Notes under the pieces: model-generated | What the model was told of the DNA's origin: nothing | What the model saw: the letters and a program-made list of their open reading frames with translations, nothing else | Databases searched by the model: none | DNA from: a virus | Taxonomy: Duplodnaviria > Heunggongvirae > Uroviricota > Caudoviricetes | Strand: one strand, 5' to 3' | Virus record (IMG/VR): IMGVR_UViG_2920292642_000002 | Coordinates: 19,431 to 83,430 of that record | DNA length: 64,000 bases | Made by a program: the position numbers and the translations under genes | Part shown: positions 1 to 64,000 of the stretch, piece after piece | Numbering within the stretch: the stretch's first letter is position 1 | How the letters are laid out: every line of letters starts with the position of its first letter

Positions 1-68
1 ATCACCAGCTTGCCGTTGGCGTAGAGTCCGACCCAGTCGTCTCCGTTGACGTAGATGATATGCATTTC
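1..68 (-). CDS. hypothetical protein, 5'-partial in window (starts MHIIYVNGDDWVGLYANGKLV, continues off the left edge)
   Basis: ATG at 66-68 on minus strand follows the stop of the upstream small gene; reading frame runs off window start. Confidence 0.3.
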
Positions 69-229
69 AGTTTTCCTCAGCGTCTTCCTGCCACTCGCGC
101 AGGATGTCCATGGCGTGTTCATGACCATCCCAGTTGTCGACGCCGGCAGCCTCCAAGGCGTCCAGCTTCATTCCGTCCGCTACGAGCTTCTGGTATTCCT
201 CCAGCGTGATCGTGATCGTTTCTTTTTCC
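62..229 (-). CDS. hypothetical small protein (~56 aa, MEKETITITLEEYQKLVADGMKLDALEAAGVDNWDGHEHAMDILREWQEDAEEN)
   Basis: manual translation; ATG at 229 directly preceded by the conserved junction motif GGAGGGTTGAGTGCAG; below the 60-aa cutoff of the ORF track. Confidence 0.4.
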
Positions 230-249
230 ATCTGCACTCAACCCTCCGA

Positions 250-429
250 TTACATCCACCAGCCCCGATCACCGGACATCGTGGCCGGCTGGTAGACGTG
301 GTATTTCACGACGTGATGGTCTCCGATCACGAGGCCGCACTTCGGCTGGAATGGAAGATCAACCGTCTTCCAGACCCCATCCGCGTTGGGCTCGTTGTTC
401 GGGACAAGCTTGACCTCGTACTTCGCCAT
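250..429 (-). CDS. hypothetical small protein (start MAKYEVKLVPNNEPNADG...)
   Basis: ORF 250..435; true ATG at 429 immediately after GGTGGGTTGAGTGCAG junction motif. Confidence 0.45.
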   Translation of the reverse strand: MAKYEVKLVPNNEPNADGVWKTVDLPFQPKCGLVIGDHHVVKYHVYQPATMSGDRGWWM

Positions 430-435
430 CTGCAC

Positions 436-645
436 TCAACCCACCAAAGCCATGCCGAGAAGTACGAGACCGACGACGATCCCGGAGCCGAACATGAAGT
501 AGAACATGACCCCACCGAAGATGAGCGCGCTGAGCCCATCCCCCTTCCTGTTCAGGAAGATCGTGAACCACGTCAGCAGCATCGACACGACGTACAGTCC
601 GACAAGGTAGAGTGCAGAGGCACCGACGATTTCCAGACCAGTCAT
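436..645 (-). CDS. small hydrophobic membrane protein (69 aa)
   Basis: ORF track; two predicted TM stretches; stop TGA embedded in junction motif feeding the next gene. Confidence 0.5.
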   Translation of the reverse strand: MTGLEIVGASALYLVGLYVVSMLLTWFTIFLNRKGDGLSALIFGGVMFYFMFGSGIVVGLVLLGMALVG

Positions 646-646
646 G

Positions 647-934
647 TCAGTCTCCGATCATCTTGTCGTAGTAGTGGGGTGACGCGTACTCGGTGCGAGC
701 GTCGGCGACCTCATCCAGAGCAGCCTCGGCGAGGTATTCGCTGAGCTTCGCGCCCTCTTCCGTGATGCTCCAAGGCACCACGATCACGCCGCCCTCACGC
801 CCCTTGCGAAGCTCCTCGGGGAACATCTCCAGCATGGTGGCGATCCCGCCCATGATGCCGCGCATTTCCTTGGGCGCGACACGCATCGCCCAGAAGGACA
901 AGAGGGATGAGAGCAGAAGACGGAGCTTGGCCAT
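647..934 (-). CDS. hypothetical protein (95 aa)
   Basis: ORF track, codon usage consistent with neighbours, tight spacing in minus-strand operon. Confidence 0.45.
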   Translation of the reverse strand: MAKLRLLLSSLLSFWAMRVAPKEMRGIMGGIATMLEMFPEELRKGREGGVIVVPWSITEEGAKLSEYLAEAALDEVADARTEYASPHYYDKMIGD

Positions 935-937
935 CGC

Positions 938-1213
938 TCAACCCAGATGCTTGAGGGACAGGATGCAGTGATCACGATCCAGCACCACGGAAGACATCGC
1001 GCAGGGCGTGTCGTTCGACGTGATGTAGGTGATCTCGAAGTCAGCCGAGCGGCCGGAGTAACCACCGCCGAACGGTTCGTACTCTTCGAGGCGGATCACC
1101 TGCCCGACCTTGAAGTCGCGGTCCTTCTTACGCACGTCGTGCGTCTTCTTGCCGGCGATCATCTCGCGAAAGAACGCCGGCCACGACTTCATGGTGTGTG
1201 CTGGAATGTTCAT
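938..1213 (-). CDS. ASCH/PUA-like domain protein (91 aa)
   Basis: sequence pattern (KKTHDVRKKDRDFKVGQVIRLEEYEP) resembles ASCH-domain proteins; 4-nt overlap with upstream HNH gene. Confidence 0.4.
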   Translation of the reverse strand: MNIPAHTMKSWPAFFREMIAGKKTHDVRKKDRDFKVGQVIRLEEYEPFGGGYSGRSADFEITYITSNDTPCAMSSVVLDRDHCILSLKHLG

Positions 1214-1742
1214 CGAATTTCCTCAACAAGAAAAGGGTCGTCCGGCTCGATCAGAGGAGCAAAACAATCAAGTACGACGGTTCTGAATTTCTCGGAAAGC
1301 GCAGGCATCGCCTGTGCGTAGAAACAGATGTAATCATAGACGCCGGAGAAATCGCCAGCCTCTGCGAGTGTCGTCAATTCTGCATAGTTGAAGCCGCGAG
1401 AAGTAAGGCGAACGAATATGTGGTCCATGTGCCCTTGATAAGTTGTCTGCTTGTTAGCGAACCAACTCCAATACATGGATTTATTGTACTGCTCAGCGAG
1501 CCCTTCACTCTCAATGTGACAGGGCGCACAAAGTACATGCAGGTTGTCAGGCGAGTTGTCGCCGCCATGCCAGATTGCGACGATATGAGCGCGCTCAAGG
1601 CGCGCCCCGTCACCACACGCCGCACAGCATACGTCTCCAGAGACCTCAAACCCTTGTTCCTCCAAGATTGGAAGCCAATGATCGTGAATGGCCTGCTTCG
1701 ACGGCATCCCCTTCCGTCTCTGTTTCTGCTCCTTACTCATCA
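1210..1742 (-). CDS. HNH endonuclease (about 176 aa; start MSKEQKQRRKG at 1740, ATGA overlap with polymerase stop)
   Basis: HNH motif CAACGDGARLERAHIVAIWHGGDNSPDNLHVLCAPCH in ORF 1210..1905; upstream part of that ORF overlaps polymerase gene so internal Met chosen. Confidence 0.7.
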
Positions 1743-3842
1743 GTGCGTCTGAGCCCACGTTAGTCCAATCTTTGCTTCCGCATCGACCGGCGCGACATAG
1801 TTGAAGTGATGGCCGGCATCGGCGGCGGCGCGCTTGGCGATCTCGGCCGCGTGCTCGGCGATCTCCTTGGTCCGGCAGGCCGACTGGATTTCGTCGTGGA
1901 CCCATGCGCAGAGCGTGAAGTCACCATCCCAGCCGAAACGGTAGCCGGCGTCTTCCATGTACTCGACGTAGAGGCAGACCCACTTCTTGGCGATCAGAGC
2001 GCCGTCCGACTGGAGCAGCAAATTCAATGCCGAGTGAGGCGACTTCACCCAGAGCTTGCGCCCGTCGAGGCCGGGCATCCAGCCCTGACGCGCCTGCTTG
2101 GCGACCCAGCGCATAAGCTCGCGGTACGCCGGCACGCCCTGCTGGAACTTCGCCTTCAGTTCCTTGCCGCGCGCCGCCATGATCTTCTCAGGCGTGCCCG
2201 GAGGACAGACGATCGAGCCGATCTTGGCGTCGCCACCACCGTAGAGGGTCGCGTAGATGAAGGTCTTCGCGTTGTCGCGGGTCGGCAGACCTGCGGCCTG
2301 CTGATTGGTCGTGTGAACGTCGCCGTTGAGGACGACTTCGAGATATGATCCCTCGTCCCAGCGGGCGAGATGGTGGCCGAAGCAGCGAAGCTCGATGCCC
2401 GACAGGTCGCAACCCATGAGCCACCACTGGTGGCCGTTGAGGACCGGAGCCTGAAAGAGGTTTCGGCACTCCCATCCATAATTGCCAGCGCGGCCATAGA
2501 CGACCGCAGCCTTCTTGAGACTGCCGTCCGCCTTGTAGCACTGCGGTAGCCACTCACCATTCGCGTCGAGCAGCAGATTGTTCTTGGAGCCGTCCTTCAA
2601 GATCAGGTCGACGACCTTGACCTTCGGCACCTGCGCAATATTCGGGAACGAATGGCTGGCGCGGCCGGAGCGCGTGCCGCCTGCGTTCGTGCGAGCGTGA
2701 ATGAAGCCGTCCTCGTCGACGAGCTTCATCCATCCGTTCTGACCCTTGGCGACCTGACCGTGCAGCTTGGCTAGGAAGAACAGTTCCGCCAGCGTGTCAC
2801 AGATCGGCCAGTCGTCCGCGAGCTTGCGCAGGACCTCGTCATCAACCTGAGGATTGCCGGCCTCGGTGAAGTCGACGGGTTCCCAGTTGTAGACGACGCG
2901 CAGGCGATCGATGATCTGCGGGCGCGAGTTCGGATTGAAGTCCTTACGCTCGACCTTGCAGTACGGAGCGTCGGCGCTGAAATGGCACCAGACGCCGGCC
3001 GCGTCGCCTTCCTTCATCCGGACGCGCCGGGTCGCGCGCTTCTCGATCGTGACCTCGGCCCAGACCGAGCGGCTGTCGTCCTCGCCGAAGTGCTCGCGCG
3101 GCTCACCCTTGTACTTCTTCGACGGAGCCAGCCACCATCCAAAGTGCTCGATCGCGACCTTGGAAAGCTTTTCGTATTCGGCCGTGACCTCGTCTTCGAG
3201 CGCCTGTCCACCAATACGGTCGAACCAGAAGCCCGCCCGCTCTTGCAGCGCCATCAGGTGCGTGATCTGGTGTTCGAGGCGGATCGCCTCGTCGGACCAC
3301 TGAACACCCTTGCACTTCATCCACAGGCGGTAGGTGACCTCGATGTCGTCCTCGCAGTAGGGGACGCCCGTCTCGAAATCGAAGTCTTTCCAAGGGTCGC
3401 GGCCGAGAGCCTGCATGTCCTTGGCGTAGGAGCCCTTGTAATGACCAAGGCGCTGACCCCACGCTTCAAGTCCGTGCCGGCCGATCAACTTGCCTTCCAA
3501 CACGCCGCGTTCATGCAACTTGTAGTCTTTGTCCTTCTGGTTGGCGAAGATCATCTGCGACAAGGCTTGCGTGTCGCGGATGATCTGCCCTTCCTTCGGG
3601 TTGAAATCTTCGTAGAGCTTTTCGAGGACCAGAAGGTCGTAGCCGAGCAGGTTGTGGCCGATCGAAATGTCAGCCTCTTCGATGATGCCCACGGCGTCAT
3701 CGATCTCGTCTCCGGTGTAGGAGAAGATCGGGCTAGGCTCGTCGTTCTCGATGATCATCAGCGAGATCACCCAGATGCGGGAGACCTCAGGCAGCAGACC
3801 ATCGGTTTCGCAGTCCCAGATGACCTCACGCACGTGCGTCAC
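1740..3842 (-). CDS. family A DNA polymerase with 3'-5' exonuclease domain (700 aa)
   Basis: Exo motifs DCETDGL and HNLLGYDLLVL; polymerase motif A LMGCDLSGIELR, motif B KTFIYATLYGGG, motif C VHDEIQ. Confidence 0.9.
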   Translation of the reverse strand: MTHVREVIWDCETDGLLPEVSRIWVISLMIIENDEPSPIFSYTGDEIDDAVGIIEEADISIGHNLLGYDLLVLEKLYEDFNPKEGQIIRDTQALSQMIFANQKDKDYKLHERGVLEGKLIGRHGLEAWGQRLGHYKGSYAKDMQALGRDPWKDFDFETGVPYCEDDIEVTYRLWMKCKGVQWSDEAIRLEHQITHLMALQERAGFWFDRIGGQALEDEVTAEYEKLSKVAIEHFGWWLAPSKKYKGEPREHFGEDDSRSVWAEVTIEKRATRRVRMKEGDAAGVWCHFSADAPYCKVERKDFNPNSRPQIIDRLRVVYNWEPVDFTEAGNPQVDDEVLRKLADDWPICDTLAELFFLAKLHGQVAKGQNGWMKLVDEDGFIHARTNAGGTRSGRASHSFPNIAQVPKVKVVDLILKDGSKNNLLLDANGEWLPQCYKADGSLKKAAVVYGRAGNYGWECRNLFQAPVLNGHQWWLMGCDLSGIELRCFGHHLARWDEGSYLEVVLNGDVHTTNQQAAGLPTRDNAKTFIYATLYGGGDAKIGSIVCPPGTPEKIMAARGKELKAKFQQGVPAYRELMRWVAKQARQGWMPGLDGRKLWVKSPHSALNLLLQSDGALIAKKWVCLYVEYMEDAGYRFGWDGDFTLCAWVHDEIQSACRTKEIAEHAAEIAKRAAADAGHHFNYVAPVDAEAKIGLTWAQTH

Positions 3843-4455
3843 CTGTGACGATCGTCAGCTTCGGCTTCAGGGCGTAGTGGACCTCGGCCGCGCGATTGCC
3901 CGCGCCGGGACTCCAGATGAACCACGCGTAGTTGTGTCGGGGAGAGCCGGTGCTGTCGGCGATCCAGCGCGGACGCCAAAGCAGTGACAGCTTCGTGTCG
4001 TACTGCGCACAGTCGAGGAAGAACTTACGGCGGGTGATCGCGCTGTCGACTTCGTTGCGCATCAGCATCGCGCATGTGACGCCGTATTCGCGGGCGAACG
4101 TCACGCACTTCGCCATAAAGGCGTCAATCACGTCCCGCTTGTAGGGCGGGTTGGTGATGATGTAGTCGATCGGCTCCTCGACGCCGATCACGGCCGTGGT
4201 GAAGTCACCGACGACTGCGTTCTTCGTTTGCGGGGCGATGTCGGACTCGATCACTTGCGCGCCGTAGAGGCGACACACCTTGGAGATGTGCCCCTGACCG
4301 GCAGCCGGCTCCCAGACGAGCTTGTCGAGAACGCCGCGACCCTGCGCCTCAAGGAAGCGCAGGAGCGCATGCGTGCACTCAGCCGGCGTCGGGTAGAAAT
4401 CGTTCTCGACACGCTCGTGACCCGACGTGCCAAGCATGGCATTGTCGGAGCGCAT
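3826..4455 (-). CDS. DNA N6-adenine methyltransferase (209 aa)
   Basis: DFYPTP and NPPY motifs typical of phage-type N6-adenine MTases. Confidence 0.75.
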   Translation of the reverse strand: MRSDNAMLGTSGHERVENDFYPTPAECTHALLRFLEAQGRGVLDKLVWEPAAGQGHISKVCRLYGAQVIESDIAPQTKNAVVGDFTTAVIGVEEPIDYIITNPPYKRDVIDAFMAKCVTFAREYGVTCAMLMRNEVDSAITRRKFFLDCAQYDTKLSLLWRPRWIADSTGSPRHNYAWFIWSPGAGNRAAEVHYALKPKLTIVTGDARA

Positions 4456-5177
4456 CAGAAGTAGGTCTCACCCGAGCGAAGGAGGGCCGGAAGGGGATTT
4501 CGGTAGCTGTCATCAACCGGATTCTGGCTGAGCGGTCCGCCAGCCACGTCGTCGGTCATGACATCGATCCGACCGGCGCGTTGCATCAAGCGTATGAAGC
4601 CGGCGACCACGGCCGCAAGCCGATCGTCTTCATGGTCCCAGATGACATCATCGTTCAGAAGACGAGGCGTGTTCGGATCGACCCATTCGAACTCGGTGTC
4701 CTCCTCGGTGCCATCCGCGTGTAGGTAATAGCCGTCGATCTGGAAGCGCAGCGCCTCCTCGACGACCGCCTGCCGGTCGGCCCACTGGAGCAGATCGTCA
4801 TACTTCTCCATGAGGCCGTGCAGATCGAAGCGCTCGACTACGGCCGCGAGAACACGTGCCTCGATCTGCTTGTAGACATCACCGAGCAGTCGCTTCAGCG
4901 GCGTCGGCACGTCGACAACAGCAAACTCCGGGAAATCGTGAACGAGGCCGACGATGCCGGCCTCGGCGATCTCGACATCCGACATGCCAAGGCCGCTCGC
5001 GCGCTCCATCATCAGGTGCGCGACTTCGCAGATATGCTGCCCAACTTTCAAAGGCGAATGTCCATTGAATCTGGACACGCGGGACAAAGAGTTGGCGATG
5101 TCGAAAAGGGTAATCTGCGTGGGGTCGGGATTGAGAAAATCAATCCGCCGCCCGGTGCCGGTTTTGATCCACGACAT
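4455..5177 (-). CDS. HD-domain phosphohydrolase-like protein (240 aa)
   Basis: H...HD-type metal-binding pattern (GQHICEVAHLM ... GLVHDFPE); phage nucleotide metabolism context. Confidence 0.55.
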   Translation of the reverse strand: MSWIKTGTGRRIDFLNPDPTQITLFDIANSLSRVSRFNGHSPLKVGQHICEVAHLMMERASGLGMSDVEIAEAGIVGLVHDFPEFAVVDVPTPLKRLLGDVYKQIEARVLAAVVERFDLHGLMEKYDDLLQWADRQAVVEEALRFQIDGYYLHADGTEEDTEFEWVDPNTPRLLNDDVIWDHEDDRLAAVVAGFIRLMQRAGRIDVMTDDVAGGPLSQNPVDDSYRNPLPALLRSGETYF

Positions 5178-5270
5178 CGGCCGCTCCTGATTTTTGGTGT
5201 GTCCAGTTATTCTTTACGATTAGGTCGAGAAATGGTTAACAGTCAAGAAGATGTTAGGAACGTCGCGTTC

Positions 5271-7577
5271 CTAACCATCGAGCGCCTGATCGATAATCTC
5301 TTGTTTCCCCACGATCTTTCCGAGCAGACTGTCGTCGAGAGAACCTTGCACGACCAGATGTTGTGCTATGACGTGGTCCGTCTGTCCGAAACGGTGAGCG
5401 CGGTCTTCGGCCTGACACAACTCGTGTGGCAGCCACGTCAGTTCGGCGCAGACGACAAAGCGCGCGGCCGTCAGCGTGTAGCCGGTGCCAGCAGCGGTGT
5501 ACTGACCGATAAACGGGTTGCAGTCCGGGTCGTCCTGAAAGCGATCTGCCTCGGCCTGCCTGTGCTTCGTCGGCGTACCGCCATAGATGCAGGCTGCGGA
5601 GTTGTCCCAGCGCTTCTTCAGCGCCTCGATCACCGCCCGGTGGTAGGCAAAGACAATGACCTTCTCGCCCTGCTCCATCAGGCTCTGGACGTGCTCGATG
5701 ATCATCGGCACCTTCTCCAGCGCCAGTTCGGCGCGGGCGATCGCGAGCTTGTTCAGTGGCGTGTCCGGATCGAGGCTGCCGTCGACCGTCTTGGCGTAGT
5801 CGTCGAACATCTGCGGTCTGGCGTTCATCACCAGTTCTGCGATGTCGGCGTCTGGCATGTCCTTATGGATGCCGAGATGGGCTTCGTACTGAGCCAGCAG
5901 CGCCTTGACTGCGCTCTTCTCAGCCGCGACCTTCTTGACCAAGCCTTCGGAGGAAAGCGGGATTACCTGCCGCGTCTTCGGCGGTAGGTCCTTCAGCACG
6001 TCGGCCTTGAGATGGCGGACCATGAAGCGGTCGCGCATGAGCTTGCGCAACTCGTCGAGGTTCGTCGCGCCGTTGTCGTCGAGCCCCATTGCCGTTTCAT
6101 AGGCACCGCAATAGCGATAAGCGAAGGCGCGGTAGTTGCGGCCGAGCCCGTCCGGATCGCAGCGCCGGACCAGCGGCCAGATGTTTTTGACGCGGTTCGG
6201 GATTGGCGTCCCGGTCAGGTAAAGCTCACGCTTGGCACTGATCTCCTTGAAGCGGCGCTTCTTCTTTTCGCGCTGGTACTTGTTGTCAGCGTCTCGAAAC
6301 TCCTCGGTGACCTTGATCTCCTTGCCGTAGGAGCCCATCACGTTGACGGTGCGGCGCGCGAGTTCGTTCTGGAGGTAGTGGGCCTCGTCACAGATCAGCA
6401 CGTCCCACGTGCCGGCGCGGATTGCCTCATAGTGCCGGTGCAGGATGTCGTAGTTGATGACGACGCATTCGGTATCCGGGAAGAAGTCGCCCTCGGCGAT
6501 GCCGACGCTGAGTCCGTGGATGTCCCACTTCTCGACGGCGCGCGCCCAGTGAATTTTATGGCTGGCAAGGCAGATGATCAGCACCGACCGGACTTCCGGC
6601 AGGTTGTTGCAGAAGCCGATGCCACTCACGGTGTTATGGGTAAGGATGAACTGATCGGTCAGGTACAGTCTGTCCGGAGCCTCGACCTCGATGCAGCGGA
6701 CGAACTCCTGACCGCAGGGCAGGATTTGCGTGATCGAGCGCGGCGGGATGCCGGGCACGAAGTGTTTCCAGCGGCGATGGATGCGTGTGACGTTTGGTCG
6801 ATAACCGACCAGAGACAGCCACAGATCGTCGGGCAGATAGATGTCGACCCGATTGTGCCATGGTAGTTTCTTGACCAGCGCCAGACCGCCGAGGCTGCGC
6901 GTGATCTGCACAATCGCCTCGATCAGGTCGGCGACCGGCTCGTTGTGATGTTTGATGAACAGGCGAATGTTCATGTCGCCGCGCACGCGGCCATGATTGC
7001 GGATGATGGCCGACAGGAACGCGATGCGCTGCCCCGGCGAGCCGTCGACATAGGCGAGCGGGTCGATGACGGGATAGCCTTCGATGCACGGTCGCATCAG
7101 ATGTGCGCCGGCCAGTCTCGGCTCGATCTCGTAGGTCTTGGCCAGAAACTCGACCGGCTTGCCGACTACCGGAAGATCGAACTGATCACCCTTCAACAGC
7201 CGCGCCGCGATTTCCGTGGTGCCGATCGTCACGAAGTCGCCGGCCACGTAGTCGTAGACGGTCCACAGATGATCGCCGTCGACAACGACAGACGCGCCGT
7301 CGCTGGTCATGACGCGATAGACCGGCAGGACACCGCGCTCGTGAATTTTGATGATGCGGTTTGGAGAGCCGTCCGATCCGAAGACGTGGTCACCCTCACG
7401 CAGATCGCCGACCGGTCGGAATCCTGTCGGGGTCGGCAAAAGCTGCGTCAGGGGATGGCCCTTGCCAAGGCCCGGCTGGTCGGCAATCAGCGTCCGCTTG
7501 CGCCGAAGCGCGTAGCGGATGCTGTTATGCTGAAAGTCTAGGTAGTTCTCGCCCTCGGGGCGAATGAGGACTTGCAC
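5271..7577 (-). CDS. SNF2-family DNA helicase/translocase, interrupted by an intein in the Walker A loop
   Basis: ADQPGLGK | 276-aa insertion | TVSGIGF restores GLGKT; DEAH box LICDEAHYLQN; motif III LTGTPIPN; C-terminal helicase motif QAEDRAHRFGQ. Confidence 0.8.
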   Translation of the reverse strand: MQVLIRPEGENYLDFQHNSIRYALRRKRTLIADQPGLGKGHPLTQLLPTPTGFRPVGDLREGDHVFGSDGSPNRIIKIHERGVLPVYRVMTSDGASVVVDGDHLWTVYDYVAGDFVTIGTTEIAARLLKGDQFDLPVVGKPVEFLAKTYEIEPRLAGAHLMRPCIEGYPVIDPLAYVDGSPGQRIAFLSAIIRNHGRVRGDMNIRLFIKHHNEPVADLIEAIVQITRSLGGLALVKKLPWHNRVDIYLPDDLWLSLVGYRPNVTRIHRRWKHFVPGIPPRSITQILPCGQEFVRCIEVEAPDRLYLTDQFILTHNTVSGIGFCNNLPEVRSVLIICLASHKIHWARAVEKWDIHGLSVGIAEGDFFPDTECVVINYDILHRHYEAIRAGTWDVLICDEAHYLQNELARRTVNVMGSYGKEIKVTEEFRDADNKYQREKKKRRFKEISAKRELYLTGTPIPNRVKNIWPLVRRCDPDGLGRNYRAFAYRYCGAYETAMGLDDNGATNLDELRKLMRDRFMVRHLKADVLKDLPPKTRQVIPLSSEGLVKKVAAEKSAVKALLAQYEAHLGIHKDMPDADIAELVMNARPQMFDDYAKTVDGSLDPDTPLNKLAIARAELALEKVPMIIEHVQSLMEQGEKVIVFAYHRAVIEALKKRWDNSAACIYGGTPTKHRQAEADRFQDDPDCNPFIGQYTAAGTGYTLTAARFVVCAELTWLPHELCQAEDRAHRFGQTDHVIAQHLVVQGSLDDSLLGKIVGKQEIIDQALDG
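6633..7460 (-). other. intein (276 aa) inserted in SNF2 helicase P-loop; first residue reads Gly (GGC) instead of Cys/Ser
   Basis: Hint blocks: A-like PLTQLLPTPTG...GDHVFGSDG, B DGDHLWTV, F/G LYLTDQFILTHN followed by +1 Thr; degenerate endonuclease-like middle. Confidence 0.6.
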
Positions 7578-7578
7578 G

Positions 7579-7821
7579 TTAGGTTCCGGTGCCGGAACCC
7601 GGTGCGGTAAGCTCTTCGCCAGTCAGCATGTAGTCGAAGTCGTGGAGAGGGGCCTGCTCCTCGATCTTGGCGACGATGTTGTTGTGCATGGGATCGGAAG
7701 CGGCGAAGGCAAAGTTGCCGATGTCGGTGAACAACGCGACGCCGACACCCTCCTGCCGAACGGCAGCATATCCAAGCTGGGCCATGGGTACTCCTATGGT
7801 TAACGTCGGGCTGATAACCAC
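7579..7821 (-). CDS. hypothetical protein (80 aa or shorter from internal Met)
   Basis: ORF track; ends 2 nt before helicase start. Confidence 0.35.
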   Translation of the reverse strand: MVISPTLTIGVPMAQLGYAAVRQEGVGVALFTDIGNFAFAASDPMHNNIVAKIEEQAPLHDFDYMLTGEELTAPGSGTGT

Positions 7822-7915
7822 AAGAAGCGCGAATGTCCAGATATTCTTAACAACGGCTCATGAGCCGGAGTACGAATCGGTTCGGGATCGGAGGAATGTG
7901 TGCTATGGTTTCCGC

Positions 7916-8092
7916 ATGCGCCCAGACGATCCCGAAATGCTTGATTGCACCTGCGTCCACCGTGCGTTGACGCGCGAGGAAGTCATTGAATTTCTTTGCC
8001 CGGACGGGACAGGCTTCCGGGTCGCCAAGGACTGTCCAGTGCACGGGATGATCGATCATAAAAAAGAGGGCTCAACTCCGGAAACGTATTGA
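7916..8092 (+). CDS. hypothetical small Cys/His-rich protein (58 aa, MRPDDPEMLDCTCVH...)
   Basis: internal Met of ORF 7667..8092; upstream part of that ORF overlaps minus-strand gene; sits just upstream of recombinase. Confidence 0.3.
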   Translation: MRPDDPEMLDCTCVHRALTREEVIEFLCPDGTGFRVAKDCPVHGMIDHKKEGSTPETY

Positions 8093-8146
8093 CACGTCCA
8101 GAATTTCTGTCTAATTCTGTGCATGTCAACACAACGGAGTTAGGCC

Positions 8147-8803
8147 ATGAACATCGCAGTCCGCATCCCACCGCGCAAGAAGACCCGGCTCACCCCGGTC
8201 GTCACCAAGGTGCAGCCGTCGCATAGCGGCGCGCATGGCAAGGCCAAGATTCTCACCCCTGACCAGTTGCAGACGGCGCTCGGCAAGTGCGACGAGTCGA
8301 CGTTCCCGACGCGCGATCGCCTGATGCTGCTGCTGTCACACTATGCGGCGCTGCGTGCGCAGGAGATTGCCTATCTGGAGTATGAGGATATCTGCGACGT
8401 GGAAGGCCGGATCGTCGGCACGCTCCATGTATCGAAGAAGGCCGGCAAGTACGGCAAGGAGCGGGACATCCCGATGCATCCGGTCCTGCTCAAGGCGCTC
8501 AAGGCGTATTGCGCCGAGGCCGAGATCACCGATGGTCCGATCTTCTTCAGCCGCTTCGGTGAGCAGATGACGCCCAATGCGGTCCAGAAGCAAATCAAGG
8601 CGATCTACAAGGCCTGCAACTTCAAGGGCGCGTCGTCGCACAGCGGCCGGCGTGGTTTCATCACCCGGCTGGCAAGGTCGGCCGGTCAGGAGGAATGCTC
8701 GCTGGTCGACGTGCAGAAGTTGGCCGGTCACGCGTCTCTGACGACGACTGCGCTCTATATCGACGCCAGCCCGCAGGCCAAGCGTCTGGTGATGGCCCTG
8801 TGA
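8147..8803 (+). CDS. int: tyrosine recombinase / phage integrase family (218 aa, short form)
   Basis: catalytic region HSGRRGFITRL ... LAGHASLTTTALYID (R..H-R-Y signature); preceded by GTCAACACAACGGAG leader. Confidence 0.8.
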   Translation: MNIAVRIPPRKKTRLTPVVTKVQPSHSGAHGKAKILTPDQLQTALGKCDESTFPTRDRLMLLLSHYAALRAQEIAYLEYEDICDVEGRIVGTLHVSKKAGKYGKERDIPMHPVLLKALKAYCAEAEITDGPIFFSRFGEQMTPNAVQKQIKAIYKACNFKGASSHSGRRGFITRLARSAGQEECSLVDVQKLAGHASLTTTALYIDASPQAKRLVMAL

Positions 8804-8883
8804 TGGGCCATCGCCAAGATTCACTTTACGATTCCGTCAAGATTTGGTAGACACCGGGTTCTCCCAACGATAAAGACCCCGGA

Positions 8884-11800
8884 ATGCCCAGCGAACAGAC
8901 CTTCCTCCAGACATGGCTCGGCGGAACCTTCGGCCACGTCGACGGTGACCTCGACTTCCTGAATGCAGATGGCTCAGCCATCGTCACGACCGGCGACTAC
9001 GCCGAGATCGTCCAGTTTATCGAGGAGCAGGAAGAGGTCTTCATCGATCTGGTGGCCGGCGAACTGTTCGCCGGCTTCGCTCTCCAGTTCCCGGACGATG
9101 GAAATGTCGAGGCCGGCGTGTTCGCGCCGAGCTTCGCGATTCGAGGCAACGGCTATCGCTGGGATGTCTATCTTACCGACGCCTCGGACGGTGAGCTTCG
9201 TGGTCTGATCGACGAGCTTCAGCCGCAACAGGACGACACCTATACGGTTGAACGCCTGATCCCGCTACCCATCAACAATTTCGAGATGTCGGACGCGGAC
9301 GCCGATCGCGCGACCGAAGGTTATCGGGTCTTCACTCTGGAGGAAATCGAGGCGGTCTTCTTCGCCCCTGTCGAGGAGCCGGCCGCGCCGGCGACCGAGC
9401 CGTCCGGCCACATCAACGACGCCGAAATCTGGGGCGACGTGACGCCCGAGATGCAGGCGCTCGAAGTCGCCATCTCCACCGCCAAGAATCGAGAGGCCAA
9501 GGAGTGGACGACCCACGACCCGAAGCCGTTCATGGACATCTTCCAGACCGTCTTCTCCAAGCACGTCGCCGGTAAGAAGGACGGCAACTCCGTCGTGCTG
9601 GGCGCGCTCGGGCAGCAGACCAAGCGGCGCACAAAGACCAACGTCATCCGCAATTCGATGATGGGGCTCGACATCGACTCGGGTGCGTCCATGGAGGAGA
9701 CCTTCCAGCGCGTCCGCAAGATGGGTCTGGCCGCGATCTTCTACACCACGCACAGCCATGGCTCGACCGAGATCGAGATCGCCTACGACAAGTTCTATCG
9801 CTGGGCGCTCAAGAATGAGATCGAGCCGTCCGAGTCGACGGAACTGATCCGCCGCTACATGCGCGAGGAGACCAACTACGTCTCCGACGTGTGCGACCAT
9901 TCCGAGTTCGTGGAGAAGCGTCACGAGGACGGCATGAAGCTGATCCTGCGCACCCGGCCGATCGACAAGTTCCGCGTGATCTTCCCGCTCAAGGAAGCCT
10001 TCGTCTACGCGCAGCAGCAAGGCGCGCATAAGGACGTGATCCATCAGTGGGAATTGAAGGTCCTCGGCATGGGCCGCTCGATCGGCGTCGAGATCGACCG
10101 CGTCGCGCGCGACCCGAGCCGCCTTTTCTACCTGCCGCGCCACGGTAAGGACTCTACCAACCATCGCATCATGCTGACCTGCGGTAAGCTGGTCGCCTAT
10201 GAGGATGTCCCGGCCGCGTCCACCACCAGCCGCGTCTCTGACGATCCGTTCGATCAAGCCGCCGCGATCATGGGCGGCACCATGCGTGGCCGCACCATGT
10301 CACCGACACTCGGCCTCGATCTCGGTCAGTGGGCGAAGGACCACGCGCACGAGTTCGACATTGCCAGCGTCTTTCGCGATCATTGTTCGGATCGCATCCG
10401 CGTCGAGCAGACGCAGGACAAGCTAACGGTCGAGTGTCCGTTCGACGACGACCACTCCAATCCCGGTGATCCCGACGATCCCGGCTGCTTCATCCAGTCG
10501 GCCGGCATGGAGGCGGAGAGCTTTGCTTTCCATTGCAGCCACGCCGGCTGCGCCGGCCGCAACCGTCTGGTCATGCTCCAGAAGGCGATGCAGGAGGACT
10601 GGTTCCCCGACAACGTCCTCAACGACAAGGTCTATCTGGTCGAGAGCGAGGACGAGGAGGAGGAAAAGACCAAGGACGACGCCGGTCCGGATGCGGATGA
10701 CGACGAGGTCGAGGACAAGGCCTATTCCGACCGTCATCAGGAGGCGGTCGAGGCCATCTCCAAAATCTCGAAGGAGGCCAAGCGCTCGCAGATCAAGGAG
10801 GTCTACGAACTGGTTGCGACACTCAACCGGTCGGACCGTGGTCAGTTGGCGAAGACGCTGGCGAAGAAGCTCGGACTCGTCAAGGATGACGTGATCGCCC
10901 ACATCAACAGCCTGCGTTCCAGCGGCGCGGTCGAGGTTGATGACGAGACGCCGGACCCTGCCTCCGTGGTCAAGAATCTGAAGCGCAGGTACAAGGCGTT
11001 CAAGAACTCGAAGAAGCCGATCGTGCCGCAGATCGACGCCAACATGAAAGGCTCGATCGACTATTTCGTAGACACGGTCAGCACGGTGAACGATCAGAAG
11101 CCGATGCTCTTCCTGTACGGCTCGGAGAAAATCCGCTGCGTCCGGTCGACCAATAACGAGTTCCATCCCGAGACTCTGTCCAAGCCGGTGATGCGATCGG
11201 TGGCGATCGAGGAACTGGACGTGGTCGAGATCACGGCGGATGGGACCGTGAATCGAAAGGCCGTCAATGACGTGATGGCCGAGCAGGCTTGCATGTCGAC
11301 CCGGTTGAAGCTGCACAAGCTCGACGGCTATTCCGACCTGCCCTACTTCACCCGTGAGGGCAAGCTGGTCACCACGCCCGGCTATGATCGCGACGGCCGG
11401 CGTATCCTGCGCCTCTCCGAGAATGCGGAAAGCGCCTATGCGCCGGACAAGTTGCTCCCGGTGACGGCCGAGAACCTGCGCTTGGCCAAGGATGAAATCC
11501 GCTACGTGTTCTCCGACTTCCCGTTCAAGGATGCGGAAGTCGGCGACGGCGGCGCGTCCTCCTATTGCCACCTTCTGGCAATGATGCTCCAGCCGCTGGT
11601 CCGATCCATGTTCGACGGCAACAGTCCGTTCTACATGGTCAACAAGCCGATGGCCGGCACAGGCGCGACGCTCATGGTCACCACGGCGATGCACATCGCC
11701 ACCGGCACCAATCCTGGCACCGTGGCGATGTCGCACAATGACGAGGAGCTTCGCAAGGCGATCACGGCCCGGTTCCAGACCGGAACCAACGTCACCTTCT

Positions 11801-12633
11801 TCGACAACCTGACCCAGCCGTTGAGCAGTCCGCATCTGGCGAACCTCGCGACTTCGGCGGAATGGGAGGATCGCATCCTCGGCCAGACGACGATGACCAA
11901 GATTCCGAACCGGATGCAGGTGATCGTCGCCGGTAACAGCGTGCGGACCTCGGAGGAGAACACACGCCGCGTGCTGCCGATCTTCCTCGATACGCTCGAC
12001 GATCCGACCGAGCGTAAGGGATTCAAAATCAACGACCTCAAGGGTTATGTCGAAGAGAACCGCGAGGAGCTTTTCAAATACCTTATCTTGTTGGTCCAGT
12101 ATTGGCTCCAGAACCGCCCGGCCGGCTGGGACTATCGCAACTGGAAGGGTTTCAAGCTGCCGTCGTTCGAGCAGTATTGCGCCGTCATGGGCTCCATCAT
12201 GGAGACGATCGGTGTCGAAGGCTTTGGCGTCAATTGCAAGTACGTCCGTGCCGAGAACTCGGACCGGCAGGCGTGGAACGTCTTCCTCGGCGAGGTCGCC
12301 TCGAAGGCCAAAATTACCGCACTCGTACCGTTCGTCGAGTCGAAGCCGTTCACCCAGCACCAGATGGCCGGCTGGTTCGTCGACTGGGAGAACAAGATGG
12401 AGCTTCGCGTCAACGGACAGGCGCGACCGCTTCAAGGTATCGACGTGGACGATGTCAACCGCGATTTCTCGCGTCTCGTGCCCGGCATCCAGAACAACAT
12501 CTTCAAGATCATGTGGGAGGAAGCGCGCGACCACCATGTCGAGGTCAAGGTCCGCTTGCACGTCGGCAAGGACGCCAAAGGCGCGCCGCTCTTCACTCTG
12601 CGGCGGGTCGGCGAGAGCGCCGAGGCAGCCTAA
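8884..12633 (+). CDS. large replication protein: putative primase-polymerase (AEP-like) with zinc-ribbon and C-terminal NTPase-like region (1249 aa)
   Basis: GLDIDSG (acidic motif) and YTTHSHGSTEI resemble prim-pol motifs I/II; CPFDDDHSNPGDPDDPGCF zinc-binding primase-like motif; acidic linker; no close recall beyond family level. Confidence 0.55.
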   Translation: MPSEQTFLQTWLGGTFGHVDGDLDFLNADGSAIVTTGDYAEIVQFIEEQEEVFIDLVAGELFAGFALQFPDDGNVEAGVFAPSFAIRGNGYRWDVYLTDASDGELRGLIDELQPQQDDTYTVERLIPLPINNFEMSDADADRATEGYRVFTLEEIEAVFFAPVEEPAAPATEPSGHINDAEIWGDVTPEMQALEVAISTAKNREAKEWTTHDPKPFMDIFQTVFSKHVAGKKDGNSVVLGALGQQTKRRTKTNVIRNSMMGLDIDSGASMEETFQRVRKMGLAAIFYTTHSHGSTEIEIAYDKFYRWALKNEIEPSESTELIRRYMREETNYVSDVCDHSEFVEKRHEDGMKLILRTRPIDKFRVIFPLKEAFVYAQQQGAHKDVIHQWELKVLGMGRSIGVEIDRVARDPSRLFYLPRHGKDSTNHRIMLTCGKLVAYEDVPAASTTSRVSDDPFDQAAAIMGGTMRGRTMSPTLGLDLGQWAKDHAHEFDIASVFRDHCSDRIRVEQTQDKLTVECPFDDDHSNPGDPDDPGCFIQSAGMEAESFAFHCSHAGCAGRNRLVMLQKAMQEDWFPDNVLNDKVYLVESEDEEEEKTKDDAGPDADDDEVEDKAYSDRHQEAVEAISKISKEAKRSQIKEVYELVATLNRSDRGQLAKTLAKKLGLVKDDVIAHINSLRSSGAVEVDDETPDPASVVKNLKRRYKAFKNSKKPIVPQIDANMKGSIDYFVDTVSTVNDQKPMLFLYGSEKIRCVRSTNNEFHPETLSKPVMRSVAIEELDVVEITADGTVNRKAVNDVMAEQACMSTRLKLHKLDGYSDLPYFTREGKLVTTPGYDRDGRRILRLSENAESAYAPDKLLPVTAENLRLAKDEIRYVFSDFPFKDAEVGDGGASSYCHLLAMMLQPLVRSMFDGNSPFYMVNKPMAGTGATLMVTTAMHIATGTNPGTVAMSHNDEELRKAITARFQTGTNVTFFDNLTQPLSSPHLANLATSAEWEDRILGQTTMTKIPNRMQVIVAGNSVRTSEENTRRVLPIFLDTLDDPTERKGFKINDLKGYVEENREELFKYLILLVQYWLQNRPAGWDYRNWKGFKLPSFEQYCAVMGSIMETIGVEGFGVNCKYVRAENSDRQAWNVFLGEVASKAKITALVPFVESKPFTQHQMAGWFVDWENKMELRVNGQARPLQGIDVDDVNRDFSRLVPGIQNNIFKIMWEEARDHHVEVKVRLHVGKDAKGAPLFTLRRVGESAEAA

Positions 12634-12635
12634 AG

Positions 12636-12665
12636 AAAAGGCCCGGTCAATGCCGGGCCTTTTTG
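12636..12665. terminator. bidirectional rho-independent terminator
   Basis: GGCCCGGTCAATGCCGGGCC hairpin flanked by AAAGAAAA and TTTTTGA. Confidence 0.6.
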
Positions 12666-12667
12666 AT

Positions 12668-12865
12668 TCATTCGCTCTTGAAGAGAAAAGCGCGGACCGC
12701 CGCGTCCTTGGCTTCGAGGAGTTTTCGGAGTGCCACGGTGCGCTCGGGGTTGCGCGGCAGCGTGTCGACGATGCTCTTGGCCATCTCGCCGAACGGGCGA
12801 GAGATGTCCTGCAAGTGCGCCGGAAGATGCTCGTAGGCGAAGAACTGAAGGATTGCTTCCTGCAT
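12668..12865 (-). CDS. hypothetical small protein (65 aa)
   Basis: ORF track; flanked by hairpin terminators at 12636-12665 and 12893-12920. Confidence 0.45.
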   Translation of the reverse strand: MQEAILQFFAYEHLPAHLQDISRPFGEMAKSIVDTLPRNPERTVALRKLLEAKDAAVRAFLFKSE

Positions 12866-13299
12866 AAAGACTCCGTGCTGATGTTGAAAAGAAAAAGCCC
12901 GGCTGGAGCCGGGCTTTCTTCCCCTGTTCTGTTTACAGGCCGGGGATGCCCAGTGGGTTACGCCGCGAGGCGGTTGGCCACAGGGAAATTGTCGTTTGCG
13001 ACAGTTTCTAGGTTCGGACGATAACGGTGTACCTCACCGGGTCGCGTGTCCCCTTGCTCACAGCAGTCGATCCTATTTCGCCCCCATCATAACCACACTG
13101 AGCGCTGCCGTCTTGTGGAAGGCGCGGCCGTTGCCAGTGACGCCCACAGGCGTGATATCTAACCCCAAACGCGGGCCAGTGTGGTTATGGTGGAGGCGGC
13201 GGGTTCCGCCCCCGCGTCCTGCATGCAATCCAGTTTCCCGGATTACGACCATGCGACGTACATACTCCGAAGACCGAGGTGCTGTCAAGTGTTTCTTGC

Positions 13300-13599
13300 C
13301 TAGCCGGTCAAAATTTTCTGCGCCTGTGTGGTCAGGCCTCCATGCTCCACGATCGCCGCGAAGATGAAGTTGATGAGGTCCTGCGGATCAGTTTTTGGCT
13401 TCCGCTTCCCGAACTCCACCTGCTCGTACTCCTTCCAACGCTCATTGAGGGAGTCGGCGCAGGCCTTCGCCTTCGCCTGCGAAGCGAAGACGATCTCGAC
13501 GCCGGGGAACTCCGCATCCTTCCAGAAGAGAATCGTGCGGCCCTTGCGATGGCAGAGCCGCCACGACTTGTCGTCATGCTGTCGCGCGCCGAAGGCCAT
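13300..13599 (-). CDS. hypothetical protein (99 aa)
   Basis: ORF track; start/stop overlap with upstream 256-aa gene suggests operon. Confidence 0.5.
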   Translation of the reverse strand: MAFGARQHDDKSWRLCHRKGRTILFWKDAEFPGVEIVFASQAKAKACADSLNERWKEYEQVEFGKRKPKTDPQDLINFIFAAIVEHGGLTTQAQKILTG

Positions 13600-14369
13600 C
13601 AGCCGTCCTCCAGTCCTGCCAAGGTCTCGCGAATCGTGGCGAGGCGCGTCGTGAAACCCAACGGCTCAAGAAACTCCTCGGATTTCCGCAGGTGGGTGAC
13701 GATAGCCTCCTTCGTGATGGCTCCGTCCTTGATCCGCTTGTGGAAGTATTCGGCCGGCGTCAGGTTCTCAAGCGCGTGAGGACCCTTGGCCTGAGCGACG
13801 ATCTGGAATCGCCTGAGCTTGATGTCCGCCTCCGAGGGAGGATGGTGATCGTCGATCCGATCGACCTCGACCATTTCCGGGAAAGCAATGACTTCATTTT
13901 CGTCCGACAGGAACAGCAGGACATTCGGCACCGGTAGGCGTCCGACCGTCACCGTGGGTTGGTGGGAGCCGGAGAGGTTGGCGAACTGCTCGGCGCGGGC
14001 ACGCTTGGTCGTCCACGAGAAGCCTGTGTGGTTGAGTGCAGAGCCTCCGCGATAGACCTTCAGAGGGGCATCGCGCCGCGCCGCCCGCTTGATGAAGTCA
14101 AGCTCCTCGGCACTCATCGCCATGAACCGGGCCGGCGACTGGATGCGCGCCAGAGTCAGCATGTTCCTGATCTCAACTCCATGCAGGAAGAGAGATTCCG
14201 ATTCACGCCAGACCCTGCGGAACAGGGACCAGAACGCCTCATCGGTAAGCTCCTCATGAATATCGTGCAGGGCGGAAACCCGCTCGAATTTGTCGTGCAT
14301 CGTGAAGATGGCACGGACGAGATCGTCCAACATGTTTTTTGCCTCCCCGTAGAGTTTTGATTGACACAA
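13599..14369 (-). CDS. hypothetical protein (256 aa)
   Basis: ORF track; non-shadow composition; weak R/S-T/E pattern (YRGGSA, FSWTT, EMVEVD) noted. Confidence 0.5.
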   Translation of the reverse strand: MCQSKLYGEAKNMLDDLVRAIFTMHDKFERVSALHDIHEELTDEAFWSLFRRVWRESESLFLHGVEIRNMLTLARIQSPARFMAMSAEELDFIKRAARRDAPLKVYRGGSALNHTGFSWTTKRARAEQFANLSGSHQPTVTVGRLPVPNVLLFLSDENEVIAFPEMVEVDRIDDHHPPSEADIKLRRFQIVAQAKGPHALENLTPAEYFHKRIKDGAITKEAIVTHLRKSEEFLEPLGFTTRLATIRETLAGLEDG

Positions 14370-14450
14370 TCGGCAAGGAAATCTATACGGACTGCGATCG
14401 CGACAATCAATAGACTCTGTCGCGTTTTAACAAGGGATAAGTGGGGCAAC

Positions 14451-15680
14451 ATGTCCGATTTCGAGTTTATCGCCCAAGAGGGCAAGATGAGGTCCCATAT
14501 CAAGGCGTGGAACAGGGGCGTCGAGTTCGACGAGGGCACCTATGCCCAACTTAGAAACATCGCCAGCCTGCCATTCATCCACAAGCATGTGGCCGCTATG
14601 CCAGATGCACATGTCGGCATCGGAGCGACGGTCGGTTCGGTCATCGCCACCAAGGGCGCAGTGATCCCGGCAGCGGTCGGAGTCGACCTCGGCTGCGGAA
14701 TGATGGCGTGGCGCATCTCCCTGAAGGAGAGCGATCTGCCCGACTCGCTTGGCCACATCCGCGCCGAGATGGAGCGCGCGACGCCGCACGGTCGCACCAA
14801 CAACGGTGAGAAGGGTGATCGCGGCGCGTGGGATAACGCTCCGACCTCTGCACTCAACCGCTGGAATGGTCTCTTCGATCGTTACGAACAGATCATCGCC
14901 AAGCACCCGAAGGCCAAGAGCTACAACGGCCTCAACCATCTCGGCACGCTCGGCACCGGCAACCACTTCATCGAGCTTTGCGGTGACGAGAATCAGGACC
15001 TCTGGGTCATGCTGCATTCCGGCTCGCGTGGCATCGGCAACAAGATCGGCTCCTACTTCATTGAGCAGGCGAAGAAGGAGATGGAGCGCTACCACGTCAC
15101 CGAGTACCTGCCGAATGCGGACTGCGCCTATCTGGTCGAACACACCGAGCTTTTCCAAGACTATGTCGAGGCGGTTAGCTGGGCTCAGGACTTCGCGTGG
15201 GAGAACCGCAAGCAGATGATGCACCAGACCATTATGGCCCTGCGGAAGGTGCTGCCGCCGTTCGCTGTAACCCAAGAGGCGATCAACTGCCATCACAACT
15301 ACATCTCTCGCGAGCATCATTTCGGCGAGAACGTGATCGTCACGCGCAAGGGCGCTGTCCGGGCGCGCGAAGGTGATCTCGGGATCATCCCCGGCTCCAT
15401 GGCAACCGGCTCCTACATCGTGCGCGGCAAGGGGAATCACGATTCCTTCTGCTCGTGCTCGCATGGTGCCGGCCGGCGCATGAGCCGTGGTCAGGCCTTC
15501 AAGGCGATCAGCCTCGAAGACCACATCAAGGCGACCGAGGGGGTTGAGTGCAGAAAGGATGCCGACGTGATCGACGAGAGCCCGGCAGCCTACAAGGACC
15601 TCGGCGCGGTGCTCGCCGCCCAGTCCGATCTCGTCGAGGTCGTGCACCGGCTGCGGACGCTCGTGAACGTCAAGGGTTGA
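14451..15680 (+). CDS. rtcB: RNA-splicing ligase RtcB (3'-phosphate/5'-OH RNA ligase)
   Basis: VGVDLGCGM, GNHFIELCGDEN, HSGSRGIGNKIG, SCSHGAGRRMSRGQA metal/GTP-binding motifs; start aligned to canonical RtcB N-terminus (MSDFEFIAQEGKMRSHIKAW). Confidence 0.9.
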   Translation: MSDFEFIAQEGKMRSHIKAWNRGVEFDEGTYAQLRNIASLPFIHKHVAAMPDAHVGIGATVGSVIATKGAVIPAAVGVDLGCGMMAWRISLKESDLPDSLGHIRAEMERATPHGRTNNGEKGDRGAWDNAPTSALNRWNGLFDRYEQIIAKHPKAKSYNGLNHLGTLGTGNHFIELCGDENQDLWVMLHSGSRGIGNKIGSYFIEQAKKEMERYHVTEYLPNADCAYLVEHTELFQDYVEAVSWAQDFAWENRKQMMHQTIMALRKVLPPFAVTQEAINCHHNYISREHHFGENVIVTRKGAVRAREGDLGIIPGSMATGSYIVRGKGNHDSFCSCSHGAGRRMSRGQAFKAISLEDHIKATEGVECRKDADVIDESPAAYKDLGAVLAAQSDLVEVVHRLRTLVNVKG

Positions 15681-15686
15681 GTGCAG

Positions 15687-15860
15687 ATGGGCGACCGGCT
15701 GCTCCTTGAGTGGAGCAAGAAAGGCATCTGGTACGGTTCGACAGACCCAAAGTACGTCGAACCGTACCGTGAATGGGCTCTGGAAGCCCTATCCAAAACA
15801 TCCGAGCGCTACGTCTATCTGCACGGCAGGGCTCGGATTTCATTCTACGAGGGATGTTGA
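15687..15860 (+). CDS. hypothetical small protein (57 aa, MGDRLLLEWSKKGIWYG...)
   Basis: manual translation; ATG immediately after GGTTGAGTGCAG junction containing rtcB stop. Confidence 0.4.
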   Translation: MGDRLLLEWSKKGIWYGSTDPKYVEPYREWALEALSKTSERYVYLHGRARISFYEGC

Positions 15861-15865
15861 CGGTA

Positions 15866-16042
15866 ATGGAATCTGTTGTCGTTGAGTTCCCGACTGGGCG
15901 GCGCGAAGTCGCCGCCTATCTCGACACGTCGCGAAGGCGTGCGCTCCAGCTTCCAGTGGTCACGCCAGCACCGATTCCCGGCTATCGCTTCGAGCAGTCG
16001 ATCGCCGGAGACTGGTACGCCTTTGAAACATGGAGGGACTAA
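15866..16042 (+). CDS. hypothetical small protein (MESVVVEFPTGRREVAAYL...)
   Basis: internal Met of ORF 15773..16042; coupled TAATG to next gene. Confidence 0.35.
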   Translation: MESVVVEFPTGRREVAAYLDTSRRRALQLPVVTPAPIPGYRFEQSIAGDWYAFETWRD

Positions 16043-16452
16043 TGTCTGATCCTTCTCCGTGGGCCAACCCGCCTAAGAACGTTCCGGAACCTCGGCGTCC
16101 ACAGGCCTTCGTCGCGATCTCATCAGTCGAATATGACCGGGTCTGTGAGCACCTGATCCGGGTGGCGGCTGGTCTTAGACGCCTTGCCGGTAAGAAGGTC
16201 GCCCTTGGTTTTGGCTGGACCACCATGCCGGCGTTGAAGCTCGACGATAGTCAATTGCGGGAGCGGGTCGTCATCAACAACGACATTCCGCAGCGGTACG
16301 GACGCCTTCTCGACGATAGGGGTGAATGGGCTGAAGCACCCCTTACCAATCTCTTTCCCTCGATCGAGGACAGGTCGAAGGAAGACGATGAGGTAGGTCA
16401 GTGGACCTACTTCTTTGTGGACTGGTTCGAAAGGCCGGCGTGCCATGGGTAG
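16042..16452 (+). CDS. hypothetical protein (about 136 aa, MSDPSPWANPPKN...)
   Basis: ORF 16030..16452 from ATG 16042. Confidence 0.4.
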   Translation: MSDPSPWANPPKNVPEPRRPQAFVAISSVEYDRVCEHLIRVAAGLRRLAGKKVALGFGWTTMPALKLDDSQLRERVVINNDIPQRYGRLLDDRGEWAEAPLTNLFPSIEDRSKEDDEVGQWTYFFVDWFERPACHG

Positions 16453-16606
16453 CGCGGCCGACGACCTGTTCGACGCGGTGCTGCGTGAGCAGGAGATGCG
16501 ACATATCCTGCGCACCGCCTGCCCCTGTCACAATGAGAGCAACTGGTTCCGCAACGACGATGGCGTGATGGAATGCCGTCAATGCGGGGAAATGGTGGAT
16601 GAATAG
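16445..16606 (+). CDS. hypothetical small zinc-ribbon-like protein (CPCHNESNWF...CRQCGEM)
   Basis: ORF 16415..16606 from internal ATG 16445. Confidence 0.35.
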   Translation: MGSAADDLFDAVLREQEMRHILRTACPCHNESNWFRNDDGVMECRQCGEMVDE

Positions 16607-16607
16607 G

Positions 16608-17069
16608 ATGAGTGCAGAGCCTCAATACAAGAACATTCCAACGGTCTGCGTCACCGTCGTGCCGTTGACCACTGACAACAGGTTCAGCGGCATATTGCTG
16701 GTGAAGCGCGGTCTCAAGGACGATTGGCACGGTAAGTTGGCGCTACCGGGCGGCTATCAGGAGTTTGGCGAGACGTGGCAGGAGGCAGCCGCGCGCGAAG
16801 TTCGCGAGGAGACCGGGCACGAGGTCGAGATCGCGAGCAGGCCTTTTGCAGTCATGACGGTTCCGTCCGGCCACAACCTAATTTTCGGCGTGGCTTATCC
16901 GATCCCGTTCGACCAGCATGCCAACTACGAGCAGGTCGAGACGCTGGAGATCATGGCCGGCCGGGAGCCGTTCGAGCTTGCCTTTCCAGCGCACACCCAG
17001 ATTTACAATACGTGCCTGAGATTCCTCCGACAATCGCTGGACCTGAGCCACCTTTTCAGTAAAACTTGA
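16608..17069 (+). CDS. NUDIX hydrolase
   Basis: Nudix box GGYQEFGETWQEAAAREVREETG. Confidence 0.7.
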   Translation: MSAEPQYKNIPTVCVTVVPLTTDNRFSGILLVKRGLKDDWHGKLALPGGYQEFGETWQEAAAREVREETGHEVEIASRPFAVMTVPSGHNLIFGVAYPIPFDQHANYEQVETLEIMAGREPFELAFPAHTQIYNTCLRFLRQSLDLSHLFSKT

Positions 17070-17117
17070 CAGATACGTCCAGAATATCTAACCGAGAACG
17101 TAAATGGGAGTGTACTC

Positions 17118-17285
17118 ATGAACGCCTTCTTCGCCCTCGCCTTCTGGCTCACCATGCTCGCGTCGTGGCTGACGCACTTCTACGTCTCGATCGTCGACGA
17201 CAGGATCGCCCTCCTCTTCCTTGGGACGTTTGTCCCTCCGATCGGCTGGCTGCACGGCCTCGGCGTCTGGGTGGGTCTCTTCTGA
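17118..17285 (+). CDS. small membrane protein (55 aa)
   Basis: manual translation MNAFFALAFWLTMLASWLTHFYVSIVDDRIALLFLGTFVPPIGWLHGLGVWVGLF; GGGAG RBS upstream. Confidence 0.4.
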   Translation: MNAFFALAFWLTMLASWLTHFYVSIVDDRIALLFLGTFVPPIGWLHGLGVWVGLF

Positions 17286-17527
17286 TGGCCCAGCCGGTCG
17301 CGTTTGCCGGTCAGACGGACATCCTCGGCGCACCAAAGGGGAGTGCCGGCGTCAAGCCCCTCCCCTGCTATATGGACGGATCACAGGTGATCTCGGCGTG
17401 GCAACTTTCGCCTGAGGAGATCGAGGAGGTCCTGCGCACGGGCATCGTCTGGTGCTTCGTCATGAGCAGCAACCAGCCGCCAGTTTACCTTACCGGCACG
17501 AACCCGTTTCCCAAGACACAAAACTGA
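17285..17527 (+). CDS. hypothetical protein (80 aa)
   Basis: ATG overlapping previous stop (TGATG); tail of ORF 17066..17527. Confidence 0.4.
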   Translation: MAQPVAFAGQTDILGAPKGSAGVKPLPCYMDGSQVISAWQLSPEEIEEVLRTGIVWCFVMSSNQPPVYLTGTNPFPKTQN

Positions 17528-17561
17528 CGACAATGAGCCTCTGTCATGCTATCTCTTTGAC

Positions 17562-17768
17562 ATGACAGAGATTCAGAAGCTTGAGCGCGCAATCAACCAA
17601 GTCCTCGCCGAGGCAAAGCCCGGTGACGTATTCCTGTGTTGCGCGCAGCACGTAGGCGACTGCCCGCACTATGCCGAGCAGACCTGCGACTGTCCCATGA
17701 TCACGATCACCGAGGAGACGACGGCCGCTGAGGTCGTCGCCCTCTATCAGCAGCAGCCGAAGCACTGA
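17562..17768 (+). CDS. hypothetical Cys-rich small protein (68 aa)
   Basis: ORF track. Confidence 0.4.
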   Translation: MTEIQKLERAINQVLAEAKPGDVFLCCAQHVGDCPHYAEQTCDCPMITITEETTAAEVVALYQQQPKH

Positions 17769-18041
17769 TCATTCCGTCGTCGTGAACTTGGTGCGGTGCT
17801 TGACACAGAACGGGCACTGCCATCCGTACTTGCGCGTTCTCTTGTAGCCACGCGCTCTCGCTTCCTCGGCCGATCGCTTCATCATCCAGTCCGGCCGCTG
17901 CCCAGTCCTGAACAGGAGACCTGAGTTTTCCGCGTCTTGCGTGGCGCACGACATCATCCCATAGGGCGGAGCCTTGCGCCAAATACTGTCCGGCACATCC
18001 TCAGCCGGCGTGTCGCAGTGTATTTCAATCCAGACAGCCAT
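17769..18041 (-). CDS. hypothetical protein with C-terminal zinc-ribbon (CPFCVKH)
   Basis: internal Met (MAVWIEIHCDT) of ORF 17769..18287; upstream remainder is high-GC shadow. Confidence 0.4.
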   Translation of the reverse strand: MAVWIEIHCDTPAEDVPDSIWRKAPPYGMMSCATQDAENSGLLFRTGQRPDWMMKRSAEEARARGYKRTRKYGWQCPFCVKHRTKFTTTE

Positions 18042-18510
18042 TCCAAATCTCCTCGGTATCAATGACCGGAAAACCCTGCTGGCGCGACCGGCAGACCATG
18101 TCGGCCGTCCCGGAGCCTCCGGGCATGGCCACGACGGCATGTGGGCGCGGCTGGCTGTCCAGTATGGCTTGGTTGCGGCGAGGCCCTGCGGCCTTCCTGA
18201 AGCGCTCCCAGTCGGCCTTGGTGATCGGCAGTGCACGCTCGCCGACTGAGTTCGATCGAGCCCAGAAGCCGAGCAGCTTGTCGGCACCTGTAGCGTTCCC
18301 GTGGGTGATGAAGCTCGGGTTGAGGATGGACTTGATCGGCTGCATCGAGAGATCGAGGAACTTCAAGTTAAGGAAATTCCGTCCACCGGTCCCGGCAATG
18401 ACAATGCGTTGGAGAGGACCCCAGCGCTCGATGATCTCAGTTAGAGCGGCGCGCGCCTCGGCTATCAGCGCGCGCCGGTATCTCTCCAACACCTTATCCG
18501 TCGTCGTCAT
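18025..18510 (-). CDS. SLOG/DUF2493-like Rossmann-fold protein (161 aa)
   Basis: IVIAGTGGRNF ... HAVVAMPGGSGTADMV pattern typical of phage YspA-like SLOG proteins. Confidence 0.45.
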   Translation of the reverse strand: MTTTDKVLERYRRALIAEARAALTEIIERWGPLQRIVIAGTGGRNFLNLKFLDLSMQPIKSILNPSFITHGNATGADKLLGFWARSNSVGERALPITKADWERFRKAAGPRRNQAILDSQPRPHAVVAMPGGSGTADMVCRSRQQGFPVIDTEEIWNGCLD

Positions 18511-19189
18511 TGGACGCTTCGATCTGGAGCGGCAGCGGGCCGGACTGGAGAGCGGTGATGCCGGCGCGATTGATCACGTTCTGCATGTAGCCGTGTATTT
18601 CCTGTTTGGCCTTCTCGACGACCTCTTCCGTGTACTCGGCGAAGGATTTTGCGAGGAAAGGATAGTTGGCGGTGAGGTCCTGAATGACCATATCAAGAGC
18701 GTCCTTGATCTCAGCCGTCTTACCCTTCGGCAGGTTCATGCTGTCGATCCTCTCCTGCACCGTCTTGATGCGTCCGACCGTCCGCTTCGAGGCTTCCTTG
18801 AACTCCTCGGCAGACTGCTTCGTCCGAGCTTCCGGATCAGGAAGCGCAGGGATGATCTCTCCACCGATGTAACGGATCGTGCACTGAGTTCCGTCGCCGA
18901 CGTTAGGCGACGAGATCAGCGTCGCCCACTGCGCCTCGGACATATCGATCTCGATCAACTGTCCACGAGCATGTGGTCGATCGTGATAGAGGCTGCGGTG
19001 AAGCTCGCTGCGCGCGATCCTGAGACGGATGGTGGCATTGTGTTGGAAGTCAGAGCCATAGAGGCTGGCACGCCCTCCGGTCATACGACTGACACCAACC
19101 TGCCCGAAGGCAGGATGTGTGGTGACAGTCTCTCTGTCTCTGCCGGGTCCCACGGCCGCTACGGTCTTCGGCTCTTCAACTGGTCTCAT
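18494..19189 (-). CDS. hypothetical protein (about 231 aa)
   Basis: ORF 18494..19210 taken from Met at 19189. Confidence 0.45.
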   Translation of the reverse strand: MRPVEEPKTVAAVGPGRDRETVTTHPAFGQVGVSRMTGGRASLYGSDFQHNATIRLRIARSELHRSLYHDRPHARGQLIEIDMSEAQWATLISSPNVGDGTQCTIRYIGGEIIPALPDPEARTKQSAEEFKEASKRTVGRIKTVQERIDSMNLPKGKTAEIKDALDMVIQDLTANYPFLAKSFAEYTEEVVEKAKQEIHGYMQNVINRAGITALQSGPLPLQIEASNDDDG

Positions 19190-19599
19190 CAGAACAAAAC
19201 CTCTCCCCAATTACGCCGCGACCTGATTGCGGCTTCGTCAATCATCGACTGTTTCCACTTGACCCGGCCGACGACTACCACGTCCTCGATCGGGTAACAG
19301 CATCCGGCCACGCCGGAGCCACAGACGTACTCAGCTTGGGTCTCGTCGCACCATGCAAGGCGCGTCTTACCCTTGCCTGTATCGAACTCGCGGCACGACT
19401 CTTCGAGGATGTCTGCGATGATGGCCTCGAATCCAGTCAGTTTCGACGGCTTTCGCACATGTGCCTTCATGTAGCCCGTGACGCGCCACGTGTAGGGTCG
19501 CTGTCGCCACTTGGCATCCTCCACCGCTCTAGGATGATCCTCGCGCAGTTGGATGATATCGCCGATCCGAGGCACAAAACGAACAAGGGCGGTGCCCAT
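19189..19599 (-). CDS. hypothetical protein (136 aa)
   Basis: ORF track. Confidence 0.45.
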   Translation of the reverse strand: MGTALVRFVPRIGDIIQLREDHPRAVEDAKWRQRPYTWRVTGYMKAHVRKPSKLTGFEAIIADILEESCREFDTGKGKTRLAWCDETQAEYVCGSGVAGCCYPIEDVVVVGRVKWKQSMIDEAAIRSRRNWGEVLF

Positions 19600-19678
19600 G
19601 AATCTATCTCCGTCGTGTTGACGTTGATAGATTTACTAGACACCACCCGTCAAGTCAATCTGGACAGTTCAGGCAAGG

Positions 19679-19873
19679 TTAATGCTGGACGCCCTGAACC
19701 TGTTTTCCGCAGCCGGGGCAGACGATATACCAGACGGTGTCTCTACCGCCACCGTAGTCGGTGTAGCTGAGGGTCTGGACTTCCGACCGGGTGTAACGGA
19801 GCCGGGAGGCGCACGAGCGGCAGGTGCATTCGAACACCTGCGACTCGTCCCGACCGACAATCTGAACCATCAA
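19679..19873 (-). CDS. small zinc-ribbon protein (64 aa; CTCRSC...CPGCGK)
   Basis: ORF track; 4-nt overlap with nadV start. Confidence 0.45.
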   Translation of the reverse strand: MMVQIVGRDESQVFECTCRSCASRLRYTRSEVQTLSYTDYGGGRDTVWYIVCPGCGKQVQGVQH

Positions 19874-21288
19874 AGCCCCCTGTACTGTGCCCGCTCTCGA
19901 ACCTCGGCGAAGTTCCAGTGCTTGATCATCGGCACGGTGCTACGATCATCCATCCGGTAGACCGTCTGGAGGAGATCGCCGGGGACGGTGTATGGTCCTT
20001 CCGTGGGGATGGTTACGATGCCTTCGGTGCCGGGCATCCGGATGACATGCTGCACGCCGGCCTTTGACGCCTTCGACGGGTCGGTCTTCGGCTTCTTCTG
20101 GACGCTGTACCACGAGCCATCCGTGCGACCGATCGCCGAGGCCTTCATGGCGAAGCGCAGCGTGTCGCGGTTGACGTGCTGAAGCAGGCCGGCACCCATG
20201 CCGAAGGCGACGTTGTCGAGCGACCAGCCGTTTCCGATCATGGCGTCGACGATCTCGGTCAGGCTCTCGCGATCGATGCCGTCGCCCTGAATGAGGCGGA
20301 CCTTCGGGTGCAGGACCTTGTAGCCCTTCGAGTTGGTGGTGAAGCCCCATTCGTCGGCAAGCATCTCCAGCGACGACAAGACCAGATCAAGCGGATCGCC
20401 GCTGTCCGGGCGGATCACCAACGTCCCCTCGCGCGCATTCACGAGAGCACTCAGGTCACGACTCCAAATCTTCTGGAGTGCGTTCCAGTAGTCGTAGCTG
20501 TCGGAGACGACGGCGACGAGTCCACGCGGGAACTTCTCCAGCATGTTGCGATAGGCGTCGTTCTCGCGATCCGCACCCCACGACGTGATCGTGCTGTGCT
20601 CGGCGGCCGGGATCGAGAAGCCAGCCATGCCAGCATGGTAGTAGCGCTGGGCGAAGTACGCACCCATCATGGTGTCAGTGCCCTTGAAGTTCACCAGATG
20701 CGCCGCGCCGCCGATGCCGGCCTGCTCATTTGCACCCGTACCACGCGCGCCGAAATCATGGAGCTTGAACGGGGCCTGCCCGGCAGGATCATCGGACGAC
20801 CGCATCAGCGCGTCGACGATCACCTTCTTGATCTCGCGCGAGTTGGTGGCCACGGTCGACGGATACCAGACCGCGCGCAGCAGCGCCGTCTCGACGTAGC
20901 TGGTCAGCCACGGCAGGCGCGGATCGGTGTTGACAACCTGCACCATCGGAGTCCCGGTTGGCACCACCGTGCCCTCGGAAAGCGCCTTGATCTCTAGTGG
21001 TAGATATCCGTCGTATTCGTGAGCGATGATCTCCCAGCCGGTGCGATTGAACGGTACGCCGTGCGCCTCGCAGAAGGCCTCAGCCTCATCGATCACATTG
21101 GCGGTGACCTGCGGACCCCACAGCAGATATTCCTTGATGAACATCTGGAGGCCGAAGAAGACGACCTCGTCGTAGCCCTCCACCGGCCGCGCCTCGATGT
21201 AAGAGTTCACGAAGGCCGTCTCAGGCGGGTACTGGAGGAAGTGCGAAGTCTTGTAGCTGTCGGTATTCAGAATCGGATTGATCTTCAT
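19870..21288 (-). CDS. nadV: nicotinamide phosphoribosyltransferase (NadV/NAMPT)
   Basis: N-terminus MKINPILNTDSYKTSHFLQYP and full-length 472 aa NAMPT-like sequence. Confidence 0.9.
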   Translation of the reverse strand: MKINPILNTDSYKTSHFLQYPPETAFVNSYIEARPVEGYDEVVFFGLQMFIKEYLLWGPQVTANVIDEAEAFCEAHGVPFNRTGWEIIAHEYDGYLPLEIKALSEGTVVPTGTPMVQVVNTDPRLPWLTSYVETALLRAVWYPSTVATNSREIKKVIVDALMRSSDDPAGQAPFKLHDFGARGTGANEQAGIGGAAHLVNFKGTDTMMGAYFAQRYYHAGMAGFSIPAAEHSTITSWGADRENDAYRNMLEKFPRGLVAVVSDSYDYWNALQKIWSRDLSALVNAREGTLVIRPDSGDPLDLVLSSLEMLADEWGFTTNSKGYKVLHPKVRLIQGDGIDRESLTEIVDAMIGNGWSLDNVAFGMGAGLLQHVNRDTLRFAMKASAIGRTDGSWYSVQKKPKTDPSKASKAGVQHVIRMPGTEGIVTIPTEGPYTVPGDLLQTVYRMDDRSTVPMIKHWNFAEVRERAQYRGL

Positions 21289-21290
21289 GA

Positions 21291-22304
21291 TTACAGTCCC
21301 AACATGTCCTGAATGATGCTGAAGTGATCTTCGAAGAACTCACCGCGCTCCAGTGAGTCGACCGGGTGCCAGTTGGCACTCTCGGCGTCGTCCGCGCCGT
21401 TCACCCGCCACAACGGCTTGGCGTCCGGCAGACGGAACAGGAAGGCGTGCGTTACCGTCCGACCGCGAGTTGACCGATAGGGATTGTCGAAGACCTTGCT
21501 CTCGGTGATGTACGTGTCTAGCCGGCCGGGAGGGATGCGTCCGCGCCCGTCCGCGATCTCCGTCTCCTCGCGCAGTTCACGCACGGCCGCTGTACGGATG
21601 CGCTCGTACTGGTCGATGAAGCCGCCCGGCAGTGCGAGCAGACCCTTGCCGGGATAGTCTCCGCGCCGGATCAGGAGGATGTGGCCGGACTGGACGACGA
21701 CGGCGTCGACCGTGATGAAGGTCGGCGGGAAGGGTGCCGCCTCCCACGAGCGCCGGTAGCGCGAGATCGACTCGTGCTCGTAGTGGAGATTCCAATAGAA
21801 GTCGGAACTTACCCAGTCGTTCAGATATTGCCCGACTTCAGCAGGCATGGCCGTCGCGTCGATCTTCTTGAGGAAGGAGAAATAGGCGTTACGAATCGTG
21901 GTCGCGTCGAGCGTTCTGCGCGTCGACTGGATGTCGAGCGAGCCCCAGTCCGGGAAGAGCTTCAGATAGAAACTCGACTGATCCTTCGAGTAGCCGACCA
22001 GAACGATGTCGTCGCCATAGGCGTTTTCGTTCACGCTGTTGCGGACCTCAGCGATCCAGCGCTCATCGCTGGGATAGTCGCAGATCGGCAGGAACTCGAC
22101 CCGGCCGATCTCCTCGTCGGACAGGGTGCGGCTGATCATCTGCACCCGTTCATGGAACAGCCACGGGTTGCGCGTCGACCGCGCCGCGCCGGCCGAGCCG
22201 ACGAGGATCAGAAGTTTGTCGAGTTGGGAAAGAGATTCGCGGACGATCTGGAGATGGCCGCAGTGAAAGGGCTGGAAACGCCCTATAAAGACGCCAGTGC
22301 GCAT
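21291..22304 (-). CDS. natV: bifunctional NMN adenylyltransferase / Nudix ADP-ribose pyrophosphatase (NatV/NadM-Nudix)
   Basis: N-terminal nucleotidyltransferase GRFQPFHCGHL (HxGH) plus C-terminal Nudix box GGFIDQYERIRTAAVRELREETE. Confidence 0.85.
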   Translation of the reverse strand: MRTGVFIGRFQPFHCGHLQIVRESLSQLDKLLILVGSAGAARSTRNPWLFHERVQMISRTLSDEEIGRVEFLPICDYPSDERWIAEVRNSVNENAYGDDIVLVGYSKDQSSFYLKLFPDWGSLDIQSTRRTLDATTIRNAYFSFLKKIDATAMPAEVGQYLNDWVSSDFYWNLHYEHESISRYRRSWEAAPFPPTFITVDAVVVQSGHILLIRRGDYPGKGLLALPGGFIDQYERIRTAAVRELREETEIADGRGRIPPGRLDTYITESKVFDNPYRSTRGRTVTHAFLFRLPDAKPLWRVNGADDAESANWHPVDSLERGEFFEDHFSIIQDMLGL

Positions 22305-22392
22305 GAGACACCCTCATGATGTTGAAGAGGTCACGCCCACCGCGTGACCATGCTCTTACTACTCCGATCGGAGTCGTTTGTCAAGAATTAGT

Positions 22393-22932
22393 TTACATCG
22401 CCAGAACAGGACTGAGTTCGGCAAGCCGCTGCAACGGCATCCGCTGGTCGGCGATCATGCGGTAGAGCGGCATCTGTTCGCGACCACCTTGGAAGAAGGT
22501 CATCATGAAGAAATCGAACTCGTCGATGTGCTTGCCGGCCCAGATCGGATCGCGCGTCAGAAGGTCATGCTGGTGGTGGCAGTAGCGATCGGCGAGCTTG
22601 ACCAGCGACGCCCGTGGATCGGACGCAGCGCGCGGCAGTGAGATGGCCTTGGCTTCGCTCCGGGACAATCCCTCGGGATCGGTCACGAGGTCGACGATCC
22701 GCGCAATCTCGTTGCCGTAGGCGTAGCGGATGTCCTCGCTCTCGACATCGGTATCCTCGACGATGTCGTGCAGCCACGCCGCCGCGATGGTCTCCTGATC
22801 GGTCGTGAACAGTGCCACCATCCCGGCGACGGCCGTCAGGTGGTGCGTGTAGGGAAGATTGCCGTAGGTCTGGTTGCGGTGATGCTCGACCGCGAGCGCA
22901 CGCGCCGTATCGGCGACAGTTCGGTTTTTCAT
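22393..22932 (-). CDS. HD-domain (p)ppGpp hydrolase-like protein (small alarmone hydrolase-like)
   Basis: HHRNQTYGNLPYTHHLTAVAGMVA ... AAWLHDIVEDT resembles RelA/SpoT HD hydrolase domain; start at MKNRTV after GGAGAC RBS. Confidence 0.65.
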   Translation of the reverse strand: MKNRTVADTARALAVEHHRNQTYGNLPYTHHLTAVAGMVALFTTDQETIAAAWLHDIVEDTDVESEDIRYAYGNEIARIVDLVTDPEGLSRSEAKAISLPRAASDPRASLVKLADRYCHHQHDLLTRDPIWAGKHIDEFDFFMMTFFQGGREQMPLYRMIADQRMPLQRLAELSPVLAM

Positions 22933-23042
22933 ACAGGTCTCCTTGAGCCGGTCAGAGGTAATCCTTGACCTCCCGGACTGTCCAGAGTATCTGTCCAAGA
23001 CTGCGCGACTGTCAAGCGTATCTTTTCACTCTTATGGTTAAC

Positions 23043-23117
23043 GACGTGGTGGCGGAGTGGCTTACGCGCCGGATTGCAACCCCGGTCACGCCGGTTCAAT
23101 TCCGGCTCACGTCTCCA
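23043..23117 (+). tRNA. tRNA-Cys(GCA), CCA encoded, U73 discriminator
   Basis: manual cloverleaf: acceptor GACGTGG/TCACGTC, T-arm GCCGG-TTCAATT-CCGGC, anticodon loop TTGCAAC; A31-C39 mismatch. Confidence 0.6.
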
Positions 23118-23131
23118 ACTCCCCTGAGCAA

Positions 23132-23356
23132 ATGCGGCATTTCAAGATCATCACTCAAGACGACTGCAAATACTGTGACCGCGCGAAGGCGCTGATTCGG
23201 GAGATGGGTGATACCTTCTCCGAGATCAATCTTTCGACATTCACTGAGGAGGCGCGGGGCGCGTTCAAGAAACGCTACGGGACCGTTCCGCAGGTCTTCC
23301 TCGAAACGGTGCGCATTGGCGGCTCCGACGATCTTGCGGCATGGTACGCTACTTAG
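23132..23356 (+). CDS. glutaredoxin-like protein (NrdH/Grx family, 74 aa)
   Basis: CKYC active site and GTVPQVF...GG motif. Confidence 0.7.
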   Translation: MRHFKIITQDDCKYCDRAKALIREMGDTFSEINLSTFTEEARGAFKKRYGTVPQVFLETVRIGGSDDLAAWYAT

Positions 23357-23816
23357 CCGACTCCTTGACGTGGTAGGCGTCGCCTTCCTTGTCCTTGACC
23401 AGTATTCCCCTCTTGGCCATCTCGGACAGAGCGGCCCATACCGTCTGCTTGCGGATACCATCACCGAGCGCTGCGATGATCTCGGCGCTCGTCATCGGAC
23501 GTTCCTGACCAATTAATATGGTTGTGATTTGCTGCTTTATCGGCGGTTTTTTCTCGATAACGGCCGACATGAAATCCTTTGCGGCGCGCTTCGTAGATGG
23601 TGGGTTTACCGGGCCATTCGATTTTCGAGTCTTGGGAGCGGCGTGCGATTCCGTTTGTCGTTGCTGGTCGGCTTTCTTGAAGGAGTGGTAGGCCCCGGCC
23701 TCGATCGGCTCTCGGAGAGATTCGATCGTGTTTCTGACATCCTCCAATTTGTTTATTCTGATTTTTAATGCTTCGATCTCGCGGTCGATCTGGGCGCACA
23801 TCGCATCGATGTCCAT
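23349..23816 (-). CDS. hypothetical protein with C-terminal winged-helix DNA-binding domain
   Basis: TSAEIIAALGDGIRKQTVWAALSEMAKRGILV resembles wHTH regulators. Confidence 0.45.
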   Translation of the reverse strand: MDIDAMCAQIDREIEALKIRINKLEDVRNTIESLREPIEAGAYHSFKKADQQRQTESHAAPKTRKSNGPVNPPSTKRAAKDFMSAVIEKKPPIKQQITTILIGQERPMTSAEIIAALGDGIRKQTVWAALSEMAKRGILVKDKEGDAYHVKESAK

Positions 23817-24099
23817 TAACGACTCCCTGTCCCCTTGGTTTGTTGTTGCTGCGGTTCTCCGCAGACGATTACCTCACCCAAGGTCAGACCTTATCTGAAA
23901 TATGGCATCATGGGTATAACTCGTGCGTTAAGGAGGCTGGAAATTAACGGACGAAATCATAAGTCATTATGTCGCATAATTCGTCGGCTTTTAAGCCGGG
24001 TGGGTGCACCATCTAGGGTGCTTTCTGAAGGCGGGCAAGCGACTCATACGTGTACGCATGAAAAAGCCCCGACCGCTATCGGCCGGGGCTCTGTACTCA

Positions 24100-24417
24100 T
24101 CACATTTTGTCGAAATCGACAGCGTCATTGACCGGGATTAGAAGCTCTTCGAGATCGAGCATCACGTCCTCGTACTTCTTGATGAAGGCCTTGGTCACCT
24201 GCACGTCCGGGAGCGCGACGCTGTTGGGCTGGGCGTAGAGGGTGCCGAGCCCATCGACGTAAGCATCCTTGTTGACCTGCCTGACGCGGAGGGTCGTGTC
24301 ACCCTTCGGGCGCTCATGCTTGAACCAGTTCCAGAATGCCTTGTCGACATCCTCGGCCTTGCCCCACGAATTTCCTCCGACCACGATAAAGTGGTTGAGC
24401 GGCTGTTGCTCACTCAT
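24100..24417 (-). CDS. hypothetical protein (105 aa)
   Basis: ORF track; followed by hairpin plus U-tract at 24059-24092. Confidence 0.5.
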   Translation of the reverse strand: MSEQQPLNHFIVVGGNSWGKAEDVDKAFWNWFKHERPKGDTTLRVRQVNKDAYVDGLGTLYAQPNSVALPDVQVTKAFIKKYEDVMLDLEELLIPVNDAVDFDKM

Positions 24418-25106
24418 GTTGACACTCCTATAAGGTTTTCAAAGAACATTCCGCCTCATTGGCAGCATCTATATCATAGCATATCTGGTTGATATTGCAA
24501 CAACTTTGTTCTTTGTAAGAATACTTGCGAGACAAGACTAGGTTGAGTGCAGACTAACTTTGAATACTACTGCAAACACGAAAAAGGCCCGGTGGGAGAC
24601 GGGCCTTGATGGTTAGGGGTTGAGTGCAGAGACTAACATCGCAGGAATGATGACGATCTGGAGGAGAGCGGCTGGTCTTGATCCGCAGACCTCTCCCGAG
24701 GTCCCAACCGTTTTCGAGACGGTGCCGGCGCGCCTGTCCGGTTCACTCTCCATAACTGGTCCGAGGGGAGAGAATTTGCACTCCCACAGTCTAAGACGGC
24801 CGCTTTACAGGCGGTTAGGCTCACTCGTGCCCAGCCCTCGGATGCGCGATCGCGTATAAAGCGAGTTTATCCGGAATCGCGTATAAATGGCGGAAGGCGG
24901 TGGCCCTGATCCACTAACCCGTGCGGGTCTCATCCGTTTAGCAAACGGAGCCGGCCCGAGCCGGTTCACCTTCCAGAAATGAAATGGAGGAGACGGAGAG
25001 CAGGCCAGTATCGCTCGCGCTCGATTACGGGCGCGCCGGCCTGTCTCCTAGCCCTCTTACTCGCGCCATCCTATCGAGCCAACAGGACCGCTTCGGCAGG
25101 GCATCT

Positions 25107-25192
25107 TGGCGGAGAGCGGAGAACTCGAATCCCACACCTTGCGGTGCGCTTCGCCTTCCAAGCGGGCCGGGAACCTATCCCGTTCACTCTCC
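25107..25192 (-). tRNA. tRNA-Ser(GGA), class II
   Basis: manual fold: acceptor GGAGAGU/GCUCUCC, long variable arm, loop UUGGAAG, T-loop TTCGAGT, CCA encoded. Confidence 0.5.
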
Positions 25193-25196
25193 ATAC

Positions 25197-25272
25197 TGGT
25201 CCCAGCGGCAGGATTCGAACCTGCGACCTCTCCCTTATGAGGGGAAAGCACTACCGCCGTGCTCCACTGGGT
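25197..25272 (-). tRNA. tRNA-Met(CAT) (elongator or Ile-lysidine type)
   Basis: manual fold: T-arm GCAGG-TTCGAAT-CCTGC, anticodon loop CTCATAA, CCA encoded. Confidence 0.6.
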
Positions 25273-25748
25273 TAATCGCGTCGGACCACCTGAATGGGGC
25301 CGTCCGACAGAATGTCGTGCTTGATGCAGACCTCGACGGCGCGCTCGGCCGTCGCGCCCATCTCCAGAGCACCCACGGCGATCATGTCGCCGGAGCCGAA
25401 GACGTGCCATTCGCTCTCGACCTCGTAAGGTGGATCGTCCCCCTCGAAGCGGATGCAGACGCCGTCCGGCTTGATCACGAAGCCGGTGCAGTTGTCGTCC
25501 TTCCCAGTCGGCTCGATCCGAGGACTGCTGTACTCCAGATTCTGGAGGAACTTGGGGAAGTTGTCCGAGCGGCACCAGCGGATGAACTTGGCGACGTAGG
25601 GCGCTTCGCCGGTCCCACCGACGAGGTAGGCTTCACCATCGACATCGACGCGAGCGATCTTCTCGGCGTGGCCGAGCACGTTCCAGTTGCGTCGGATCAA
25701 CTGAGAATCCGACGCAAGGACACCGTCACGATAGACGAGGACAGTCAT
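25272..25748 (-). CDS. HslV-like N-terminal-nucleophile peptidase (proteasome beta-subunit family)
   Basis: MTVLVYRDG N-terminus (Thr2) and GSGDMIAVGALEMGATAERAVEV similar to HslV. Confidence 0.5.
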   Translation of the reverse strand: MTVLVYRDGVLASDSQLIRRNWNVLGHAEKIARVDVDGEAYLVGGTGEAPYVAKFIRWCRSDNFPKFLQNLEYSSPRIEPTGKDDNCTGFVIKPDGVCIRFEGDDPPYEVESEWHVFGSGDMIAVGALEMGATAERAVEVCIKHDILSDGPIQVVRRD

Positions 25749-26131
25749 CAGTAGCGCGCCGCGCCGAGCGAACGGGAAGGCGCAGCGCCCAGACCGGTCT
25801 CGGTGGACTTCTTGCCCTTCTTCTTGTTGTCGTCGAAGAACTTGTCGAGCGACTGGACCTGCACCGCCTTGACGATCAGGCGAACGATCGCGACCGGGTA
25901 GGTATTGGCCGAGGCCGAAACATCTCCGAAAGTGGCGATCGACGACTCGGTGTCGCCATTGCCGATCTTCCCGCCGACATCCCCCTTTCCGAGGATCGAA
26001 TTGACGGCCGCAGCCGCCTTGGTCACGTCGGTGAGGTCGGTGCCGAGGAGATTGTTCGCTGCTGCGAGCGCCGCGTCCTCGTCGTTGAGCTTGCTGATTT
26101 CGACCAGCTTCTCGAAGTCGTTTCTGTCCAT
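25748..26131 (-). CDS. hypothetical protein (127 aa)
   Basis: ORF track. Confidence 0.45.
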   Translation of the reverse strand: MDRNDFEKLVEISKLNDEDAALAAANNLLGTDLTDVTKAAAAVNSILGKGDVGGKIGNGDTESSIATFGDVSASANTYPVAIVRLIVKAVQVQSLDKFFDDNKKKGKKSTETGLGAAPSRSLGAARY

Positions 26132-26203
26132 GCCCGGAACTCCCTTGTGGTTAGGCTTGCGGGATTCCGTTTAGGGGTTCTTTACGGCAGTGTCAAGAAA
26201 AAC

Positions 26204-26277
26204 TGGATGCCCTGCCACGACTCGAACGTGGACTCATCGCTTCAAAGGCGCGCGTCCTACCTTTAGACGACAGGGCA
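26204..26277 (-). tRNA. tRNA-Gln(TTG)-like; weak anticodon stem
   Basis: manual fold: acceptor TGCCCTG/CAGGGCA, T-arm CCACG-TTCGAGT-CGTGG, loop CTTTGAA, CCA encoded. Confidence 0.5.
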
Positions 26278-26287
26278 GGAGTGAGGG

Positions 26288-26360
26288 TGGCTCGGCAGGT
26301 ACGGGTCGAACGTACATCGGCTGATTCAGAGTCAGCGTGCTTACCATTAGCGACTGCCGA
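26288..26360 (-). tRNA. tRNA-Gln(CTG)
   Basis: manual fold: anticodon arm GCTGA-CTCTGAA-TCAGC, T-arm GTACG-TTCGACC-CGTAC, CCA encoded. Confidence 0.6.
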
Positions 26361-26366
26361 ATAAAC

Positions 26367-26443
26367 TGGTGCCAAGGGGAAGTTTCGAGCTTCCGACCTC
26401 CGGGGTTTCAATCCGGCGCTCTAACCATCTGAGCTACCAAGGC
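26367..26443 (-). tRNA. tRNA-Phe(GAA)-like; U-U mismatches in acceptor stem
   Basis: manual fold: D-arm GCTC-AGATGGTTA-GAGC, loop TTGAAAC, T-loop CTCGAAA, CCA encoded. Confidence 0.5.
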
Positions 26444-26451
26444 ATAAAAAT

Positions 26452-26537
26452 TGGCTCGCGAGGGAGGGATCGAACCTCCGCCCCCTTCGGGGTCCACCGG
26501 TTAACAGCCGGGAACATTACCACTCTGCCACTCGCAA
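26452..26537 (-). tRNA. class II (long variable arm) tRNA with anticodon loop CTGTTAA (reads GTT/Asn-like; one base from Tyr GTA)
   Basis: manual fold: variable arm CCCCGAAGGGGG, T-arm GGAGG-TTCGATC-CCTCC, acceptor starts UU. Confidence 0.45.
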
Positions 26538-26546
26538 TCATAACAC

Positions 26547-26634
26547 TGGAGAACCGGGTGGGGATCGAACCCACGGTGGGCTTTCGCCATCGGATTAAAA
26601 GTCCGCGCCCTTCGACCAACTTGGATACCGGTTC
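26547..26634 (-). tRNA. class II scaffold tRNA with Lys anticodon TTT
   Basis: manual fold 88 nt: acceptor GAACCGG/CCGGTTC, variable arm GGCGAAAGCC, loop CTTTTAA, T-arm GTGGG-TTCGATC-CCCAC. Confidence 0.45.
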
Positions 26635-26640
26635 ACGATC

Positions 26641-26715
26641 TGGAGCCCTGCTCGGGGACCGCACCCGCTTCTACCGCTTACAAGGCGGCTGCTTCACTCT
26701 CAAAGCTTTCAGGGC
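26641..26715 (-). tRNA. tRNA-Thr(TGT)-like; non-canonical T-loop TGCGGTC
   Basis: manual fold: D-arm GCTT-TGAGAGTG-AAGC, anticodon arm GCCGC-CTTGTAA-GCGGT. Confidence 0.5.
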
Positions 26716-26721
26716 ATTGTC

Positions 26722-26796
26722 TGGAGCCTCGGTCGGGAACTGCACCCGCTTCTGACCGGTACGAACGGCCTGCTTCACTCGCAAAGCTTTCGAGGC
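26722..26796 (-). tRNA. tRNA-Thr(CGT)-like; non-canonical T-loop TGCAGTT
   Basis: paralog of previous unit; anticodon arm GGCCG-TTCGTAC-CGGTC. Confidence 0.5.
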
Positions 26797-26807
26797 ATAA
26801 TAAATAA

Positions 26808-26895
26808 TGGAGTACCCGGCTGGATTCGAACCAGCGGTGTGCTTTCGCAGGCGGATTAAGAGTCCGACGCCATCGACCAACTCGGCCACGGGTAC
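26808..26895 (-). tRNA. class II scaffold tRNA with Lys anticodon CTT
   Basis: manual fold 88 nt: D-arm GCC-GAGTTGGTCGAT-GGC (Ser-like), loop CTCTTAA, variable arm TGCGAAAGCA, T-arm GCTGG-TTCGAAT-CCAGC. Confidence 0.45.
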
Positions 26896-26901
26896 ATTAG
26901 C

Positions 26902-26975
26902 TGGAGCCGACACGTGGAATTGAACCACGGCTCCGTCCTTACCACGGACGGCGTCTACCACTGACATATATCGGC
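26902..26975 (-). tRNA. tRNA-Thr(GGT)
   Basis: manual fold: anticodon arm CGTCC-GTGGTAA-GGACG, T-arm CGTGG-TTCAATT-CCACG. Confidence 0.6.
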
Positions 26976-27060
26976 AAAATTTAACTGTCTCGATTAATCG
27001 AGCCGCAACTTGTCCTTGCTACAACCGCTGTGCTGATCACAACACCACGAGGCAACAGAC

Positions 27061-27243
27061 ATGATGAAACTGCTGAAGCGCTTCCAGAGCGATGAGTCTG
27101 GAGCAACTGCAATCGAATACGGCCTGATCGCTGCTTTGATCGCGCTGGCGATCGTCGTCGGCGCTGGCGCACTCGGCGAGAACCTGAACGCCAAGTTTCA
27201 GGCAATCAGTGACCAGTTGGCGGGTACGCCGGAGGGAGAATAG
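27061..27243 (+). CDS. flp: Flp/Fap-family type IVb (Tad) pilin precursor (60 aa)
   Basis: prepilin signature KRFQSDESGATAIEYGLIAALIALAIVV matching the Flp motif; own terminator follows. Confidence 0.75.
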   Translation: MMKLLKRFQSDESGATAIEYGLIAALIALAIVVGAGALGENLNAKFQAISDQLAGTPEGE

Positions 27244-27282
27244 AGTTCCTTGTCCGCGTTACAGCAACGACAAGCAACTGAC

Positions 27283-27310
27283 CGCCCTCCGGGGCGGTTT
27301 TTTTTTTTTG
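27283..27310 (+). terminator. rho-independent terminator of flp-like gene
   Basis: CCGCCCTCCGGGGCGG hairpin followed by T11. Confidence 0.65.
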
Positions 27311-27386
27311 GTGGAGACGGTGAGAATCGAACTCACAACAGCCTGCTTGCAAGGCGGGCTCGCTAACCCTTAGAACATGCGTCCCC
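27309..27386 (-). tRNA. tRNA-like, probably Ala(TGC); D-arm unclear
   Basis: T-arm GTGAG-TTCGATT-CTCAC, acceptor GGGGACG/CGTCTCC, loop CTTGCAA. Confidence 0.4.
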
Positions 27387-27563
27387 AAACTCTGAAAAAT
27401 GATCCGGCAGGCGGGCGAGTGTCCCCGCGTCATCTCCCCGGCTAGACAGCACCGAGGTTTTGCAGCCACGCCTTGTCTAAGGGCGGGTCGCTATGTCCGG
27501 AAGGTCACGTTATTCCACGCCAGACCATCCGCTGCTCGTCGCGTTCTGAGCTACTGCCGAAAC

Positions 27564-27640
27564 TGGACCTTCCGGCTGGGATCGAACCAGCGCCCTCCAG
27601 CTTCGGAGGCCGGCGCTCTTGTCCGCTGAGCTACGGAAGG
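27564..27640 (-). tRNA. tRNA-Arg(CCG)
   Basis: manual fold: anticodon arm CCGGC-CTCCGAA-GCTGG? with T-arm GCTGG-TTCGATC-CCAGC, acceptor CCTTCCG/CGGAAGG. Confidence 0.55.
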
Positions 27641-27643
27641 AAT

Positions 27644-27718
27644 TGGAGCGGGTAGCGAGGGTCGAACTCGCGCCTCTAGGCTGGCAACCTAGTGCTCTAC
27701 CAACTGAGCTATACCTGC
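27644..27718 (-). tRNA. tRNA-Gly(GCC)
   Basis: manual fold: anticodon arm CTAGG-TTGCCAG-CCTAG, D-arm GCTC-AGTTGGTA-GAGC, T-arm GCGAG-TTCGACC-CTCGC. Confidence 0.6.
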
Positions 27719-27905
27719 AATTTCGCGGGGTGGGGCTCAGGTCATCACTCCTGTCCCCTGAGCGGGTGATGATCCGGTTTGGGGCCGGTCCCTCTCCCCC
27801 TGCTCGGAGAGCCCGAAGGCTCAATCCTTGGAAACTCTCGACAGGGGTCACCTGTCGCTAGGCAAGGCTCTGAAGGTTGACGAGACCTTCGCCCTTGCGT
27901 GCCTA

Positions 27906-27983
27906 TGGCCTCCCCGGAGAGATTCGAACTCCCGACACGGGAGGTAGAAGCTCCCTGCTCTAGGTCCACTGAGCTACGGAGAG
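27906..27983 (-). tRNA. tRNA-Arg(TCT)
   Basis: manual fold: anticodon arm GGGAG-CTTCTAC-CTCCC, T-arm GGGAG-TTCGAAT-CTCTC. Confidence 0.55.
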
Positions 27984-28431
27984 GAGATCGCTTTTGGAGG
28001 GAGGCCAGCAGGCCATCGTTAGATGGAGTGTCAACACAACGGAGTCGCAAGACTTGCCGAAGCTGCCGACCTCCCGCCAAAGGCGATCTAGGTGCCGAAA
28101 GCGTGAGACTACCGCTTTCGATGACGACCTTCCCGCATTATCCGACGCCTTGCGAGCGTGGTTCTCGGGATGTCCACGCCGAGCATATTGCTATGTCTCG
28201 ACGTATTCGTCAATGCCGCCTTTTTTAGCGCGTGGCGTTTCGCGCGTCGCTGCGTGCTATTCGGCGTCTCGTCGACCGTGAGCCTTGCGGGCTCTTCGCG
28301 GCTGCTACACCGCTACGATCTCTTCCTCACCGACACCCTCCAGCTTGCGACCTTCAGGTGACCCAGTTCCCCGCAGGGCTGGGCATTAGGCATCTTTCAC
28401 ACGCAACCGGGACAGGCTTTGCGTTTTGTTA

Positions 28432-28506
28432 TCGTGAGGCCGGATTTGAACCGGCGACCGATGGCTTAGAGGGCCATTGCGCTACCAACTGCGCTACTCG
28501 CAACCC
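28432..28506 (-). tRNA. tRNA-like (anticodon loop CCTCTAA, TCT with C33; no encoded CCA) - possible pseudo-tRNA
   Basis: T-arm GCCGG-TTCAAAT-CCGGC, D-arm GCGC-AGTTGGTA-GCGC, acceptor with mismatch. Confidence 0.35.
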
Positions 28507-29061
28507 ACCGAGACGTGCTGCCCCAGTTGCTCCAAGCCCTTTTGGGACCCAGAATACAACACGCCTGCTGCTACCTTTCGCGCTGCTAACGCTACTCGAT
28601 CATGCTTCGAGATCACGGGTCATTTCAGCCCGAGACCTTGCCACATTGCCAGACGCCCTCGGCCGCTAAGCCTCGAACCTTCTGACTACCCTTCATCATC
28701 GGCCATCGATCAGTTTGCGTGCCGGGCGCGCTTTGCGAGCGCTTGAGGGCCACCATCGGCTACCCTCTTATCCAACCTTGCGGGTCGGACCCTGCCTGAT
28801 CTTCGGGCCTAGCCCACCTTCCGGTAAGCCGGGTGTCCCCGTGACTGGGCTTGCATGGCTGGACGCGGTTACCCGCGTGGAGGTTTATGGGAAACCCTCC
28901 TTTGGGCCGGTTGCCCGGCTTACCCTGACGACGCCATGCCGCCAAACTCTGCTCCGGTTCTCGTCGCCGATCGCCGTCGCCTTGTTGTCCTCTAACTACT
29001 TCACGACTGCGCCGCCCGTCAAGCATTAATTTGCAATCGTGTTAAGATTTTTTCGACATAC

Positions 29062-29141
29062 TGGAGCGCACGGCAGGGGTCGAACCTGCATCTTCCTCCA
29101 TTACCTTACTCTCGGTTCGTAGCCGAGGGGGTTACGTGCGC
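29062..29141 (-). tRNA. tRNA-Arg(ACG)-like with aberrant architecture (no recognisable D-arm, 21-nt insertion after anticodon arm)
   Basis: perfect acceptor GCGCACG/CGTGCGC, anticodon arm CTCGG-CTACGAA-CCGAG identical to E. coli tRNA-Arg ACG, T-arm GCAGG-TTCGACC-CCTGC. Confidence 0.4.
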
Positions 29142-29146
29142 ATAAA

Positions 29147-29222
29147 TGGCGAGCCATAAGGGAGTCGAACCCTCCTTCTCCGATCGACAGTCGGAGCCCT
29201 TCACCACGACGGGAAATGGCCC
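29147..29222 (-). tRNA. tRNA-Asp(GTC)
   Basis: manual fold: anticodon arm TCCGA-CTGTCGA-TCGGA, T-arm GAGGG-TTCGACT-CCCTT, CCA encoded. Confidence 0.6.
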
Positions 29223-29230
29223 ATTGAAAA

Positions 29231-29305
29231 TGGAACTGGGAGCCCGGCTCGAACGGGCGATTCCGGGGACACAACCCGGCCGGTTACCTCTACCGTCATC
29301 CCAGC
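29231..29305 (-). tRNA. tRNA-His(GTG)
   Basis: manual fold: anticodon arm CCGGG-TTGTGTC-CCCGG, T-arm GCCCG-TTCGAGC-CGGGC. Confidence 0.6.
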
Positions 29306-29313
29306 ATAGTGTT

Positions 29314-29388
29314 TGGAGCGGACTGCCGGGATCGAACCGGCCTTGGGAGATTGGAAGCCTCTTAACTCACCGAGAGCAAGCCCGCATG
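29314..29388 (-). tRNA. tRNA-like, probably Gly(TCC); short D-arm
   Basis: T-arm GCCGG-TTCGATC-CCGGC, acceptor GCGGGCT/AGTCCGC, loop CTTCCAA. Confidence 0.4.
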
Positions 29389-29400
29389 TCTGGTACGCCT

Positions 29401-29482
29401 AGCAGGACTTGAACCTGCACGCCGAAGCACGGGCATCTCAGTCCCGCGTGTCTACCTTTCCACCATAGGCGCATGTTTGTTT
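29401..29482 (-). tRNA. tRNA-Leu(GAG), class II
   Basis: loop CTGAGAT, variable hairpin TGCTTCGGCGT, T-arm GCAGG-TTCAAGT-CCTGC. Confidence 0.5.
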
Positions 29483-29621
29483 GGCGGGGCCGAACACCTG
29501 TCGACCCGATCCGGACGCGATCCCGGACCCTGCACGATTACCCTCTCGCCGATCGCGCGGCCGTTCATGACCGGCCTTTGTTCTCGGGCGATTTTGATGA
29601 AGAGAGTCGCCGTCGCCAATC

Positions 29622-29704
29622 TGGTGTCCGAGGGGAGACTTGAACTCCCACGCCGAAGCTCTGCGGTCTGAGCGCAGTGCGTCTTCCGATTCCGCCACTC
29701 GGAC
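29622..29704 (-). tRNA. tRNA-Leu(CAG), class II
   Basis: anticodon arm CTGCG-CTCAGAC-CGCAG, variable AGCTTCGGCGT, T-arm GGGAG-TTCAAGT-CTCCC. Confidence 0.6.
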
Positions 29705-29710
29705 ATGTCT

Positions 29711-29820
29711 GGTGGAGTGTGACCGGATTTTTACCGGAGCCCATAGGGACAGGTGTACGGCCTGTTCGGGATAGGCAGTCCCGCTCGCAGACCTCTAGCG
29801 GTCCGCTTAATCACAACTCC
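29711..29820 (-). ncRNA. unresolved 110-nt tRNA-like RNA (acceptor-like ends GGAGTTGTG...CACACTCCACCA, multiple internal hairpins; no canonical T-loop)
   Basis: encoded CCA tail and terminal helix but atypical internal structure. Confidence 0.3.
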
Positions 29821-29825
29821 ATAGA

Positions 29826-29904
29826 TGGTGCCTCGCCCCGGATTCGAACCGGGAGGATGTCGCCGGGTTTGAGCCGACCGCGTCTTCCGTTCCGCCAGCA
29901 AGGC
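29826..29904 (-). tRNA. tRNA-Leu(CAA)
   Basis: anticodon arm GTCGG-CTCAAAC-CCGGC, T-arm CCCGG-TTCGAAT-CCGGG. Confidence 0.55.
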
Positions 29905-29960
29905 ATTGATACGTTTAGAGGTATAGAGCGCGCGGCTCTATACGTCTAAAGGTATCAGAT

Positions 29961-30035
29961 CGTGGCAAAGGCTGAGAGATTCGAACTCCCGCCGCAGGGT
30001 TTTGGAGACCCGCATGCTACCGCTACAACAAGCCG
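29961..30035 (-). tRNA. tRNA-Trp(CCA)-like; two mismatches in acceptor stem
   Basis: anticodon loop CTCCAAA as in E. coli tRNA-Trp, T-arm GGGAG-TTCGAAT-CTCTC. Confidence 0.45.
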
Positions 30036-30556
30036 ATCCACGAGCCCCGGCCGGACGGATTCCCGGCCGGGGTTTCTGATGTCATCATTCCTACGATGTC
30101 AAAGAACGGGACCCTAACTAAGGTCCAAATGCAAGAAGGCCCCGGAGATTTCTCGCCGGGGCCTTCTGATCGATCCGAGGATGGTACTGTTAGAATACAG
30201 TACCTCCGTCGCCAGAAGACCCCATGATACCGAACAGATTGGTATCAAGCAGACGCAAGGAGGCGCGGCGCGACTGCGCCGTCCCACTCGTCATTTGATG
30301 CCAATACTGCTGTTTCACAGCGGTCTTCCTTGTTCACGTCCCTCAGGAGAGCGGATATCCGCTGGTCGACTCCGAGGGCTCATTCCGAAATTCTGTTGCG
30401 GTCCCCATACGGTGAACCTGAGAGCGGCGTCAGCCAAGCTCAGCGCGAATGATGAACAATCCTGAGACGTTTGTCAAGCAAGAAAATCATCCGTCTCAAG
30501 AAAAAGTTTACATCGGAAAAGGTTGACGATCGAGTCACGAGGGCTAGATGTCGGGC

Positions 30557-30676
30557 TGTTACGAAGTCGGAGCATGGTGCTCTGATCATTTTTGAGAGGG
30601 AGCAATCTCAAGAGTGAAAGTGGACTCTTCCCAGACTTGACCATGAGTCTAGCCCGCTTCGGCGGGCTTCTTTTTT
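30557..30676 (+). ncRNA. candidate small RNA (promoter-like TTGACG-N17-TAGATG upstream, strong terminator at 3' end)
   Basis: no credible ORF; hairpin GCCCGCTTCGGCGGGC followed by TTCTTTTTT at 30653-30676. Confidence 0.25.
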
Positions 30677-30679
30677 GGA

Positions 30680-30754
30680 TGGCAGCCCATGACGGTTTCG
30701 ATCCGTCTTCTCCTGATTGAGAATCAGGTGTCCTATCCACTAGACGAATGGGCC
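30680..30754 (-). tRNA. tRNA-Glu(CTC); T-loop ATCGAAA (A54)
   Basis: anticodon arm CCTGA-TTCTCAA-TCAGG, D-arm GTC-TAGTGGATAG-GAC, CCA encoded. Confidence 0.55.
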
Positions 30755-30758
30755 AAAT

Positions 30759-30837
30759 TGGTCGGGCGGACGGGGCTCGAACCCGCATCGCAACGCTTGA
30801 AAGGCGCGCCACCTAGTCCAGTTTAGAAGGACCGCCC
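30759..30837 (-). tRNA. tRNA-Glu(TTC)-like; weak anticodon stem
   Basis: perfect acceptor CGGGCGG/CCGCCCG, loop CTTTCAA, T-arm GCGGG-TTCGAGC-CCCGT. Confidence 0.5.
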
Positions 30838-30914
30838 GTGGTCCTCGACCGTGGTTTCGATCCACGTGCCTCCGGCGTGTCGTGCCGGCGCTCTCCCGAG
30901 TGAGCTAGTCGAGG
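30838..30914 (-). tRNA. tRNA-Val(GAC)-like with C33 (loop ACGACAC); abuts previous tRNA
   Basis: anticodon stem CCGGC/GCCGG, T-arm CGTGG-ATCGAAA-CCACG, acceptor CCTCGAC/GTCGAGG. Confidence 0.45.
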
Positions 30915-30915
30915 T

Positions 30916-30991
30916 TGGTTGACCCTGCCGGTTTCGATCCGGCTGCCTCCTGTGTGTAAGACAGGCGCTCTCCCGAGTGAGCTAAGGGTCT
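30916..30991 (-). tRNA. tRNA-Val(TAC); 1-72 mismatch
   Basis: anticodon arm CCTGT-CTTACAC-ACAGG, T-arm GCCGG-ATCGAAA-CCGGC. Confidence 0.55.
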
Positions 30992-30995
30992 GAAC

Positions 30996-31069
30996 TGGTT
31001 GTCCCACTGAGAATCGAACTCAGATCAACCGCTTATCAAGCGGACGCTCTACCGTTGAGCTATGGGACG
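30996..31069 (-). tRNA. tRNA-Ile(GAT); C1-A72 mismatch
   Basis: loop TTGATAA, D-arm GCTC-AACGGTA-GAGC, T-arm CTGAG-TTCGATT-CTCAG. Confidence 0.55.
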
Positions 31070-31110
31070 ACACCGGGCCGAGGCTTGCGCCCCGACCCGA
31101 TGGGGCTTGT

Positions 31111-31185
31111 TGGTCTGGGTGCGGAGTTCCGCCCTCCGGCATCCGGCTTCCAAGGCCGGTACTCTTCTGCACGAGCTTCACCCAG
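31111..31185 (-). tRNA. tRNA-Pro(TGG)-like with non-canonical D- and T-loops
   Basis: perfect acceptor CTGGGTG/CACCCAG, anticodon arm CCGGC-CTTGGAA-GCCGG, T-loop GGCGGAA. Confidence 0.4.
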
Positions 31186-31195
31186 TTATCAGGCA

Positions 31196-31240
31196 AAAAA
31201 GAAGGCCCGGTTTTCACCGGGCCTTTGAAGTTGCCAACAG
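31196..31240. terminator. bidirectional hairpin terminator
   Basis: GGCCCGGTTTTCACCGGGCC flanked by AAAAAAGAA and TTTGAAG. Confidence 0.5.
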
Positions 31241-31352
31241 AACTCTTGATTGGTTCAGTCGCGCAATACCTTCCGGCCCGATTCCTCGGTCGGTTCAATG
31301 ATCTCCACGACGGGGACGATCAGGTTGCGCACTGGTGTTCTCCTAACGAAAT

Positions 31353-31431
31353 TGGTTGCGGCGGCTGGATTTGAACCAGCGATCTTCTGGTTATGAACCA
31401 AACGAGATTGACCGGGCTTCTCTACACCGCA
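31353..31431 (-). tRNA. tRNA-Met(CAT) (second CAU tRNA; Met/Ile2 unresolved)
   Basis: loop TTCATAA, D-arm GAGA-AGCCCGGTCAA-TCTC, T-arm GCTGG-TTCAAAT-CCAGC, CCA encoded. Confidence 0.5.
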
Positions 31432-31515
31432 TCAGTCGGAGCGAACTCTCTCACAGGTCGGAGGTTGTGTCAACTCTTTTTTAGCGGCTCAATAAACTTT
31501 TTCTGGACACACAAA

Positions 31516-31545
31516 AGCCGGCGAGGGTGTCGCCGGCTTCTTTAG
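31516..31545 (-). terminator. rho-independent terminator of band-7 operon
   Basis: GCCGGCGACACCCTCGCCGGC hairpin then TTTTGTGTG on minus strand. Confidence 0.55.
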
Positions 31546-31562
31546 TGAGGGTTGAGTGCAGA

Positions 31563-32414
31563 TCAGTTCGGAGAGAGATTGACGAACGGCAGGGCTCCGC
31601 CCGGCACCATGGTGGCCGGAAGCTGGCCGTTCCACGTCTCCACCTTCACGAGATCGATGACAGTCGGATTGTCGCGCAGCGCCTTGCCGCGTGCCGCGAT
31701 CGCCGAGGCGTCGGCGTCGCCCTTCAGTCGGATCGCATCGGCATCGGCCTGCGCCTTCTTACGAATCGCGTCGGCATCAGCCTGCGCCTTGGCGACCGTA
31801 ATCTCGTTGCGTTCGGCCTCCTGCTTCTTCTCCTGCTTGAGGCGTTCGACCTCATTCTCGGCGAGCATGCGCTTCTCGATCGACTTCTCGTAAGCGTCGG
31901 AGAAGTTGACATCCTCGATCTGAACCGACTCGATCAGGATGGGGCCGGCGATGTTCTCGGTCATGGCCTTGGCGACTTCGACGCCGAGACGTTCGCGCTC
32001 GGTGATGGCGGTCGCGGCCGTGAACGTGCCCATGACCTCCTTCAGTTCCTTCTTCACACGTCGGTCGACGAGTCGCGTCAGGACGCCCTCCTCGCCGCCA
32101 TATTCGGAATAAATCTGCGCGATCTTGTCAGCCGCGAGCTTGTAGGTGACCGACACCGTCATCGTCGCCGCCTGTCGGTCGGCCGAATAGAAGGGCTCGT
32201 CCTGATAAAGCCGCGAGTTGGTCCGGATGGAAATCGACTTGACGCTGTCGACCAGCGGGGTGATGAAGTTCATACCCGGCTCGGCGATCGACGAGTACGC
32301 ACCGTTGCGCAGGACCACGCCGCGCTCGCCCTCATCGATCGTCTCGATACTGAGGAGCGCGCCGAACATAACGACCACTGCGATCGTCCCAATTGCTGCA
32401 AAAATTCCCTTCAT
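31563..32414 (-). CDS. SPFH/band-7 (prohibitin/HflK-like) membrane protein with C-terminal coiled-coil
   Basis: N-terminal TM, SPFH core (GVVLRNGAYSSIAEPGMNFITPLVDSV...), repeated KKAQADADAIR coiled coil. Confidence 0.8.
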   Translation of the reverse strand: MKGIFAAIGTIAVVVMFGALLSIETIDEGERGVVLRNGAYSSIAEPGMNFITPLVDSVKSISIRTNSRLYQDEPFYSADRQAATMTVSVTYKLAADKIAQIYSEYGGEEGVLTRLVDRRVKKELKEVMGTFTAATAITERERLGVEVAKAMTENIAGPILIESVQIEDVNFSDAYEKSIEKRMLAENEVERLKQEKKQEAERNEITVAKAQADADAIRKKAQADADAIRLKGDADASAIAARGKALRDNPTVIDLVKVETWNGQLPATMVPGGALPFVNLSPN

Positions 32415-32415
32415 G

Positions 32416-32520
32416 CTATTTCCTTTTTCCCTTCTTCACAGTTACGTTCTCGACGACCCAGTAGACGCCGAATGCTACGAGCGCGACGAGGACGGCCGCG
32501 CCCAGTATTTTCAGTCCCAT
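32416..32520 (-). CDS. small membrane peptide (34 aa, MGLKILGAAVLVALVAFGVYWVVENVTVKKGKRK)
   Basis: C-terminal part of ORF 32416..32715; immediately upstream of band-7 gene. Confidence 0.35.
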   Translation of the reverse strand: MGLKILGAAVLVALVAFGVYWVVENVTVKKGKRK

Positions 32521-32533
32521 GACTTGTCTCCTT

Positions 32534-32812
32534 CTATGAAAGGACTTCCATGACGCCGCCCGGAACCAGACGGAGACGGACGATATTCTCGATCCAGTTG
32601 ACGACCATCTGATCATCAAAATCCAGTCCGGGGAGGACGACGATCCGTTCGCAAGGCAGTGCTTGGAGCCCGCCGAACGTGCCGATCGTCCGCCACTCGG
32701 CTTCCGGCAGGCCAAAGGCCTTGCGGGCGCGGCGGGCGATCAGTTCGGTGCGGCCGACGATGAGTTTGAAGGTGCGGCGGCTCGGGACTTCGATGGGGCG
32801 ATCGAGCGACAT
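32534..32812 (-). CDS. hypothetical protein (92 aa)
   Basis: ORF track. Confidence 0.45.
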   Translation of the reverse strand: MSLDRPIEVPSRRTFKLIVGRTELIARRARKAFGLPEAEWRTIGTFGGLQALPCERIVVLPGLDFDDQMVVNWIENIVRLRLVPGGVMEVLS

Positions 32813-33319
32813 TCAGTCGACTCCCACCACGTCGAGGACATAGCGGACGCCCATGGCAGCGACCTGCAAGGCCTCGGTCTGGGCCATCCGCGTACGTCCT
32901 TCATCGGGCCGCACCAGTTCCCAAAGCTCGTCGACCTCCTCGGCGATGACGCCGTAGGCCTCGAAGCCGGACACCATTGGTTTGTGCTTGAGAGTAGCCT
33001 TCCGGACTTCCTGCTCGACGGCGTCGAGCGCGACCTGAAGATCATCCTCTCCCGGCAGATGGGAGAGCGTGGTGAGATCGAGGACGTAGCGGACCGCCGC
33101 GCCGGACAGGTTGAGGCCATCGTGGAGTGGCTTCGTCGAGGAAGCGGCGGGATCGGTCACGCCCTTCCAAAGCTGCTCCATGGACGCGAAGATATAGGCA
33201 TAGCCCTCATGCGGAGAGTTGAGCACCTTGGCCCGCTCGACCGCGTACGACACCTTCTTCATCACCTTGGCGAGATCGGCGTCCAGCAATTCTGGACACG
33301 CTTTATAGTCTTTGGCCAT
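32813..33319 (-). CDS. hypothetical protein (168 aa)
   Basis: ORF track. Confidence 0.5.
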   Translation of the reverse strand: MAKDYKACPELLDADLAKVMKKVSYAVERAKVLNSPHEGYAYIFASMEQLWKGVTDPAASSTKPLHDGLNLSGAAVRYVLDLTTLSHLPGEDDLQVALDAVEQEVRKATLKHKPMVSGFEAYGVIAEEVDELWELVRPDEGRTRMAQTEALQVAAMGVRYVLDVVGVD

Positions 33320-33623
33320 CCTGCCTCTTCCTCAGACCTTGAAGTTTCGCATGGCGCGATCCTCTAGCTCGCGGATGTGTCGGATCAGTTTGCGGCGCAT
33401 GCGCCACGCCTTGATCTGGCGTGACCCTTCCTGCACCGCACGGATGCAGTGGGAAACGCCTACGCCGAGGCCAAACCCGACTACCGCTGCAAAGATCACG
33501 TCTTCCATATCCGGCTCATTAACCTTACCAAGCGGAAATGTCCAGAGGTTCTTTACAAAAGTTAGGAACGTTTCTTGACAGCATCGGAGGTCAGGTATAG
33601 GTCTCAACGAAAAGGAGTCTCGG

Positions 33624-33854
33624 ATGGATTGGCCGATCGTAGTGAAGACCTTGCGCGCCAGCGCACAGAAGGATGCGTCGCGCTCCGCCGACATGCAGCG
33701 CACCGATCCGGCGTTCGCCATGGAGCTTCATCTTATGTCGCTGCTGTCGAACCGACTGGCGGAGGCTTTCGAGGCCGGGCATGTTGCGGCGGGGGTCGAG
33801 CCGGTTCCCGAGTCCGTGCCGGAAAAGCGCGGCCGGCCGCGCAAGGTCGCTTGA
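33624..33854 (+). CDS. hypothetical protein with AT-hook-like KRGRPRK tail
   Basis: ORF track. Confidence 0.4.
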   Translation: MDWPIVVKTLRASAQKDASRSADMQRTDPAFAMELHLMSLLSNRLAEAFEAGHVAAGVEPVPESVPEKRGRPRKVA

Positions 33855-33865
33855 GGAGGAGTCCG

Positions 33866-34144
33866 ATGCCTAGACATACCTACGAACAGGCACGTACCGA
33901 TCACGAATATCTCTGGGCCTATGGCCCGGCCAACGACATGACCGGTGGGTATGTCGATCAGACTGATTTGGCGAAGCTCTTGAAGAAGCCGACCAAGACG
34001 ACGGCTCGCAATTGCTACATCGACCAGATCGAATACTGGTTCCAAGTCGGTCCGGATCGTAATTTTCAGGGGATGTCGAAGGAATTAATCATCGAGACTG
34101 ATCCCGCCGTCCGCGAAATCGGCGAACGCTATGGGTGCCTCTGA
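33866..34144 (+). CDS. hypothetical protein (92 aa, MPRHTYEQARTDHEYLWAYGP...)
   Basis: internal ATG of ORF 33575..34144 with GAGGAGGAG RBS. Confidence 0.45.
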   Translation: MPRHTYEQARTDHEYLWAYGPANDMTGGYVDQTDLAKLLKKPTKTTARNCYIDQIEYWFQVGPDRNFQGMSKELIIETDPAVREIGERYGCL

Positions 34145-34395
34145 TGAATAATGAGAGACCAGCCACCACTAAGAAGCGATGCCCAAAGTGCCGCTCTCGC
34201 TCCTTCTACATTCACGAGACACAGGAAGTGCACCAGACATGGCGGGTCGAGGGCGGTAACCTCGATCGCACGCCCGGTGACACCATGTTTGGTAGCTTCG
34301 TCGGCGTCTCCGGTGAGTGTTTACACTGTGACCACCGTTGGACATTTCGCGCTCAGCAGATCGACGACTTAGTGACGGAGAACGACGATGGATGA
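34144..34395 (+). CDS. zinc-ribbon protein (CPKC...CLHC)
   Basis: ORF 34135..34395 from ATG 34144 (ATGA coupling). Confidence 0.45.
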   Translation: MNNERPATTKKRCPKCRSRSFYIHETQEVHQTWRVEGGNLDRTPGDTMFGSFVGVSGECLHCDHRWTFRAQQIDDLVTENDDG

Positions 34396-34564
34396 AGCGC
34401 TGATCAGGCTTGTGTCCCTTTGGGACGATGTCGACAACGCTGCCGCGCGCGTCGAAACGTCCTTGCCCTTTCAGATGTCAGAAGCAATCGCCCGGTTGGA
34501 GGAGACCCGCAAGGTCTTTCGGATCGCGCTTCAGAGCTATGCCATGAGCAGGAATAAGCCATGA
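34388..34564 (+). CDS. hypothetical small protein (58 aa, MDEALIRLVSLWDD...)
   Basis: manual translation; ATGA coupling to next gene. Confidence 0.35.
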   Translation: MDEALIRLVSLWDDVDNAAARVETSLPFQMSEAIARLEETRKVFRIALQSYAMSRNKP

Positions 34565-34938
34565 ACAACATGACGCTGGAAGCGATCCTCGAAGAGCTTT
34601 GCCGCTACGGCCTACCGTCTCTGCATCCGTTCATGGCGGACCCCTACGATCGAGATCAAACCAAGCCAACTAAGCCCGGTCTGTGGGACTGCCACATTCA
34701 GGTGCCCTACAACGACGCCTCCTATGAACTCAACCCGTATCGCCACGGTGAATGCTCGGGGACGCGGGCATACGCACGCAAGTTCAAGCAGCAGGTCGGC
34801 TTCAATGGACGCGGCAAGACGGCGCGGGAAGCTGCGCAGCAGTGCCTCGATCGGGTCCTGCTCTATCAGGAATATGGCTGGCACTATCTGTGGCCGGCCG
34901 AAAAGAAACCCGCAGGAGTGCCCGACATTGCCGCGTAA
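34561..34938 (+). CDS. hypothetical protein (125 aa)
   Basis: ORF track. Confidence 0.45.
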   Translation: MNNMTLEAILEELCRYGLPSLHPFMADPYDRDQTKPTKPGLWDCHIQVPYNDASYELNPYRHGECSGTRAYARKFKQQVGFNGRGKTAREAAQQCLDRVLLYQEYGWHYLWPAEKKPAGVPDIAA

Positions 34939-34966
34939 ATTGACCGTGACCGAAGCCCTTGCAGAG

Positions 34967-35131
34967 ATGAAACAGAACGTGATCGACTGTGACGGCATTG
35001 AAGTCTTCAAGGCCGATTGGCCTCTGGGTGACAAGCTCGTCGCAGCCGGGGAGTGTGAGTGGATCGGCGATCCTCGCGGTCCCTATTTAGCGTGGAAGCG
35101 CCTCGGACTAGCAGGGAGTGTCCAGTCTTGA
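34967..35131 (+). CDS. hypothetical small protein (start uncertain; MKQNVIDCDGIEVFKADWPLGDK...)
   Basis: tail of ORF 34724..35131; alternative TTG/GTG starts at 34939/34945. Confidence 0.3.
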   Translation: MKQNVIDCDGIEVFKADWPLGDKLVAAGECEWIGDPRGPYLAWKRLGLAGSVQS

Positions 35132-35394
35132 AGACCTTTGAGATCGAAGTCCGCCAGACCGTCAAGGTCACGCTCGACGAGTCCAAGTTCACTGAACCGT
35201 TCATGGAGGAGTTCCGGGCGCACTTCTTCCCGTTTTATGACGTGGAAGACCACGCCAAGCACATTGCTCAGCTTACCGCCCGCGAGGTCGCCGACTTTGG
35301 CCACAACCGGCATGAGTTCGTCGAAGGTTATGGGCCGATCGGCGACTTCGGCATCCGCGCCGAGGTCACCGACACCGAGATGGAGGTTCTGTAA
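35128..35394 (+). CDS. hypothetical protein (KTFEIEVRQTVKVTLDESKF...; non-ATG start likely)
   Basis: tail of ORF 35059..35394. Confidence 0.35.
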   Translation: MKTFEIEVRQTVKVTLDESKFTEPFMEEFRAHFFPFYDVEDHAKHIAQLTAREVADFGHNRHEFVEGYGPIGDFGIRAEVTDTEMEVL

Positions 35395-35619
35395 ATGAGT
35401 GCAGCAACCTCAGCAGCTACGGCAGCAACCACCGCGTGTCTTGCAGTGATTCTGATCGAGGAAGATCGGCGTCGCCGGGAGAAAGAGGGAGAAATACCCT
35501 ACTATCCTTATTATTCGAGCGACTACGTTGCGCCTTCACCGTGGTGGTGGCGTTTGTTTGTGCTCACGATGATCCTCTTCTGTGTTGGCGTGGCCGGCGT
35601 CGTCTGGGCCTTGTCATGA
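35395..35619 (+). CDS. small membrane protein (74 aa)
   Basis: ORF track; C-terminal TM LFVLTMILFCVGVAGVVWAL. Confidence 0.45.
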   Translation: MSAATSAATAATTACLAVILIEEDRRRREKEGEIPYYPYYSSDYVAPSPWWWRLFVLTMILFCVGVAGVVWALS

Positions 35620-35804
35620 TCGACCCCGGAGAGCACGAACTGGTCACCATCGAGCAGCCTTATGACAAGGTCGAAGAGGGGCTGCTGAGGAGGATTGAGG
35701 ACCTGCGGCAGGAGTACATGCAGCGGATACAGCCTTTGGTCGACGAGTTCGTCGCACGCAGGGCCACAAAGGTGCCGAAGTATATTTTGGTGAGGAAGGG
35801 TTGA
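35616..35804 (+). CDS. hypothetical protein (62 aa, MIDPGEHELVTIEQPYDK...)
   Basis: ATGA overlap with previous gene; tail of ORF 35436..35804. Confidence 0.4.
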   Translation: MIDPGEHELVTIEQPYDKVEEGLLRRIEDLRQEYMQRIQPLVDEFVARRATKVPKYILVRKG

Positions 35805-36035
35805 TTGATGGCATCGGTCAACGTTTCAGAAGCTGAGTTCATGGTCGTCGCACACGCTGCCTACGAGGCTCATGCGCATGGTGACACGGATTCGGCCAAG
35901 GTGTTGGATAAGCTCGCCCGCAAGATCAATGCGGCGCTGTCCAATGAGACCACGTCAAGGGCCACTCCTTTCGCCCGCGTGACAAAACCGGCGTCGTGGA
36001 AGGACATGCCGTCGACATTGGATAGGGAGGGTTGA
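35805..36035 (+). CDS. hypothetical protein (76 aa); stop embedded in GGTTGAGTGCAG junction
   Basis: ORF track. Confidence 0.45.
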   Translation: MMASVNVSEAEFMVVAHAAYEAHAHGDTDSAKVLDKLARKINAALSNETTSRATPFARVTKPASWKDMPSTLDREG

Positions 36036-36041
36036 GTGCAG

Positions 36042-36344
36042 ATGAAGTCGATCCTGAGCCCACGTGAGACCGAATTTCTCGTCGATCTCTTCCGCAAGTC
36101 GAAGGGCGAGCCGTGGGAGCCGAACAATCCCAAGCACCCGTTCTTCGACAAGGCGATCAAGGCCGGTTACCTGCGGCGTGCAGACGGACGCTGCGGCTTC
36201 GAGCGGTTCAAGGACTCCTTCGTCGCGTGGACAGAGGCCGGGCACAATGCTCTAACCCTGTCCGAGGCGGTCATGGAGCCTGTCCGTCGCCAAGAGATCA
36301 TTAGACACCGAGCAATGGGGATCGTGAATGCAGCTACCAATTGA
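36042..36344 (+). CDS. hypothetical protein (100 aa)
   Basis: ATG directly after junction motif. Confidence 0.45.
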   Translation: MKSILSPRETEFLVDLFRKSKGEPWEPNNPKHPFFDKAIKAGYLRRADGRCGFERFKDSFVAWTEAGHNALTLSEAVMEPVRRQEIIRHRAMGIVNAATN

Positions 36345-36783
36345 CGTGGCGCGGCAAGCGCCATTCAAGAAGCCAAAATACATCGACGAAGAGACGCCGA
36401 TGCTCTCGCGATGGATGGTCTTCGGCTTCCGGCCCGAGGATCAGCACAAGCCCTACGCACATCAACGCGTCGACGTGACCGATCCGAACGGCAGTGACAT
36501 CTTCACGAACGTCACCGGAAAGCAGGCAGACGCGATCCTAAAGGCGCGAAACGACTTCGTCGACGCGATCCTCAAGATCATCAATCATCGCGTTCCTGAG
36601 GCGTGGCGGGTTGGGATGCGGGTCGAGTATATCCGCCAAATCTCGTGGGGACCAAGTACCGGCGACAAGGGAACGATCGTCGAAGTCAACGGCGTGAACG
36701 ACTTCATCGTCATGCCCGACGAAAACGAGTCCCATCGGTTCTACACCACCACCGACGACGTGACGTGGTTGCCCGACGATTAA
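36328..36783 (+). CDS. hypothetical protein (151 aa)
   Basis: ORF track. Confidence 0.45.
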   Translation: MQLPIDVARQAPFKKPKYIDEETPMLSRWMVFGFRPEDQHKPYAHQRVDVTDPNGSDIFTNVTGKQADAILKARNDFVDAILKIINHRVPEAWRVGMRVEYIRQISWGPSTGDKGTIVEVNGVNDFIVMPDENESHRFYTTTDDVTWLPDD

Positions 36784-36858
36784 CCATGTCCAGTTTTTCT
36801 GTTTGATTTTGTCCAGAATCGGTGTAATTCTGTCTTCGTCAACACACGGAGATTACGC

Positions 36859-37377
36859 ATGACGGACCTGCTCAAAGAACTCGCCGACGCTGAGGCTGAA
36901 GCTGCCCAGCGCGTCAGGCTGGAGAAGCGGCCGAAGCCCCAGTTCGGATATCGCAACATGTACGCGGTCATGATCGACGGCGTGTACCGGGGCTTCGTTG
37001 CCATGCGGAACGGATGGGGCGGTCGCTGGGACTATCTGAACATCTATCAGCGGCGTCCTCAGAGCGCATTTCTTCCCTTTATCTACGACAAGGAAGGTGC
37101 GCCTCGACGCATCCTTGAAGCCTACACGAAGTATCCAAACGAATCGTTCTGGCGCAGCGTTGAGGAGATCGAGGCAGCGGAGTCCAAGAAGAAGGAAGAG
37201 GCCGAGCAGCGTGAGCAGGCTTGGAAGAAGGCTGCCGAAGAGCGGCGAGAGAAGAACGCGGCGACGCTGGAAGGTCTTATTTCCCTGCGCGACAATCACG
37301 ACAGCCGGCGCTATACCAATCAGGAGTTCGCGGCGATTGTTGCGGCGATCGACTATTTCAAGGGGCAGGTAGGGTGA
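36859..37377 (+). CDS. hypothetical protein (172 aa), own promoter/leader GTCAACACACGGAG
   Basis: ORF track. Confidence 0.5.
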   Translation: MTDLLKELADAEAEAAQRVRLEKRPKPQFGYRNMYAVMIDGVYRGFVAMRNGWGGRWDYLNIYQRRPQSAFLPFIYDKEGAPRRILEAYTKYPNESFWRSVEEIEAAESKKKEEAEQREQAWKKAAEERREKNAATLEGLISLRDNHDSRRYTNQEFAAIVAAIDYFKGQVG

Positions 37378-37616
37378 TGGCCGGCGATCAAAACTACGAG
37401 CGGTATCTGGAGGGTCGGCAGCTACGCCGCATGAAGGCCGACGATCGCTGGCTTGCCCGGCGCGAGCGGCTTGAGGCCAAGGCCGATCGGATGATCGGCG
37501 AACTCTGTCGCGACGGTAAGACCGTCCACTACGTCTTTCCAGTTGGCGGACGCTACAAGGAAGGAACGTGGGGAGAACTGGTCGACTACCTGATCCGTAA
37601 CAAGTGGGTGCACTGA
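37377..37616 (+). CDS. hypothetical protein (79 aa)
   Basis: TGATG coupling; tail of ORF 37221..37616. Confidence 0.4.
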   Translation: MAGDQNYERYLEGRQLRRMKADDRWLARRERLEAKADRMIGELCRDGKTVHYVFPVGGRYKEGTWGELVDYLIRNKWVH

Positions 37617-37801
37617 TGGGATACCCAAACGTCACCGCATTCTGCAAGGCTCTCGGGCATCATGGAGTGTGTCCCGAGGGTCTGGAGGTCATGGGTAAGG
37701 TCGCGCACTTCCTCGACGAGGAGACGCGCGAGGAATACGACCAGATCATGCGCGATCTCCGGGCGATGTTCGCGCCGGTAGGCGAGTCGTCACAGGACTG
37801 A
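37616..37801 (+). CDS. hypothetical protein (61 aa)
   Basis: ATG in ORF 37604..37801. Confidence 0.4.
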   Translation: MGYPNVTAFCKALGHHGVCPEGLEVMGKVAHFLDEETREEYDQIMRDLRAMFAPVGESSQD

Positions 37802-37881
37802 CGTTAACCACGTCCAGTTTTTCTGTTTGATTTTGTCCAGAATCACTGTAGATATGTGTACGTCAACACACGGAGAGACCA

Positions 37882-38469
37882 ATGACCAACGAACCGAACA
37901 TGCGCTCGATCGCGGACACCATCAACAAGGCGCAGGAAGGCTTGAGGGGCGTCCATGTGAATGCCGTCCCACGCATGTCAAAGCTGCCTGAAATCACGAT
38001 CAAGTGTGATTCCTTCGGATATACCTTCGAGCACGCACGATTCACCGCTAACTGGACGGAAGGGGACGCTCGTTTCCACGTCTGGATCAACAGCGACGGC
38101 GAAGTCGAAGAGACGATCCACAAGAATAGCATCGCGGACATGTGGATGGACACGCCGGACGGCCGTCGCGTGCACAATCCGGCGTATTATCCACATCGCA
38201 CGCTTGACCTCACTGCGAAGAAGAATCAGCCCATTCGCGAAGCGATCCTCGAACTCATCAAGGACGGTGAAGTTCTACGATCCCTTCACGCGGCTGCCAA
38301 GCAGAAAAAGGACGATGAGGAGGCAGCCAAGCAGTCTGCCTACGCCGAGAAGATGCGCAACGCGCTCCTGACCGAAGGCGCTACCCTCGGCGACGAGTTT
38401 GCGTCCTTGGTCAAGTCCCTGAGCGAGGAGCAGTTGCATACGCTCGCGAAGATAGTGCATTCAGCATGA
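37882..38469 (+). CDS. hypothetical protein (195 aa), own promoter/leader
   Basis: ORF track. Confidence 0.5.
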   Translation: MTNEPNMRSIADTINKAQEGLRGVHVNAVPRMSKLPEITIKCDSFGYTFEHARFTANWTEGDARFHVWINSDGEVEETIHKNSIADMWMDTPDGRRVHNPAYYPHRTLDLTAKKNQPIREAILELIKDGEVLRSLHAAAKQKKDDEEAAKQSAYAEKMRNALLTEGATLGDEFASLVKSLSEEQLHTLAKIVHSA

Positions 38470-38828
38470 GCATCAGGAACATCATCGCCGGCCTCTTCGG
38501 CTATGGCAAGGCGAGGGTGAATGTCGCCCTCGCCGACGCCTTCAAGAACTGGGAGCGGCCGGCTGATGCCGGCGAGCTTCCCGACGATCAGTTGCGCTAT
38601 ATCTACGACGCCAGCAAATGTCCCTACTGCAAGTCCAAGCATGGACTTTTCGAGGGTCCACGCGGCGGCGCGAGCGTCAACATGTTCTGCGGTGATCCGG
38701 ACTGCGACAGCCGATTCAACGTCGTCGACGGGAAGATTTGGGGCTTTATCCCGTGGGGCGAGTTCACCGGCCGCTGTCCTCCTGAGTTCATCGAGCAGCG
38801 CCGGAAGGAGATCGCCAATGTGGTATGA
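38466..38828 (+). CDS. zinc-finger protein (CPYC...CGDPDC)
   Basis: ORF track. Confidence 0.45.
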   Translation: MSIRNIIAGLFGYGKARVNVALADAFKNWERPADAGELPDDQLRYIYDASKCPYCKSKHGLFEGPRGGASVNMFCGDPDCDSRFNVVDGKIWGFIPWGEFTGRCPPEFIEQRRKEIANVV

Positions 38829-39123
38829 TCAGTACCAGAACAAGCTCGTCGGCTTCGTCGTCGAGACCCGTCGCGGCATGTTCAAGCCGCTGATCGGGAA
38901 GTGCATCGAGAGCGACGGCGATGACGATTGCTTCATCAGTGTGATTGGCAACCAGCCGCCGCAGGAGACGCTTGATCAAGCGCTCGCTTTCTTTGCACCT
39001 GATCAGGACAAGTTTGTCCGCGTCTTCACCAAGCCAAACAAGTCGGGCGGGATGATGGGGCATTGGCTGTGGGCGTTGATGTTCAATGAGGATGGCGTCA
39101 ACCCGAGGAAGATCGCGACCTGA
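38818..39123 (+). CDS. hypothetical protein (101 aa, MWYDQYQNKLVGF...)
   Basis: internal ATG of ORF 38521..39123. Confidence 0.4.
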   Translation: MWYDQYQNKLVGFVVETRRGMFKPLIGKCIESDGDDDCFISVIGNQPPQETLDQALAFFAPDQDKFVRVFTKPNKSGGMMGHWLWALMFNEDGVNPRKIAT

Positions 39124-39347
39124 TGGACGACCTCGACCGCTTGATCCACCACATCCAAGGCACCTGCCTGTCGATCGAGCAAGCCGTCGAGAGTCTTGAA
39201 CTCGATCCCTCGATCGACTGGAAAGACAAGCTCCTCGACCGCAACATTGAATTGTGCGGCGTCTGTAACTGGTGGCACGAGTCCGGGGAACTGGAGTTCG
39301 ATGAGCAGCGGAACTTCGGTGTCTGCGAACAGTGTCTCGACGATTAA
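39123..39347 (+). CDS. Cys-rich small protein (74 aa)
   Basis: ORF track. Confidence 0.4.
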   Translation: MDDLDRLIHHIQGTCLSIEQAVESLELDPSIDWKDKLLDRNIELCGVCNWWHESGELEFDEQRNFGVCEQCLDD

Positions 39348-39425
39348 CCATCGTCAAGATTTGCTTGACAAACCTCTTGCCGAGGAGGCGGGAGGCGTAT
39401 AGGTTGGCGGAAAGGTTGAGTACAG

Positions 39426-39779
39426 ATGCAAACTCCTAGCCTCATGGATATCATCAGGGCCAACAAGAATGAGCCCTCGGGTCCGGAAAAGCCACTTAGT
39501 TTCGGAACGCATCTTCTGGGTTCGAGGGGTTGGGCCATTCTCGAAATCACAAGAATGGAGCCGGATTGGGCGATGACCAAGGTGGTCGACGCCTCGCGCG
39601 CCGACTGTATTGGCAACGTCATGCACATATCGGGGAACACCGGCTTCATCAAGCGCGCCCGCGCCAGCAGACGCGAGGATTTGAGGACCTTCAAGGTCGG
39701 CACCCGGATCACGATCGCGATGACCTATCGCGATAAATTTGGTCATCGTCTGGCCGAGATCGAGAAGGTTGAGGGATGA
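39426..39779 (+). CDS. hypothetical protein (117 aa)
   Basis: ATG after junction motif variant GGTTGAGTACAG. Confidence 0.45.
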   Translation: MQTPSLMDIIRANKNEPSGPEKPLSFGTHLLGSRGWAILEITRMEPDWAMTKVVDASRADCIGNVMHISGNTGFIKRARASRREDLRTFKVGTRITIAMTYRDKFGHRLAEIEKVEG

Positions 39780-39970
39780 GCATCCAAGATGACATCTTTG
39801 ACGTTGAGCATGCCCTGCGTCGCAATCCGGCGATGAAGAAGGCATTCGAGCGCATCGTCACACACCTTGCCGCCGTCGAGCGGAGAGAAGAGCAGGCACG
39901 GACACATCTGCTCCGTCTTGCTGATGGTGCGAAGGCCTTCAAGGAACTGGTCGATCTAGGTCGGGGTTGA
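39776..39970 (+). CDS. hypothetical protein (64 aa)
   Basis: ORF track; stop in junction motif. Confidence 0.4.
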   Translation: MSIQDDIFDVEHALRRNPAMKKAFERIVTHLAAVERREEQARTHLLRLADGAKAFKELVDLGRG

Positions 39971-39977
39971 GTGCAGA

Positions 39978-40295
39978 ATGAACCGCAAGGACCGCACCAT
40001 AGCAGCCGGTCTGGCGGCGCGCTGGGAATGGGGAAGCACGAGCAGCGGTCCTGAGGCAGCGGCGAAGTATGCCTGCGCCAAGGACCTGATCGAGGAGCTT
40101 GCGATCCCGGCCGAGGACCTGTCCTTCGCGCGCGCTTGGGAGATAGCCGAGCGCATGCAGATCAAGGACGACGAAGCGCTGATGGATGTCCTGAATGACA
40201 TGGTGGACGACGACTACAAGGCCGTGGTCGACATGATCGAGGACTTTGGTTTCGACGGCCTGAAGCATGAGATCACGAAGAGGGCGACGGCATGA
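39978..40295 (+). CDS. hypothetical protein (105 aa)
   Basis: ORF track. Confidence 0.45.
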   Translation: MNRKDRTIAAGLAARWEWGSTSSGPEAAAKYACAKDLIEELAIPAEDLSFARAWEIAERMQIKDDEALMDVLNDMVDDDYKAVVDMIEDFGFDGLKHEITKRATA

Positions 40296-40699
40296 TTGTC
40301 GAGTGGGACAAGGTCGACGCCGACTACCTGCGCAAGGTTCTGGCCGAGAACGATCCGGCCGCGTTCCGCAAGCTCTATCTGTGCGAGCCGGTGCCAGAGC
40401 CTTTTCCTGAGGTCTACTGGTTCTTCGCGCCGAGCTTCCGCGTCGCCGAGGCGGTCCTGTGGTCCGACTATGACATCCACCCGAAGCTACCGATCATCAA
40501 GATCGTGACCAAGTCTATAGACAGTCTGCGTAGCCTCAAGGCCGGATCGACCGTGACGATGTTTGATGACCCTGAATTTTCAGAGCGCATCCGCATGCGA
40601 GACCGTGAAGAGTTCTGGATGCTGGGCAGATATCGCGGCTGGCGTAACTGGGACAAGCGCGACAGGGATTACCTTCGAGCTTTGACAAGACAGGGTTGA
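40292..40699 (+). CDS. hypothetical protein (135 aa)
   Basis: ORF track. Confidence 0.45.
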   Translation: MIVEWDKVDADYLRKVLAENDPAAFRKLYLCEPVPEPFPEVYWFFAPSFRVAEAVLWSDYDIHPKLPIIKIVTKSIDSLRSLKAGSTVTMFDDPEFSERIRMRDREEFWMLGRYRGWRNWDKRDRDYLRALTRQG

Positions 40700-40705
40700 G
40701 TGCAG

Positions 40706-40972
40706 ATGACGGATCAGGCTAAAAGCACGCGCCTATTTACGTTTCCAGACAAACTTCTCGTGGCGACGAGCCTTATGGAGGCACGTCGAATCAAGCGCGT
40801 GCTTGGCCTCGGCGACGATTGGCGACCGGTTGGGTTGTACCAGAACATGGCTGGATTCCGTGCTTCCAAGATCGTGGTGATCGGCGTCAAGTTCTATAGA
40901 GGACTGGAGGTCGACTTGGTCGAGCAGCTTCGGTCGCGCCTGCGGCCGGGCGGTGATTTGGAGACCATTTGA
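40706..40972 (+). CDS. hypothetical protein (88 aa)
   Basis: ATG after junction motif. Confidence 0.45.
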   Translation: MTDQAKSTRLFTFPDKLLVATSLMEARRIKRVLGLGDDWRPVGLYQNMAGFRASKIVVIGVKFYRGLEVDLVEQLRSRLRPGGDLETI

Positions 40973-40973
40973 G

Positions 40974-41144
40974 ATGACCACGGAAGAAGAGGTTGAATGG
41001 TGGGCTCCGATGCTCGCTTACCATAACGGCCGTAAGCATGCAGCTTGGGGCTGGCCTCGGCGGTATGGAGCCAACTGGCACCAGAAGCAGAAAGACGCCT
41101 ACGATCGTGGCTGGAAAGAGACGGTGAATGGCCGAGGAAGCTGA
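40974..41144 (+). CDS. hypothetical small protein (56 aa)
   Basis: manual; tail of ORF 40953..41144. Confidence 0.35.
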   Translation: MTTEEEVEWWAPMLAYHNGRKHAAWGWPRRYGANWHQKQKDAYDRGWKETVNGRGS

Positions 41145-41433
41145 AAGCGAACGCCTGCGCCGACTTGGCTGGGACTGGCTGCGAAAGACACGTCGGGACA
41201 TCAGAGCCCGCGAAGCTGCCGAGGCTTTGCAGACCGACGCCGGTCTCCTGAAAGCCCTGCCGGCGATGATCCAAGTGCACCGCACGATCGCCGAGAACAC
41301 GGACAACAACTACTATATCCGCGACCTGTCGGCGAAGACCTATCAGGTGATGGAGCACGCGGAACGGCGACTCAAGGAACTGCTCAAGGACGAGGCCCTG
41401 CGCCAGTGGGGAGAGTCCTCGAACTTCTCGTGA
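41128..41433 (+). CDS. hypothetical protein (101 aa)
   Basis: ORF track. Confidence 0.45.
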   Translation: MAEEAESERLRRLGWDWLRKTRRDIRAREAAEALQTDAGLLKALPAMIQVHRTIAENTDNNYYIRDLSAKTYQVMEHAERRLKELLKDEALRQWGESSNFS

Positions 41434-41442
41434 TGGGTTGAC

Positions 41443-41673
41443 ATGTCTAAGCTGACACAGCGCCTACTCAACAGAGCCGCAGACCTCGCCGAGCTTCAGT
41501 CGAAGGTCCAGTCCGATCTTACCGAGGCCTTCCGAGAGCGCTACGGCACCACCTACTCCGATGTCAACGCCGACGAAATCATAGATGTGCTTGACTATCA
41601 TGGCGGACATATCACACTCAGTGATGTCGACGAAATCATGACAAAGGCCGGGTATCCGCCGCGAAAGGGTTGA
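41443..41673 (+). CDS. hypothetical protein (76 aa)
   Basis: ORF track. Confidence 0.45.
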   Translation: MSKLTQRLLNRAADLAELQSKVQSDLTEAFRERYGTTYSDVNADEIIDVLDYHGGHITLSDVDEIMTKAGYPPRKG

Positions 41674-41679
41674 GTGCAG

Positions 41680-41958
41680 ATGGGTAGCTACACACTCCTC
41701 GAAAAGAACGGCCTCATGGTCGACCTCGACGAGGCGAAGAAGGACTTCACCTTGGCGATCGTCGCCGAGGAGCCAGCCATGCTCAAGGTGAGCACGCACT
41801 ATCACCACCACGTCGAGATCATCGACCCGATGCTCTCGCCGGAGGACCTGATTCAGATCGGCATGCGGCTGATCAAGGTCGCGGCCGGACGGATGTCGCC
41901 GGAGGCCATCAAGGAGGCGGCTGGTGAGTTCGAGAAGATACTAGCCGTCAAGGAGTGA
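41680..41958 (+). CDS. hypothetical protein (92 aa)
   Basis: ATG after junction motif. Confidence 0.45.
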   Translation: MGSYTLLEKNGLMVDLDEAKKDFTLAIVAEEPAMLKVSTHYHHHVEIIDPMLSPEDLIQIGMRLIKVAAGRMSPEAIKEAAGEFEKILAVKE

Positions 41959-41967
41959 TCGCCGGCC

Positions 41968-42381
41968 ATGATCGCTCACTACATCCTGCGCGATCGCGAA
42001 CCGGTCCCGGCCGAGTTGATGGAGTGGGCGCGGTGGTTCGAGACGGCCGATCGGCACGTCGCGCTCGCCGACACCCAGCTTCACACGGTCTCGACGGTCT
42101 TCCTCGGCATCGATCACAATTTCAGCCGCCACGGCCGGCCGCTGCTCTTCGAGACGATGGTGTTCGAGCGCTGGAAGGGGGAAGACCGACAGGATGAGCC
42201 CGAGCGCGACGGTTTACCAGACCGGGTCATCGACTGGATCGAGACTCTTGGCATCTGCCGGCGCTACCCGACATGGGGCGACGCCGAGGAAGGTCACCGC
42301 AAGGTCGTGGCCGAGGTCCTGCGCACTGAGATGGACGCCAATCACCAACTGTTCGAAGCGATCCGCAAGCCCGCTCGCTGA
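41968..42381 (+). CDS. hypothetical protein (137 aa)
   Basis: ORF track. Confidence 0.45.
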   Translation: MIAHYILRDREPVPAELMEWARWFETADRHVALADTQLHTVSTVFLGIDHNFSRHGRPLLFETMVFERWKGEDRQDEPERDGLPDRVIDWIETLGICRRYPTWGDAEEGHRKVVAEVLRTEMDANHQLFEAIRKPAR

Positions 42382-43848
42382 TCACCGGACCTGATATTTC
42401 CGGTTTGCCTCATCCATCTCACGCTGGCGCTTCTGCCGGCTGCGCTCCCACATCACGTCCTCGACATCCTCAGGGCAGAATAGGTCGAGCGCTTCCTGCG
42501 TCAGCCGGCGATCGTAGGTCGTGACCTTCTCGATCCACGTGCCCTTGCCGTCGCCATAGCCTTTCGTCTCCCTGTTCAGACGCATGCGCGCGTAATGCGC
42601 GTCCGGGATCGTGCCGTGGAATTTCTGCCAATCCGGATGGAAGTCCCTGATGTCCTCCATCATCCCGTTGAAGGTGAAAAAGGCATCCGGGCTGACCTGC
42701 TGGCGGAACGCCTGCCGGCGCATGAACTCGTAGAACCAGTCGACCAGATAGTTCTCCTTGACATCGTAGTCGTGGAAAGCCTGCCGGCGCGGCCGGTAGA
42801 GTCCGTAACGCACGCGCTCAATTCGCGCTTCTCGATCGGTGTCGTCCGCACCCTTGCTCTTGGTTCGCCGCCAGCGTTCGAGATGGGTATCGATCGTGTG
42901 TGGGTTGGAGGGCTCACCGAAGACCTCGGGATCGGCCGTCATCCTGACCACGGTCTCTCGATCGAAGACGGGGAAATGCTCCAGCTTGAGGAGGATGTCC
43001 TTCCACGTCCACATCCGCTCATTGCGCTTGGCCGAAAGCTTCTCGATGTTGAAGGCGGCGCGGCGCTCGCGGAACACGTCATAGACATCCGACCGGTTGA
43101 TCCTGTCCAGAATCTCCGGCTGGATCATGAACTGGCCGGTCGATTTCGGCATGCGGCCGTTCGGAAGGGTCCGATGCTTGGCGAACATCTCCGCCTCGAT
43201 CGGCGCAATCATGTGACGGGCCGACTCGATCGTATGTGGAGTGAACAGATACTTCTTGGCAACGCGTCGGAAGAATGGCTCGCTCGGGTGATAGAAGGTC
43301 CGGCTCGGGTCCACGTCCATGGCGTAACGACCCATGGGACCGACACCCAACGTCTCGATCATCTCGTCGGACCGCTCCAGCTTCTTGCGATATCCCTCGG
43401 GATCGGCGTCGAGATGGAACACGTCGGTGAAGCAGGAGGAGAAGAGCTTGCGGGTCATCCACACCGCGCCCGGCCGGAAGTCGCGCTCCTGACTGTCGCG
43501 GGTGATTGTGAACGGGTTGCCGTCACTGTCGAGCACAGGCTTGCCGTCGATCAGGTATGGCGTCTCGATCGGCGGGTGGTAGATGCCCTTGTGATCGGTG
43601 TAGCCATAATACTCGCGCCGGGTCGCGGCCGGGAAGGGTGTCGCCCGGAGATAGGCGTCGCAGACCGCGCGCATCCATATCTCCATGGCGGTGAAGACGA
43701 ACTCCTTGCCGTCCTCCTCGACCTCGAACAGATTCTGAAACCTCGGCGAGACGCGGCGCTTGCGGGCATTGCTACGAATGTTTCGGTTCTGCGACCGTCG
43801 CTCCTTCGAACGCCCGCTTCCCATCTTCAGCTTCATTCTGCACTCACT
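42382..43848 (-). CDS. hypothetical protein (~488 aa) with highly basic N-terminus
   Basis: ORF 42382..43854; ATG at 43848 follows duplicated junction motif; no family recognised. Confidence 0.5.
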   Translation of the reverse strand, partial: SECRMKLKMGSGRSKERRSQNRNIRSNARKRRVSPRFQNLFEVEEDGKEFVFTAMEIWMRAVCDAYLRATPFPAATRREYYGYTDHKGIYHPPIETPYLIDGKPVLDSDGNPFTITRDSQERDFRPGAVWMTRKLFSSCFTDVFHLDADPEGYRKKLERSDEMIETLGVGPMGRYAMDVDPSRTFYHPSEPFFRRVAKKYLFTPHTIESARHMIAPIEAEMFAKHRTLPNGRMPKSTGQFMIQPEILDRINRSDVYDVFRERRAAFNIEKLSAKRNERMWTWKDILLKLEHFPVFDRETVVRMTADPEVFGEPSNPHTIDTHLERWRRTKSKGADDTDREARIERVRYGLYRPRRQAFHDYDVKENYLVDWFYEFMRRQAFRQQVSPDAFFTFNGMMEDIRDFHPDWQKFHGTIPDAHYARMRLNRETKGYGDGKGTWIEKVTTYDRRLTQEALDLFCPEDVEDVMWERSRQKRQREMDEANRKYQVR

Positions 43849-44593
43849 CTGCACTCAACCTGTTTGGGCCGGGTTTCCCTGTGTGCGCAAGCGCAGTCGC
43901 GCGGTCTCAATAGTGGACGATCTGGGTGCACCGGTCCCAACCCCTTCCTCTCCCTTTAAGCCAAGAGAAGGCGTAGCATTTATGGTTAGCGCCTATGCTT
44001 AATCCTGTCAATCGTATCTTTACACGTTCGGACATCCGTTCTGGACGCGTCGGCTCCTCCTCTCCCCTCGACGAGGCGGTAGCCGGTCGGTCAGACAGGG
44101 CGGTAGTTAGGGATTAGAGTTATTGGCTAATCTAAAATGCTACTGCTTCTCAAGGCTTTTAGGTAGGTTAAGGGGTAAGAGAAATTTAGAGGACCAGAAA
44201 ACTAGAAGCTGAGAAAACCAGAAATCCATCAGTCGATCAGGTTGAGTTCAGAGCGTCTGCACTCAACCCGAGATCAACGGACGGGCACGCCCCTTCTCAC
44301 CGGACAGCCGCCGCGCCGGCCGCACTCGATCCAGCGCAGCACGATCCACTTGATCCAATTCTAAAAGGTTGAGTGCAGACCGGCACCATCCACGCCCAAT
44401 CCCATCCTCTCCAAATCCCTTCTCCCAGCAGGATGAGTGCAGACCGGCACCATCCAAAACTCAGACTTACAAACACCGGGTTGAGTGCAGACGCGCTTCA
44501 CAGCCCGATCGCTTTGTCAAGGTATTATAGTGAGCCACTGTCCAGAATTTCTTGACATTTAGCCTCCAGAAGTCGAGACTCCGCACATTCTCC

Positions 44594-45136
44594 AAAATGC
44601 GTGCGGTGCACATGACTCTGACCCTCAAGCGGCCACGGCCGACCTTTGCGCAAGTCTTCGCGACGACCGCACATCCCGACGTTCTCCATTGGATTTCCAA
44701 AAGCGAAGCGCGCATCGGCCCGGACGCCTATAAGGAGTTCGTCGGCTCGCTCCCCTCCGAGCACACGCAGTTCCTGCACCTGCTCGAAGTGTCACTGCGA
44801 CAGGGTCAGGGCAATCTCGACGGCTTTCGCGTCGCCTCCGATCTCAAATCCTATCTCGATTGGCCGGTCGATTCCGAACTGGTCAAGATCATCGACGACG
44901 CCGTGGACATGACCCAGCGCAAGAACCTGCGGCTGGCGACGATCGCATGGGTGATGGAGACTGGCACCCGCTTCCACGCCAAACCCTCCGAGGAAGTCCA
45001 ATATCGCGGCGAGACCTTTTCCGGCACACGCTCCGGCCGCGTCGTCGAGGTCGACAGGGTGATCGCCTCTGGCACCGTCGCCGATGCCAATGACCAGCGC
45101 TGGACCGTACTCGGCGAAAATCTGGTGGCGGCATGA
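44594..45136 (+). CDS. hypothetical protein (180 aa)
   Basis: ORF 44552..45136 from ATG 44594 preceded by GTCCAGAAT...TTGACA promoter-like region. Confidence 0.45.
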   Translation, partial: KMRAVHMTLTLKRPRPTFAQVFATTAHPDVLHWISKSEARIGPDAYKEFVGSLPSEHTQFLHLLEVSLRQGQGNLDGFRVASDLKSYLDWPVDSELVKIIDDAVDMTQRKNLRLATIAWVMETGTRFHAKPSEEVQYRGETFSGTRSGRVVEVDRVIASGTVADANDQRWTVLGENLVAA

Positions 45137-45699
45137 AGTGGTCGGACAAAACCATCCGGCCGGGACCTGTCTGCGGCATCGATCCGGGCGTCGACGGCGC
45201 ACTCGCCTTTCTCGATGTGACCGACTGGACGATCGAGATCGTCGACGTTCCGAAGATAAAGGTCATCGTCAACGGTAAGCCGCGTCATCACGTCGACCAT
45301 GTCCGCCTCGCCGAGATCATCACGGCGCGCCGGCCGTGGATGATCGTCACCGAGCATCTGTGGTCGCGGCCCGGTCAGGACGCCAAGGGCCTGTTCTCGC
45401 TCGGCCGCTACACCGGACAGGTCGAAATGGCCTCCTCCATGCTCGGCTGTGACCTCCGGCAGGTGACGCCGCAGGAGTGGAAGTCCGACCTCGCCGTCTC
45501 CTCCGACAAGAACCTCAGCCGCGAACGCGCCGCGCAACTGATGCCGTGCCTCGCGCCGACCCTCACCCGCAAGGGCGACCACGATCGCGGCGAGGCCGCG
45601 CTGCTCGCCTTCTGGGGCGCGCTCAAGCTCGGCCGCATGCCCAAGCCGATCCGCCTCATCAACCCACCCGCCCCTCCCAAGAGAAAGAAAGCAGCATGA
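45133..45699 (+). CDS. RuvC-like Holliday-junction resolvase (RNase H fold)
   Basis: N-terminal GIDPGVDGALAFLD motif and acidic residues. Confidence 0.5.
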   Translation: MKWSDKTIRPGPVCGIDPGVDGALAFLDVTDWTIEIVDVPKIKVIVNGKPRHHVDHVRLAEIITARRPWMIVTEHLWSRPGQDAKGLFSLGRYTGQVEMASSMLGCDLRQVTPQEWKSDLAVSSDKNLSRERAAQLMPCLAPTLTRKGDHDRGEAALLAFWGALKLGRMPKPIRLINPPAPPKRKKAA

Positions 45700-46091
45700 A
45701 GAAAATGAACTGGGACGACGAGATGCGTACCCACGTCCCGTCGATGTTCATCACCGAGGATGACGACGACGAGGTCGAGTTGGTCGACACCGGCCGCGTC
45801 GACAAGGACGGCGTCCCGATCATCATCGCGCTCTCTCACAAGCAGGGCTTCGCCGGCTTCCTGCCGCCCGGAATGTACGAGCGTATCCAGCAGGCGAAGG
45901 AGGAGGCCGAGGCCAAGGCTGAGCTTACCGAGATGATCGAGGAGATCGTCACCGTCACGCTGAAGAAGATCGGCATCAAGCTCCCGCCGCCCGCGCCGGG
46001 GCCGGCTCCGGCTGTGATCCCGCGCATCAAGGAGAAGACTGTCAAGGTCTCGAACAAGAAGAAGGGATCGGCCGATGCCCGTCCTGAGTAA
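45696..46091 (+). CDS. hypothetical protein (131 aa)
   Basis: tail of ORF 45477..46091 from ATG 45696. Confidence 0.4.
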   Translation: MKKMNWDDEMRTHVPSMFITEDDDDEVELVDTGRVDKDGVPIIIALSHKQGFAGFLPPGMYERIQQAKEEAEAKAELTEMIEEIVTVTLKKIGIKLPPPAPGPAPAVIPRIKEKTVKVSNKKKGSADARPE

Positions 46092-46566
46092 CCCGAAATG
46101 GGAGGTCTTCGCCACCGGTCTGGCGGACGGCCTCACCGTTCTCGATGCCTATGAGCAGGCCGGCTACCCGCGCTCGGCCTCCTCGGCGTCGCAGTTGAAG
46201 AACCGGCCTGAGCTTCAGTCGCGCGTGCAGGAACTGATCTACGAGAAGCAGAGCGCCGCCCGGCGTGAGTCCGAGAATGATCCCGACATCAACCCGCACG
46301 AACTCAACCGTGCATGGTTGATCACCACGCTGATGAAGAATGTCGAGATCGCCCAGAAGGCGCAGCAGATCGCACCGGCCAACAAGGCGGTCGAGATGCT
46401 GGCCGAGATCATCGGCTACTCGCTCAAGAACCGTGGCGGCAAGAACGCCAACGACGACGACCCCAACAAGGACGGCGAAGCGCCCGGCTTTGATTTCGAC
46501 AAGGCCAATGACGCCATCGGCCGGCTCATGGAAGTGCTGCCGGACGCACCGACCGAGGGTAGCTGA
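46075..46566 (+). CDS. terS: terminase small subunit
   Basis: N-terminal HTH-like region PKWEVFATGLADGLTVLDAYEQAGYP typical of phage small terminase family; immediately upstream of terL. Confidence 0.6.
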   Translation: MPVLSNPKWEVFATGLADGLTVLDAYEQAGYPRSASSASQLKNRPELQSRVQELIYEKQSAARRESENDPDINPHELNRAWLITTLMKNVEIAQKAQQIAPANKAVEMLAEIIGYSLKNRGGKNANDDDPNKDGEAPGFDFDKANDAIGRLMEVLPDAPTEGS

Positions 46567-49379
46567 TGGCCCGTCCCTACCCTTACGCGGATCGGGACCG
46601 GGTCTACGCGTTTCTCAAACAGGCCGAAGAGTTCGCCACTCTGGTCGAGAAGATCGCCGAAGGTCAGGCCGATCACAGTCCCGAGCTTCAGGGCGCGCTC
46701 GCCGCGCTCACCGGAGCCACCGACCTGCATCAGCAGCACAAGGCCGTCCAATACATGCTGGATCGTGCCCGCAAGGAGCACGAGCGCCGGCTGATCGAGG
46801 CCGCGCCGAACGACTTCACCGCCTATGTCGAAGTGATCAATCCGGAGGAGCCGTGCGCCTCGAAGCTGCACCGCTTCCTCGGCGAGACGCTGATGGAGAT
46901 GGAGGCCAATTCCGGCCTCAAGAAGGGCGTCTCGATGCCACCCGGCCACGCCAAGGACATGTGCGTGTCCACGCCTGTGATGTTGGCGGACGGCTCGATG
47001 AAGCCGCTCGGCGAGGTCCAGGTTGGCGACTTCGTCATCACCCACACCGGCAGCGCCCGCGAGGTTCTGGAGGTCCACGATCAGGGCAAGCGCCCGGTCA
47101 TGCGTATGCGCACCCTCTGCGGCCGTGAGCTTTTTCCACATCCCGAGCATCCGTTCCTGACGCCGGCCGGCTGGGTGCAGGCGCAATATCTGAAGCAGGG
47201 TGACGTACTGGCGCAGCAGCGCGAGTTCTCGATTCCCAACGGCTCCGGCCGGTCCCTCTACGATTTCATTCTGGCCGGCTACATGATGGCGGCTGGCATG
47301 GTGCGCGGCCGGCATTACAGCCGCGTCTTCACCGTCGACCGCACCTTCCGCACCGACGATCCCGAGATCATGGCCGATCTCATCGACACGGCCAAGCGAC
47401 TAGGATTCCGCGCGCGGATCGCCAAGAAGGGTAGCTACGGCAAGGAGATCGAGACCGCCCGGTTCGATGAGAAGTTCATCCACTGGCTGCGTGGCCAGCG
47501 CCTGAACGGCCTGCACCGCCATACCATGCGGGTCCCCGACTGGGTGTTCAAGGGTGGGCTGATCGAGATCGCCGCCTTTGTCGGCGCGATCTTCTCGATG
47601 GACGCCAGTCTGGTGCCGACCTCCCACAAGCAGAGCCTGAACGCCCGCAAGATGGTGATCCGGCTGCGCAACGCCGGATTGGTTGGTGACATGCAGCGGC
47701 TGCTCGCCCGCCTCGGCGCGCGCTCGGCACTCGATAAGCATCTGGTCAACAACTACAACTACGAGCCGACCGAGTTCTGGAGCCTGACGGTCTGGGACGC
47801 CGAGGATCAGTATTATCTCCAGCGCTCGATGCGCGTGCGTGGCGTCAACCAGCGCCTGTGGGCCGACCCGATCGTGCCGCGCGCCTTCTTCGACGGACGC
47901 TATGCCACCGACCGCATCATCGCGATCGACTATGACTGGGACGTGCGGGAGACCAAGTGCCTGACCGTCGACGAGGACCATTCCTTCCTCGCTGATGGCG
48001 TGGTGGTGCACAACTCCACCTATTGCTCGCGCCTGTTTCCGTCGTGGTGGATGGGCAAGCGCGAGAACAAGCGCTGGCTTCAGGCCGGCCACACCCAGCG
48101 TTTTGCCGAGAAGGAGTTTGGCAAGAAGACCCGCGACAACATCCTCGCCACGGCAGCCTATCAGAAGGTGTTTCCGGGCGTCGGGGTCAGCACCGCCTCG
48201 CAGGACGAGATCATCCTGACCAATGGCTGCGCCTACAACGTCAAGGGCGTCGGACAGGGCATCTCGGGTTACCGCTCGCACTTCAACAACGTCGACGACC
48301 CATACGCGACCCATGAGGACGCGATGAGCCCGACCATCCGCGAGAAGGTCTGGAACTGGTGGGCGAACGACTTCAGGACCCGTCGCCTGCCGGGCGCGGG
48401 CGAACTGATCATCGTGACGCGCTGGCACACCGACGACGTGGTCGGCCGTCTGGAGGAGATGATCAAGAAAGGCGAAATAGAACCATGGGAGTTTATTAAT
48501 CTACCCGCGTTTGCGGTAGAAGAAAACGATGTATTAAATCGCAAAATTGGTGACGTTTTGTGGCCGGAAGTATTCAAAAAAGAATTTCTTCTGGACATAA
48601 AAGGCACCAGTACGGAAGAAAACTGGTCCGCCCTGTACCAGTGTGCGCCAGTGTTGGAAAAGGGCAACATCCTCCAGCGTAACTGGATTAAATACTATAA
48701 ACAACTGCCGCAGCGTAGTATTCGCCCGGCTGGTACTGTGCAGGCCGTGAACCGGGCTCCCGTGGCCGATCCGCGCCTCGTACGGGTGGACCCTTTGAAA
48801 TTCAAAATCGGGGCCGAGGGACCCTCGGAATCGAAACCGGGGCCGGCCGATTCTGGAAATCAAAATTCGGTTTTTGCAATTCGAACCGTGGTTTCCGTCG
48901 ACACCGCCGAAACGGATTCGGCAAGGGCCGACCGCTCGGCGCTTCAGGTCTGGATTTATGGATCGGACCGCAACCACTATCTGGCGCATGCCTCGGTCGG
49001 CAAGTATCTGTTCCCCGACCTCGTCGAGGCGATCGAGACGACGGCGCTGGCATGGGGAGCCGATCTCGTGCTGATCGAGACCAAGGGCGCGGGTCTGCAA
49101 TACATTCAGGCGCGCACCGGCCACTCGCAGACGCCGATCATCGGTTTCAACCCGAAGAACATCGAGAAGTCGATGCGCTTTGACGGCACCATGGTGATGT
49201 GGCAGACCGGCACCGTGCTGCTGCCGGAGAAAGGGACATGGCTGGCCGACTATGTCGACGAGCTTCTGAAGTTCCCGTCTGGGCGTTACGACGACCAAGT
49301 CGACGCGACCAGCCAGTATTTGCACTGGCACCGGATCGACGGCGGCTGGGATCGCGGCATGAAGAAGATCAAGGGCTGA
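46566..49379 (+). CDS. terL: terminase large subunit interrupted by a 351-aa LAGLIDADG intein
   Basis: N-extein ...MPPGHAKDM | CVSTPVMLADG...VVVHN | STYCS...; C-terminal nuclease/ATPase region typical of TerL. Confidence 0.8.
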   Translation: MARPYPYADRDRVYAFLKQAEEFATLVEKIAEGQADHSPELQGALAALTGATDLHQQHKAVQYMLDRARKEHERRLIEAAPNDFTAYVEVINPEEPCASKLHRFLGETLMEMEANSGLKKGVSMPPGHAKDMCVSTPVMLADGSMKPLGEVQVGDFVITHTGSAREVLEVHDQGKRPVMRMRTLCGRELFPHPEHPFLTPAGWVQAQYLKQGDVLAQQREFSIPNGSGRSLYDFILAGYMMAAGMVRGRHYSRVFTVDRTFRTDDPEIMADLIDTAKRLGFRARIAKKGSYGKEIETARFDEKFIHWLRGQRLNGLHRHTMRVPDWVFKGGLIEIAAFVGAIFSMDASLVPTSHKQSLNARKMVIRLRNAGLVGDMQRLLARLGARSALDKHLVNNYNYEPTEFWSLTVWDAEDQYYLQRSMRVRGVNQRLWADPIVPRAFFDGRYATDRIIAIDYDWDVRETKCLTVDEDHSFLADGVVVHNSTYCSRLFPSWWMGKRENKRWLQAGHTQRFAEKEFGKKTRDNILATAAYQKVFPGVGVSTASQDEIILTNGCAYNVKGVGQGISGYRSHFNNVDDPYATHEDAMSPTIREKVWNWWANDFRTRRLPGAGELIIVTRWHTDDVVGRLEEMIKKGEIEPWEFINLPAFAVEENDVLNRKIGDVLWPEVFKKEFLLDIKGTSTEENWSALYQCAPVLEKGNILQRNWIKYYKQLPQRSIRPAGTVQAVNRAPVADPRLVRVDPLKFKIGAEGPSESKPGPADSGNQNSVFAIRTVVSVDTAETDSARADRSALQVWIYGSDRNHYLAHASVGKYLFPDLVEAIETTALAWGADLVLIETKGAGLQYIQARTGHSQTPIIGFNPKNIEKSMRFDGTMVMWQTGTVLLPEKGTWLADYVDELLKFPSGRYDDQVDATSQYLHWHRIDGGWDRGMKKIKG
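46962..48014 (+). other. intein with double LAGLIDADG homing-endonuclease domain inside terL
   Basis: block A CVSTPVMLADG, block B HPEHPFLT, LAGLIDADG-like LYDFILAGYMMAAGMV and LIEIAAFVGAIFSMDASL, block G VVVHN + Ser. Confidence 0.75.
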
Positions 49380-49688
49380 GCGGCGTTAACCTTACCTGCA
49401 CAAGGTTAACGCCCGCGCCCGGCTCTGCACTCAACCCAGTTTCCCTAATGATTTCAAGGCTTTACGCCGGACTCCTACCAACTCCTAGAATGTACGAATT
49501 AGGAGTTGGGGAAAATTTGGATGATCATGGCCTCCAGATTTTGGATGAGCATGGTTTTGCATGAGGTCTGGCATGAGCATGGTCGAATTTTTGGATGGGG
49601 GAGAATTGGAACACGCGCCTGCGCGAGCGCGCGCCCGGATCGCTCAGATTTTCGGAAAACTTGAGTAAAATTTGAAACAAGCCCGCCG

Positions 49689-49845
49689 TTAACCATGCTC
49701 AGGTAAGGTTAACGCGCCTTGTTAACCATTCTCAGGTAAGGTTAACGGCCGGCGTTAACCATGCGGGAGTAAGGTTAACGCCGACCGCCTCCACCCAGCC
49801 CGCCTCGTTAACCCTACCCGAGTAAGGTTAACAACGCCAGCCCCG
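49689..49845. promoter_or_regulatory. cluster of four tandem GTTAACC-N10-GGTTAAC palindromes plus a half-site (operator-like array)
   Basis: perfect 7-bp inverted repeats with 10-bp spacer repeated at 49692, 49727, 49762, 49812; same element precedes every downstream cassette. Confidence 0.55.
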
Positions 49846-49927
49846 GCGTTAACCTTGCTGGCGATCGCCACTTGCATTTCGTGCGCAATGCATTATTCTG
49901 TATCAGTCAACGCAACAGGAAAGAAAA

Positions 49928-50149
49928 ATGAGCAAGGAACCTCCCTTCCTCGACTGGGACGCGATCGAGACCGAGATCGCCGACACCAATCGCAAGGCGT
50001 GGGACGCCGAAAACACCCCGGAGAAGATCGCGGCGCGCAAGGCCAAGTCTGAAGCCGAGTTCGAGCGCGGAGTCCGTAACGGCTGGTGGGACAAGGACGG
50101 CAATTCCCTCCAGCCCGAGGAGCCGGACGAGGAGGAGGACGAGGAATAA
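49928..50149 (+). CDS. cassette small protein (73 aa, acidic C-terminus)
   Basis: preceded by TTGCAT...TATTCTGTATCAGTCAACGCAACAGGAAAG leader. Confidence 0.5.
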   Translation: MSKEPPFLDWDAIETEIADTNRKAWDAENTPEKIAARKAKSEAEFERGVRNGWWDKDGNSLQPEEPDEEEDEE

Positions 50150-50286
50150 GACGCCGGCCGTTAACCATTCCGGGGTAAGGTTAACGCGTGCCGGCCGCGC
50201 CCGGCGTTAACCTTGCTGTCCAGATTCGCTTTACAAATCCGGAGGCGTCGCCTAAGGTGCTCTGGTCAACGCAACCGGAGGACCCC

Positions 50287-50613
50287 ATGAGCAAGCGATC
50301 CGACAAGGCAGCGGCCAAGCTGTTCCACCAACTGTTTCCCGGCGTCGGCTGGGATTACACCGACCACAAGGCCAAGCCGCTGCTGCGCGCCGCGTTCGCC
50401 CTTTACGAATCGGAGTGGAAGACCACCCAGCCTCAGGCGTTCAGGATTGAGCGCTGGGAGTGGCCGGCTAAGGCGTTCAAGAGCGACGATCCATATGTTT
50501 TCGACGCGCATGAGCCGTGGACGGTGCTTTTCCGCGAGGTCAAGATGCTGCACGACGCTCACCGCGAGACAAGCGGATACCCGCGCACGCTGGCGGACCG
50601 GATGCCCCGGTGA
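50287..50613 (+). CDS. cassette small protein (108 aa)
   Basis: promoter TTTACA-N17-TAAGGT and leader GTCAACGCAACCGGAGG upstream. Confidence 0.5.
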   Translation: MSKRSDKAAAKLFHQLFPGVGWDYTDHKAKPLLRAAFALYESEWKTTQPQAFRIERWEWPAKAFKSDDPYVFDAHEPWTVLFREVKMLHDAHRETSGYPRTLADRMPR

Positions 50614-50726
50614 TGACCTACGAAATCACCACGGCGCTTACCTTCCTGCTGATCCTCAAAGTGCCGCTGCTGCTCTGGATCGTCCAGTTCACGATGGACG
50701 TGGACTCCGGTCGCATCAAGCTCTGA
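50613..50726 (+). CDS. hydrophobic micro-protein (37 aa, MTYEITTALTFLLILKVPLLLWIVQF...)
   Basis: TGATG coupled to previous ORF; terminator follows. Confidence 0.4.
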   Translation: MTYEITTALTFLLILKVPLLLWIVQFTMDVDSGRIKL

Positions 50727-50907
50727 AACGTCGAGGCCGGGCCAAGCGCCCGGCCTTTTTCGTGCCGGCCGGCGTTAACCATACCCGAGTAAGGTTAACG
50801 GCGAGCGCGCCGGCTGCTCCGAGGCATTAACCTTGCTGTCCAGAATCGCTTTACAAAAGCGGAGGTATGGCCTAAGGTCCTCTGGTCAACGCAACGGAGA
50901 GACCGAC

Positions 50908-51168
50908 ATGTTCAAAATGGAGTTCAGGACCGACAACGCCGCTTTCGTCGACGATCAGGCCGGCGAGATCGACCGGATTTTCCGCGAGGTCGCCGAGCGC
51001 GTCGCGGCGGCGGAAAAGGGCGGCACGATCCGCGATAGCAACGGCAACCGAGTCGGCCGCTGGGAACTGGAGGCCGAAGACGAAGAGGAGGAAAACCCCT
51101 TCGATCCCGAGAGCCCGGAGGGTCGCGCGTGGGAGCGCGGCGACCGTCACCTTGTGGGAGGCAACTGA
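50908..51168 (+). CDS. cassette small protein (86 aa)
   Basis: leader GTCAACGCAACGGAGAG. Confidence 0.5.
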   Translation: MFKMEFRTDNAAFVDDQAGEIDRIFREVAERVAAAEKGGTIRDSNGNRVGRWELEAEDEEEENPFDPESPEGRAWERGDRHLVGGN

Positions 51169-51404
51169 TGACCAAGCGAGAGAAGCGCCGTTTCATCCGC
51201 GAACTGATCAGCGCTGTCCAGAAGTCAATTCTGGATCGTGTCCCAGACATGCCGGAGGAGTGGGACGGTCACGAACTGCGCGCCTATATCGCCGAGAAGT
51301 TCGGCGAAACCGTTGTGACGGTCGGCAGGACCGGGCACTATGGCAAGCCCTACGCCAAGCGGACCCGTGACTATCGCAACACCGTTATCGAGCGCAACCT
51401 ATGA
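51168..51404 (+). CDS. cassette small protein (78 aa)
   Basis: coupled to previous. Confidence 0.45.
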   Translation: MTKREKRRFIRELISAVQKSILDRVPDMPEEWDGHELRAYIAEKFGETVVTVGRTGHYGKPYAKRTRDYRNTVIERNL

Positions 51405-51532
51405 CCCTATTCGTGGAAGGCTACGAGGCCGCGAGACGTGGCGTCAAATGGTGGCGCAATCCCTATCCCTCAGGCTCTGAGGACGCCTACACATGGGACA
51501 AGGGACACACGAGGTTCCGCACCATCGGCTGA
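51401..51532 (+). CDS. small protein (43 aa)
   Basis: ATGA coupling; manual translation. Confidence 0.35.
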   Translation: MTLFVEGYEAARRGVKWWRNPYPSGSEDAYTWDKGHTRFRTIG

Positions 51533-51843
51533 TGCTGCACCGCACAACACGATAAATCAGGAGGTCGGGCCGCGTGCCCGGCCTCTTTTGCATTGCGGTA
51601 AGAGATTGATCTGCAAGGCTGATCTGGTCCAACTCCGAAAAGGTGGAAAAGCGGAGATGTCCGAAATCTGCGGCAAAGTTCGGACCGGCCGGGCCTTAAC
51701 CCTACCCGGTCAAGGTTAACCCGTCGACAGGCTCAGGACGCCCGGCCGCGCCACCTGCCGGCGTTAACCATGGCCGAAATCTCCGCTTGCAAATCATGCG
51801 GGATGCACTATTCTGATCCTGTCAACGCAACGGAGTTTTCGAC

Positions 51844-52077
51844 ATGGCAGTGCATTCCCTCGACACCTTCGGCCAGCCGGACGGCTCGACCCAGATCAAG
51901 GATCGGACCGGCGCACTGGTCGCCACCCTCGACTGGGACGGAGAGGCCAGCGCATGGAAGGTCACCCCGGACAACGACCCGATCGGCTTCCCGCGCCCGG
52001 CACACTTCGCCAGCCGCGTCGCGGCCGAGTTCTGGGTGCTGGCCTACGCCAACGAACTGGAGGCGACCGGGCATTGA
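51844..52077 (+). CDS. cassette small protein (77 aa)
   Basis: leader GTCAACGCAACGGAG. Confidence 0.5.
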   Translation: MAVHSLDTFGQPDGSTQIKDRTGALVATLDWDGEASAWKVTPDNDPIGFPRPAHFASRVAAEFWVLAYANELEATGH

Positions 52078-52149
52078 GCCCGGTCTTTTCCTTGCCCGGC
52101 CGGCGTTAACCCTACCCGAGTAAGGTAAACGCGGCCGGCTGCGGCGTTA

Positions 52150-52225
52150 ACCTTGCTGTCCAGATTAGCTTTACAAGAGCGGAGACCACACCTATGATGC
52201 TCTGGTCAACGCAACGGAGGACGTA
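52150..52225 (+). promoter_or_regulatory. representative cassette promoter and leader: GTTAACCTTGCTGTCCAGATT - TTTACA - N17 - TATGAT - GCTCTG - GTCAACGCAACGGAGG - ATG
   Basis: -35 TTTACA at 52170-52175, -10 TATGAT at 52193-52198, SD GGAGG 7 nt before ATG 52226. Confidence 0.55.
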
Positions 52226-52477
52226 ATGACTAAAGGCCCTATCATCCATGCACCTGTCGTGGTGCGCGAAGCATTCCGCATCGGCGATGAGATCATCGAC
52301 GCCAACCCGATCAGCGGTTTCCATTTCTCCGTCGAGACGATCGGCGGCAAGGTCTACACCGGATGCCCGGAAGAGTACGCCGACAACGGCGTTCTAATTC
52401 TCGACTGCGTTGGCGGCACGCCGACGCCGATCATCGACGTTGCCAAGATCGCCGCCATCACCGTGGTTGAGGTCTGA
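52226..52477 (+). CDS. cassette small protein (83 aa)
   Basis: ORF track. Confidence 0.5.
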   Translation: MTKGPIIHAPVVVREAFRIGDEIIDANPISGFHFSVETIGGKVYTGCPEEYADNGVLILDCVGGTPTPIIDVAKIAAITVVEV

Positions 52478-52480
52478 ACT

Positions 52481-52696
52481 ATGACGCACTATCCCCTTAC
52501 CCACGTCGACGGGAGCGCCGACAAGCGCTACTCGATCGCCAAGGAGTTTTGCGGCCACGCCGATCGCCGCTGGGTGCTCCGCTTCTGCGGCGAGTTCGTC
52601 AAGTCGTCGATCAGCTTTGCCAGCGTCGCCATCCGCGCCGCTGGTCACCGCTCGGCACTCAACGGCCAAGTGATATTTGAGGAGGTCCGGGCATGA
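52481..52696 (+). CDS. cassette small protein (71 aa)
   Basis: ORF track. Confidence 0.45.
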   Translation: MTHYPLTHVDGSADKRYSIAKEFCGHADRRWVLRFCGEFVKSSISFASVAIRAAGHRSALNGQVIFEEVRA

Positions 52697-52887
52697 AGAC
52701 CCAACTGCAACATTTTTGGGAAGCGCATCGCCGCATCGCCGATCTCAATGAAGCGATGCTCGATGCACTCTTCGGACCCAACCCGATCACCGACGCCGAG
52801 CTTCGCGCCTTGATCGAGAAGCGGCCGGAGCGTTACGGCCGCTTTGCCGGCTATCTCGGCACCCGTCAGATGGAGCAGGCCGCGTGA
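52693..52887 (+). CDS. cassette small protein (64 aa)
   Basis: ORF track. Confidence 0.45.
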   Translation: MKTQLQHFWEAHRRIADLNEAMLDALFGPNPITDAELRALIEKRPERYGRFAGYLGTRQMEQAA

Positions 52888-53023
52888 GCGGCCTTTTCCT
52901 TGCCCGGCCGGCGTTAACCTAACCGAGATAAGGTTAACGCGGCGGCGCGGCCGTTAACCTTGCTGTCCAGATTTGCTTTACAGTCTCCCCGGCTCTGCTA
53001 TGGTGTTCTGGTCAACGCAACGG

Positions 53024-53274
53024 AGAGACTCATGTACGTGATCCGCACCCACACTGTCGAACTGGCCGACAAGCGCTTCCTGTCCAGCGACACGCTGACG
53101 GAGATGACGGCGAAGGAACTGCGTACCGCCGAGGCCGAGAACCGGTCCGGCATCGAATACAACATCGTCACCGCCGAGATGGCGCGCCGCTATGTCAAGC
53201 AAGGCATGGTCCATGAAACGGGACTCTGGGTCGACATGGACGGTAAGGTCCGATACGCCAAGGCCGGGGAGTGA
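53024..53274 (+). CDS. cassette small protein (83 aa)
   Basis: internal ATG of ORF 52960..53274 after leader. Confidence 0.5.
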
Positions 53275-53417
53275 TCCCGGCCAACCCTTCACGCGCGTTA
53301 ACCATTCCAAGGTAAGGTTAACGGCCGCTCCGGCGTTAACCTTGCTGTCCAGAATCACTTGCATCTGGCGCAATCTCCGCTATTGTGAGACTGTCAACGC
53401 AACAAAGGAGATCGCTG

Positions 53418-53741
53418 ATGTACATGTTCAAGGACAAGAAGCTGGAGCAGGACCAACGCAAGGTCCAGTTCGGCGACGCCGACAAGTCCACCCTCGCCAA
53501 CATCTGCATGGTCGCGGCCGAGCGCTTTCGGGAGAACGCGGCCGAGTTCCGCAAGTGTATCGACTACAAGCCGAAGGAAGGCGAGTTCCCAATCTTCCCG
53601 ACCGGCGAGGCAGCCAAGCGGCTGGTCGAGCAGTTCGAGCGGCAGGCAGCCGAGGCGGAGAAGTTCCGCGACCTGTTCGACAACGTGGTTCAAATCCCGG
53701 ACATGGTGACGTTTGTCGAGGAAGAGGAGGAGGCCGCGTAA
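53418..53741 (+). CDS. cassette small protein (107 aa, ends EEEEEAA)
   Basis: stop codon lies in loop of terminator hairpin. Confidence 0.5.
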   Translation: MYMFKDKKLEQDQRKVQFGDADKSTLANICMVAAERFRENAAEFRKCIDYKPKEGEFPIFPTGEAAKRLVEQFERQAAEAEKFRDLFDNVVQIPDMVTFVEEEEEAA

Positions 53742-53886
53742 GCGGCCTTTTTCTTCGCCCGCCATTAACCCTAACCGGTCAAGGTAAACGCGGCCGGCCC
53801 CGGCGTTAACCTTGCTGTCCAGATTCGCTTTACAGATGCCGGCGATCTGCTATGGTGCTCCTGTCAACGCAACGCAGGAGTCCTGA

Positions 53887-54436
53887 CATGGATCATCTCG
53901 CTTTCCTCATGCCCATTTTCAATCGCCCAATGGGCGAAAGCTGGATCACCATGGTGATCGATGTCGTGCAAAAGCGCGACGCCGAGGATCACCCGATCAA
54001 CGGCGCAGATGTCGTCTCTTCCTATGAGACCGACAATCCCAAGCTGATCGGACATTCGCTGCGCGATCTGATCATCTCGGCACAGGCAAGCGTCACCGGA
54101 CAAGAGGACTGGTACGCCATTCGCGTCGAATACCGCAACGCCAATACGGTCGACGCCAAGCGCGCCCGAGCCATGGTCAAGACGCTCACCGCGATCGAGA
54201 AAGCGGCCGAGAAACTGCGCGACAAGCAGGGGCTCGACTATCTCACCGCGATCCTGCTGGCCTTCGACAAGGTATTTCCGGGCATGCAACTGGCCGAGAC
54301 TTCCGAGGGCGGCACAGTGCGCGGCTTCTACAATCGCCACAAGTGGCGGTGGACGCCGATCGGCGGCGCAGTCCGGGCAATCCGATCGAGCGCCGAGGAG
54401 GCGCTTGTCAGACACAGGAAGGAGAAGGCCGCGTAA
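53887..54436 (+). CDS. cassette protein (182 aa)
   Basis: ORF 53852..54436 from ATG 53887. Confidence 0.5.
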
Positions 54437-54584
54437 GCGGCCTTTTCCTTGCCCGGCCGGCGTTAACCCTACCCGGTCAAGGTTAACGCGGCCGACTCCG
54501 GCGTTAACCTTGCTGTCCAGATACGCTTTACAAATGCGGAGGTCGTGGTATGGTGCTCCTGTCAACGCAACAAGGAGTTCTGAC

Positions 54585-54962
54585 ATGACCCACATGGAAA
54601 ACCGCATCGCCCGCGCCGAGGCGCTGCTGGCCGAGAAAGGCGTCAACGTCTCGACCAAGGCCAGCCTCAAGATCGCGATCGATCAGGCCGGCGTCGCCCG
54701 CGTCAAGCTGGCCGATGTCAAGAATCACCTCCATCTGGTCTCCATGGCGGTCGAACGTGTGCTGGAGACGGGTCATCGCCTGACCGCGCACGAGTTCAAC
54801 GACGAACGATATTCCAAGGCGGTCACGGCCTGCGCCGCGATCGGTTTTCGCGAGGCGCTGGCCGCGCTCGATCGCGCGATCGAGTTCGCCGAACGCGATC
54901 TGGTCGCGTGGCGCGACGCGTGGAAGAACATCCGCACCATGACCAAGGAACGGGCCGCGTGA
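54585..54962 (+). CDS. cassette protein (125 aa)
   Basis: ORF 54405..54962 from ATG 54585. Confidence 0.5.
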   Translation: MTHMENRIARAEALLAEKGVNVSTKASLKIAIDQAGVARVKLADVKNHLHLVSMAVERVLETGHRLTAHEFNDERYSKAVTACAAIGFREALAALDRAIEFAERDLVAWRDAWKNIRTMTKERAA

Positions 54963-54974
54963 GCGGTCCGCCCC

Positions 54975-55037
54975 ATGGTCGCAGTCTTCCAACTGATCCT
55001 TGCACTTCTACTACTTTACATCCTCTGGCCGCTCTGA
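54975..55037 (+). CDS. hydrophobic micro-protein (20 aa, MVAVFQLILALLLLYILWPL)
   Basis: sits between main ORF and terminator; paralog at 59283. Confidence 0.4.
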   Translation: MVAVFQLILALLLLYILWPL

Positions 55038-55202
55038 CGAGCGGCCTTTGGCTTGCCCGGCCGGCGTTAACCCTACCCGGTCAAGGTTAATACTACCGCA
55101 CCGGCCGCGACCTCGACGCGTTAACCTTACTACCGATCGCCGCTTGCAATTCATGCAGGATGCACTATTCTGATCCTGTCAACGCAAACGGAGGTTTTCA
55201 AA

Positions 55203-55679
55203 ATGTCTGCATGGATGGTTTCTAACGCCCACGTCACCGCAATGATTTCTTGTGCGGTCGCACTGTTCCGGGAGTCCGACTCCTTCTCCGAGTTCCGTCT
55301 TGCTAATGGCAAGACGGCCGCGCGCCACGCTTTGGCCACTGCCGATCTGACCGAGCTTGGCAAGCTCCTGCTTCAGGAGAACGCCAAGAGCCTCGACGCC
55401 CGCTATCCCGGCGATAAGGGGTCAAGCGATGGCGACATGTACCATCAAGAGGAGATCGACTCCTATGTCTACGCCCGCGACAGTCACGCGGCCGGTCAGG
55501 ATGTCGGATTCCTTGCCAAGTTGATTAGCTGTTACGCTTATCAGTCCTGCGAACATGACGGCTGGGAGACCAGCGCGGCCAAGCAATGGTGCGACTGGGC
55601 GCAGGAGGTCGGCATCTCGGTCCTGCCGAGCTACAAGCGCGCACCATGGGGCTATGACGGACCGCCCGCGCCGCGTTGA
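55203..55679 (+). CDS. cassette protein (158 aa)
   Basis: ORF track. Confidence 0.5.
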   Translation: MSAWMVSNAHVTAMISCAVALFRESDSFSEFRLANGKTAARHALATADLTELGKLLLQENAKSLDARYPGDKGSSDGDMYHQEEIDSYVYARDSHAAGQDVGFLAKLISCYAYQSCEHDGWETSAAKQWCDWAQEVGISVLPSYKRAPWGYDGPPAPR

Positions 55680-55864
55680 CACACACGCGGGCCAAAGGAG
55701 GCCGGGCCGATCGCCCGGCCTCTTTTTCGCGCCGCGCCGGCCGTTAACCCTACCCGAGTAAGGTTAACGCCGATCGCCGGCCGCGTTAACCTTTCTGTCC
55801 AGATTTGCTTGCATCTGGCACAATCTCCGCTATTGTGGAATAGTCAACGCAAACGGAGGCTCCC

Positions 55865-56263
55865 ATGCCGCTACCTTCTCACCTGTTCATCGCCGATGAC
55901 GGCGCGCTCTACGACACCCGCGAACCAAACTGGGCGGAGCGCGCCCTTCGCCCGGTCTACAGAAAGACCGCCGTAACCATCCACGATGTCGCCGAACTGA
56001 AGGCGACCCTGCGCGTCGGTTCGCATGCATGGCCGGGTGGCTATCCCCTGTACATCGTATTGCAGGATGGATCGCCGATCACCCATGACACCGCGCGCAA
56101 GAATTTCCGCGAACTGGTCGCCGCAATGTGGGACGAGAACCTGCGCAACGACTGGCGACCGGTCGCCACGGGAATCAACTGGGAAGACCCGGACCTGTAC
56201 GACGCGCACACAAATGAGCGAATCCCCTCGGCCTATGCCGAGCCGGAGGAGGAGGCGGCGTGA
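55865..56263 (+). CDS. cassette protein (132 aa)
   Basis: ORF track. Confidence 0.5.
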   Translation: MPLPSHLFIADDGALYDTREPNWAERALRPVYRKTAVTIHDVAELKATLRVGSHAWPGGYPLYIVLQDGSPITHDTARKNFRELVAAMWDENLRNDWRPVATGINWEDPDLYDAHTNERIPSAYAEPEEEAA

Positions 56264-56331
56264 TCCTGCTGGTCCGACTCTTCGGGCTGGCACTGGCGCT
56301 GCTGTTTGCCTTCATCGTCTTCCAACTATGA
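56260..56331 (+). CDS. hydrophobic micro-protein (23 aa, GTG start, ILLVRLFGLALALLFAFIVFQL)
   Basis: GTGA overlap with previous stop; followed by terminator. Confidence 0.3.
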   Translation: MILLVRLFGLALALLFAFIVFQL

Positions 56332-56514
56332 CCGGGCGCAAGCCCGGTCCTTCCCTCCCCGGCCGGCGTTAACCCTACCCGCGTAAGGTTAACGCGCCGA
56401 GCGCCGGCCGCACCTGTCGGCGTTAACCTTACCTGCCGGCCGGTCAAGTTTCCGCTTGCAATTGTCCAGAATTACTTTACAACTCAAGGAGGTCAACGCA
56501 ACGGAGTTTCCGCG

Positions 56515-57147
56515 ATGGAACGCATAAAACTTCCCAACGGCTGGTCCGCCGAAATTCATCAGGATGAGGACTGCGAACGTCCCTATCAGGACGATGACGC
56601 GGTGCGGATCGTCGTCCTGCACGGCCGTTACATCGATCCGGCCAAGGGAAACTGCGGATCGGACCCGGATGAGGTCGCGCGCTGGGTCAAGGAAAACGCC
56701 CGCGATTGGTTCGTGACCAATCTCTATCTGTACGATCATAGCGGCGTCGCCTATCGGGCCGGCGAACGCAATCCATTCTCCTGCCCATGGGATAGCGGGC
56801 AGGTTGGCATCGTCGCGCTCAAAAAGAGCGAATGGGGACGCGGCAAGGGCGAACGCAACGCCAAGCGGCTGGAATATGCCAAGTCCGTCGCCGAGGAGTA
56901 TGGCCGCTGGGCCAATGGCGAATGCTATGGCTATGTGCTGCACGATCCCGAGGGCGAGGAAAGCGACTCCTGCTGGGGACACATCGGTTACGATTGGGTA
57001 TGCGAGGCCGCGAAGGACGCGGCCGAGGCCGGCGAGAAAGCCCGGCAACGGAGATTGAAGGAGGAGCAGGAGGAACGGAGACTGGCCCGGCAATCCAGAA
57101 CCAAAGCTTACATCCGCAACCACGTGCCGCTGGACAGGCGAGTCTAG
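56515..57147 (+). CDS. cassette protein (210 aa)
   Basis: ORF track. Confidence 0.5.
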   Translation: MERIKLPNGWSAEIHQDEDCERPYQDDDAVRIVVLHGRYIDPAKGNCGSDPDEVARWVKENARDWFVTNLYLYDHSGVAYRAGERNPFSCPWDSGQVGIVALKKSEWGRGKGERNAKRLEYAKSVAEEYGRWANGECYGYVLHDPEGEESDSCWGHIGYDWVCEAAKDAAEAGEKARQRRLKEEQEERRLARQSRTKAYIRNHVPLDRRV

Positions 57148-57390
57148 GAGGTCGACAAATCCCACACATTGATTAAAAGGCCGGACAAACTGTCCGGCCT
57201 TTTTGCTTGTCCGGCCGGTGTTAACCTTACCTGATCAAGGTTAACGGCCGTCGACGAGGCCTCCGACCTCGACCTCCGCGTTAACCTTACCGTCGACATC
57301 GGAGTTCGATTTTTGAAAAATTAGCTTGCATCCGTCCAGAAAATCTGTACGGTCAGAGTTGTCAATGCAACGCGAAATGGAGATCGCACA

Positions 57391-58476
57391 ATGACCACTC
57401 TGATCAACGCCCACAACAATTGGGCGCGCCGCGCACCCGATGAACGCTTTTCGTCGGTCGCGGACCTGCACGCCGCAGCCCTCAACTACAAGAACGCTGC
57501 GCGGCAGACCTCGAACCTGCCCGCCACCCGGCTGGAGGCGAAGGCGACCGAGGACGGCGCAGTCGTCCTCAACGGGTCGATGACCGAAACTAAGCTCACT
57601 CACTGGAGCTTTGGCCAGCTTGCCAAGATCGCCGATGCGCCGGCCGGCTATCTTCAGGACCTGCCCGCGCCGCTTGCGGCCGACTGCCTGAACAACGGCC
57701 TGCGCAAGGCGGGCGGCAAGGTCAACCTGTTCTACAAGATGGATGATCCGACCGAGCCGGCCGGCATGCGCACGCTGCGCGCGCTGACCTCGAACCGCTA
57801 TACCCGAATCTGGAATAGTGACATCACCCGCCGACTTGGCGAACTGGAGGCCGAAGGGCCATGGCAGCCCGCGCCGGCTGCGTTTGACGGCAGCCGTGGG
57901 TTGTATCTCGGCGACCGCGACATGTTCGCCTTTATGGTTGACAATGATCGCCGTATCTTCGAGACTGGTCCTGCTGGAGGCCTAAGCCGTGGATTTTTCG
58001 TAGAAAACTCCGAAGTCGGCGCGGCCTCTTTCAAGTTCACCAGCTTCCTGTATGAGTTTGTATGTGGCAACCACCGCGTGTGGGGCGCTTCCGAAGTCAA
58101 GGAGGTGCGCATCCGTCACGTGGGCGCGGCCGACGACTCCGCCTTCCGTCAACTGGAGGCCGAACTGGTCGCCTATGCCAATGCATCGGCGGCAGACGAT
58201 GAACTGAAAATCCAGCGCATGCGCCGCTATACGCTGGGCAAGGACCTCGACGCCGTCATCGATACCGTTATGGGCTTGCGAGTGCCCGGACTCGGCAAGA
58301 AGATGATCGAAGCAGGCTACGATCGCGCAGAGCAGTACATTGATTGGTACGGCGCGCCTAACACCGCTTGGGCGCTGGCCGGAGGCCTGACGCAGATCGC
58401 CCGCGACATGCCGAACGCTAACGATCGGGTGGCGCTGGAGCGGGCTTCCTCGAAGGTCATGGAAATGGCCTTCTGA
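57391..58476 (+). CDS. cassette protein (361 aa; possibly DUF932-like)
   Basis: ORF track; largest cassette gene. Confidence 0.5.
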   Translation: MTTLINAHNNWARRAPDERFSSVADLHAAALNYKNAARQTSNLPATRLEAKATEDGAVVLNGSMTETKLTHWSFGQLAKIADAPAGYLQDLPAPLAADCLNNGLRKAGGKVNLFYKMDDPTEPAGMRTLRALTSNRYTRIWNSDITRRLGELEAEGPWQPAPAAFDGSRGLYLGDRDMFAFMVDNDRRIFETGPAGGLSRGFFVENSEVGAASFKFTSFLYEFVCGNHRVWGASEVKEVRIRHVGAADDSAFRQLEAELVAYANASAADDELKIQRMRRYTLGKDLDAVIDTVMGLRVPGLGKKMIEAGYDRAEQYIDWYGAPNTAWALAGGLTQIARDMPNANDRVALERASSKVMEMAF

Positions 58477-58703
58477 TCCGACCGGGCCGGGCGAAAAGCC
58501 CGGCCCTCCCCTCCCCGAACGGCCCGGTTTCGACCGGGCCGTTTTGATTCAAACTTTAATCGTCGGCCGGCCGAAATTAACCCTACACGATTAAGGTTAA
58601 CGGAAATCGGAGCCGTCGACGACCTCCGACCGTCCATATTTTCCGCTTGCATCCGTCAAGATTTCCTGTACAAATCAGGAGGTCAACGCAACGGAGATGA
58701 GAC

Positions 58704-59213
58704 ATGCCTGAGTTCATCATGGAAGGAAAGGAACTCCCTGAGTTCCGCAAACTCGATAGCTTCACACAGGGCTACATCCAAGCCCTATTCTTCACCGAAT
58801 GCGAGCCTAACACCACGGCGGACGCCGGACAGGTCGACGACTTCATTCGGCTCTGGGACCCGGAAACGCAATCGAGCCTCCCCGGCGATGTCGGTTTCGC
58901 CGATCTCGACGCCGACTCGCTGGCGCGGATCATCAAGGCCTGTCAGGAGTTCCAAGCGATCTACGAAGCGGACCTCGATACCGTCGACGGCTACGCCCAT
59001 GGCCGACGCGGTGAGACATATTGCCGGGAACACGCCGGCCATGACTTCTGGCTGACCCGCAACGGCCATGGCGCTGGCTTCTGGGACCGCTACAAGTCCT
59101 CAGACGACCAGCCCGACGTGAAGGCGGCATTCGATCGCCTCAGCGATGCGGCCAAGGCCAAGGGCGAATGCTGGGCCACCTATGGCGATGACGGCAAGGT
59201 CTACCAGTCTTGA
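58704..59213 (+). CDS. cassette protein (169 aa)
   Basis: ORF track. Confidence 0.5.
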   Translation: MPEFIMEGKELPEFRKLDSFTQGYIQALFFTECEPNTTADAGQVDDFIRLWDPETQSSLPGDVGFADLDADSLARIIKACQEFQAIYEADLDTVDGYAHGRRGETYCREHAGHDFWLTRNGHGAGFWDRYKSSDDQPDVKAAFDRLSDAAKAKGECWATYGDDGKVYQS

Positions 59214-59282
59214 CGTGATTCCGTCCCGGTGACCGGCGCGACGCCGGGCCGGGATCATGCAGAGCGCGCCGCAAGGTGTTTT

Positions 59283-59345
59283 ATGCAAGCCGTGTTTTCG
59301 CTGATCCTATCGGGTCTATTCCTTTACATTCTATGGCCCTTGTGA
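59283..59345 (+). CDS. hydrophobic micro-protein (20 aa, MQAVFSLILSGLFLYILWPL)
   Basis: paralog of 54975..55037; terminator follows. Confidence 0.4.
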   Translation: MQAVFSLILSGLFLYILWPL

Positions 59346-59518
59346 GGCCGGGCCGGGGAACCTCCCCGGCCTTTCTTTTGCGCCGCGCCGGCCGTTAACC
59401 CTACACCATTAAGGTAAACGCCGCGCCGGCCGCGCGTTAACCTTGCTGCGCGCAACGGCTTGCATCTGTCCAGCGAATCTGTACAAATCAGGAGGTCAAC
59501 GCAACGGAGTTTCACACA

Positions 59519-60103
59519 ATGACCCGCAAGGAATTTGACCTGCACGGCTTCACCGCCGCACTCGCCGCCGTCCTCGGCGGCAAAGATCAGTCCAATTCAG
59601 ACCATTCGATGACGCGGCTTAGCGTCATGACTGGAGCGGTGGAGATGAGCCTGCGCACCGGCTACGGCTCGACATGGAACAAGGTGACGATCTGCCCCTA
59701 TTTTCCATGCCAGCAAGGCTTGAACCACTATGAGCAAATCAAGGTCGACTCGATAACCGTGACCGGCGATCGTGACATAGCGGCCGTGGCCAAGGACGTT
59801 AAGCGGCGCATTCTCGACGGCATCGAACCCAAGCTGGAGGAGGCGCGCGCCCGCGTCGCCGCCCGTGAGACGCTGAAAAGCAGCGTCGCCGAACGTGCGG
59901 CCGATTGGCAAAGGCGTTTCCCCGGACTGCAAGTGAAGATCAGCAGTGATGGAACGGGCGCAGATGTTTATTACAACCGCGCCGGCCGTTATCTCAACGG
60001 CTCAATGACCCGCGATGGTACGCTGAGTCTTCAGCGGGTGTCACTCGACGGGCCTGAGACCTCTGAGGCACTGCTGGCCTTACTGACCGCCGCGCCGCGT
60101 TGA
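59519..60103 (+). CDS. cassette protein (194 aa)
   Basis: ORF track. Confidence 0.5.
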   Translation: MTRKEFDLHGFTAALAAVLGGKDQSNSDHSMTRLSVMTGAVEMSLRTGYGSTWNKVTICPYFPCQQGLNHYEQIKVDSITVTGDRDIAAVAKDVKRRILDGIEPKLEEARARVAARETLKSSVAERAADWQRRFPGLQVKISSDGTGADVYYNRAGRYLNGSMTRDGTLSLQRVSLDGPETSEALLALLTAAPR

Positions 60104-60348
60104 CATCTAAGCGCGGCAACGGCCGGGGATGAGCCAAGCTCTCCCCGGCCTTTTCACGCGTGCACCTGAGACCTGTTAACCATATCCGGGTAAGGTTAAC
60201 GCCGTCCTAACGGGCCGGGACCCTTCGGAATCAAACTCCGGGCCTTTCGAATCGCTGGTTAACTTTATCTCCGCTTTTGTACAGTTTCGCTTGACTTGTC
60301 GCACTCCGGCCCTATCCTCGACCCTGTCAACGCAATGGAGTTCATGAC

Positions 60349-60987
60349 ATGGCCAAGGAAAAGTTTTTGATCATCGCCGAAAAGATGATTCCGGACTGTT
60401 TCGGTGTCTTCTCGGAGACCGCCAATTGCGCGGCGATCGACGCCGGCACCGCTGACCCGTCCGATCCTTATAGCTGGATCGAGGCGAGCTTCGAGATCAA
60501 GCTGGTGCGCTATCGCGAGGCCACCCACATTTGCAGCCTCACCCCGTCCGCTTATTATGTCTGGCTGCAAAACCAGTTTGTCGGCGAGCCGAACGCCGCG
60601 TGGGATCGCGATGGTGATCCTGAGGGTCTGGAGTTCGAAAACGGTGGCGAATGTCACGGCTATGGCACCTATCGCGATGAGTACGATCCGCGCTTCATTT
60701 GCGAGACCTTCACAATCGACACGATGAAGGACCTCCCCGATCCGATGCGCAAGCCGACCGTGCGCAACACCCTGTCACACCGCACCGACAAGGAACAGTC
60801 GGCGCTCGATCGCTATCACCGGGCAATCTGGAAAGCTGCCGAGGAGGCCGCGCGCGAGATGATGTGCAATAGTCTCTGGTGCGACATCCTGAACGTCTAC
60901 ACCTATCGCCAGTGGGAGCGCGACAAGCTGGAGGCCACACGGCGGCGATCATTGGATGAGTCCAAGCGTGCATGGATGAGCCTGTGA
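60349..60987 (+). CDS. cassette protein (212 aa)
   Basis: ORF track. Confidence 0.5.
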   Translation: MAKEKFLIIAEKMIPDCFGVFSETANCAAIDAGTADPSDPYSWIEASFEIKLVRYREATHICSLTPSAYYVWLQNQFVGEPNAAWDRDGDPEGLEFENGGECHGYGTYRDEYDPRFICETFTIDTMKDLPDPMRKPTVRNTLSHRTDKEQSALDRYHRAIWKAAEEAAREMMCNSLWCDILNVYTYRQWERDKLEATRRRSLDESKRAWMSL

Positions 60988-61239
60988 TCAGCATGTGATG
61001 AGATCGCGGGCGCTTCATCCCTCCCCCCGGAGCCGCGCGCCTGCGAGACGCGGGGACCTCCCGCCGAGGTCCCGGCGTTTTCGTTTGCCGGCCGGCGTTA
61101 ACCATACCGAGGTAAGGTTAACGGCTACGCCTGCCCGCGTTAACCAAAGATGCCGGGGACCCTTCGGAATCAAAGATAGGGCCTTGCTATTATTGCAGAA
61201 TGCAATATTCTGATCTGGTCAACGCAACGGAGTTTTCAC

Positions 61240-61524
61240 ATGTCCATCGAAGTCGATACCGTCACTGCGCCGGCCTACTGGGCTTCAGCCCTGATCAATG
61301 GTGATGAGTCCGGCATGGAGGACCACGAGATCAAGGCAATGGAGATGTGGCTGAAAGGTCTCGGCGACTTCTACGTCGTCGACGTTGCCCGCGATGAGGC
61401 CGGGGAGTCGCAGGAGGCGCGCTTCACTTGGAGCTATGAACTGTATGGCGGCACGGCTCAAGGTGGAGACGTTCTCGACTATGTGGTGCACCGAATCGTC
61501 AAGCAGGAGGCCGGCGCGGCTTAG
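61240..61524 (+). CDS. cassette small protein (94 aa)
   Basis: ORF track. Confidence 0.5.
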   Translation: MSIEVDTVTAPAYWASALINGDESGMEDHEIKAMEMWLKGLGDFYVVDVARDEAGESQEARFTWSYELYGGTAQGGDVLDYVVHRIVKQEAGAA

Positions 61525-61751
61525 GCCGAGCCCTTTCCTATCGCTGATCTCGCTGGATGGCGGGAGCGCATGCAGAACCTGATCGAGGGCGGGCCGCGCA
61601 AGCGGCCCTTTCCTTGTGCGGCCGAGGCCGTTAACCTTGACCCGGTAAGGTAAACAAATGCACCGGCCGGCGTTAACCATGTTTCCGAATGGGCCTTGCA
61701 TTTAATGCAGGATGCAATATTCTGCACTGGTCAACGCAACGGAGTTACGAA

Positions 61752-62006
61752 ATGTCCATCACCCAGACCAAAGGCGCGATCATCGCAACCGGCGAGGGCG
61801 TCAGCGTCTTTCAGGCGATCACGATCAAGACCGCCCTGAAGCTCTACGCCAAGACAGGCATCAAGGCCAATCGGGCATACACGCCGAAGGCCATGATGAC
61901 CATGGCCGAGAAGATCACGGGCCAGAAGTTCCGGGCACGGGATTACCTCGGCGCGGTCGCCGGGCTGGAGACGTGGATCGACGAGCGCAAGGAGGCAGGG
62001 GCGTAA
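61752..62006 (+). CDS. cassette small protein (84 aa)
   Basis: ATG in ORF 61689..62006 after leader. Confidence 0.5.
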   Translation: MSITQTKGAIIATGEGVSVFQAITIKTALKLYAKTGIKANRAYTPKAMMTMAEKITGQKFRARDYLGAVAGLETWIDERKEAGA

Positions 62007-62226
62007 GCCCCTCGACCTTGCCTAAAATTTTACCGAAATTTTTTACCGACCGTTAACCATACTCAGGTAAGGTAAACGAAAAGTTAACGCGACCGGCGCA
62101 GGTCGAGGCCGCGCGCCGGCCGCGTTAACGCGCCGTTAACCATGTCCAGAATAGGTCGACAAAGGCGCTTGCAATTCATGCAGGATGCACTAATCTCCGT
62201 CATGTCAACGCAACGGAGATTTGGTC

Positions 62227-62388
62227 ATGAAAAAGAATGTTCTGCACTTCGGACTGGATAGCGGATTCAAGGCGATCGCCCGCGATCACAACGTGACTCG
62301 CCGGACTTTCAAGGGCGAATACGTCACGGTAAAGCCGAGCTTCGCCCGCGTCATCGTCGACGCGATCAAAAACATTTTCGGCCTTTAA
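62227..62388 (+). CDS. cassette small protein (53 aa)
   Basis: manual translation. Confidence 0.4.
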   Translation: MKKNVLHFGLDSGFKAIARDHNVTRRTFKGEYVTVKPSFARVIVDAIKNIFGL

Positions 62389-62400
62389 GGAGGCCGAGAA

Positions 62401-62565
62401 ATGAAGCCGATCCGCTTCGATATCATCGATCGCCACACTGGAAAGAAGGTCGGCGAGGCGACGACTCGGGCAGGGGCGAATCGCTCCGTTGATCGCCGCG
62501 ATAACGCGTATGGCGCATATCGATACTCGGCAAAACCGATCTATGCCGAGGACAAGGCCGCGTAA
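62401..62565 (+). CDS. cassette small protein (54 aa, ends EDKAA)
   Basis: manual translation; stop in terminator loop. Confidence 0.4.
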   Translation: MKPIRFDIIDRHTGKKVGEATTRAGANRSVDRRDNAYGAYRYSAKPIYAEDKAA

Positions 62566-62695
62566 GCGGCCTTTTCTTTTGCCGATCGAGGCCGTTAACC
62601 CGGCGTTAACCATGTCCAGAATGGGTTTACAATCGTCCTTGCAATTCGTGCCGAATGCAATATTCTGTCCTTGTCAACGCAACGGAGTAAGCAAA

Positions 62696-62872
62696 ATGCG
62701 CTGCAAGATTTTCAATCTCTTCGAAGGCGAAATTCTTTTCCGAGTCGGCGAGGCGTTTCACGTCCAGTTGGACAACGGAATCGAAGTCAAGGTCGACGCG
62801 GCCGATGTCGATTTCTTCGCCTACATGCCGACGATCGAACTGGTCGAAGTTGTGGAGTATGTCGCGGCTTAG
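62696..62872 (+). CDS. cassette small protein (58 aa)
   Basis: tail of ORF 62489..62872. Confidence 0.4.
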   Translation: MRCKIFNLFEGEILFRVGEAFHVQLDNGIEVKVDAADVDFFAYMPTIELVEVVEYVAA

Positions 62873-62902
62873 GCCGCGACATTTCAACCGAGGAGGTTTG
62901 AA

Positions 62903-63145
62903 ATGCAGCCTTTCACCCTTTCGATCGAAACCGATGCTGGCACCTATCGGCACGGATTCCATCTCGGCACAATCGAGCGACTCGCGCGCGAACTGGCGGA
63001 GGAGATTTGTCTAAAGCGGAGGCCGCAACGCGGCACGCGAATCGTCACTGTCGCGCTTTGCCGCTTTGAGTCGATCGTCGACGTTTTCGACGGTAAAGAC
63101 TGGTCAAATGCGCTGCTTTCCAAGTTCGCCGAGGAGGCCGCGTAA
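62903..63145 (+). CDS. cassette small protein (80 aa, ends EEAA)
   Basis: ORF track. Confidence 0.5.
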   Translation: MQPFTLSIETDAGTYRHGFHLGTIERLARELAEEICLKRRPQRGTRIVTVALCRFESIVDVFDGKDWSNALLSKFAEEAA

Positions 63146-63265
63146 GCGGCCTTTTCTTTTGTTAACTCGGCGTTAACCATGGCGAGGAGTGGTTTACAAA
63201 AGGACTTGCGGCAATTCGTGCGGCATGCAATATTCACATTGTCAACGCAACTGAGGAGTCACCAA

Positions 63266-63496
63266 ATGCGCCGCTATCATCGTCCTGAAATGCTCCGCCA
63301 AGCCGCCCGCGTCCTCGGGCTGAATCGCACGCGCGATGGCGATCTCCGCCCCATGGTTTATGCTCTCCGCATGCTGCCGCGCCTTAACACTCCTGAGGAG
63401 AATCAGCGACTCGATGCGGCCGTTTACGCAATGCGACATTGGACGGAATTTCAAAACTTGTGCGGCCGTGTTCGAACTGGTCGCGAAACACTCTAA
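63266..63496 (+). CDS. cassette small protein (76 aa)
   Basis: tail of ORF 63179..63496. Confidence 0.45.
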   Translation: MRRYHRPEMLRQAARVLGLNRTRDGDLRPMVYALRMLPRLNTPEENQRLDAAVYAMRHWTEFQNLCGRVRTGRETL

Positions 63497-63530
63497 AAGA
63501 AAGGCCGCGAAAGCGGCCTTTTTCTTTTAC

Positions 63531-63768
63531 TGCACGCGATCGGCCGTCCTGCCGTCCAGAGGCGCGCCTGCACGCGATCGGCCGTCCTGCCGTCCAGAGG
63601 CGCGCCTGCACGCGATCGGCCGTCCTGCCGTCCAGAGGCGCGCCTGCACGCGATCGGCCGTCCTGCCGTCCAGAGGCGCGCCTGCACGCGATCGGCCGTC
63701 CTGCCGTCCAGAGGCGCGCCTGCACGCGATCGGCCGTCCTGCCGTCCAGAGGCGCGCCTGCACGCGTT
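63531..63768. repeat. tandem direct repeat, about 6.3 copies of a 38-bp unit (GCACGCGATCGGCCGTCCTGCCGTCCAGAGGCGCGCCT)
   Basis: perfect head-to-tail copies; each unit carries GTCCAGAGG resembling the promoter-proximal GTCCAGAAT box. Confidence 0.8.
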
Positions 63769-63871
63769 AACCTCTTGTTAACCATGTCCAGTATTGGTTT
63801 ACAAAAGGACTTGTGCCAAATCATGCGCCATGCAATAACACTCTTGTCAACGCAACTGAGGAGTTCAAGAC

Positions 63872-64000
63872 ATGGCCAGCCAAGTTTTCACCGTCACCGC
63901 AGAGTCCGAGGACTATCGCCCCTATCGCCTGACCTTCGTTCGTAGCAACTTCGGCGCTTTCCCCAAACTAACCAAAGTAGAGCGTCAGCAGGACAATGGC
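63872..64000 (+). CDS. cassette protein, 3'-partial at window end (MASQVFTVTAESEDYRPYRLTF...)
   Basis: leader GTCAACGCAACTGAGGAG then ATG. Confidence 0.4.
   Translation, partial: MASQVFTVTAESEDYRPYRLTFVRSNFGAFPKLTKVERQQDNG

Follow-up and report, generated by a model that had tools for sequence, protein, structure and literature searches.

A natV-nadV gene pair resembling NARP2-type NAD+ salvage in a siphophage related to PhiCbK-like phages

The natV-nadV locus and its phage genome

Two adjacent genes for predicted enzymes of NAD+ synthesis, natV and nadV, lie on the minus strand of the window (the whole stretch of DNA that was analysed, 64,000 nt), with the replication module on one side and the tRNA array on the other, amid other host-takeover and metabolic genes. 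The pair and the elements next to it are:

19679..19870, minus strand: small ORF of ~63 aa, Zn-ribbon-like, its ATG overlapping the nadV stop codon (TGATG); PHROG 2834, 2.5e-15
19870..21288, minus strand: nadV, predicted nicotinamide phosphoribosyltransferase (NAMPT), 472 aa, with Pfam, NCBIfam, PHROG and PDB matches
21291..22304, minus strand: natV, predicted bifunctional NMN adenylyltransferase (NMNAT)/Nudix protein of the NadM-Nudix type, 337 aa; NMNAT at residues ~1-175, Nudix at ~195-337
22330..22348, minus strand: hairpin GTCACGC-ggtgg-GCGTGAC without a U tract, in the 88-nt spacer between the HD gene and natV
22393..22932, minus strand: HD protein of the RelA/SpoT family, hydrolase-only, resembling the Mesh1-like small alarmone hydrolases, 179 aa, ATG at 22932
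22986..23015, minus strand: candidate sigma-70-like promoter TTGACA-18-GATACT upstream of HD-natV-nadV, 10/12 consensus matches

Both ORFs of the pair occupy exactly the interval 19870-22304 in which the first-pass annotation had recognised adjacent nadV and NMNAT/Nudix natV genes, and domain and PDB matches confirm the two families, with scores well past chance. The ORFs are intact, their start codons are consistent with the alignments, and only 2 nt separate natV from nadV (junction TAA-tc-ATG).

NadV matches the Pfam families NAMPT_N (1.3e-25) and NAPRTase (3.1e-54), passes the cut-off of the NCBIfam model NF006629 (582 bits, cut-off 405) and matches PHROG 448 with 9e-159. Residues 3-469 align to the PDB entries of Xanthomonas NAMPT (7yqo, 3e-132) and human NAMPT (2gvg, 3e-122). 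All 14 of the listed human NAMPT residues (Y18, F193, R196, D219, H247, R311, D313, G353, D354, G383, R392, K400, K415 and K423) are kept, with Y12, F179, R182, D205, H231, R293, D295 and G335/D336 as the window equivalents of Y18, F193, R196, D219, H247, R311, D313 and G353/D354. In the human enzyme D219 is associated with nicotinamide specificity and H247 with autophosphorylation. The active-site region shows two minor substitutions only (human S275 to A and G384 to A), and a dN/dS of 0.38 against the ortholog in Mesorhizobium phage Cp1R7A-A1 indicates purifying selection.

For NatV, Pfam matches were obtained to CTP_transf_like (2.6e-11) and NUDIX (1.3e-17), and residues 3-334 align to the NadM-Nudix structures of Synechocystis (2qjo, 3e-77) and Francisella (2qjt, 5e-59). 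NadR models match weakly and across the NMNAT part alone. NatV is 34% identical end to end to the NatV of Vibrio phage KVP40. The NMNAT motifs are GRFQPFHCGH at residues 8-17 (GxFxPxHxGH) and ATTIR ending at R138 ((S/T)xxR). The Nudix box (GX5EX7REUXEEXGU) reads GGFIDQYERIRTAAVRELREETEI, with the layout G228-x5-E234-x7-R242-E-L-x-E246-E247; every catalytic position is kept, and the penultimate G of the box is replaced by E in NatV, as it is by R in the Synechocystis structure. The motifs of both domains are invariant among phage and bacterial orthologs in a six-sequence alignment, and a dN/dS of 0.29 against Cp1R7A-A1 again points to purifying selection. The NCBIfam model NF003786 covers the whole length of NatV (1.4e-113), although its score of 379.7 bits lies below the PRK05379 equivalog cut-off of 397. 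This miss counts for little because the validated KVP40 NatV scores only 272 with the same model (the Cp1R7A-A1 ortholog scores 369), so that the cut-off excludes known functional phage members.

The window comes from a phage: it carries a TerL with an intein, PolA, an SNF2 helicase and 26 tRNAs and is collinear with Cp1R7A-A1 (MT188704), the sole relative that megablast with this region matched among phage records. It belongs to a siphophage of a lineage related to PhiCbK-like phages, and its host is probably a member of the Alphaproteobacteria. Cp1R7A-A1 carries the orthologous pair as gp119/gp120, with 66% and 70% amino acid identity, and its GenBank record already annotates NMNAT and NAMPT. 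The two phages share 76% nucleotide identity across the pair and 40-87% amino acid identity in other genes, which marks them as separate species. In both genomes an HD hydrolase gene precedes the pair and a small Zn-ribbon ORF follows it, with tRNA-Cys beyond; they differ in the tail-fibre genes that Cp1R7A-A1 holds between tRNA-Cys and the glutaredoxin gene, which are missing from the window, and in an additional Nudix gene of the window. What the first-pass annotation called an accessory island is a syntenic block common to Cp1R7A-A1 and forms no unique insertion. More distant homologs were found at nine IMG/VR loci, the closest with 55% amino acid identity or less, and in a genome scan at 33 bacterial loci with up to 63% identity, the top values coming from truncated matches; the closest cellular NadV homologs at the bacterial loci are 50-60% identical. 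The genome scan yielded no prophage copy, and an identity look-up returned no record of the exact NadV sequence in public assemblies.

Neighbouring genes and elements

The HD gene is co-directional with natV, lies upstream of it and is the first gene of the block; it is not a defined NARP2 component. Its product matches Pfam HD_4 (6.4e-16) and the PDB entries of Mesh1 (3nqw, 1e-15) and human HDDC3 (3nr1/5vxa), and keeps LHDIVEDT (HDxxED motif) and KLAD. Its start codon was placed by reading the sequence, which also shows an AAGGAG ribosome-binding site, and Cp1R7A-A1 holds an ortholog at the same position (60% identity). Among the 9 viral and 33 bacterial loci no HD gene was found beside nadV, Cp1R7A-A1 being the only other case. 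A wider link between HD and nadV was rejected: HD homologs turn up in 213 phage records, and the listed ones apparently have no relation to NAD genes. It is doubtful that HD, natV and nadV form a three-gene unit in which the hydrolase would be a functional accessory of NARP2, acting by dephosphorylation of NADP(H), which would enlarge the NAD(H) pool, or by removal of pyrophosphorylated nucleotides made by defence enzymes. A parallel for such an extension would be NARP1, which is extended by the phosphatase Adpp.

Upstream of this block, the candidate promoter is weakly supported, since the region holds two sites of this kind where shuffles predict 1.4. The spacer between HD and natV folds with -29.7 kcal/mol (z = -2.5), and its hairpin, which occurs once in the window, is kept in Cp1R7A-A1, with a compensatory change of one pair from C-G to G-C. 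It may act in RNA processing, stability or attenuation; within the doubtful three-gene unit it could tune the expression ratio. At the other end, the small ORF is probably translationally coupled to nadV, and its ortholog (77% identical) directly follows nadV in Cp1R7A-A1.

A NAD-specific role of the SLOG/YAcAr-like gene at 18025-18510 was considered and rejected for want of support. Its family is present in 271 phage records; those listed include small Klebsiella podophages and Rhodobacter phages, whose genera do not rank with the leading carriers of NadV. The gene itself has no sequence match in the PDB. A 238-aa ORF at 18494-19210 gave no Pfam or PDB match, and 20 further ORFs at 33-63 kb gave no Pfam match. 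The other genes of the block lend the counter-defence theme circumstantial support only.

Assignment among phage NAD+ pathways

NARP2 is defined by a Nampt-clade transferase together with an Nmnat homolog on a phage, without Adps (Osterman et al. 2024). As far as can be judged from sequence, the window pair agrees with this definition on every point, as the first-pass annotation had proposed: the transferase falls in the Nampt clade, the Nmnat gene adjoins it, the genome is that of a phage and tblastn with the Adps of Bacillus phage SPbetaL1 gave no match in the 64-kb window, the part of this phage's genome that was covered, or in the complete 131-kb Cp1R7A-A1 genome. The domain searches suggested earlier (NAPRTase, CTP_transf_like, NUDIX) returned all three domains, but Pfam and NCBIfam models cannot separate NARP2 from NARP1, which consists of Adps and Namat. 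Namat is homologous to NadV, matches the same HMMs and leads to the same end product, NAD+; it differs in using ADPR-PP as substrate, whereas NARP2 uses PRPP and adds an NMNAT step. We rejected NF006629 as a discriminator, as it gives the SPbetaL1 Namat 593.7 bits and thus more than the window NadV.

Three other lines of evidence, namely the partner gene, the tree and the sequence motifs, provided the distinction. On the models alone the transferase could be a Namat as in NARP1, linking nicotinamide to ADPR-PP, and the Nampt of KVP40 does show weak activity on ADPR-PP. However, no Adps was found in the window or in Cp1R7A-A1, and the gene that adjoins nadV encodes an Nmnat, for which NARP1 has no need. 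In a small neighbour-joining tree (20 sequences, deep branches unresolved) the four Namats whose neighbour is Adps/Prs-like cluster with 100% bootstrap to the exclusion of the window NadV, which groups with the canonical NAMPTs of KVP40, human and Xanthomonas. NadV is 48% identical to human NAMPT, 44% to KVP40 NadV (full-length) and 35% to the SPbetaL1 Namat, and its bit score is 366 with KVP40 NadV and 242 with that Namat. It carries the NAMPT motifs DFGARG, IQGDG and FGMGAGLLQ, not the Namat-type DFSMRG, IYGDS and GVGSYTYQ. A Namat at this locus would thus be most improbable.

Compared with the pair of KVP40, the NARP2 prototype (NadV KVP40.0264, NatV KVP40.0162), the window holds the same two families, with NMNAT and Nudix joined in NatV and canonical NAMPT motifs, and likewise no Adps was found. 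The KVP40 genes lie ~43 kb apart, whereas those of the window are adjacent in the order natV-nadV; moreover KVP40 is a T4-like Schizotequatrovirus, while the window belongs to a PhiCbK-related siphophage whose pair is known from its sequence. NARP3, a PnuC and a NadR-like protein in phage Bas30, shares the final NMNAT reaction to NAD+ but starts from nicotinamide riboside imported by a transporter and uses a riboside kinase. Pfam detected no PnuC-type transporter or NadR-type protein among the 48 larger window ORFs searched.

The closest parallel in layout is found in bacteria. At 28 of the 33 bacterial loci, which are those with the closest cellular NadV homologs, nadM and nadV are adjacent and in the same order as the window pair, an arrangement of the salvage operons known with a Synechocystis slr0787-type NadM-Nudix and from the nadM/nadV genes of Francisella and Acinetobacter. 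This identity of layout points to capture of the whole natV-nadV operon from a cellular genome. The bacterial operons are chromosomal and serve housekeeping or regulated salvage, not counter-defence, whereas the window copy sits on a phage genome of virulent type. Given this housekeeping use in bacteria, possession of the two genes does not by itself imply a counter-defence role.

Proposed function of the pair

We consider it likely, with a probability of about 0.85, that natV and nadV together make up a phage operon for the non-deamidating salvage of NAD+ that would act in NARP2-type counter-defence, the latter by homology to the KVP40 pair. Judging from solved and assayed homologs, NadV would form NMN from nicotinamide and PRPP, and the N-terminal NMNAT domain of NatV would convert NMN and ATP into NAD+. 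The C-terminal Nudix domain is most likely an ADP-ribose pyrophosphatase that would split ADPR into AMP and ribose-5-phosphate, which host Prs could turn back into PRPP. Expressed in infection, the pair would sustain the NAD+ pool and could blunt defences whose cleavage of NAD+ yields nicotinamide plus ADPR or ADPR-1P. The KVP40 pair demonstrably makes NAD+ and overcomes several NAD+-depleting defences (Osterman et al. 2024), to which a later paper adds aRES.

The pair might instead be a general auxiliary metabolic module that raises NAD+ for replication and nucleotide metabolism regardless of defence, with counter-defence at most a side effect. Even where no defence system is present, NARP2 yields NAD+ in excess (Osterman et al. 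2024). The routine use of the identical arrangement in bacteria and the position of the pair among metabolic and host-takeover genes would also suit such a module. Lee, Li and Miller reportedly framed the KVP40 pair in 2017, originally, as NAD+ salvage. We nevertheless regard this explanation as rather unlikely, since the KVP40 pair demonstrably cancels several NAD+-depleting defences, and since reports that the pathway is costly or toxic speak for a specific benefit under selection. The two explanations are mutually compatible. A different emphasis would see the main selected function in the Nudix domain, clearing ADPR, ADPR-derived immune signals or NAD-capped RNA, with NAD+ synthesis secondary. 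In Thoeris, ADPR-derived molecules serve as defence signals, the Nudix box of NatV is intact and conserved, and the window has a further Nudix gene, standing alone at a distance of 4 kb. Yet conservation and purifying selection are just as evident in the NMNAT domain and NadV, NadM-Nudix enzymes have been characterised, according to PDB titles, as ADPR pyrophosphatases tied to NAD+ synthesis, and nothing points to activity on cyclic ADPR isomers, all of which makes this emphasis very unlikely.

Salvage of the NARP2 type, with counter-defence as its probable role, is expected biology, and the pair is an ordinary further example of it and no new kind of system. For annotation pipelines it illustrates that Pfam NAPRTase and NCBIfam NF006629 cannot separate an NARP2 Nampt from an NARP1 Namat, and that the partner gene and the motifs are usable discriminators (DFG-x-RG, IQGDG and GxGxGLLQ in Nampt versus DFS-x-RG, IYGDS and GxGS-x-x-Y in Namat). 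NARP2 would here take the form of a compact natV-nadV operon with the layout of bacterial nadM-nadV, and the pair would add a Cp1R7A-A1-like siphophage, probably infecting Alphaproteobacteria, to the ~1% of phages with NARP2.

Identity and layout of the natV and nadV genes

The first-pass annotation had placed two adjacent genes at 19870-22304, and we found both ORFs exactly there on the minus strand:

21291-22304, minus strand: natV, bifunctional NMN adenylyltransferase (NMNAT)/Nudix gene, ORF of 337 aa
19870-21288, minus strand: nadV, nicotinamide phosphoribosyltransferase (NAMPT) gene, ORF of 472 aa

Between the stop of natV and the start of nadV lie 2 nt (TAA-tc-ATG), and a small ORF downstream of nadV begins at an ATG that overlaps the nadV stop codon (TGATG). 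With a GC content of 0.62 (window range 0.56-0.64), the 20-22 kb segment is unremarkable.

The profile searches proposed by the first-pass annotation gave the expected families for both products. NadV matched Pfam NAMPT_N (1.3e-25) and NAPRTase (3.1e-54), NCBIfam NF006629 (582 bits; cut-off 405) and PHROG 448, ‘nicotinamide phosphoribosyl transferase’ (9e-159). Its closest solved structures are Xanthomonas NAMPT (7yqo, 3e-132) and human NAMPT (3e-122, 48% identity), with residues 3-469 aligned. When human numbering was transferred through the alignment with human NAMPT, Y18, F193, R196, D219, H247, R311, D313, G353, D354, G383, R392, K400, K415 and K423 were found to be conserved, the sole differences among the mapped sites being S275 to A and G384 to A. 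D219 governs the nicotinamide specificity of NAMPT and H247 is its autophosphorylated histidine.

NatV matched CTP_transf_like (2.6e-11) and NUDIX (1.3e-17) in Pfam, and seven NCBIfam PRK05379 ‘bifunctional NMN adenylyltransferase/Nudix’ models cover it end to end. The top model, NF003786, gave 379.7 bits, slightly below its cut-off of 397; this says little, because the experimentally validated NatV of phage KVP40 scores just 272 bits (the ortholog in Mesorhizobium phage Cp1R7A-A1, the nearest relative of the window phage, scores 369). Two NadM-Nudix enzymes of known structure, from Synechocystis (2qjo, 3e-77) and Francisella (2qjt, 5e-59), align with residues 3-334. In an alignment of the window, KVP40 and Cp1R7A-A1 proteins with one viral-contig and two bacterial orthologs, three elements are conserved throughout: GRFQPFHxGH, the motif of the NMNAT domain; R138, further downstream; and the Nudix box, G228-x5-E234-x7-R242-E-L-x-E246-E247. 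Both rhizobiophage proteins (window and Cp1R7A-A1) share a 5-residue insertion directly past the Nudix box.

Pathway assignment and origin of the pair

Phages can rebuild NAD+ via Nampt and Nmnat (NARP2) or via Adps and Namat (NARP1), among other routes. According to Osterman et al., NARP2 Nampts form a clade separate from the Adps-associated Namats, an Nmnat co-occurs with 94% of them, and no phage in their data carried both pathways; the NARP2 example tested was KVP40 NadV/NatV. We therefore compared the window proteins with this pair and with the SPbetaL1 Adps-Namat operon. NadV is 44% identical to KVP40 NadV (366 bits) and 35% identical to SPbetaL1 Namat (242 bits); NatV is 34% identical to KVP40 NatV over the full length. 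In a neighbour-joining tree of 20 sequences, whose deep branches are unresolved, four transferases adjacent to Adps/Prs-like genes (SPbetaL1, DirtyBetty, Staphylococcus GE1 and Pseudomonas SRT6) formed a long-branched clade with 100% bootstrap, and window NadV fell outside it, paired with Cp1R7A-A1 (100%) among canonical NAMPTs. It carries the NAMPT-type motifs LHDFG-x-RG, IQGDG and FG-x-G-x-GLLQ; the Namat-type counterparts read HDFS-x-RG, IYGD(S/A) and G(V/I)GS(F/Y)xY. Adps was not found by tblastn in the window or in the complete Cp1R7A-A1 genome.

As far as sequence goes, the Nampt motifs, the position outside the Namat clade, the adjacent natV and the tblastn result support the proposed NARP2-type pair, here in a new Cp1R7A-A1-like phage. 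The HMM matches confirm the families and cannot discriminate between the pathways: SPbetaL1 Namat reaches 593.7 bits on NF006629, above either NadV. That standard HMMs cannot tell NARP1 and NARP2 transferases apart is a minor point worth noting.

The two genes are about 43 kb apart in KVP40 (138,214 and 94,507), whereas they are adjacent in the window. A search with NadV gave nine IMG/VR loci (43-55% identity), each with a NatV-like match in the fetched flank; in five of them a full-length NatV homolog lies immediately upstream of NadV in the same order. The NadVs closest among cellular genomes came from 33 bacterial loci, mostly of marine Gammaproteobacteria (50-60% identity), and in 28 of these loci nadV directly follows a NadM-Nudix gene, again in the same order. 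Since the phage layout is identical to this ordinary bacterial nadM-nadV salvage operon, natV-nadV was probably acquired as a unit.

Phage genome and comparison with Cp1R7A-A1

The window encodes DNA polymerase A, an SNF2 helicase, an integrase-family recombinase and a glutaredoxin, along with the following:

8884-12633, plus strand: ORF of 1249 aa, PHROG 10537 (unknown function), 9.6e-145
14361-15680, plus strand: RtcB tRNA-splicing ligase, Pfam 3.5e-122
23043-31431, 25 of 26 genes on the minus strand: tRNA array
25272-25748, minus strand: HslV-like peptidase, PHROG 1040
31563-32414, minus strand: SPFH/Band 7 protein
46566-49379, plus strand: intein-bearing large terminase (TerL), 937 aa, Pfam

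The sole megablast match among 50,697 phage records was Cp1R7A-A1, with 76% nucleotide identity across the natV-nadV pair. This virulent-type siphophage with PhiCbK-like allies carries tRNA clusters (PMC9437464), with which the window array (including two tRNA-Met, three tRNA-Arg and three tRNA-Leu genes) is syntenic. Between about 71 and about 6 kb, the proteins of the two phages are collinear in inverted orientation, with amino acid identities of 40-87%; RtcB, the HslV-like peptidase and the SPFH protein are all conserved. The local order also matches, with an HD hydrolase gene, natV, nadV and a 63-aa ORF, and tRNA-Cys beyond the HD gene. The pair therefore belongs to a block conserved in two phage species and is no insertion private to the window genome, which speaks against the ‘accessory island’ of the first-pass annotation. 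It is already annotated in the Cp1R7A-A1 GenBank record, as NMNAT/ADPR pyrophosphatase and NAMPT. Nei-Gojobori dN/dS values, approximate at this divergence, were 0.38 for NadV and 0.29 for NatV, compared with 0.15 for PolA and 0.12 for RtcB, which indicates purifying selection on natV and nadV that is looser than on PolA or RtcB.

In TerL, weak Pfam matches to Intein_splicing and Hom_end_hint sit between the N and C domains; the intein is probably common to both phages, as Cp1R7A-A1 TerL is about equally long and 70% identical. The 1249-aa ORF is 58% identical to Cp1R7A-A1 gp138 and shows weak matches to primase/polymerase PHROGs; a Pfam search found no domain in it. In Cp1R7A-A1, four genes separate tRNA-Cys from the glutaredoxin gene (L001 15894-19926; gp113 and gp114 hypothetical, gp115 and gp116 annotated as putative tail fibres); they are missing at the window 23117-23057 junction. 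In the window, the longest-ORF call begins the glutaredoxin-like gene at a GTG (23057), which makes it overlap the tRNA-Cys end, so the true start of the gene probably lies further downstream.

Four TTAA-N7-TTAA sites (CtrA-box pattern) were observed within 1.7 kb (62125-62139, 62595-62609, 63162-63176 and 63767-63781), against 0.08 expected over the whole window. CtrA binding and regulation have been shown by experiment for Cp1R7A-A1 (PMC9437464); the window ORF at 55203-55679 is the ortholog of gp19, the gene tested there.

Neighbouring genes and possible role

The HD gene heads a series of seven ORFs, all on the minus strand, that extends from 22932 to 18025. Features of this neighbourhood are:

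23015-22986, minus strand: sigma-70-like promoter candidate TTGACA-18-GATACT, just upstream of the HD gene
22393-22932, minus strand: HD gene, Mesh1-like small alarmone hydrolase (hydrolase-only RelA/SpoT HD domain), 179 aa
22330-22348, minus strand: hairpin of 7-8 bp without a U tract, in the 88-nt HD-natV spacer
18025-18510, minus strand: SLOG/YAcAr (DUF2493)-like protein, PHROG 289 ‘GTP-binding domain’, annotated ‘DprA-like’ in some phages
16599-17069, plus strand: stand-alone Nudix hydrolase, 156 aa

The HD gene has its real start at an ATG (22932) served by the ribosome-binding site AAGGAG; sigma-70-like promoter matches are not enriched relative to shuffled sequences. The solved structures closest to the HD protein belong to small alarmone hydrolases of the Mesh1 type (3nqw, 1e-15; human HDDC3), and it retains intact HDxxED and KLAD motifs. 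We found homologs in 213 phage records. The gene is conserved in Cp1R7A-A1, the only other case in which it was seen beside nadV (none of 42 other loci). The hairpin occurs once in the window, and Cp1R7A-A1 retains it with a single compensatory swap of a C-G for a G-C pair; the natV ribosome-binding site and start region, CATGAGGGTGTCTCATG, is identical in both phages. Because Mesh1 is reported to hydrolyse NADPH (PMC9765508), an NAD-related role of the HD gene is conceivable, but its association with nadV in no relative other than Cp1R7A-A1 makes this quite improbable.

The SLOG/YAcAr-like family is found in 271 phage records, those listed including small Klebsiella podophages and Rhodobacter phages; a PDB sequence search gave no match. 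These carrier groups are not prominent among NadV carriers, and we dropped the gene as specific support. The stand-alone Nudix hydrolase has a canonical Nudix box and MutT/NUDT1/NUDT15-like proteins as nearest PDB entries; no ortholog was found in Cp1R7A-A1, and the gene lies in a variable patch (about 15.7-17.1 kb) of ORFs without matches.

By homology, NadV would convert nicotinamide and PRPP to NMN, from which the NMNAT domain of NatV, with ATP, would form NAD+; judging from the names given to the molecules in 2qjo and 2qjt, its Nudix domain would most likely cleave ADPR to AMP and ribose-5-phosphate. The KVP40 pair, co-expressed or knocked in, overcomes NAD+-depleting systems and raises NAD+ (Osterman et al.). 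As NARP2 is independent of ADPR, the pair cancels aRES defence too, whereas NARP1 is unable to. Plain auxiliary metabolism stays alive as a reading that does not exclude counter-defence, since NARP2 overproduces NAD+ whether or not a defence is at work, and does so at metabolic cost (Osterman et al. and the aRES-defence source). RtcB, the tRNA array, the alarmone hydrolase and the two Nudix domains are circumstantially compatible with a theme of host takeover or counter-defence. Of modest note in this NARP2-type pair are its bacterial-type operon layout and the Mesh1-like gene and hairpin conserved upstream.

Follow-up and report, generated by a model that had tools for sequence, protein, structure and literature searches.

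A stand-alone RelA/SpoT-homologue hydrolase gene adjacent to the NARP2 genes of a phage

Background

Stand-alone hydrolases of the RelA/SpoT-homologue (RSH) superfamily, or SAHs, are already known from phages. The enzymes of Salmonella phages SSU5 (PaSpo) and PVP-SE1 (PbcSpo) neutralise all toxSAS toxins against which they were tested, namely CapRel, PhRel, PhRel2, FaRel and FaRel2 (PMC7229694), and they provide the precedent for phage enzymes acting against such toxins. Two further proteins, MESH1 and ATfaRel, restore tRNA that has been pyrophosphorylated by FaRel2 (bioRxiv 10.1101/2021.04.30.441581). The Aph1 family comprises (p)ppApp hydrolases, and Aph1 itself is without (p)ppGpp activity (PMC10083569).

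Phages also encode enzymes for the reconstitution of NAD+. NARP2 is defined as a phage NAMPT together with an NMNAT (bioRxiv 10.1101/2024.02.11.579819). In NARP1-AP, the NARP1 enzymes are accompanied by the Macro-domain phosphatase Adpp (bioRxiv 10.64898/2026.01.28.702374). Here, a phage gene is described that was predicted in a sequence-only reading to encode a small alarmone hydrolase and that lies directly upstream of a NARP2 gene pair.

Results and discussion

The phage and the hydrolase locus

The window analysed here is a stretch of 64,000 nt from a Caudoviricetes record (IMG/VR IMGVR_UViG_2920292642_000002, positions 19,431 to 83,430). It carries the phage genes for DNA polymerase, helicase, primase, RtcB and the large terminase as well as 26 tRNA genes. 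In a nucleotide alignment, 67% of a query of 7.5 kb was 71% identical to Mesorhizobium phage Cp1R7A-A1, and, judged from its sequence, the source is a phiCbK-like phage related to Cp1R7A-A1. A virulent lifestyle has been postulated for the phiCbK-like relatives Cp1R7A-A1 and Lacusarx. A tyrosine recombinase gene at 8147-8803 was considered as a sign of a prophage and discarded, as this gene is conserved in phiCbK-like phages.

The hydrolase gene (22393..22932, minus strand) is a genuine open reading frame with exactly these coordinates. It starts with an ATG at 22932, ends at 22393 with the stop codon counted in, and encodes a single-domain, SAH-like HD_4 protein of 179 aa. The Shine-Dalgarno sequence AAGGAG (22939..22944, minus strand, read from the sequence) is located 6 nt before the ATG. 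A longer open reading frame with a TTG start (to 22998) was not supported: the homologues start at the ATG, and both the Shine-Dalgarno sequence and a promoter-like site suit this start. The latter, a sigma-70-like candidate of the form TTGACA-18-GATACT (22986..23015, minus strand), was found in a consensus scan with 10 of 12 matches; it is a pattern match of a kind that was found twice where 1.2 are expected by chance. The candidate could drive the hydrolase, NMNAT and NAMPT genes.

The hydrolase gene is followed, 88 nt downstream and on the same strand, by the gene of a bifunctional NMN adenylyltransferase/Nudix hydrolase (21291..22304, minus strand), which is assigned by NF003786 (E=1.4e-113), the Pfam domains CTP_transf_like and NUDIX, and PHROG 395. 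Next comes the gene of a nicotinamide phosphoribosyltransferase, NAMPT (19870..21288, minus strand), which matches NF006629 with 582 bits (E=8e-175; cut-off 405 bits), the domains NAMPT_N and NAPRTase, and PHROG 448 (E=9e-159). With NAMPT and NMNAT adjacent in a phage, the pair is a NARP2, and the location of the hydrolase gene next to an NAD salvage pair had been read correctly from the sequence. The other neighbours of the hydrolase gene are a tRNA-Cys gene and a glutaredoxin gene. PADLOC, applied to the hydrolase protein and five neighbours, did not find a component of a defence system. Neither a contig look-up with the exact protein nor a search of species-representative genomes with an exact 41-mer gave a match. 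Within the 88-nt gap (22305-22392) lies a GC-rich hairpin, and in this gap neither an intrinsic terminator nor a clear promoter could be called. The three genes are probably transcribed together from the predicted promoter of the hydrolase gene.

Family and fold of the hydrolase

By family, fold and catalytic core, the product of 22393-22932 is a SAH, and the window gene adds one more to the phage SAHs already known. In the profile search proposed along with the sequence-only reading, Pfam HD_4 (PF13328) was matched with 59.4 bits (E=4.6e-16; cut-off 27.2), which bears out the assignment to this family. The generic Pfam HD model scored 20.1, under its cut-off of 22, and no further HD family was listed. 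Further matches were to the hydrolase part at the N-terminus of TIGR00691 (spoT_relA; E=2.9e-19) and to PHROG 990 (E=1.6e-30). In a single-sequence search of the PDB, the top matches were Mesh1 (3nqw; E=1e-15, 61 bits), MESH1 (3nr1; 54 bits) and Rel/SpoT. The sole non-RSH match was weak (2pjq, an uncharacterised protein; E=3.3e-5). A profile built from 36 homologues led to the hydrolase domains of Rel, Mesh1 and SpoT with E=1e-24 to 1e-26, and the same profile matched Rel of B. subtilis, S. aureus and S. equisimilis with E=2e-26 to 2e-24.

The AF2 model (pLDDT 96.4) consists of 12 helical segments in the compact all-helical fold of RSH hydrolases. All 46 Foldseek matches obtained with it at E<=1e-3 are RSH hydrolases, with TM values of 0.6-0.77 against RelH, PaSAH, Mesh1, Rel/SpoT and Aph1 (0.70-0.77 for RelH, PaSAH and Mesh1). 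The sequence and fold searches thus give RSH hydrolases throughout; dNTPases, YfbR-type proteins and other HD subfamilies, which had been named as the alternative to an alarmone hydrolase, are absent from the Pfam, NCBIfam, PDB sequence and Foldseek results. The name given in public records, 'bifunctional (p)ppGpp synthetase/hydrolase', was rejected, as the 179 aa make up the hydrolase domain alone, without a synthetase.

Among the described relatives, the SAHs of SSU5 and PVP-SE1 resemble the window protein in being single-domain proteins with the same catalytic core and no adjacent synthetase. The SSU5 enzyme is 28.7% identical over 73% of the query and differs in the HD1 loop, which reads QKRKYT compared with the window-type H-x-x-Q-x-Y-G. 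A His at the HD6 position and an operon-like position with NARP2 further set the window protein apart from both. With the hydrolase domain of the long RSH enzymes (Rel, SpoT) it shares HD2-HD5 and the fold, whereas the synthetase and regulatory domains, the HD1 Arg and the HD6 Asn are absent. The Mesh1/Mesh1-L proteins (human MESH1, Drosophila Mesh1, Xanthomonas XccSAH) are the top-scoring solved relatives in the single-sequence search. They are likewise all-helical proteins of ~180 aa, and the metal ligands and the equivalents of Y32, E65-D66 and K97 are kept in the window protein. The identity in structural alignments is 26-27%, with MESH1 R24/K25 replaced by Y23/G24 or T22/Y23 and N126 by His.

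The Aph1 family (7SMG) belongs to the same superfamily and occupies the same genomic niche. Aph1 is, however, absent from the single-sequence hits and ranks last but one among the 24 profile hits, with E=3.4e-8 compared with 1e-26 for Rel and Mesh1, so that the window protein is not of the Aph1 type. Aph1 has 149 aa and is reported to be without two helices that are common in (p)ppGpp hydrolases (PMC10083569); the window protein has 179 aa and does not carry the Asp that Aph1 typically has in HD1.

Active site

The RelA/SpoT-type HD motifs on which the sequence-only reading was based are present from HD2 to HD5, namely H31 (HD2), H55-D56 (HD3), E59-D60 in LHDIVEDT (HD4) and D115-R116 (HD5). 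H31, H55, D56, E59, D60 and D115 are identical in all 185 aligned relatives; K112 is shared by 184 of them and R91 by 160. The conserved core residues map to H35, H61, D62, E65, D66, D122 and K97 of MESH1. By homology, Mn2+ would be bound by H31, H55, D56 and D115, while the pair E59-D60 would activate a water molecule.

HD6 and HD1, in contrast, deviate. At the HD6 position (RelSeq N148, MESH1 N126), Asn is found in all 185 relatives and His119 in the window protein (codon CAC, 22576..22578, minus strand, read from the sequence); the stretch reads KLADRYCHH compared with KLADRYCNH in the closest homologues. A second His, His135 (codon CAC, 22528..22530, minus strand, read from the sequence), occupies a position that is near-invariantly Tyr in the family (Tyr in 171 of 185 relatives, His in none). 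The closest homologues (58-61% identity) retain both the HD6 Asn and Tyr135. The base-stacking Arg of HD1 (RelSeq R44, MESH1 R24) is absent as well, the window protein having T22-Y23-G24 at a site with the family consensus Q-[K/R]-Y-G. In long Rel enzymes, the exchange R44Q leads to a loss of hydrolysis (PMC9293644). As PaSAH is active with a Leu at the HD1 Arg position and many SAHs carry an Asp there (PMC9293644), the missing Arg is not disqualifying. With a His at HD6 and no HD1 Arg, the motifs do not tell whether the protein is active, and the functional interpretation in the sequence-only reading is therefore only partly supported.

The two His residues may mean that this copy is impaired or re-purposed by N119H and Y135H and acts as a binder or sponge, has a changed specificity or drifts under relaxed selection. 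This is regarded as rather unlikely. Besides the distribution of the two residues in the family, the HD6 Asn mutants of two SAHs speak for it, as N126D/L in C. glutamicum RelH and N137L in L. levettii RelH are listed as inactive (PMC9293644). These listed mutants carry Asp or Leu, however, and a His remains able to form a hydrogen bond with a phosphate or a base. The open reading frame is intact, with a good Shine-Dalgarno sequence and a promoter-like site, no metal ligand is lost, nor is the Glu-Asp pair, and the AF2 confidence equals that of a normal family member. In addition, the divergence of the hydrolase from its Cp1R7A-A1 counterpart (60% identity) is similar to that of NMNAT (66%) and NAMPT (70%). 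The natural replacement of Asn by His at an otherwise invariant HD6 position is a ready probe of the function of this residue in RSH hydrolases.

Recurrence of hydrolase genes at phage NAD+ operons

The order hydrolase-NMNAT/Nudix-NAMPT is also found in Cp1R7A-A1 and in two metagenomic relatives (L082 and L083), in which the hydrolase is just 45-49% identical. Among 80 IMG/VR NAMPT loci, 10 have an HD_4 relative at a distance of up to 8 kb; it shares the strand in every case and is directly adjacent in 6 of the 10. Related NARP2 modules, defined as those with NAMPTs joined by single-linkage at 80% identity, carry different SAHs in the upstream slot, a window-type SAH in L257 and an Aph1-type one in L264 (7smg, E=1.7e-26). 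Aph1-type genes upstream of, or within, NARP2 are found in the related phage modules L250, L264, L265 and L277. NARP1 or NARP1-AP operons, too, have SAH genes at their head or flank, as in L087, L090, L102 and phage phiPsa374. Relatives of the window protein stand at the head of the NARP1-AP operons of L087 and L090, and in L087 the hydrolase ORF overlaps the start of Adps.

The likeness of the window locus to NARP1-AP is one of architecture only: in both, a third, hydrolytic gene is added to a two-enzyme NAD+ operon. The pathway in the window is NARP2, however, the third gene encodes an RSH hydrolase instead of a Macro-domain protein, and its possible link to NAD+ is one of gene position.

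The association of SAH genes with NAD+ operons is recurrent, yet confined to a minority. A universal linkage of the HD_4 family to NAMPT was rejected, as, after dereplication, just 7 of 109 viral groups show it and none of 80 bacterial loci. Bacterial relatives of the window protein, at these 80 loci, likewise had no NAD-salvage or RNA-repair neighbours. When only the IMG/VR groups seeded from the hydrolase side are counted, the ratio is 4/106 to 0/80 bacterial (p=0.14). These neighbourhood statistics are modest, the samples are not independent, and accessory genes in large phages cluster anyway. The position of the window gene is nevertheless more than incidental, as SAH-type genes recur by the NAD+ reconstitution operons of other phages.

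Proposed function and alternatives

At a minimum, if nothing else holds, the gene represents one more phage SAH homologue. Beyond this, the explanation that fits best, and that is preferred with slightly better than even confidence, is a SAH that likely hydrolyses the 3'-pyrophosphate of (p)ppApp/(p)ppGpp for counter-defence, in a module with the NAD+ enzymes. The substrate, the co-transcription and the biological role are proposed for a gene order that does recur in other phages. The enzyme would take the 3'-pyrophosphate off a purine nucleotide. The likeliest substrates would be (p)ppApp and/or (p)ppGpp, and a pyrophosphorylated 3'-CCA end of tRNA may also be accepted. The products of host toxSAS-type enzymes (FaRel, CapRel, PhRel, Tas1-like) would thereby be undone and ATP/ADP, GTP/GDP or usable tRNA given back; NMNAT/Nudix and NAMPT would rebuild the NAD+ drained by NADase defences. 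Together, the three genes would form a module that refills depleted nucleotide and cofactor pools.

Neutralisation of toxSAS has been demonstrated for the SSU5 and PVP-SE1 enzymes, and the same role is proposed by analogy for the window protein. As Aph1-type and window-type genes replace each other in related NARP2 modules, the activity shared in this slot is most simply (p)ppApp hydrolysis. The neighbourhood leans towards (p)ppApp as substrate over a blunting of the stringent response; for the action against toxSAS that was also suggested from the sequence, there is a precedent. The preferred explanation has several points against it: the replacement of the HD6 Asn by His119 and of Tyr135 by His, the absent HD1 Arg, a co-transcription deduced from a promoter-like consensus match and from a gap of 88 nt with a hairpin, and the host, for which no toxSAS is known.

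The same gene context can be read as widening the supply for NAD+ rebuilding. The enzyme would then act on an NAD-related substrate, either as a Mesh1-like 2'-phosphatase that converts NADP(H) to NAD(H) or by converting 2'-phospho-ADP-ribose to ADP-ribose; this is judged distinctly unlikely. Its basis is that the best single-sequence PDB matches are Mesh1 proteins, that MESH1 is an NADPH phosphatase, and that a bacterial Mesh1-L SAH dephosphorylates NADPH and alters NADH levels in vivo (PMC9765508). The operon-like arrangement with NARP2 here, and of relatives with NARP1-AP, is consistent with it, and Adpp, which extends NARP1, is a precedent for an accessory phosphatase (bioRxiv 10.64898/2026.01.28.702374). 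In a pairwise alignment, the nicotinamide-riboside motif of MESH1 (W138, H141, R142, E145) corresponds to W131, K134, H135 and E138, so that the contacts W138, R142 and E145 are aligned with W131, H135 and E138; R142, the counterpart of His135, lies in a helix touching the nicotinamide riboside of NADPH. This partial mirroring is not conserved, however, as orthologues with the same gene order have Y/F/K/H at position 131 and Tyr at position 135, and E138 is general in the family. The bacterial NADP(H) pool is also small beside the NAD pool. XccSAH slowly dephosphorylates NADPH though it is without the nicotinamide-riboside motif, at a kcat/Km ~1,400-3,000x below those for pppGpp, ppGpp and pppApp (PMC9765508). 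Furthermore, the slot is filled in related NARP2 modules by Aph1-type enzymes, which are described as (p)ppApp-specific, and the NARP papers searched make no mention of an enzyme of this kind.

Hydrolysis of (p)ppGpp might also serve host takeover instead of anti-defence, by lowering host (p)ppGpp so that transcription, translation and the synthesis of nucleotides, with its PRPP-dependent steps, keep going; in an alphaproteobacterial host, a ppGpp-sensitive cell-cycle state might be shifted as well. Fold and core are as in (p)ppGpp hydrolases, NARP2 uses PRPP and ATP (bioRxiv 10.1101/2024.02.11.579819), so that a de-repressed nucleotide metabolism would help, and phage relatives exploit the host cell-cycle regulator CtrA (PMC9437464). 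The CtrA study is silent on ppGpp, though (PMC9437464), and the window protein has neither of the two residues by which Rel enzymes position the guanine, the HD1 Arg and the HD6 Asn. Equivalent slots of related modules hold Aph1-type enzymes, the founder of which is without (p)ppGpp activity, and bacterial copies are without this gene context. A takeover factor is rather unlikely.

SAHs elsewhere act as antitoxins (PMC7229694, PMC10083569), and the window protein might accordingly be a type IV antitoxin for a toxic alarmone synthetase of the phage itself, as in FaRel-ATfaRel or MuF-Apk2/Aph1. This is very unlikely: a scan of the neighbours and of another 20 large ORFs without annotation detected no RelA_SpoT synthetase domain in the window, which covers only about half of the phage genome and leaves room for a distant toxin, and the genes conserved next to the hydrolase are those of NMNAT and NAMPT instead of a synthetase.

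Implications

On a broader and doubtful reading, SAHs would be a recurrent, selected third part of phage NAD+ reconstitution operons, and NARP2 and NARP1/NARP1-AP would have acquired the window-type, Aph1-type and PaSpo-like subtypes on repeated occasions. In that case, the NAD+ enzymes and the hydrolase would cooperate, possibly in a joint reply to a drain of adenine nucleotides by (pp)pApp synthesis and NAD+ cleavage, or with the hydrolase clearing a phosphorylated compound derived from NAD that stands in the way of reconstitution. His119 and His135 would then reflect a change of specificity rather than damage.

Phage SAHs are a plausible general reply to toxSAS-type immunity (CapRel, PhRel, FaRel); few of them have been assayed, and little has been described of the context in which they naturally occur. 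At the locus described here, a SAH is wired to the rebuilding of NAD+, and like wiring is seen in several unrelated phage lineages, with SAH subtypes swapped in the slot. This raises the question whether phages carry one co-regulated repair module against NAD+ cleavage, the diversion of ATP into (pp)pApp and the blocking of tRNA 3'-ends.

Coding sequence and family assignment

The interval 22393-22932 (minus strand), assigned to a (p)ppGpp hydrolase-like gene in a sequence-only reading, coincides exactly with one open reading frame of 179 aa that begins with an ATG at 22932 and includes the stop codon at its 22393 end. A Shine-Dalgarno motif (AAGGAG) is found 6 nt 5' of the ATG. A TTG-initiated variant of 201 aa was rejected, as homologues begin at the ATG. 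The promoter-like TTGACA-18-GATACT at 23015-22986 (minus strand) is a consensus pattern match only, with two sites found versus 1.2 expected by chance.

As that reading had suggested, the encoded protein is a member of the RelA/SpoT homologue (RSH) hydrolase/small alarmone hydrolase (SAH) superfamily. Pfam HD_4 is matched with 59.4 bits (E=4.6e-16, cut-off 27.2), whereas the generic HD model stays under its own cut-off; NCBIfam RelA/SpoT models match in their N-terminal hydrolase part only. The name 'bifunctional' in the public record is therefore wrong, the gene having the hydrolase part alone. PHROG 990 ('metal-dependent phosphohydrolase') is matched at E=1.6e-30. In the sequence comparison with solved structures, Drosophila and human Mesh1 score highest; Rel/SpoT hydrolase domains and bacterial SAHs come next. 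With a 36-homologue profile, Mesh1/Rel/SpoT/SAH structures reach E=1e-24 to 1e-26 and Aph1 is added at 3.4e-8; the sole non-RSH match is weak and to an uncharacterised protein. The AlphaFold2 model built on the 36-homologue alignment (pLDDT 96.4, pTM 0.92) retrieved 46 Foldseek matches in the PDB at E<=1e-3, all 46 of them RSH hydrolases (RelH, PaSAH, Mesh1, SpoT, Rel, Aph1, Lmo0812, TdActApo2). Since sequence, profile and Foldseek matches are RSH hydrolases, no dNTPase or other HD subfamily emerged as a better fit. By sequence and profile matches, the protein is closer to Mesh1 and Rel than to PaSAH, RelH and Aph1. Its subfamily is characterized by a short HD1 loop (H-x-x-Q-[K/R]-Y-G...AAWLHD) and is widespread, with >500 matches each in the phage and bacterial scans.

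Active site

The residues were compared with the six-motif scheme of RSH hydrolases (PMC9293644) and the MESH1-NADPH contacts (bioRxiv 10.1101/325266), using an alignment of 185 relatives (108 viral, 35 from the protein database, 42 bacterial). Kept are the phosphate contact (MESH1 Y32, here Y28), HD2 (H35, here H31), HD3 (H61-D62, here H55-D56), HD4 (E65-D66, here E59-D60), the 5'-phosphate-binding position (K97, here R91) and HD5 (D122, here D115-R116). H31, H55, D56, E59, D60 and D115 are identical in 185/185 relatives, K112 in 184/185 and R91 in 160/185. The RelA/SpoT-type motifs described in the sequence-only reading hold for HD2-HD5; HD6 and HD1 are changed.

At HD6 (MESH1 N126, RelSeq N148), all 185 relatives carry Asn and the window protein carries His119 (codon CAC, 22576-22578), giving KLADRYCHH versus KLADRYCNH in the nearest homologues. 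This Asn touches the scissile phosphate in MESH1 (bioRxiv 10.1101/325266) and holds the HD1 Arg in RelSeq (PMC9293644). Mutants N126D and N126L of C. glutamicum RelH and N137L of L. levettii RelH are listed as inactive (PMC9293644); no tested Asn-to-His example was found in the RSH hydrolase literature searched, and the papers searched make no mention of such a natural variant. A further deviation is His at position 135, which is Tyr in 171/185 relatives and His in none. At HD1 (MESH1 R24, RelSeq R44, here T22-Y23-G24), the base-stacking Arg is absent, and the family consensus Q-[K/R]-Y-G reads Q-T-Y-G. The R44Q exchange abolishes hydrolysis by Rel, and PaSAH is active despite Leu at the HD1 Arg position (PMC9293644).

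With the core residues kept and HD6, position 135 and HD1 deviating, the catalytic machinery is intact and the substrate-positioning shell unusual. An impaired or re-purposed copy, to which the inactive HD6 mutants would point and against which the invariant core stands, is considered unlikely. The alarmone-hydrolase interpretation is right at the family level, and the role predicted from sequence for the phage is plausible.

Source phage

The window is phage DNA, as it encodes DNA polymerase, helicase, primase-like, RtcB and large terminase proteins together with 26 tRNA genes. Mesorhizobium phage Cp1R7A-A1, a phiCbK-like siphophage (PMC9437464), aligns to a 7.5-kb query around the gene with 71% nucleotide identity over 67% of the query length. 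A Pseudaminobacter soli assembly includes a protein 100% identical to the hydrolase (WP_188254328.1), annotated on a contig of 391,276 bp. One third of this length, 130,425 bp, is near the 131,434-bp genome of Cp1R7A-A1; judged solely from this arithmetic, the contig may be a three-fold phage-genome concatemer rather than a prophage. The short tyrosine recombinase at 8147-8803 (plus strand; Phage_integrase E=2.9e-24) has conserved counterparts in Cp1R7A-A1 (69%), Sphingobium phage Lacusarx and giant Caulobacter phages. It seems to belong to the core gene set of the lineage and not to signal lysogeny; a virulent lifestyle has been postulated for Cp1R7A-A1 and Lacusarx (PMC9437464). Encoded between a DNA methyltransferase-like gene and the helicase gene is a second HD-type protein (4455-5177, minus strand), which matches YfbR-like 5'-deoxynucleotidase weakly and below threshold (E=1.4e-4).

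Genomic context of the hydrolase gene

The adjacent NAD salvage pair was confirmed: a gap of 88 nt separates the hydrolase gene from a same-strand bifunctional NMNAT/Nudix gene (21291-22304) downstream, and a further 2 nt separate that gene from NAMPT (19870-21288, minus strand). NAMPT and NMNAT constitute the NAD+ reconstitution pathway NARP2, which rebuilds NAD+ and overcomes NAD+-depleting defences (bioRxiv 10.1101/2024.02.11.579819). The hydrolase-NMNAT gap contains an 8-bp GC-rich hairpin (GGUCACGC-5 nt-GCGUGACC; 22329-22349, minus strand) without a downstream U-tract; no terminator was called there, and the folding energy of the region does not stand out (z=-1.4). An ORF of 82-88 aa that the window lacks occupies this gap in related phages.

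On the far side of the hydrolase start, tRNA-Cys (23043-23117, plus strand) is overlapped by the glutaredoxin ORF as mechanically listed (23057-23356, plus strand). The true glutaredoxin start is probably an internal Met near 23132 (MRHFKIITQDD...), because residue 31 is the first one covered by the Pfam match. The region 23043-31431 comprises 26 tRNA genes, 25 of them in a dense minus-strand array and tRNA-Cys on the plus strand. Together with the RtcB tRNA ligase (14361-15680, plus strand; PHROG 1075 E=8.5e-142), the array points to heavy investment in supplying and repairing tRNA. RtcB, a separate Nudix protein (16599-17069, plus strand; weak match to PADLOC candidate PDC-S07) and a SLOG/YAcAr-like protein near the hydrolase gene (18025-18510, minus strand) are all encoded <=8 kb from the NARP2 block, and the RtcB and YAcAr gene order is kept in three related phages (L001, L082, L083). 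An HslV-like peptidase gene is also nearby. PADLOC gave no match for the hydrolase or for five neighbours. A RelA_SpoT synthetase domain was found neither in the neighbours nor in 20 further large ORFs of the window, and immunity to a toxin of the phage's own, which such a partner would have favoured, is very improbable.

Conservation of the neighbourhood

The Cp1R7A-A1 hydrolase is 60% identical to that of the window, and those of two metagenomic phages 45-49%. All three phages share the order glutaredoxin, HD_4, (small ORF), NMNAT/Nudix, NAMPT, YAcAr and RtcB, a within-clade conservation that could reflect shared ancestry.

For a broader survey, 159 IMG/VR loci around hydrolase relatives, together with the window and related loci, were collapsed into 109 groups at 90% identity. 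A NAMPT/Namat gene is located <=6 kb from the hydrolase relative in seven groups, three of which are the window clade. Two others (L087, and L090 at 61% identity) have HD_4-Adps-Macro-Namat, and in another (L102) the relative occurs with Adps and Namat. In these two uncultured phages (L087 6001-9431; L090 6037-10243), the HD_4 gene heads the Adps (Prs-like)-Macro-Namat operon, with an overlap of about 40 nt at the Adps start in L087. The architecture is that of the recently described NARP1-AP (bioRxiv 10.64898/2026.01.28.702374) with HD_4 as a fourth gene. The seventh group is Pseudomonas phage phiPsa374, in which HD_4 shares one same-strand 7-kb block with genes for a phosphoesterase, an RNA ligase, Adps and Namat. 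An independent published case of a SAH near NARP1 is Pakpunavirus Adele, with NARP1 (gp022, gp024), Macro (020), kinase and RNA ligase (025, 026) and SAH (032) within about a dozen genes (PMC12846349).

RNA-repair neighbours (T4-type Rnl1, AAA_33 kinase, CCA-adding enzyme or RtcB) occur in 15/109 groups, and two more have a Metallophos phosphoesterase only. Linkage to RNA-repair genes is near-constant in one PaSpo-like clade of phage HD_4 genes (L048, L057, L069/L070, L076, L077, L129, L140), whose members are nearly always flanked by T4-type RNA ligase 1, AAA_33 kinase and calcineurin-like phosphoesterase. Another relative (L085 8001-9706) lies directly 5' of a CCA-adding enzyme. Both fit the published idea of RSH hydrolases as RNA 3'-end healing enzymes. 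Among 80 bacterial/MAG loci with relatives, no NARP or RNA-repair neighbours were found, one phosphoesterase excepted (Fisher tests: NARP p=0.02, or p=0.14 with IMG/VR groups alone; RNA repair p=2e-4). Four NARP-linked groups were observed versus a rough chance expectation of 0.5-1.4.

The reciprocal survey covered the 80 IMG/VR loci nearest the window NAMPT (49-58% identity), 69 of which have NMNAT alongside. An HD_4 relative is present <=8 kb away in 10/80, always on the same strand and directly adjacent in six. After dereplication, these are 9/70 groups at 90% NAMPT identity and six of 38-44 at 70-80%. The HD-NMNAT-NAMPT order of the window recurs in L257, L261, L264, L265 and L277, which form one NAMPT group at the 80% threshold (single-linkage) with differing hydrolase subtypes; in L250 the hydrolase gene lies between both genes. 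The L257 hydrolase is of the window type (EQKYG...AAAWLHD), and those of L264, L265 and L277 are Aph1-type (7smg E=1.7e-26). Aph1-type (p)ppApp hydrolase genes are located inside or directly upstream of NARP2 (L250 7436-7903, L264 6448-6912, L265 763-1233, L277 6474-6923); in these uncultured phages they stand where the related L257 has a window-type SAH.

Proposed role

Differing SAH subtypes in the same module slot argue for selection on their shared activity. As Aph1-family members hydrolyse ppApp, Aph1 itself being without detectable (p)ppGpp activity (PMC10083569), and promiscuous SAHs also accept (p)ppApp (PMC9765508), the simplest common denominator suggested by the gene neighbourhoods would be (p)ppApp hydrolysis. 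Phage SAHs and NARP2 are both already published; a recurrent, subtype-swapping association of SAHs with NAD+ reconstitution operons was not found mentioned in the papers searched.

Members of this family are known to cleave the 3'-pyrophosphate off (p)ppGpp or (p)ppApp in a Mn2+-dependent reaction. Mesh1 and XccSAH also remove the 2'-phosphate of NADPH (bioRxiv 10.1101/325266; PMC9765508); an NAD-directed phosphatase, which this activity would permit and the Aph1-type replacements do not suggest, is rather improbable here. MESH1 and ATfaRel additionally act on tRNA pyrophosphorylated at its CCA end by toxic alarmone synthetases (toxSAS; bioRxiv 10.1101/2021.04.30.441581), and phage SAHs neutralise all toxSAS tested (PMC7229694). 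Takeover of the stringent response rather than counter-defence would agree with (p)ppGpp as a substrate and less readily with the Aph1-type replacements, and seems doubtful. Given the family chemistry and the neutralisation of toxSAS, a role in counter-defence is slightly favoured, with confidence lowered chiefly by His119: co-expressed with NARP2, the hydrolase would recover nucleotides (or tRNA) tied up by toxSAS-type effectors as NARP2 replenishes NAD+, and the two may jointly restore pools drained by abortive-infection systems.
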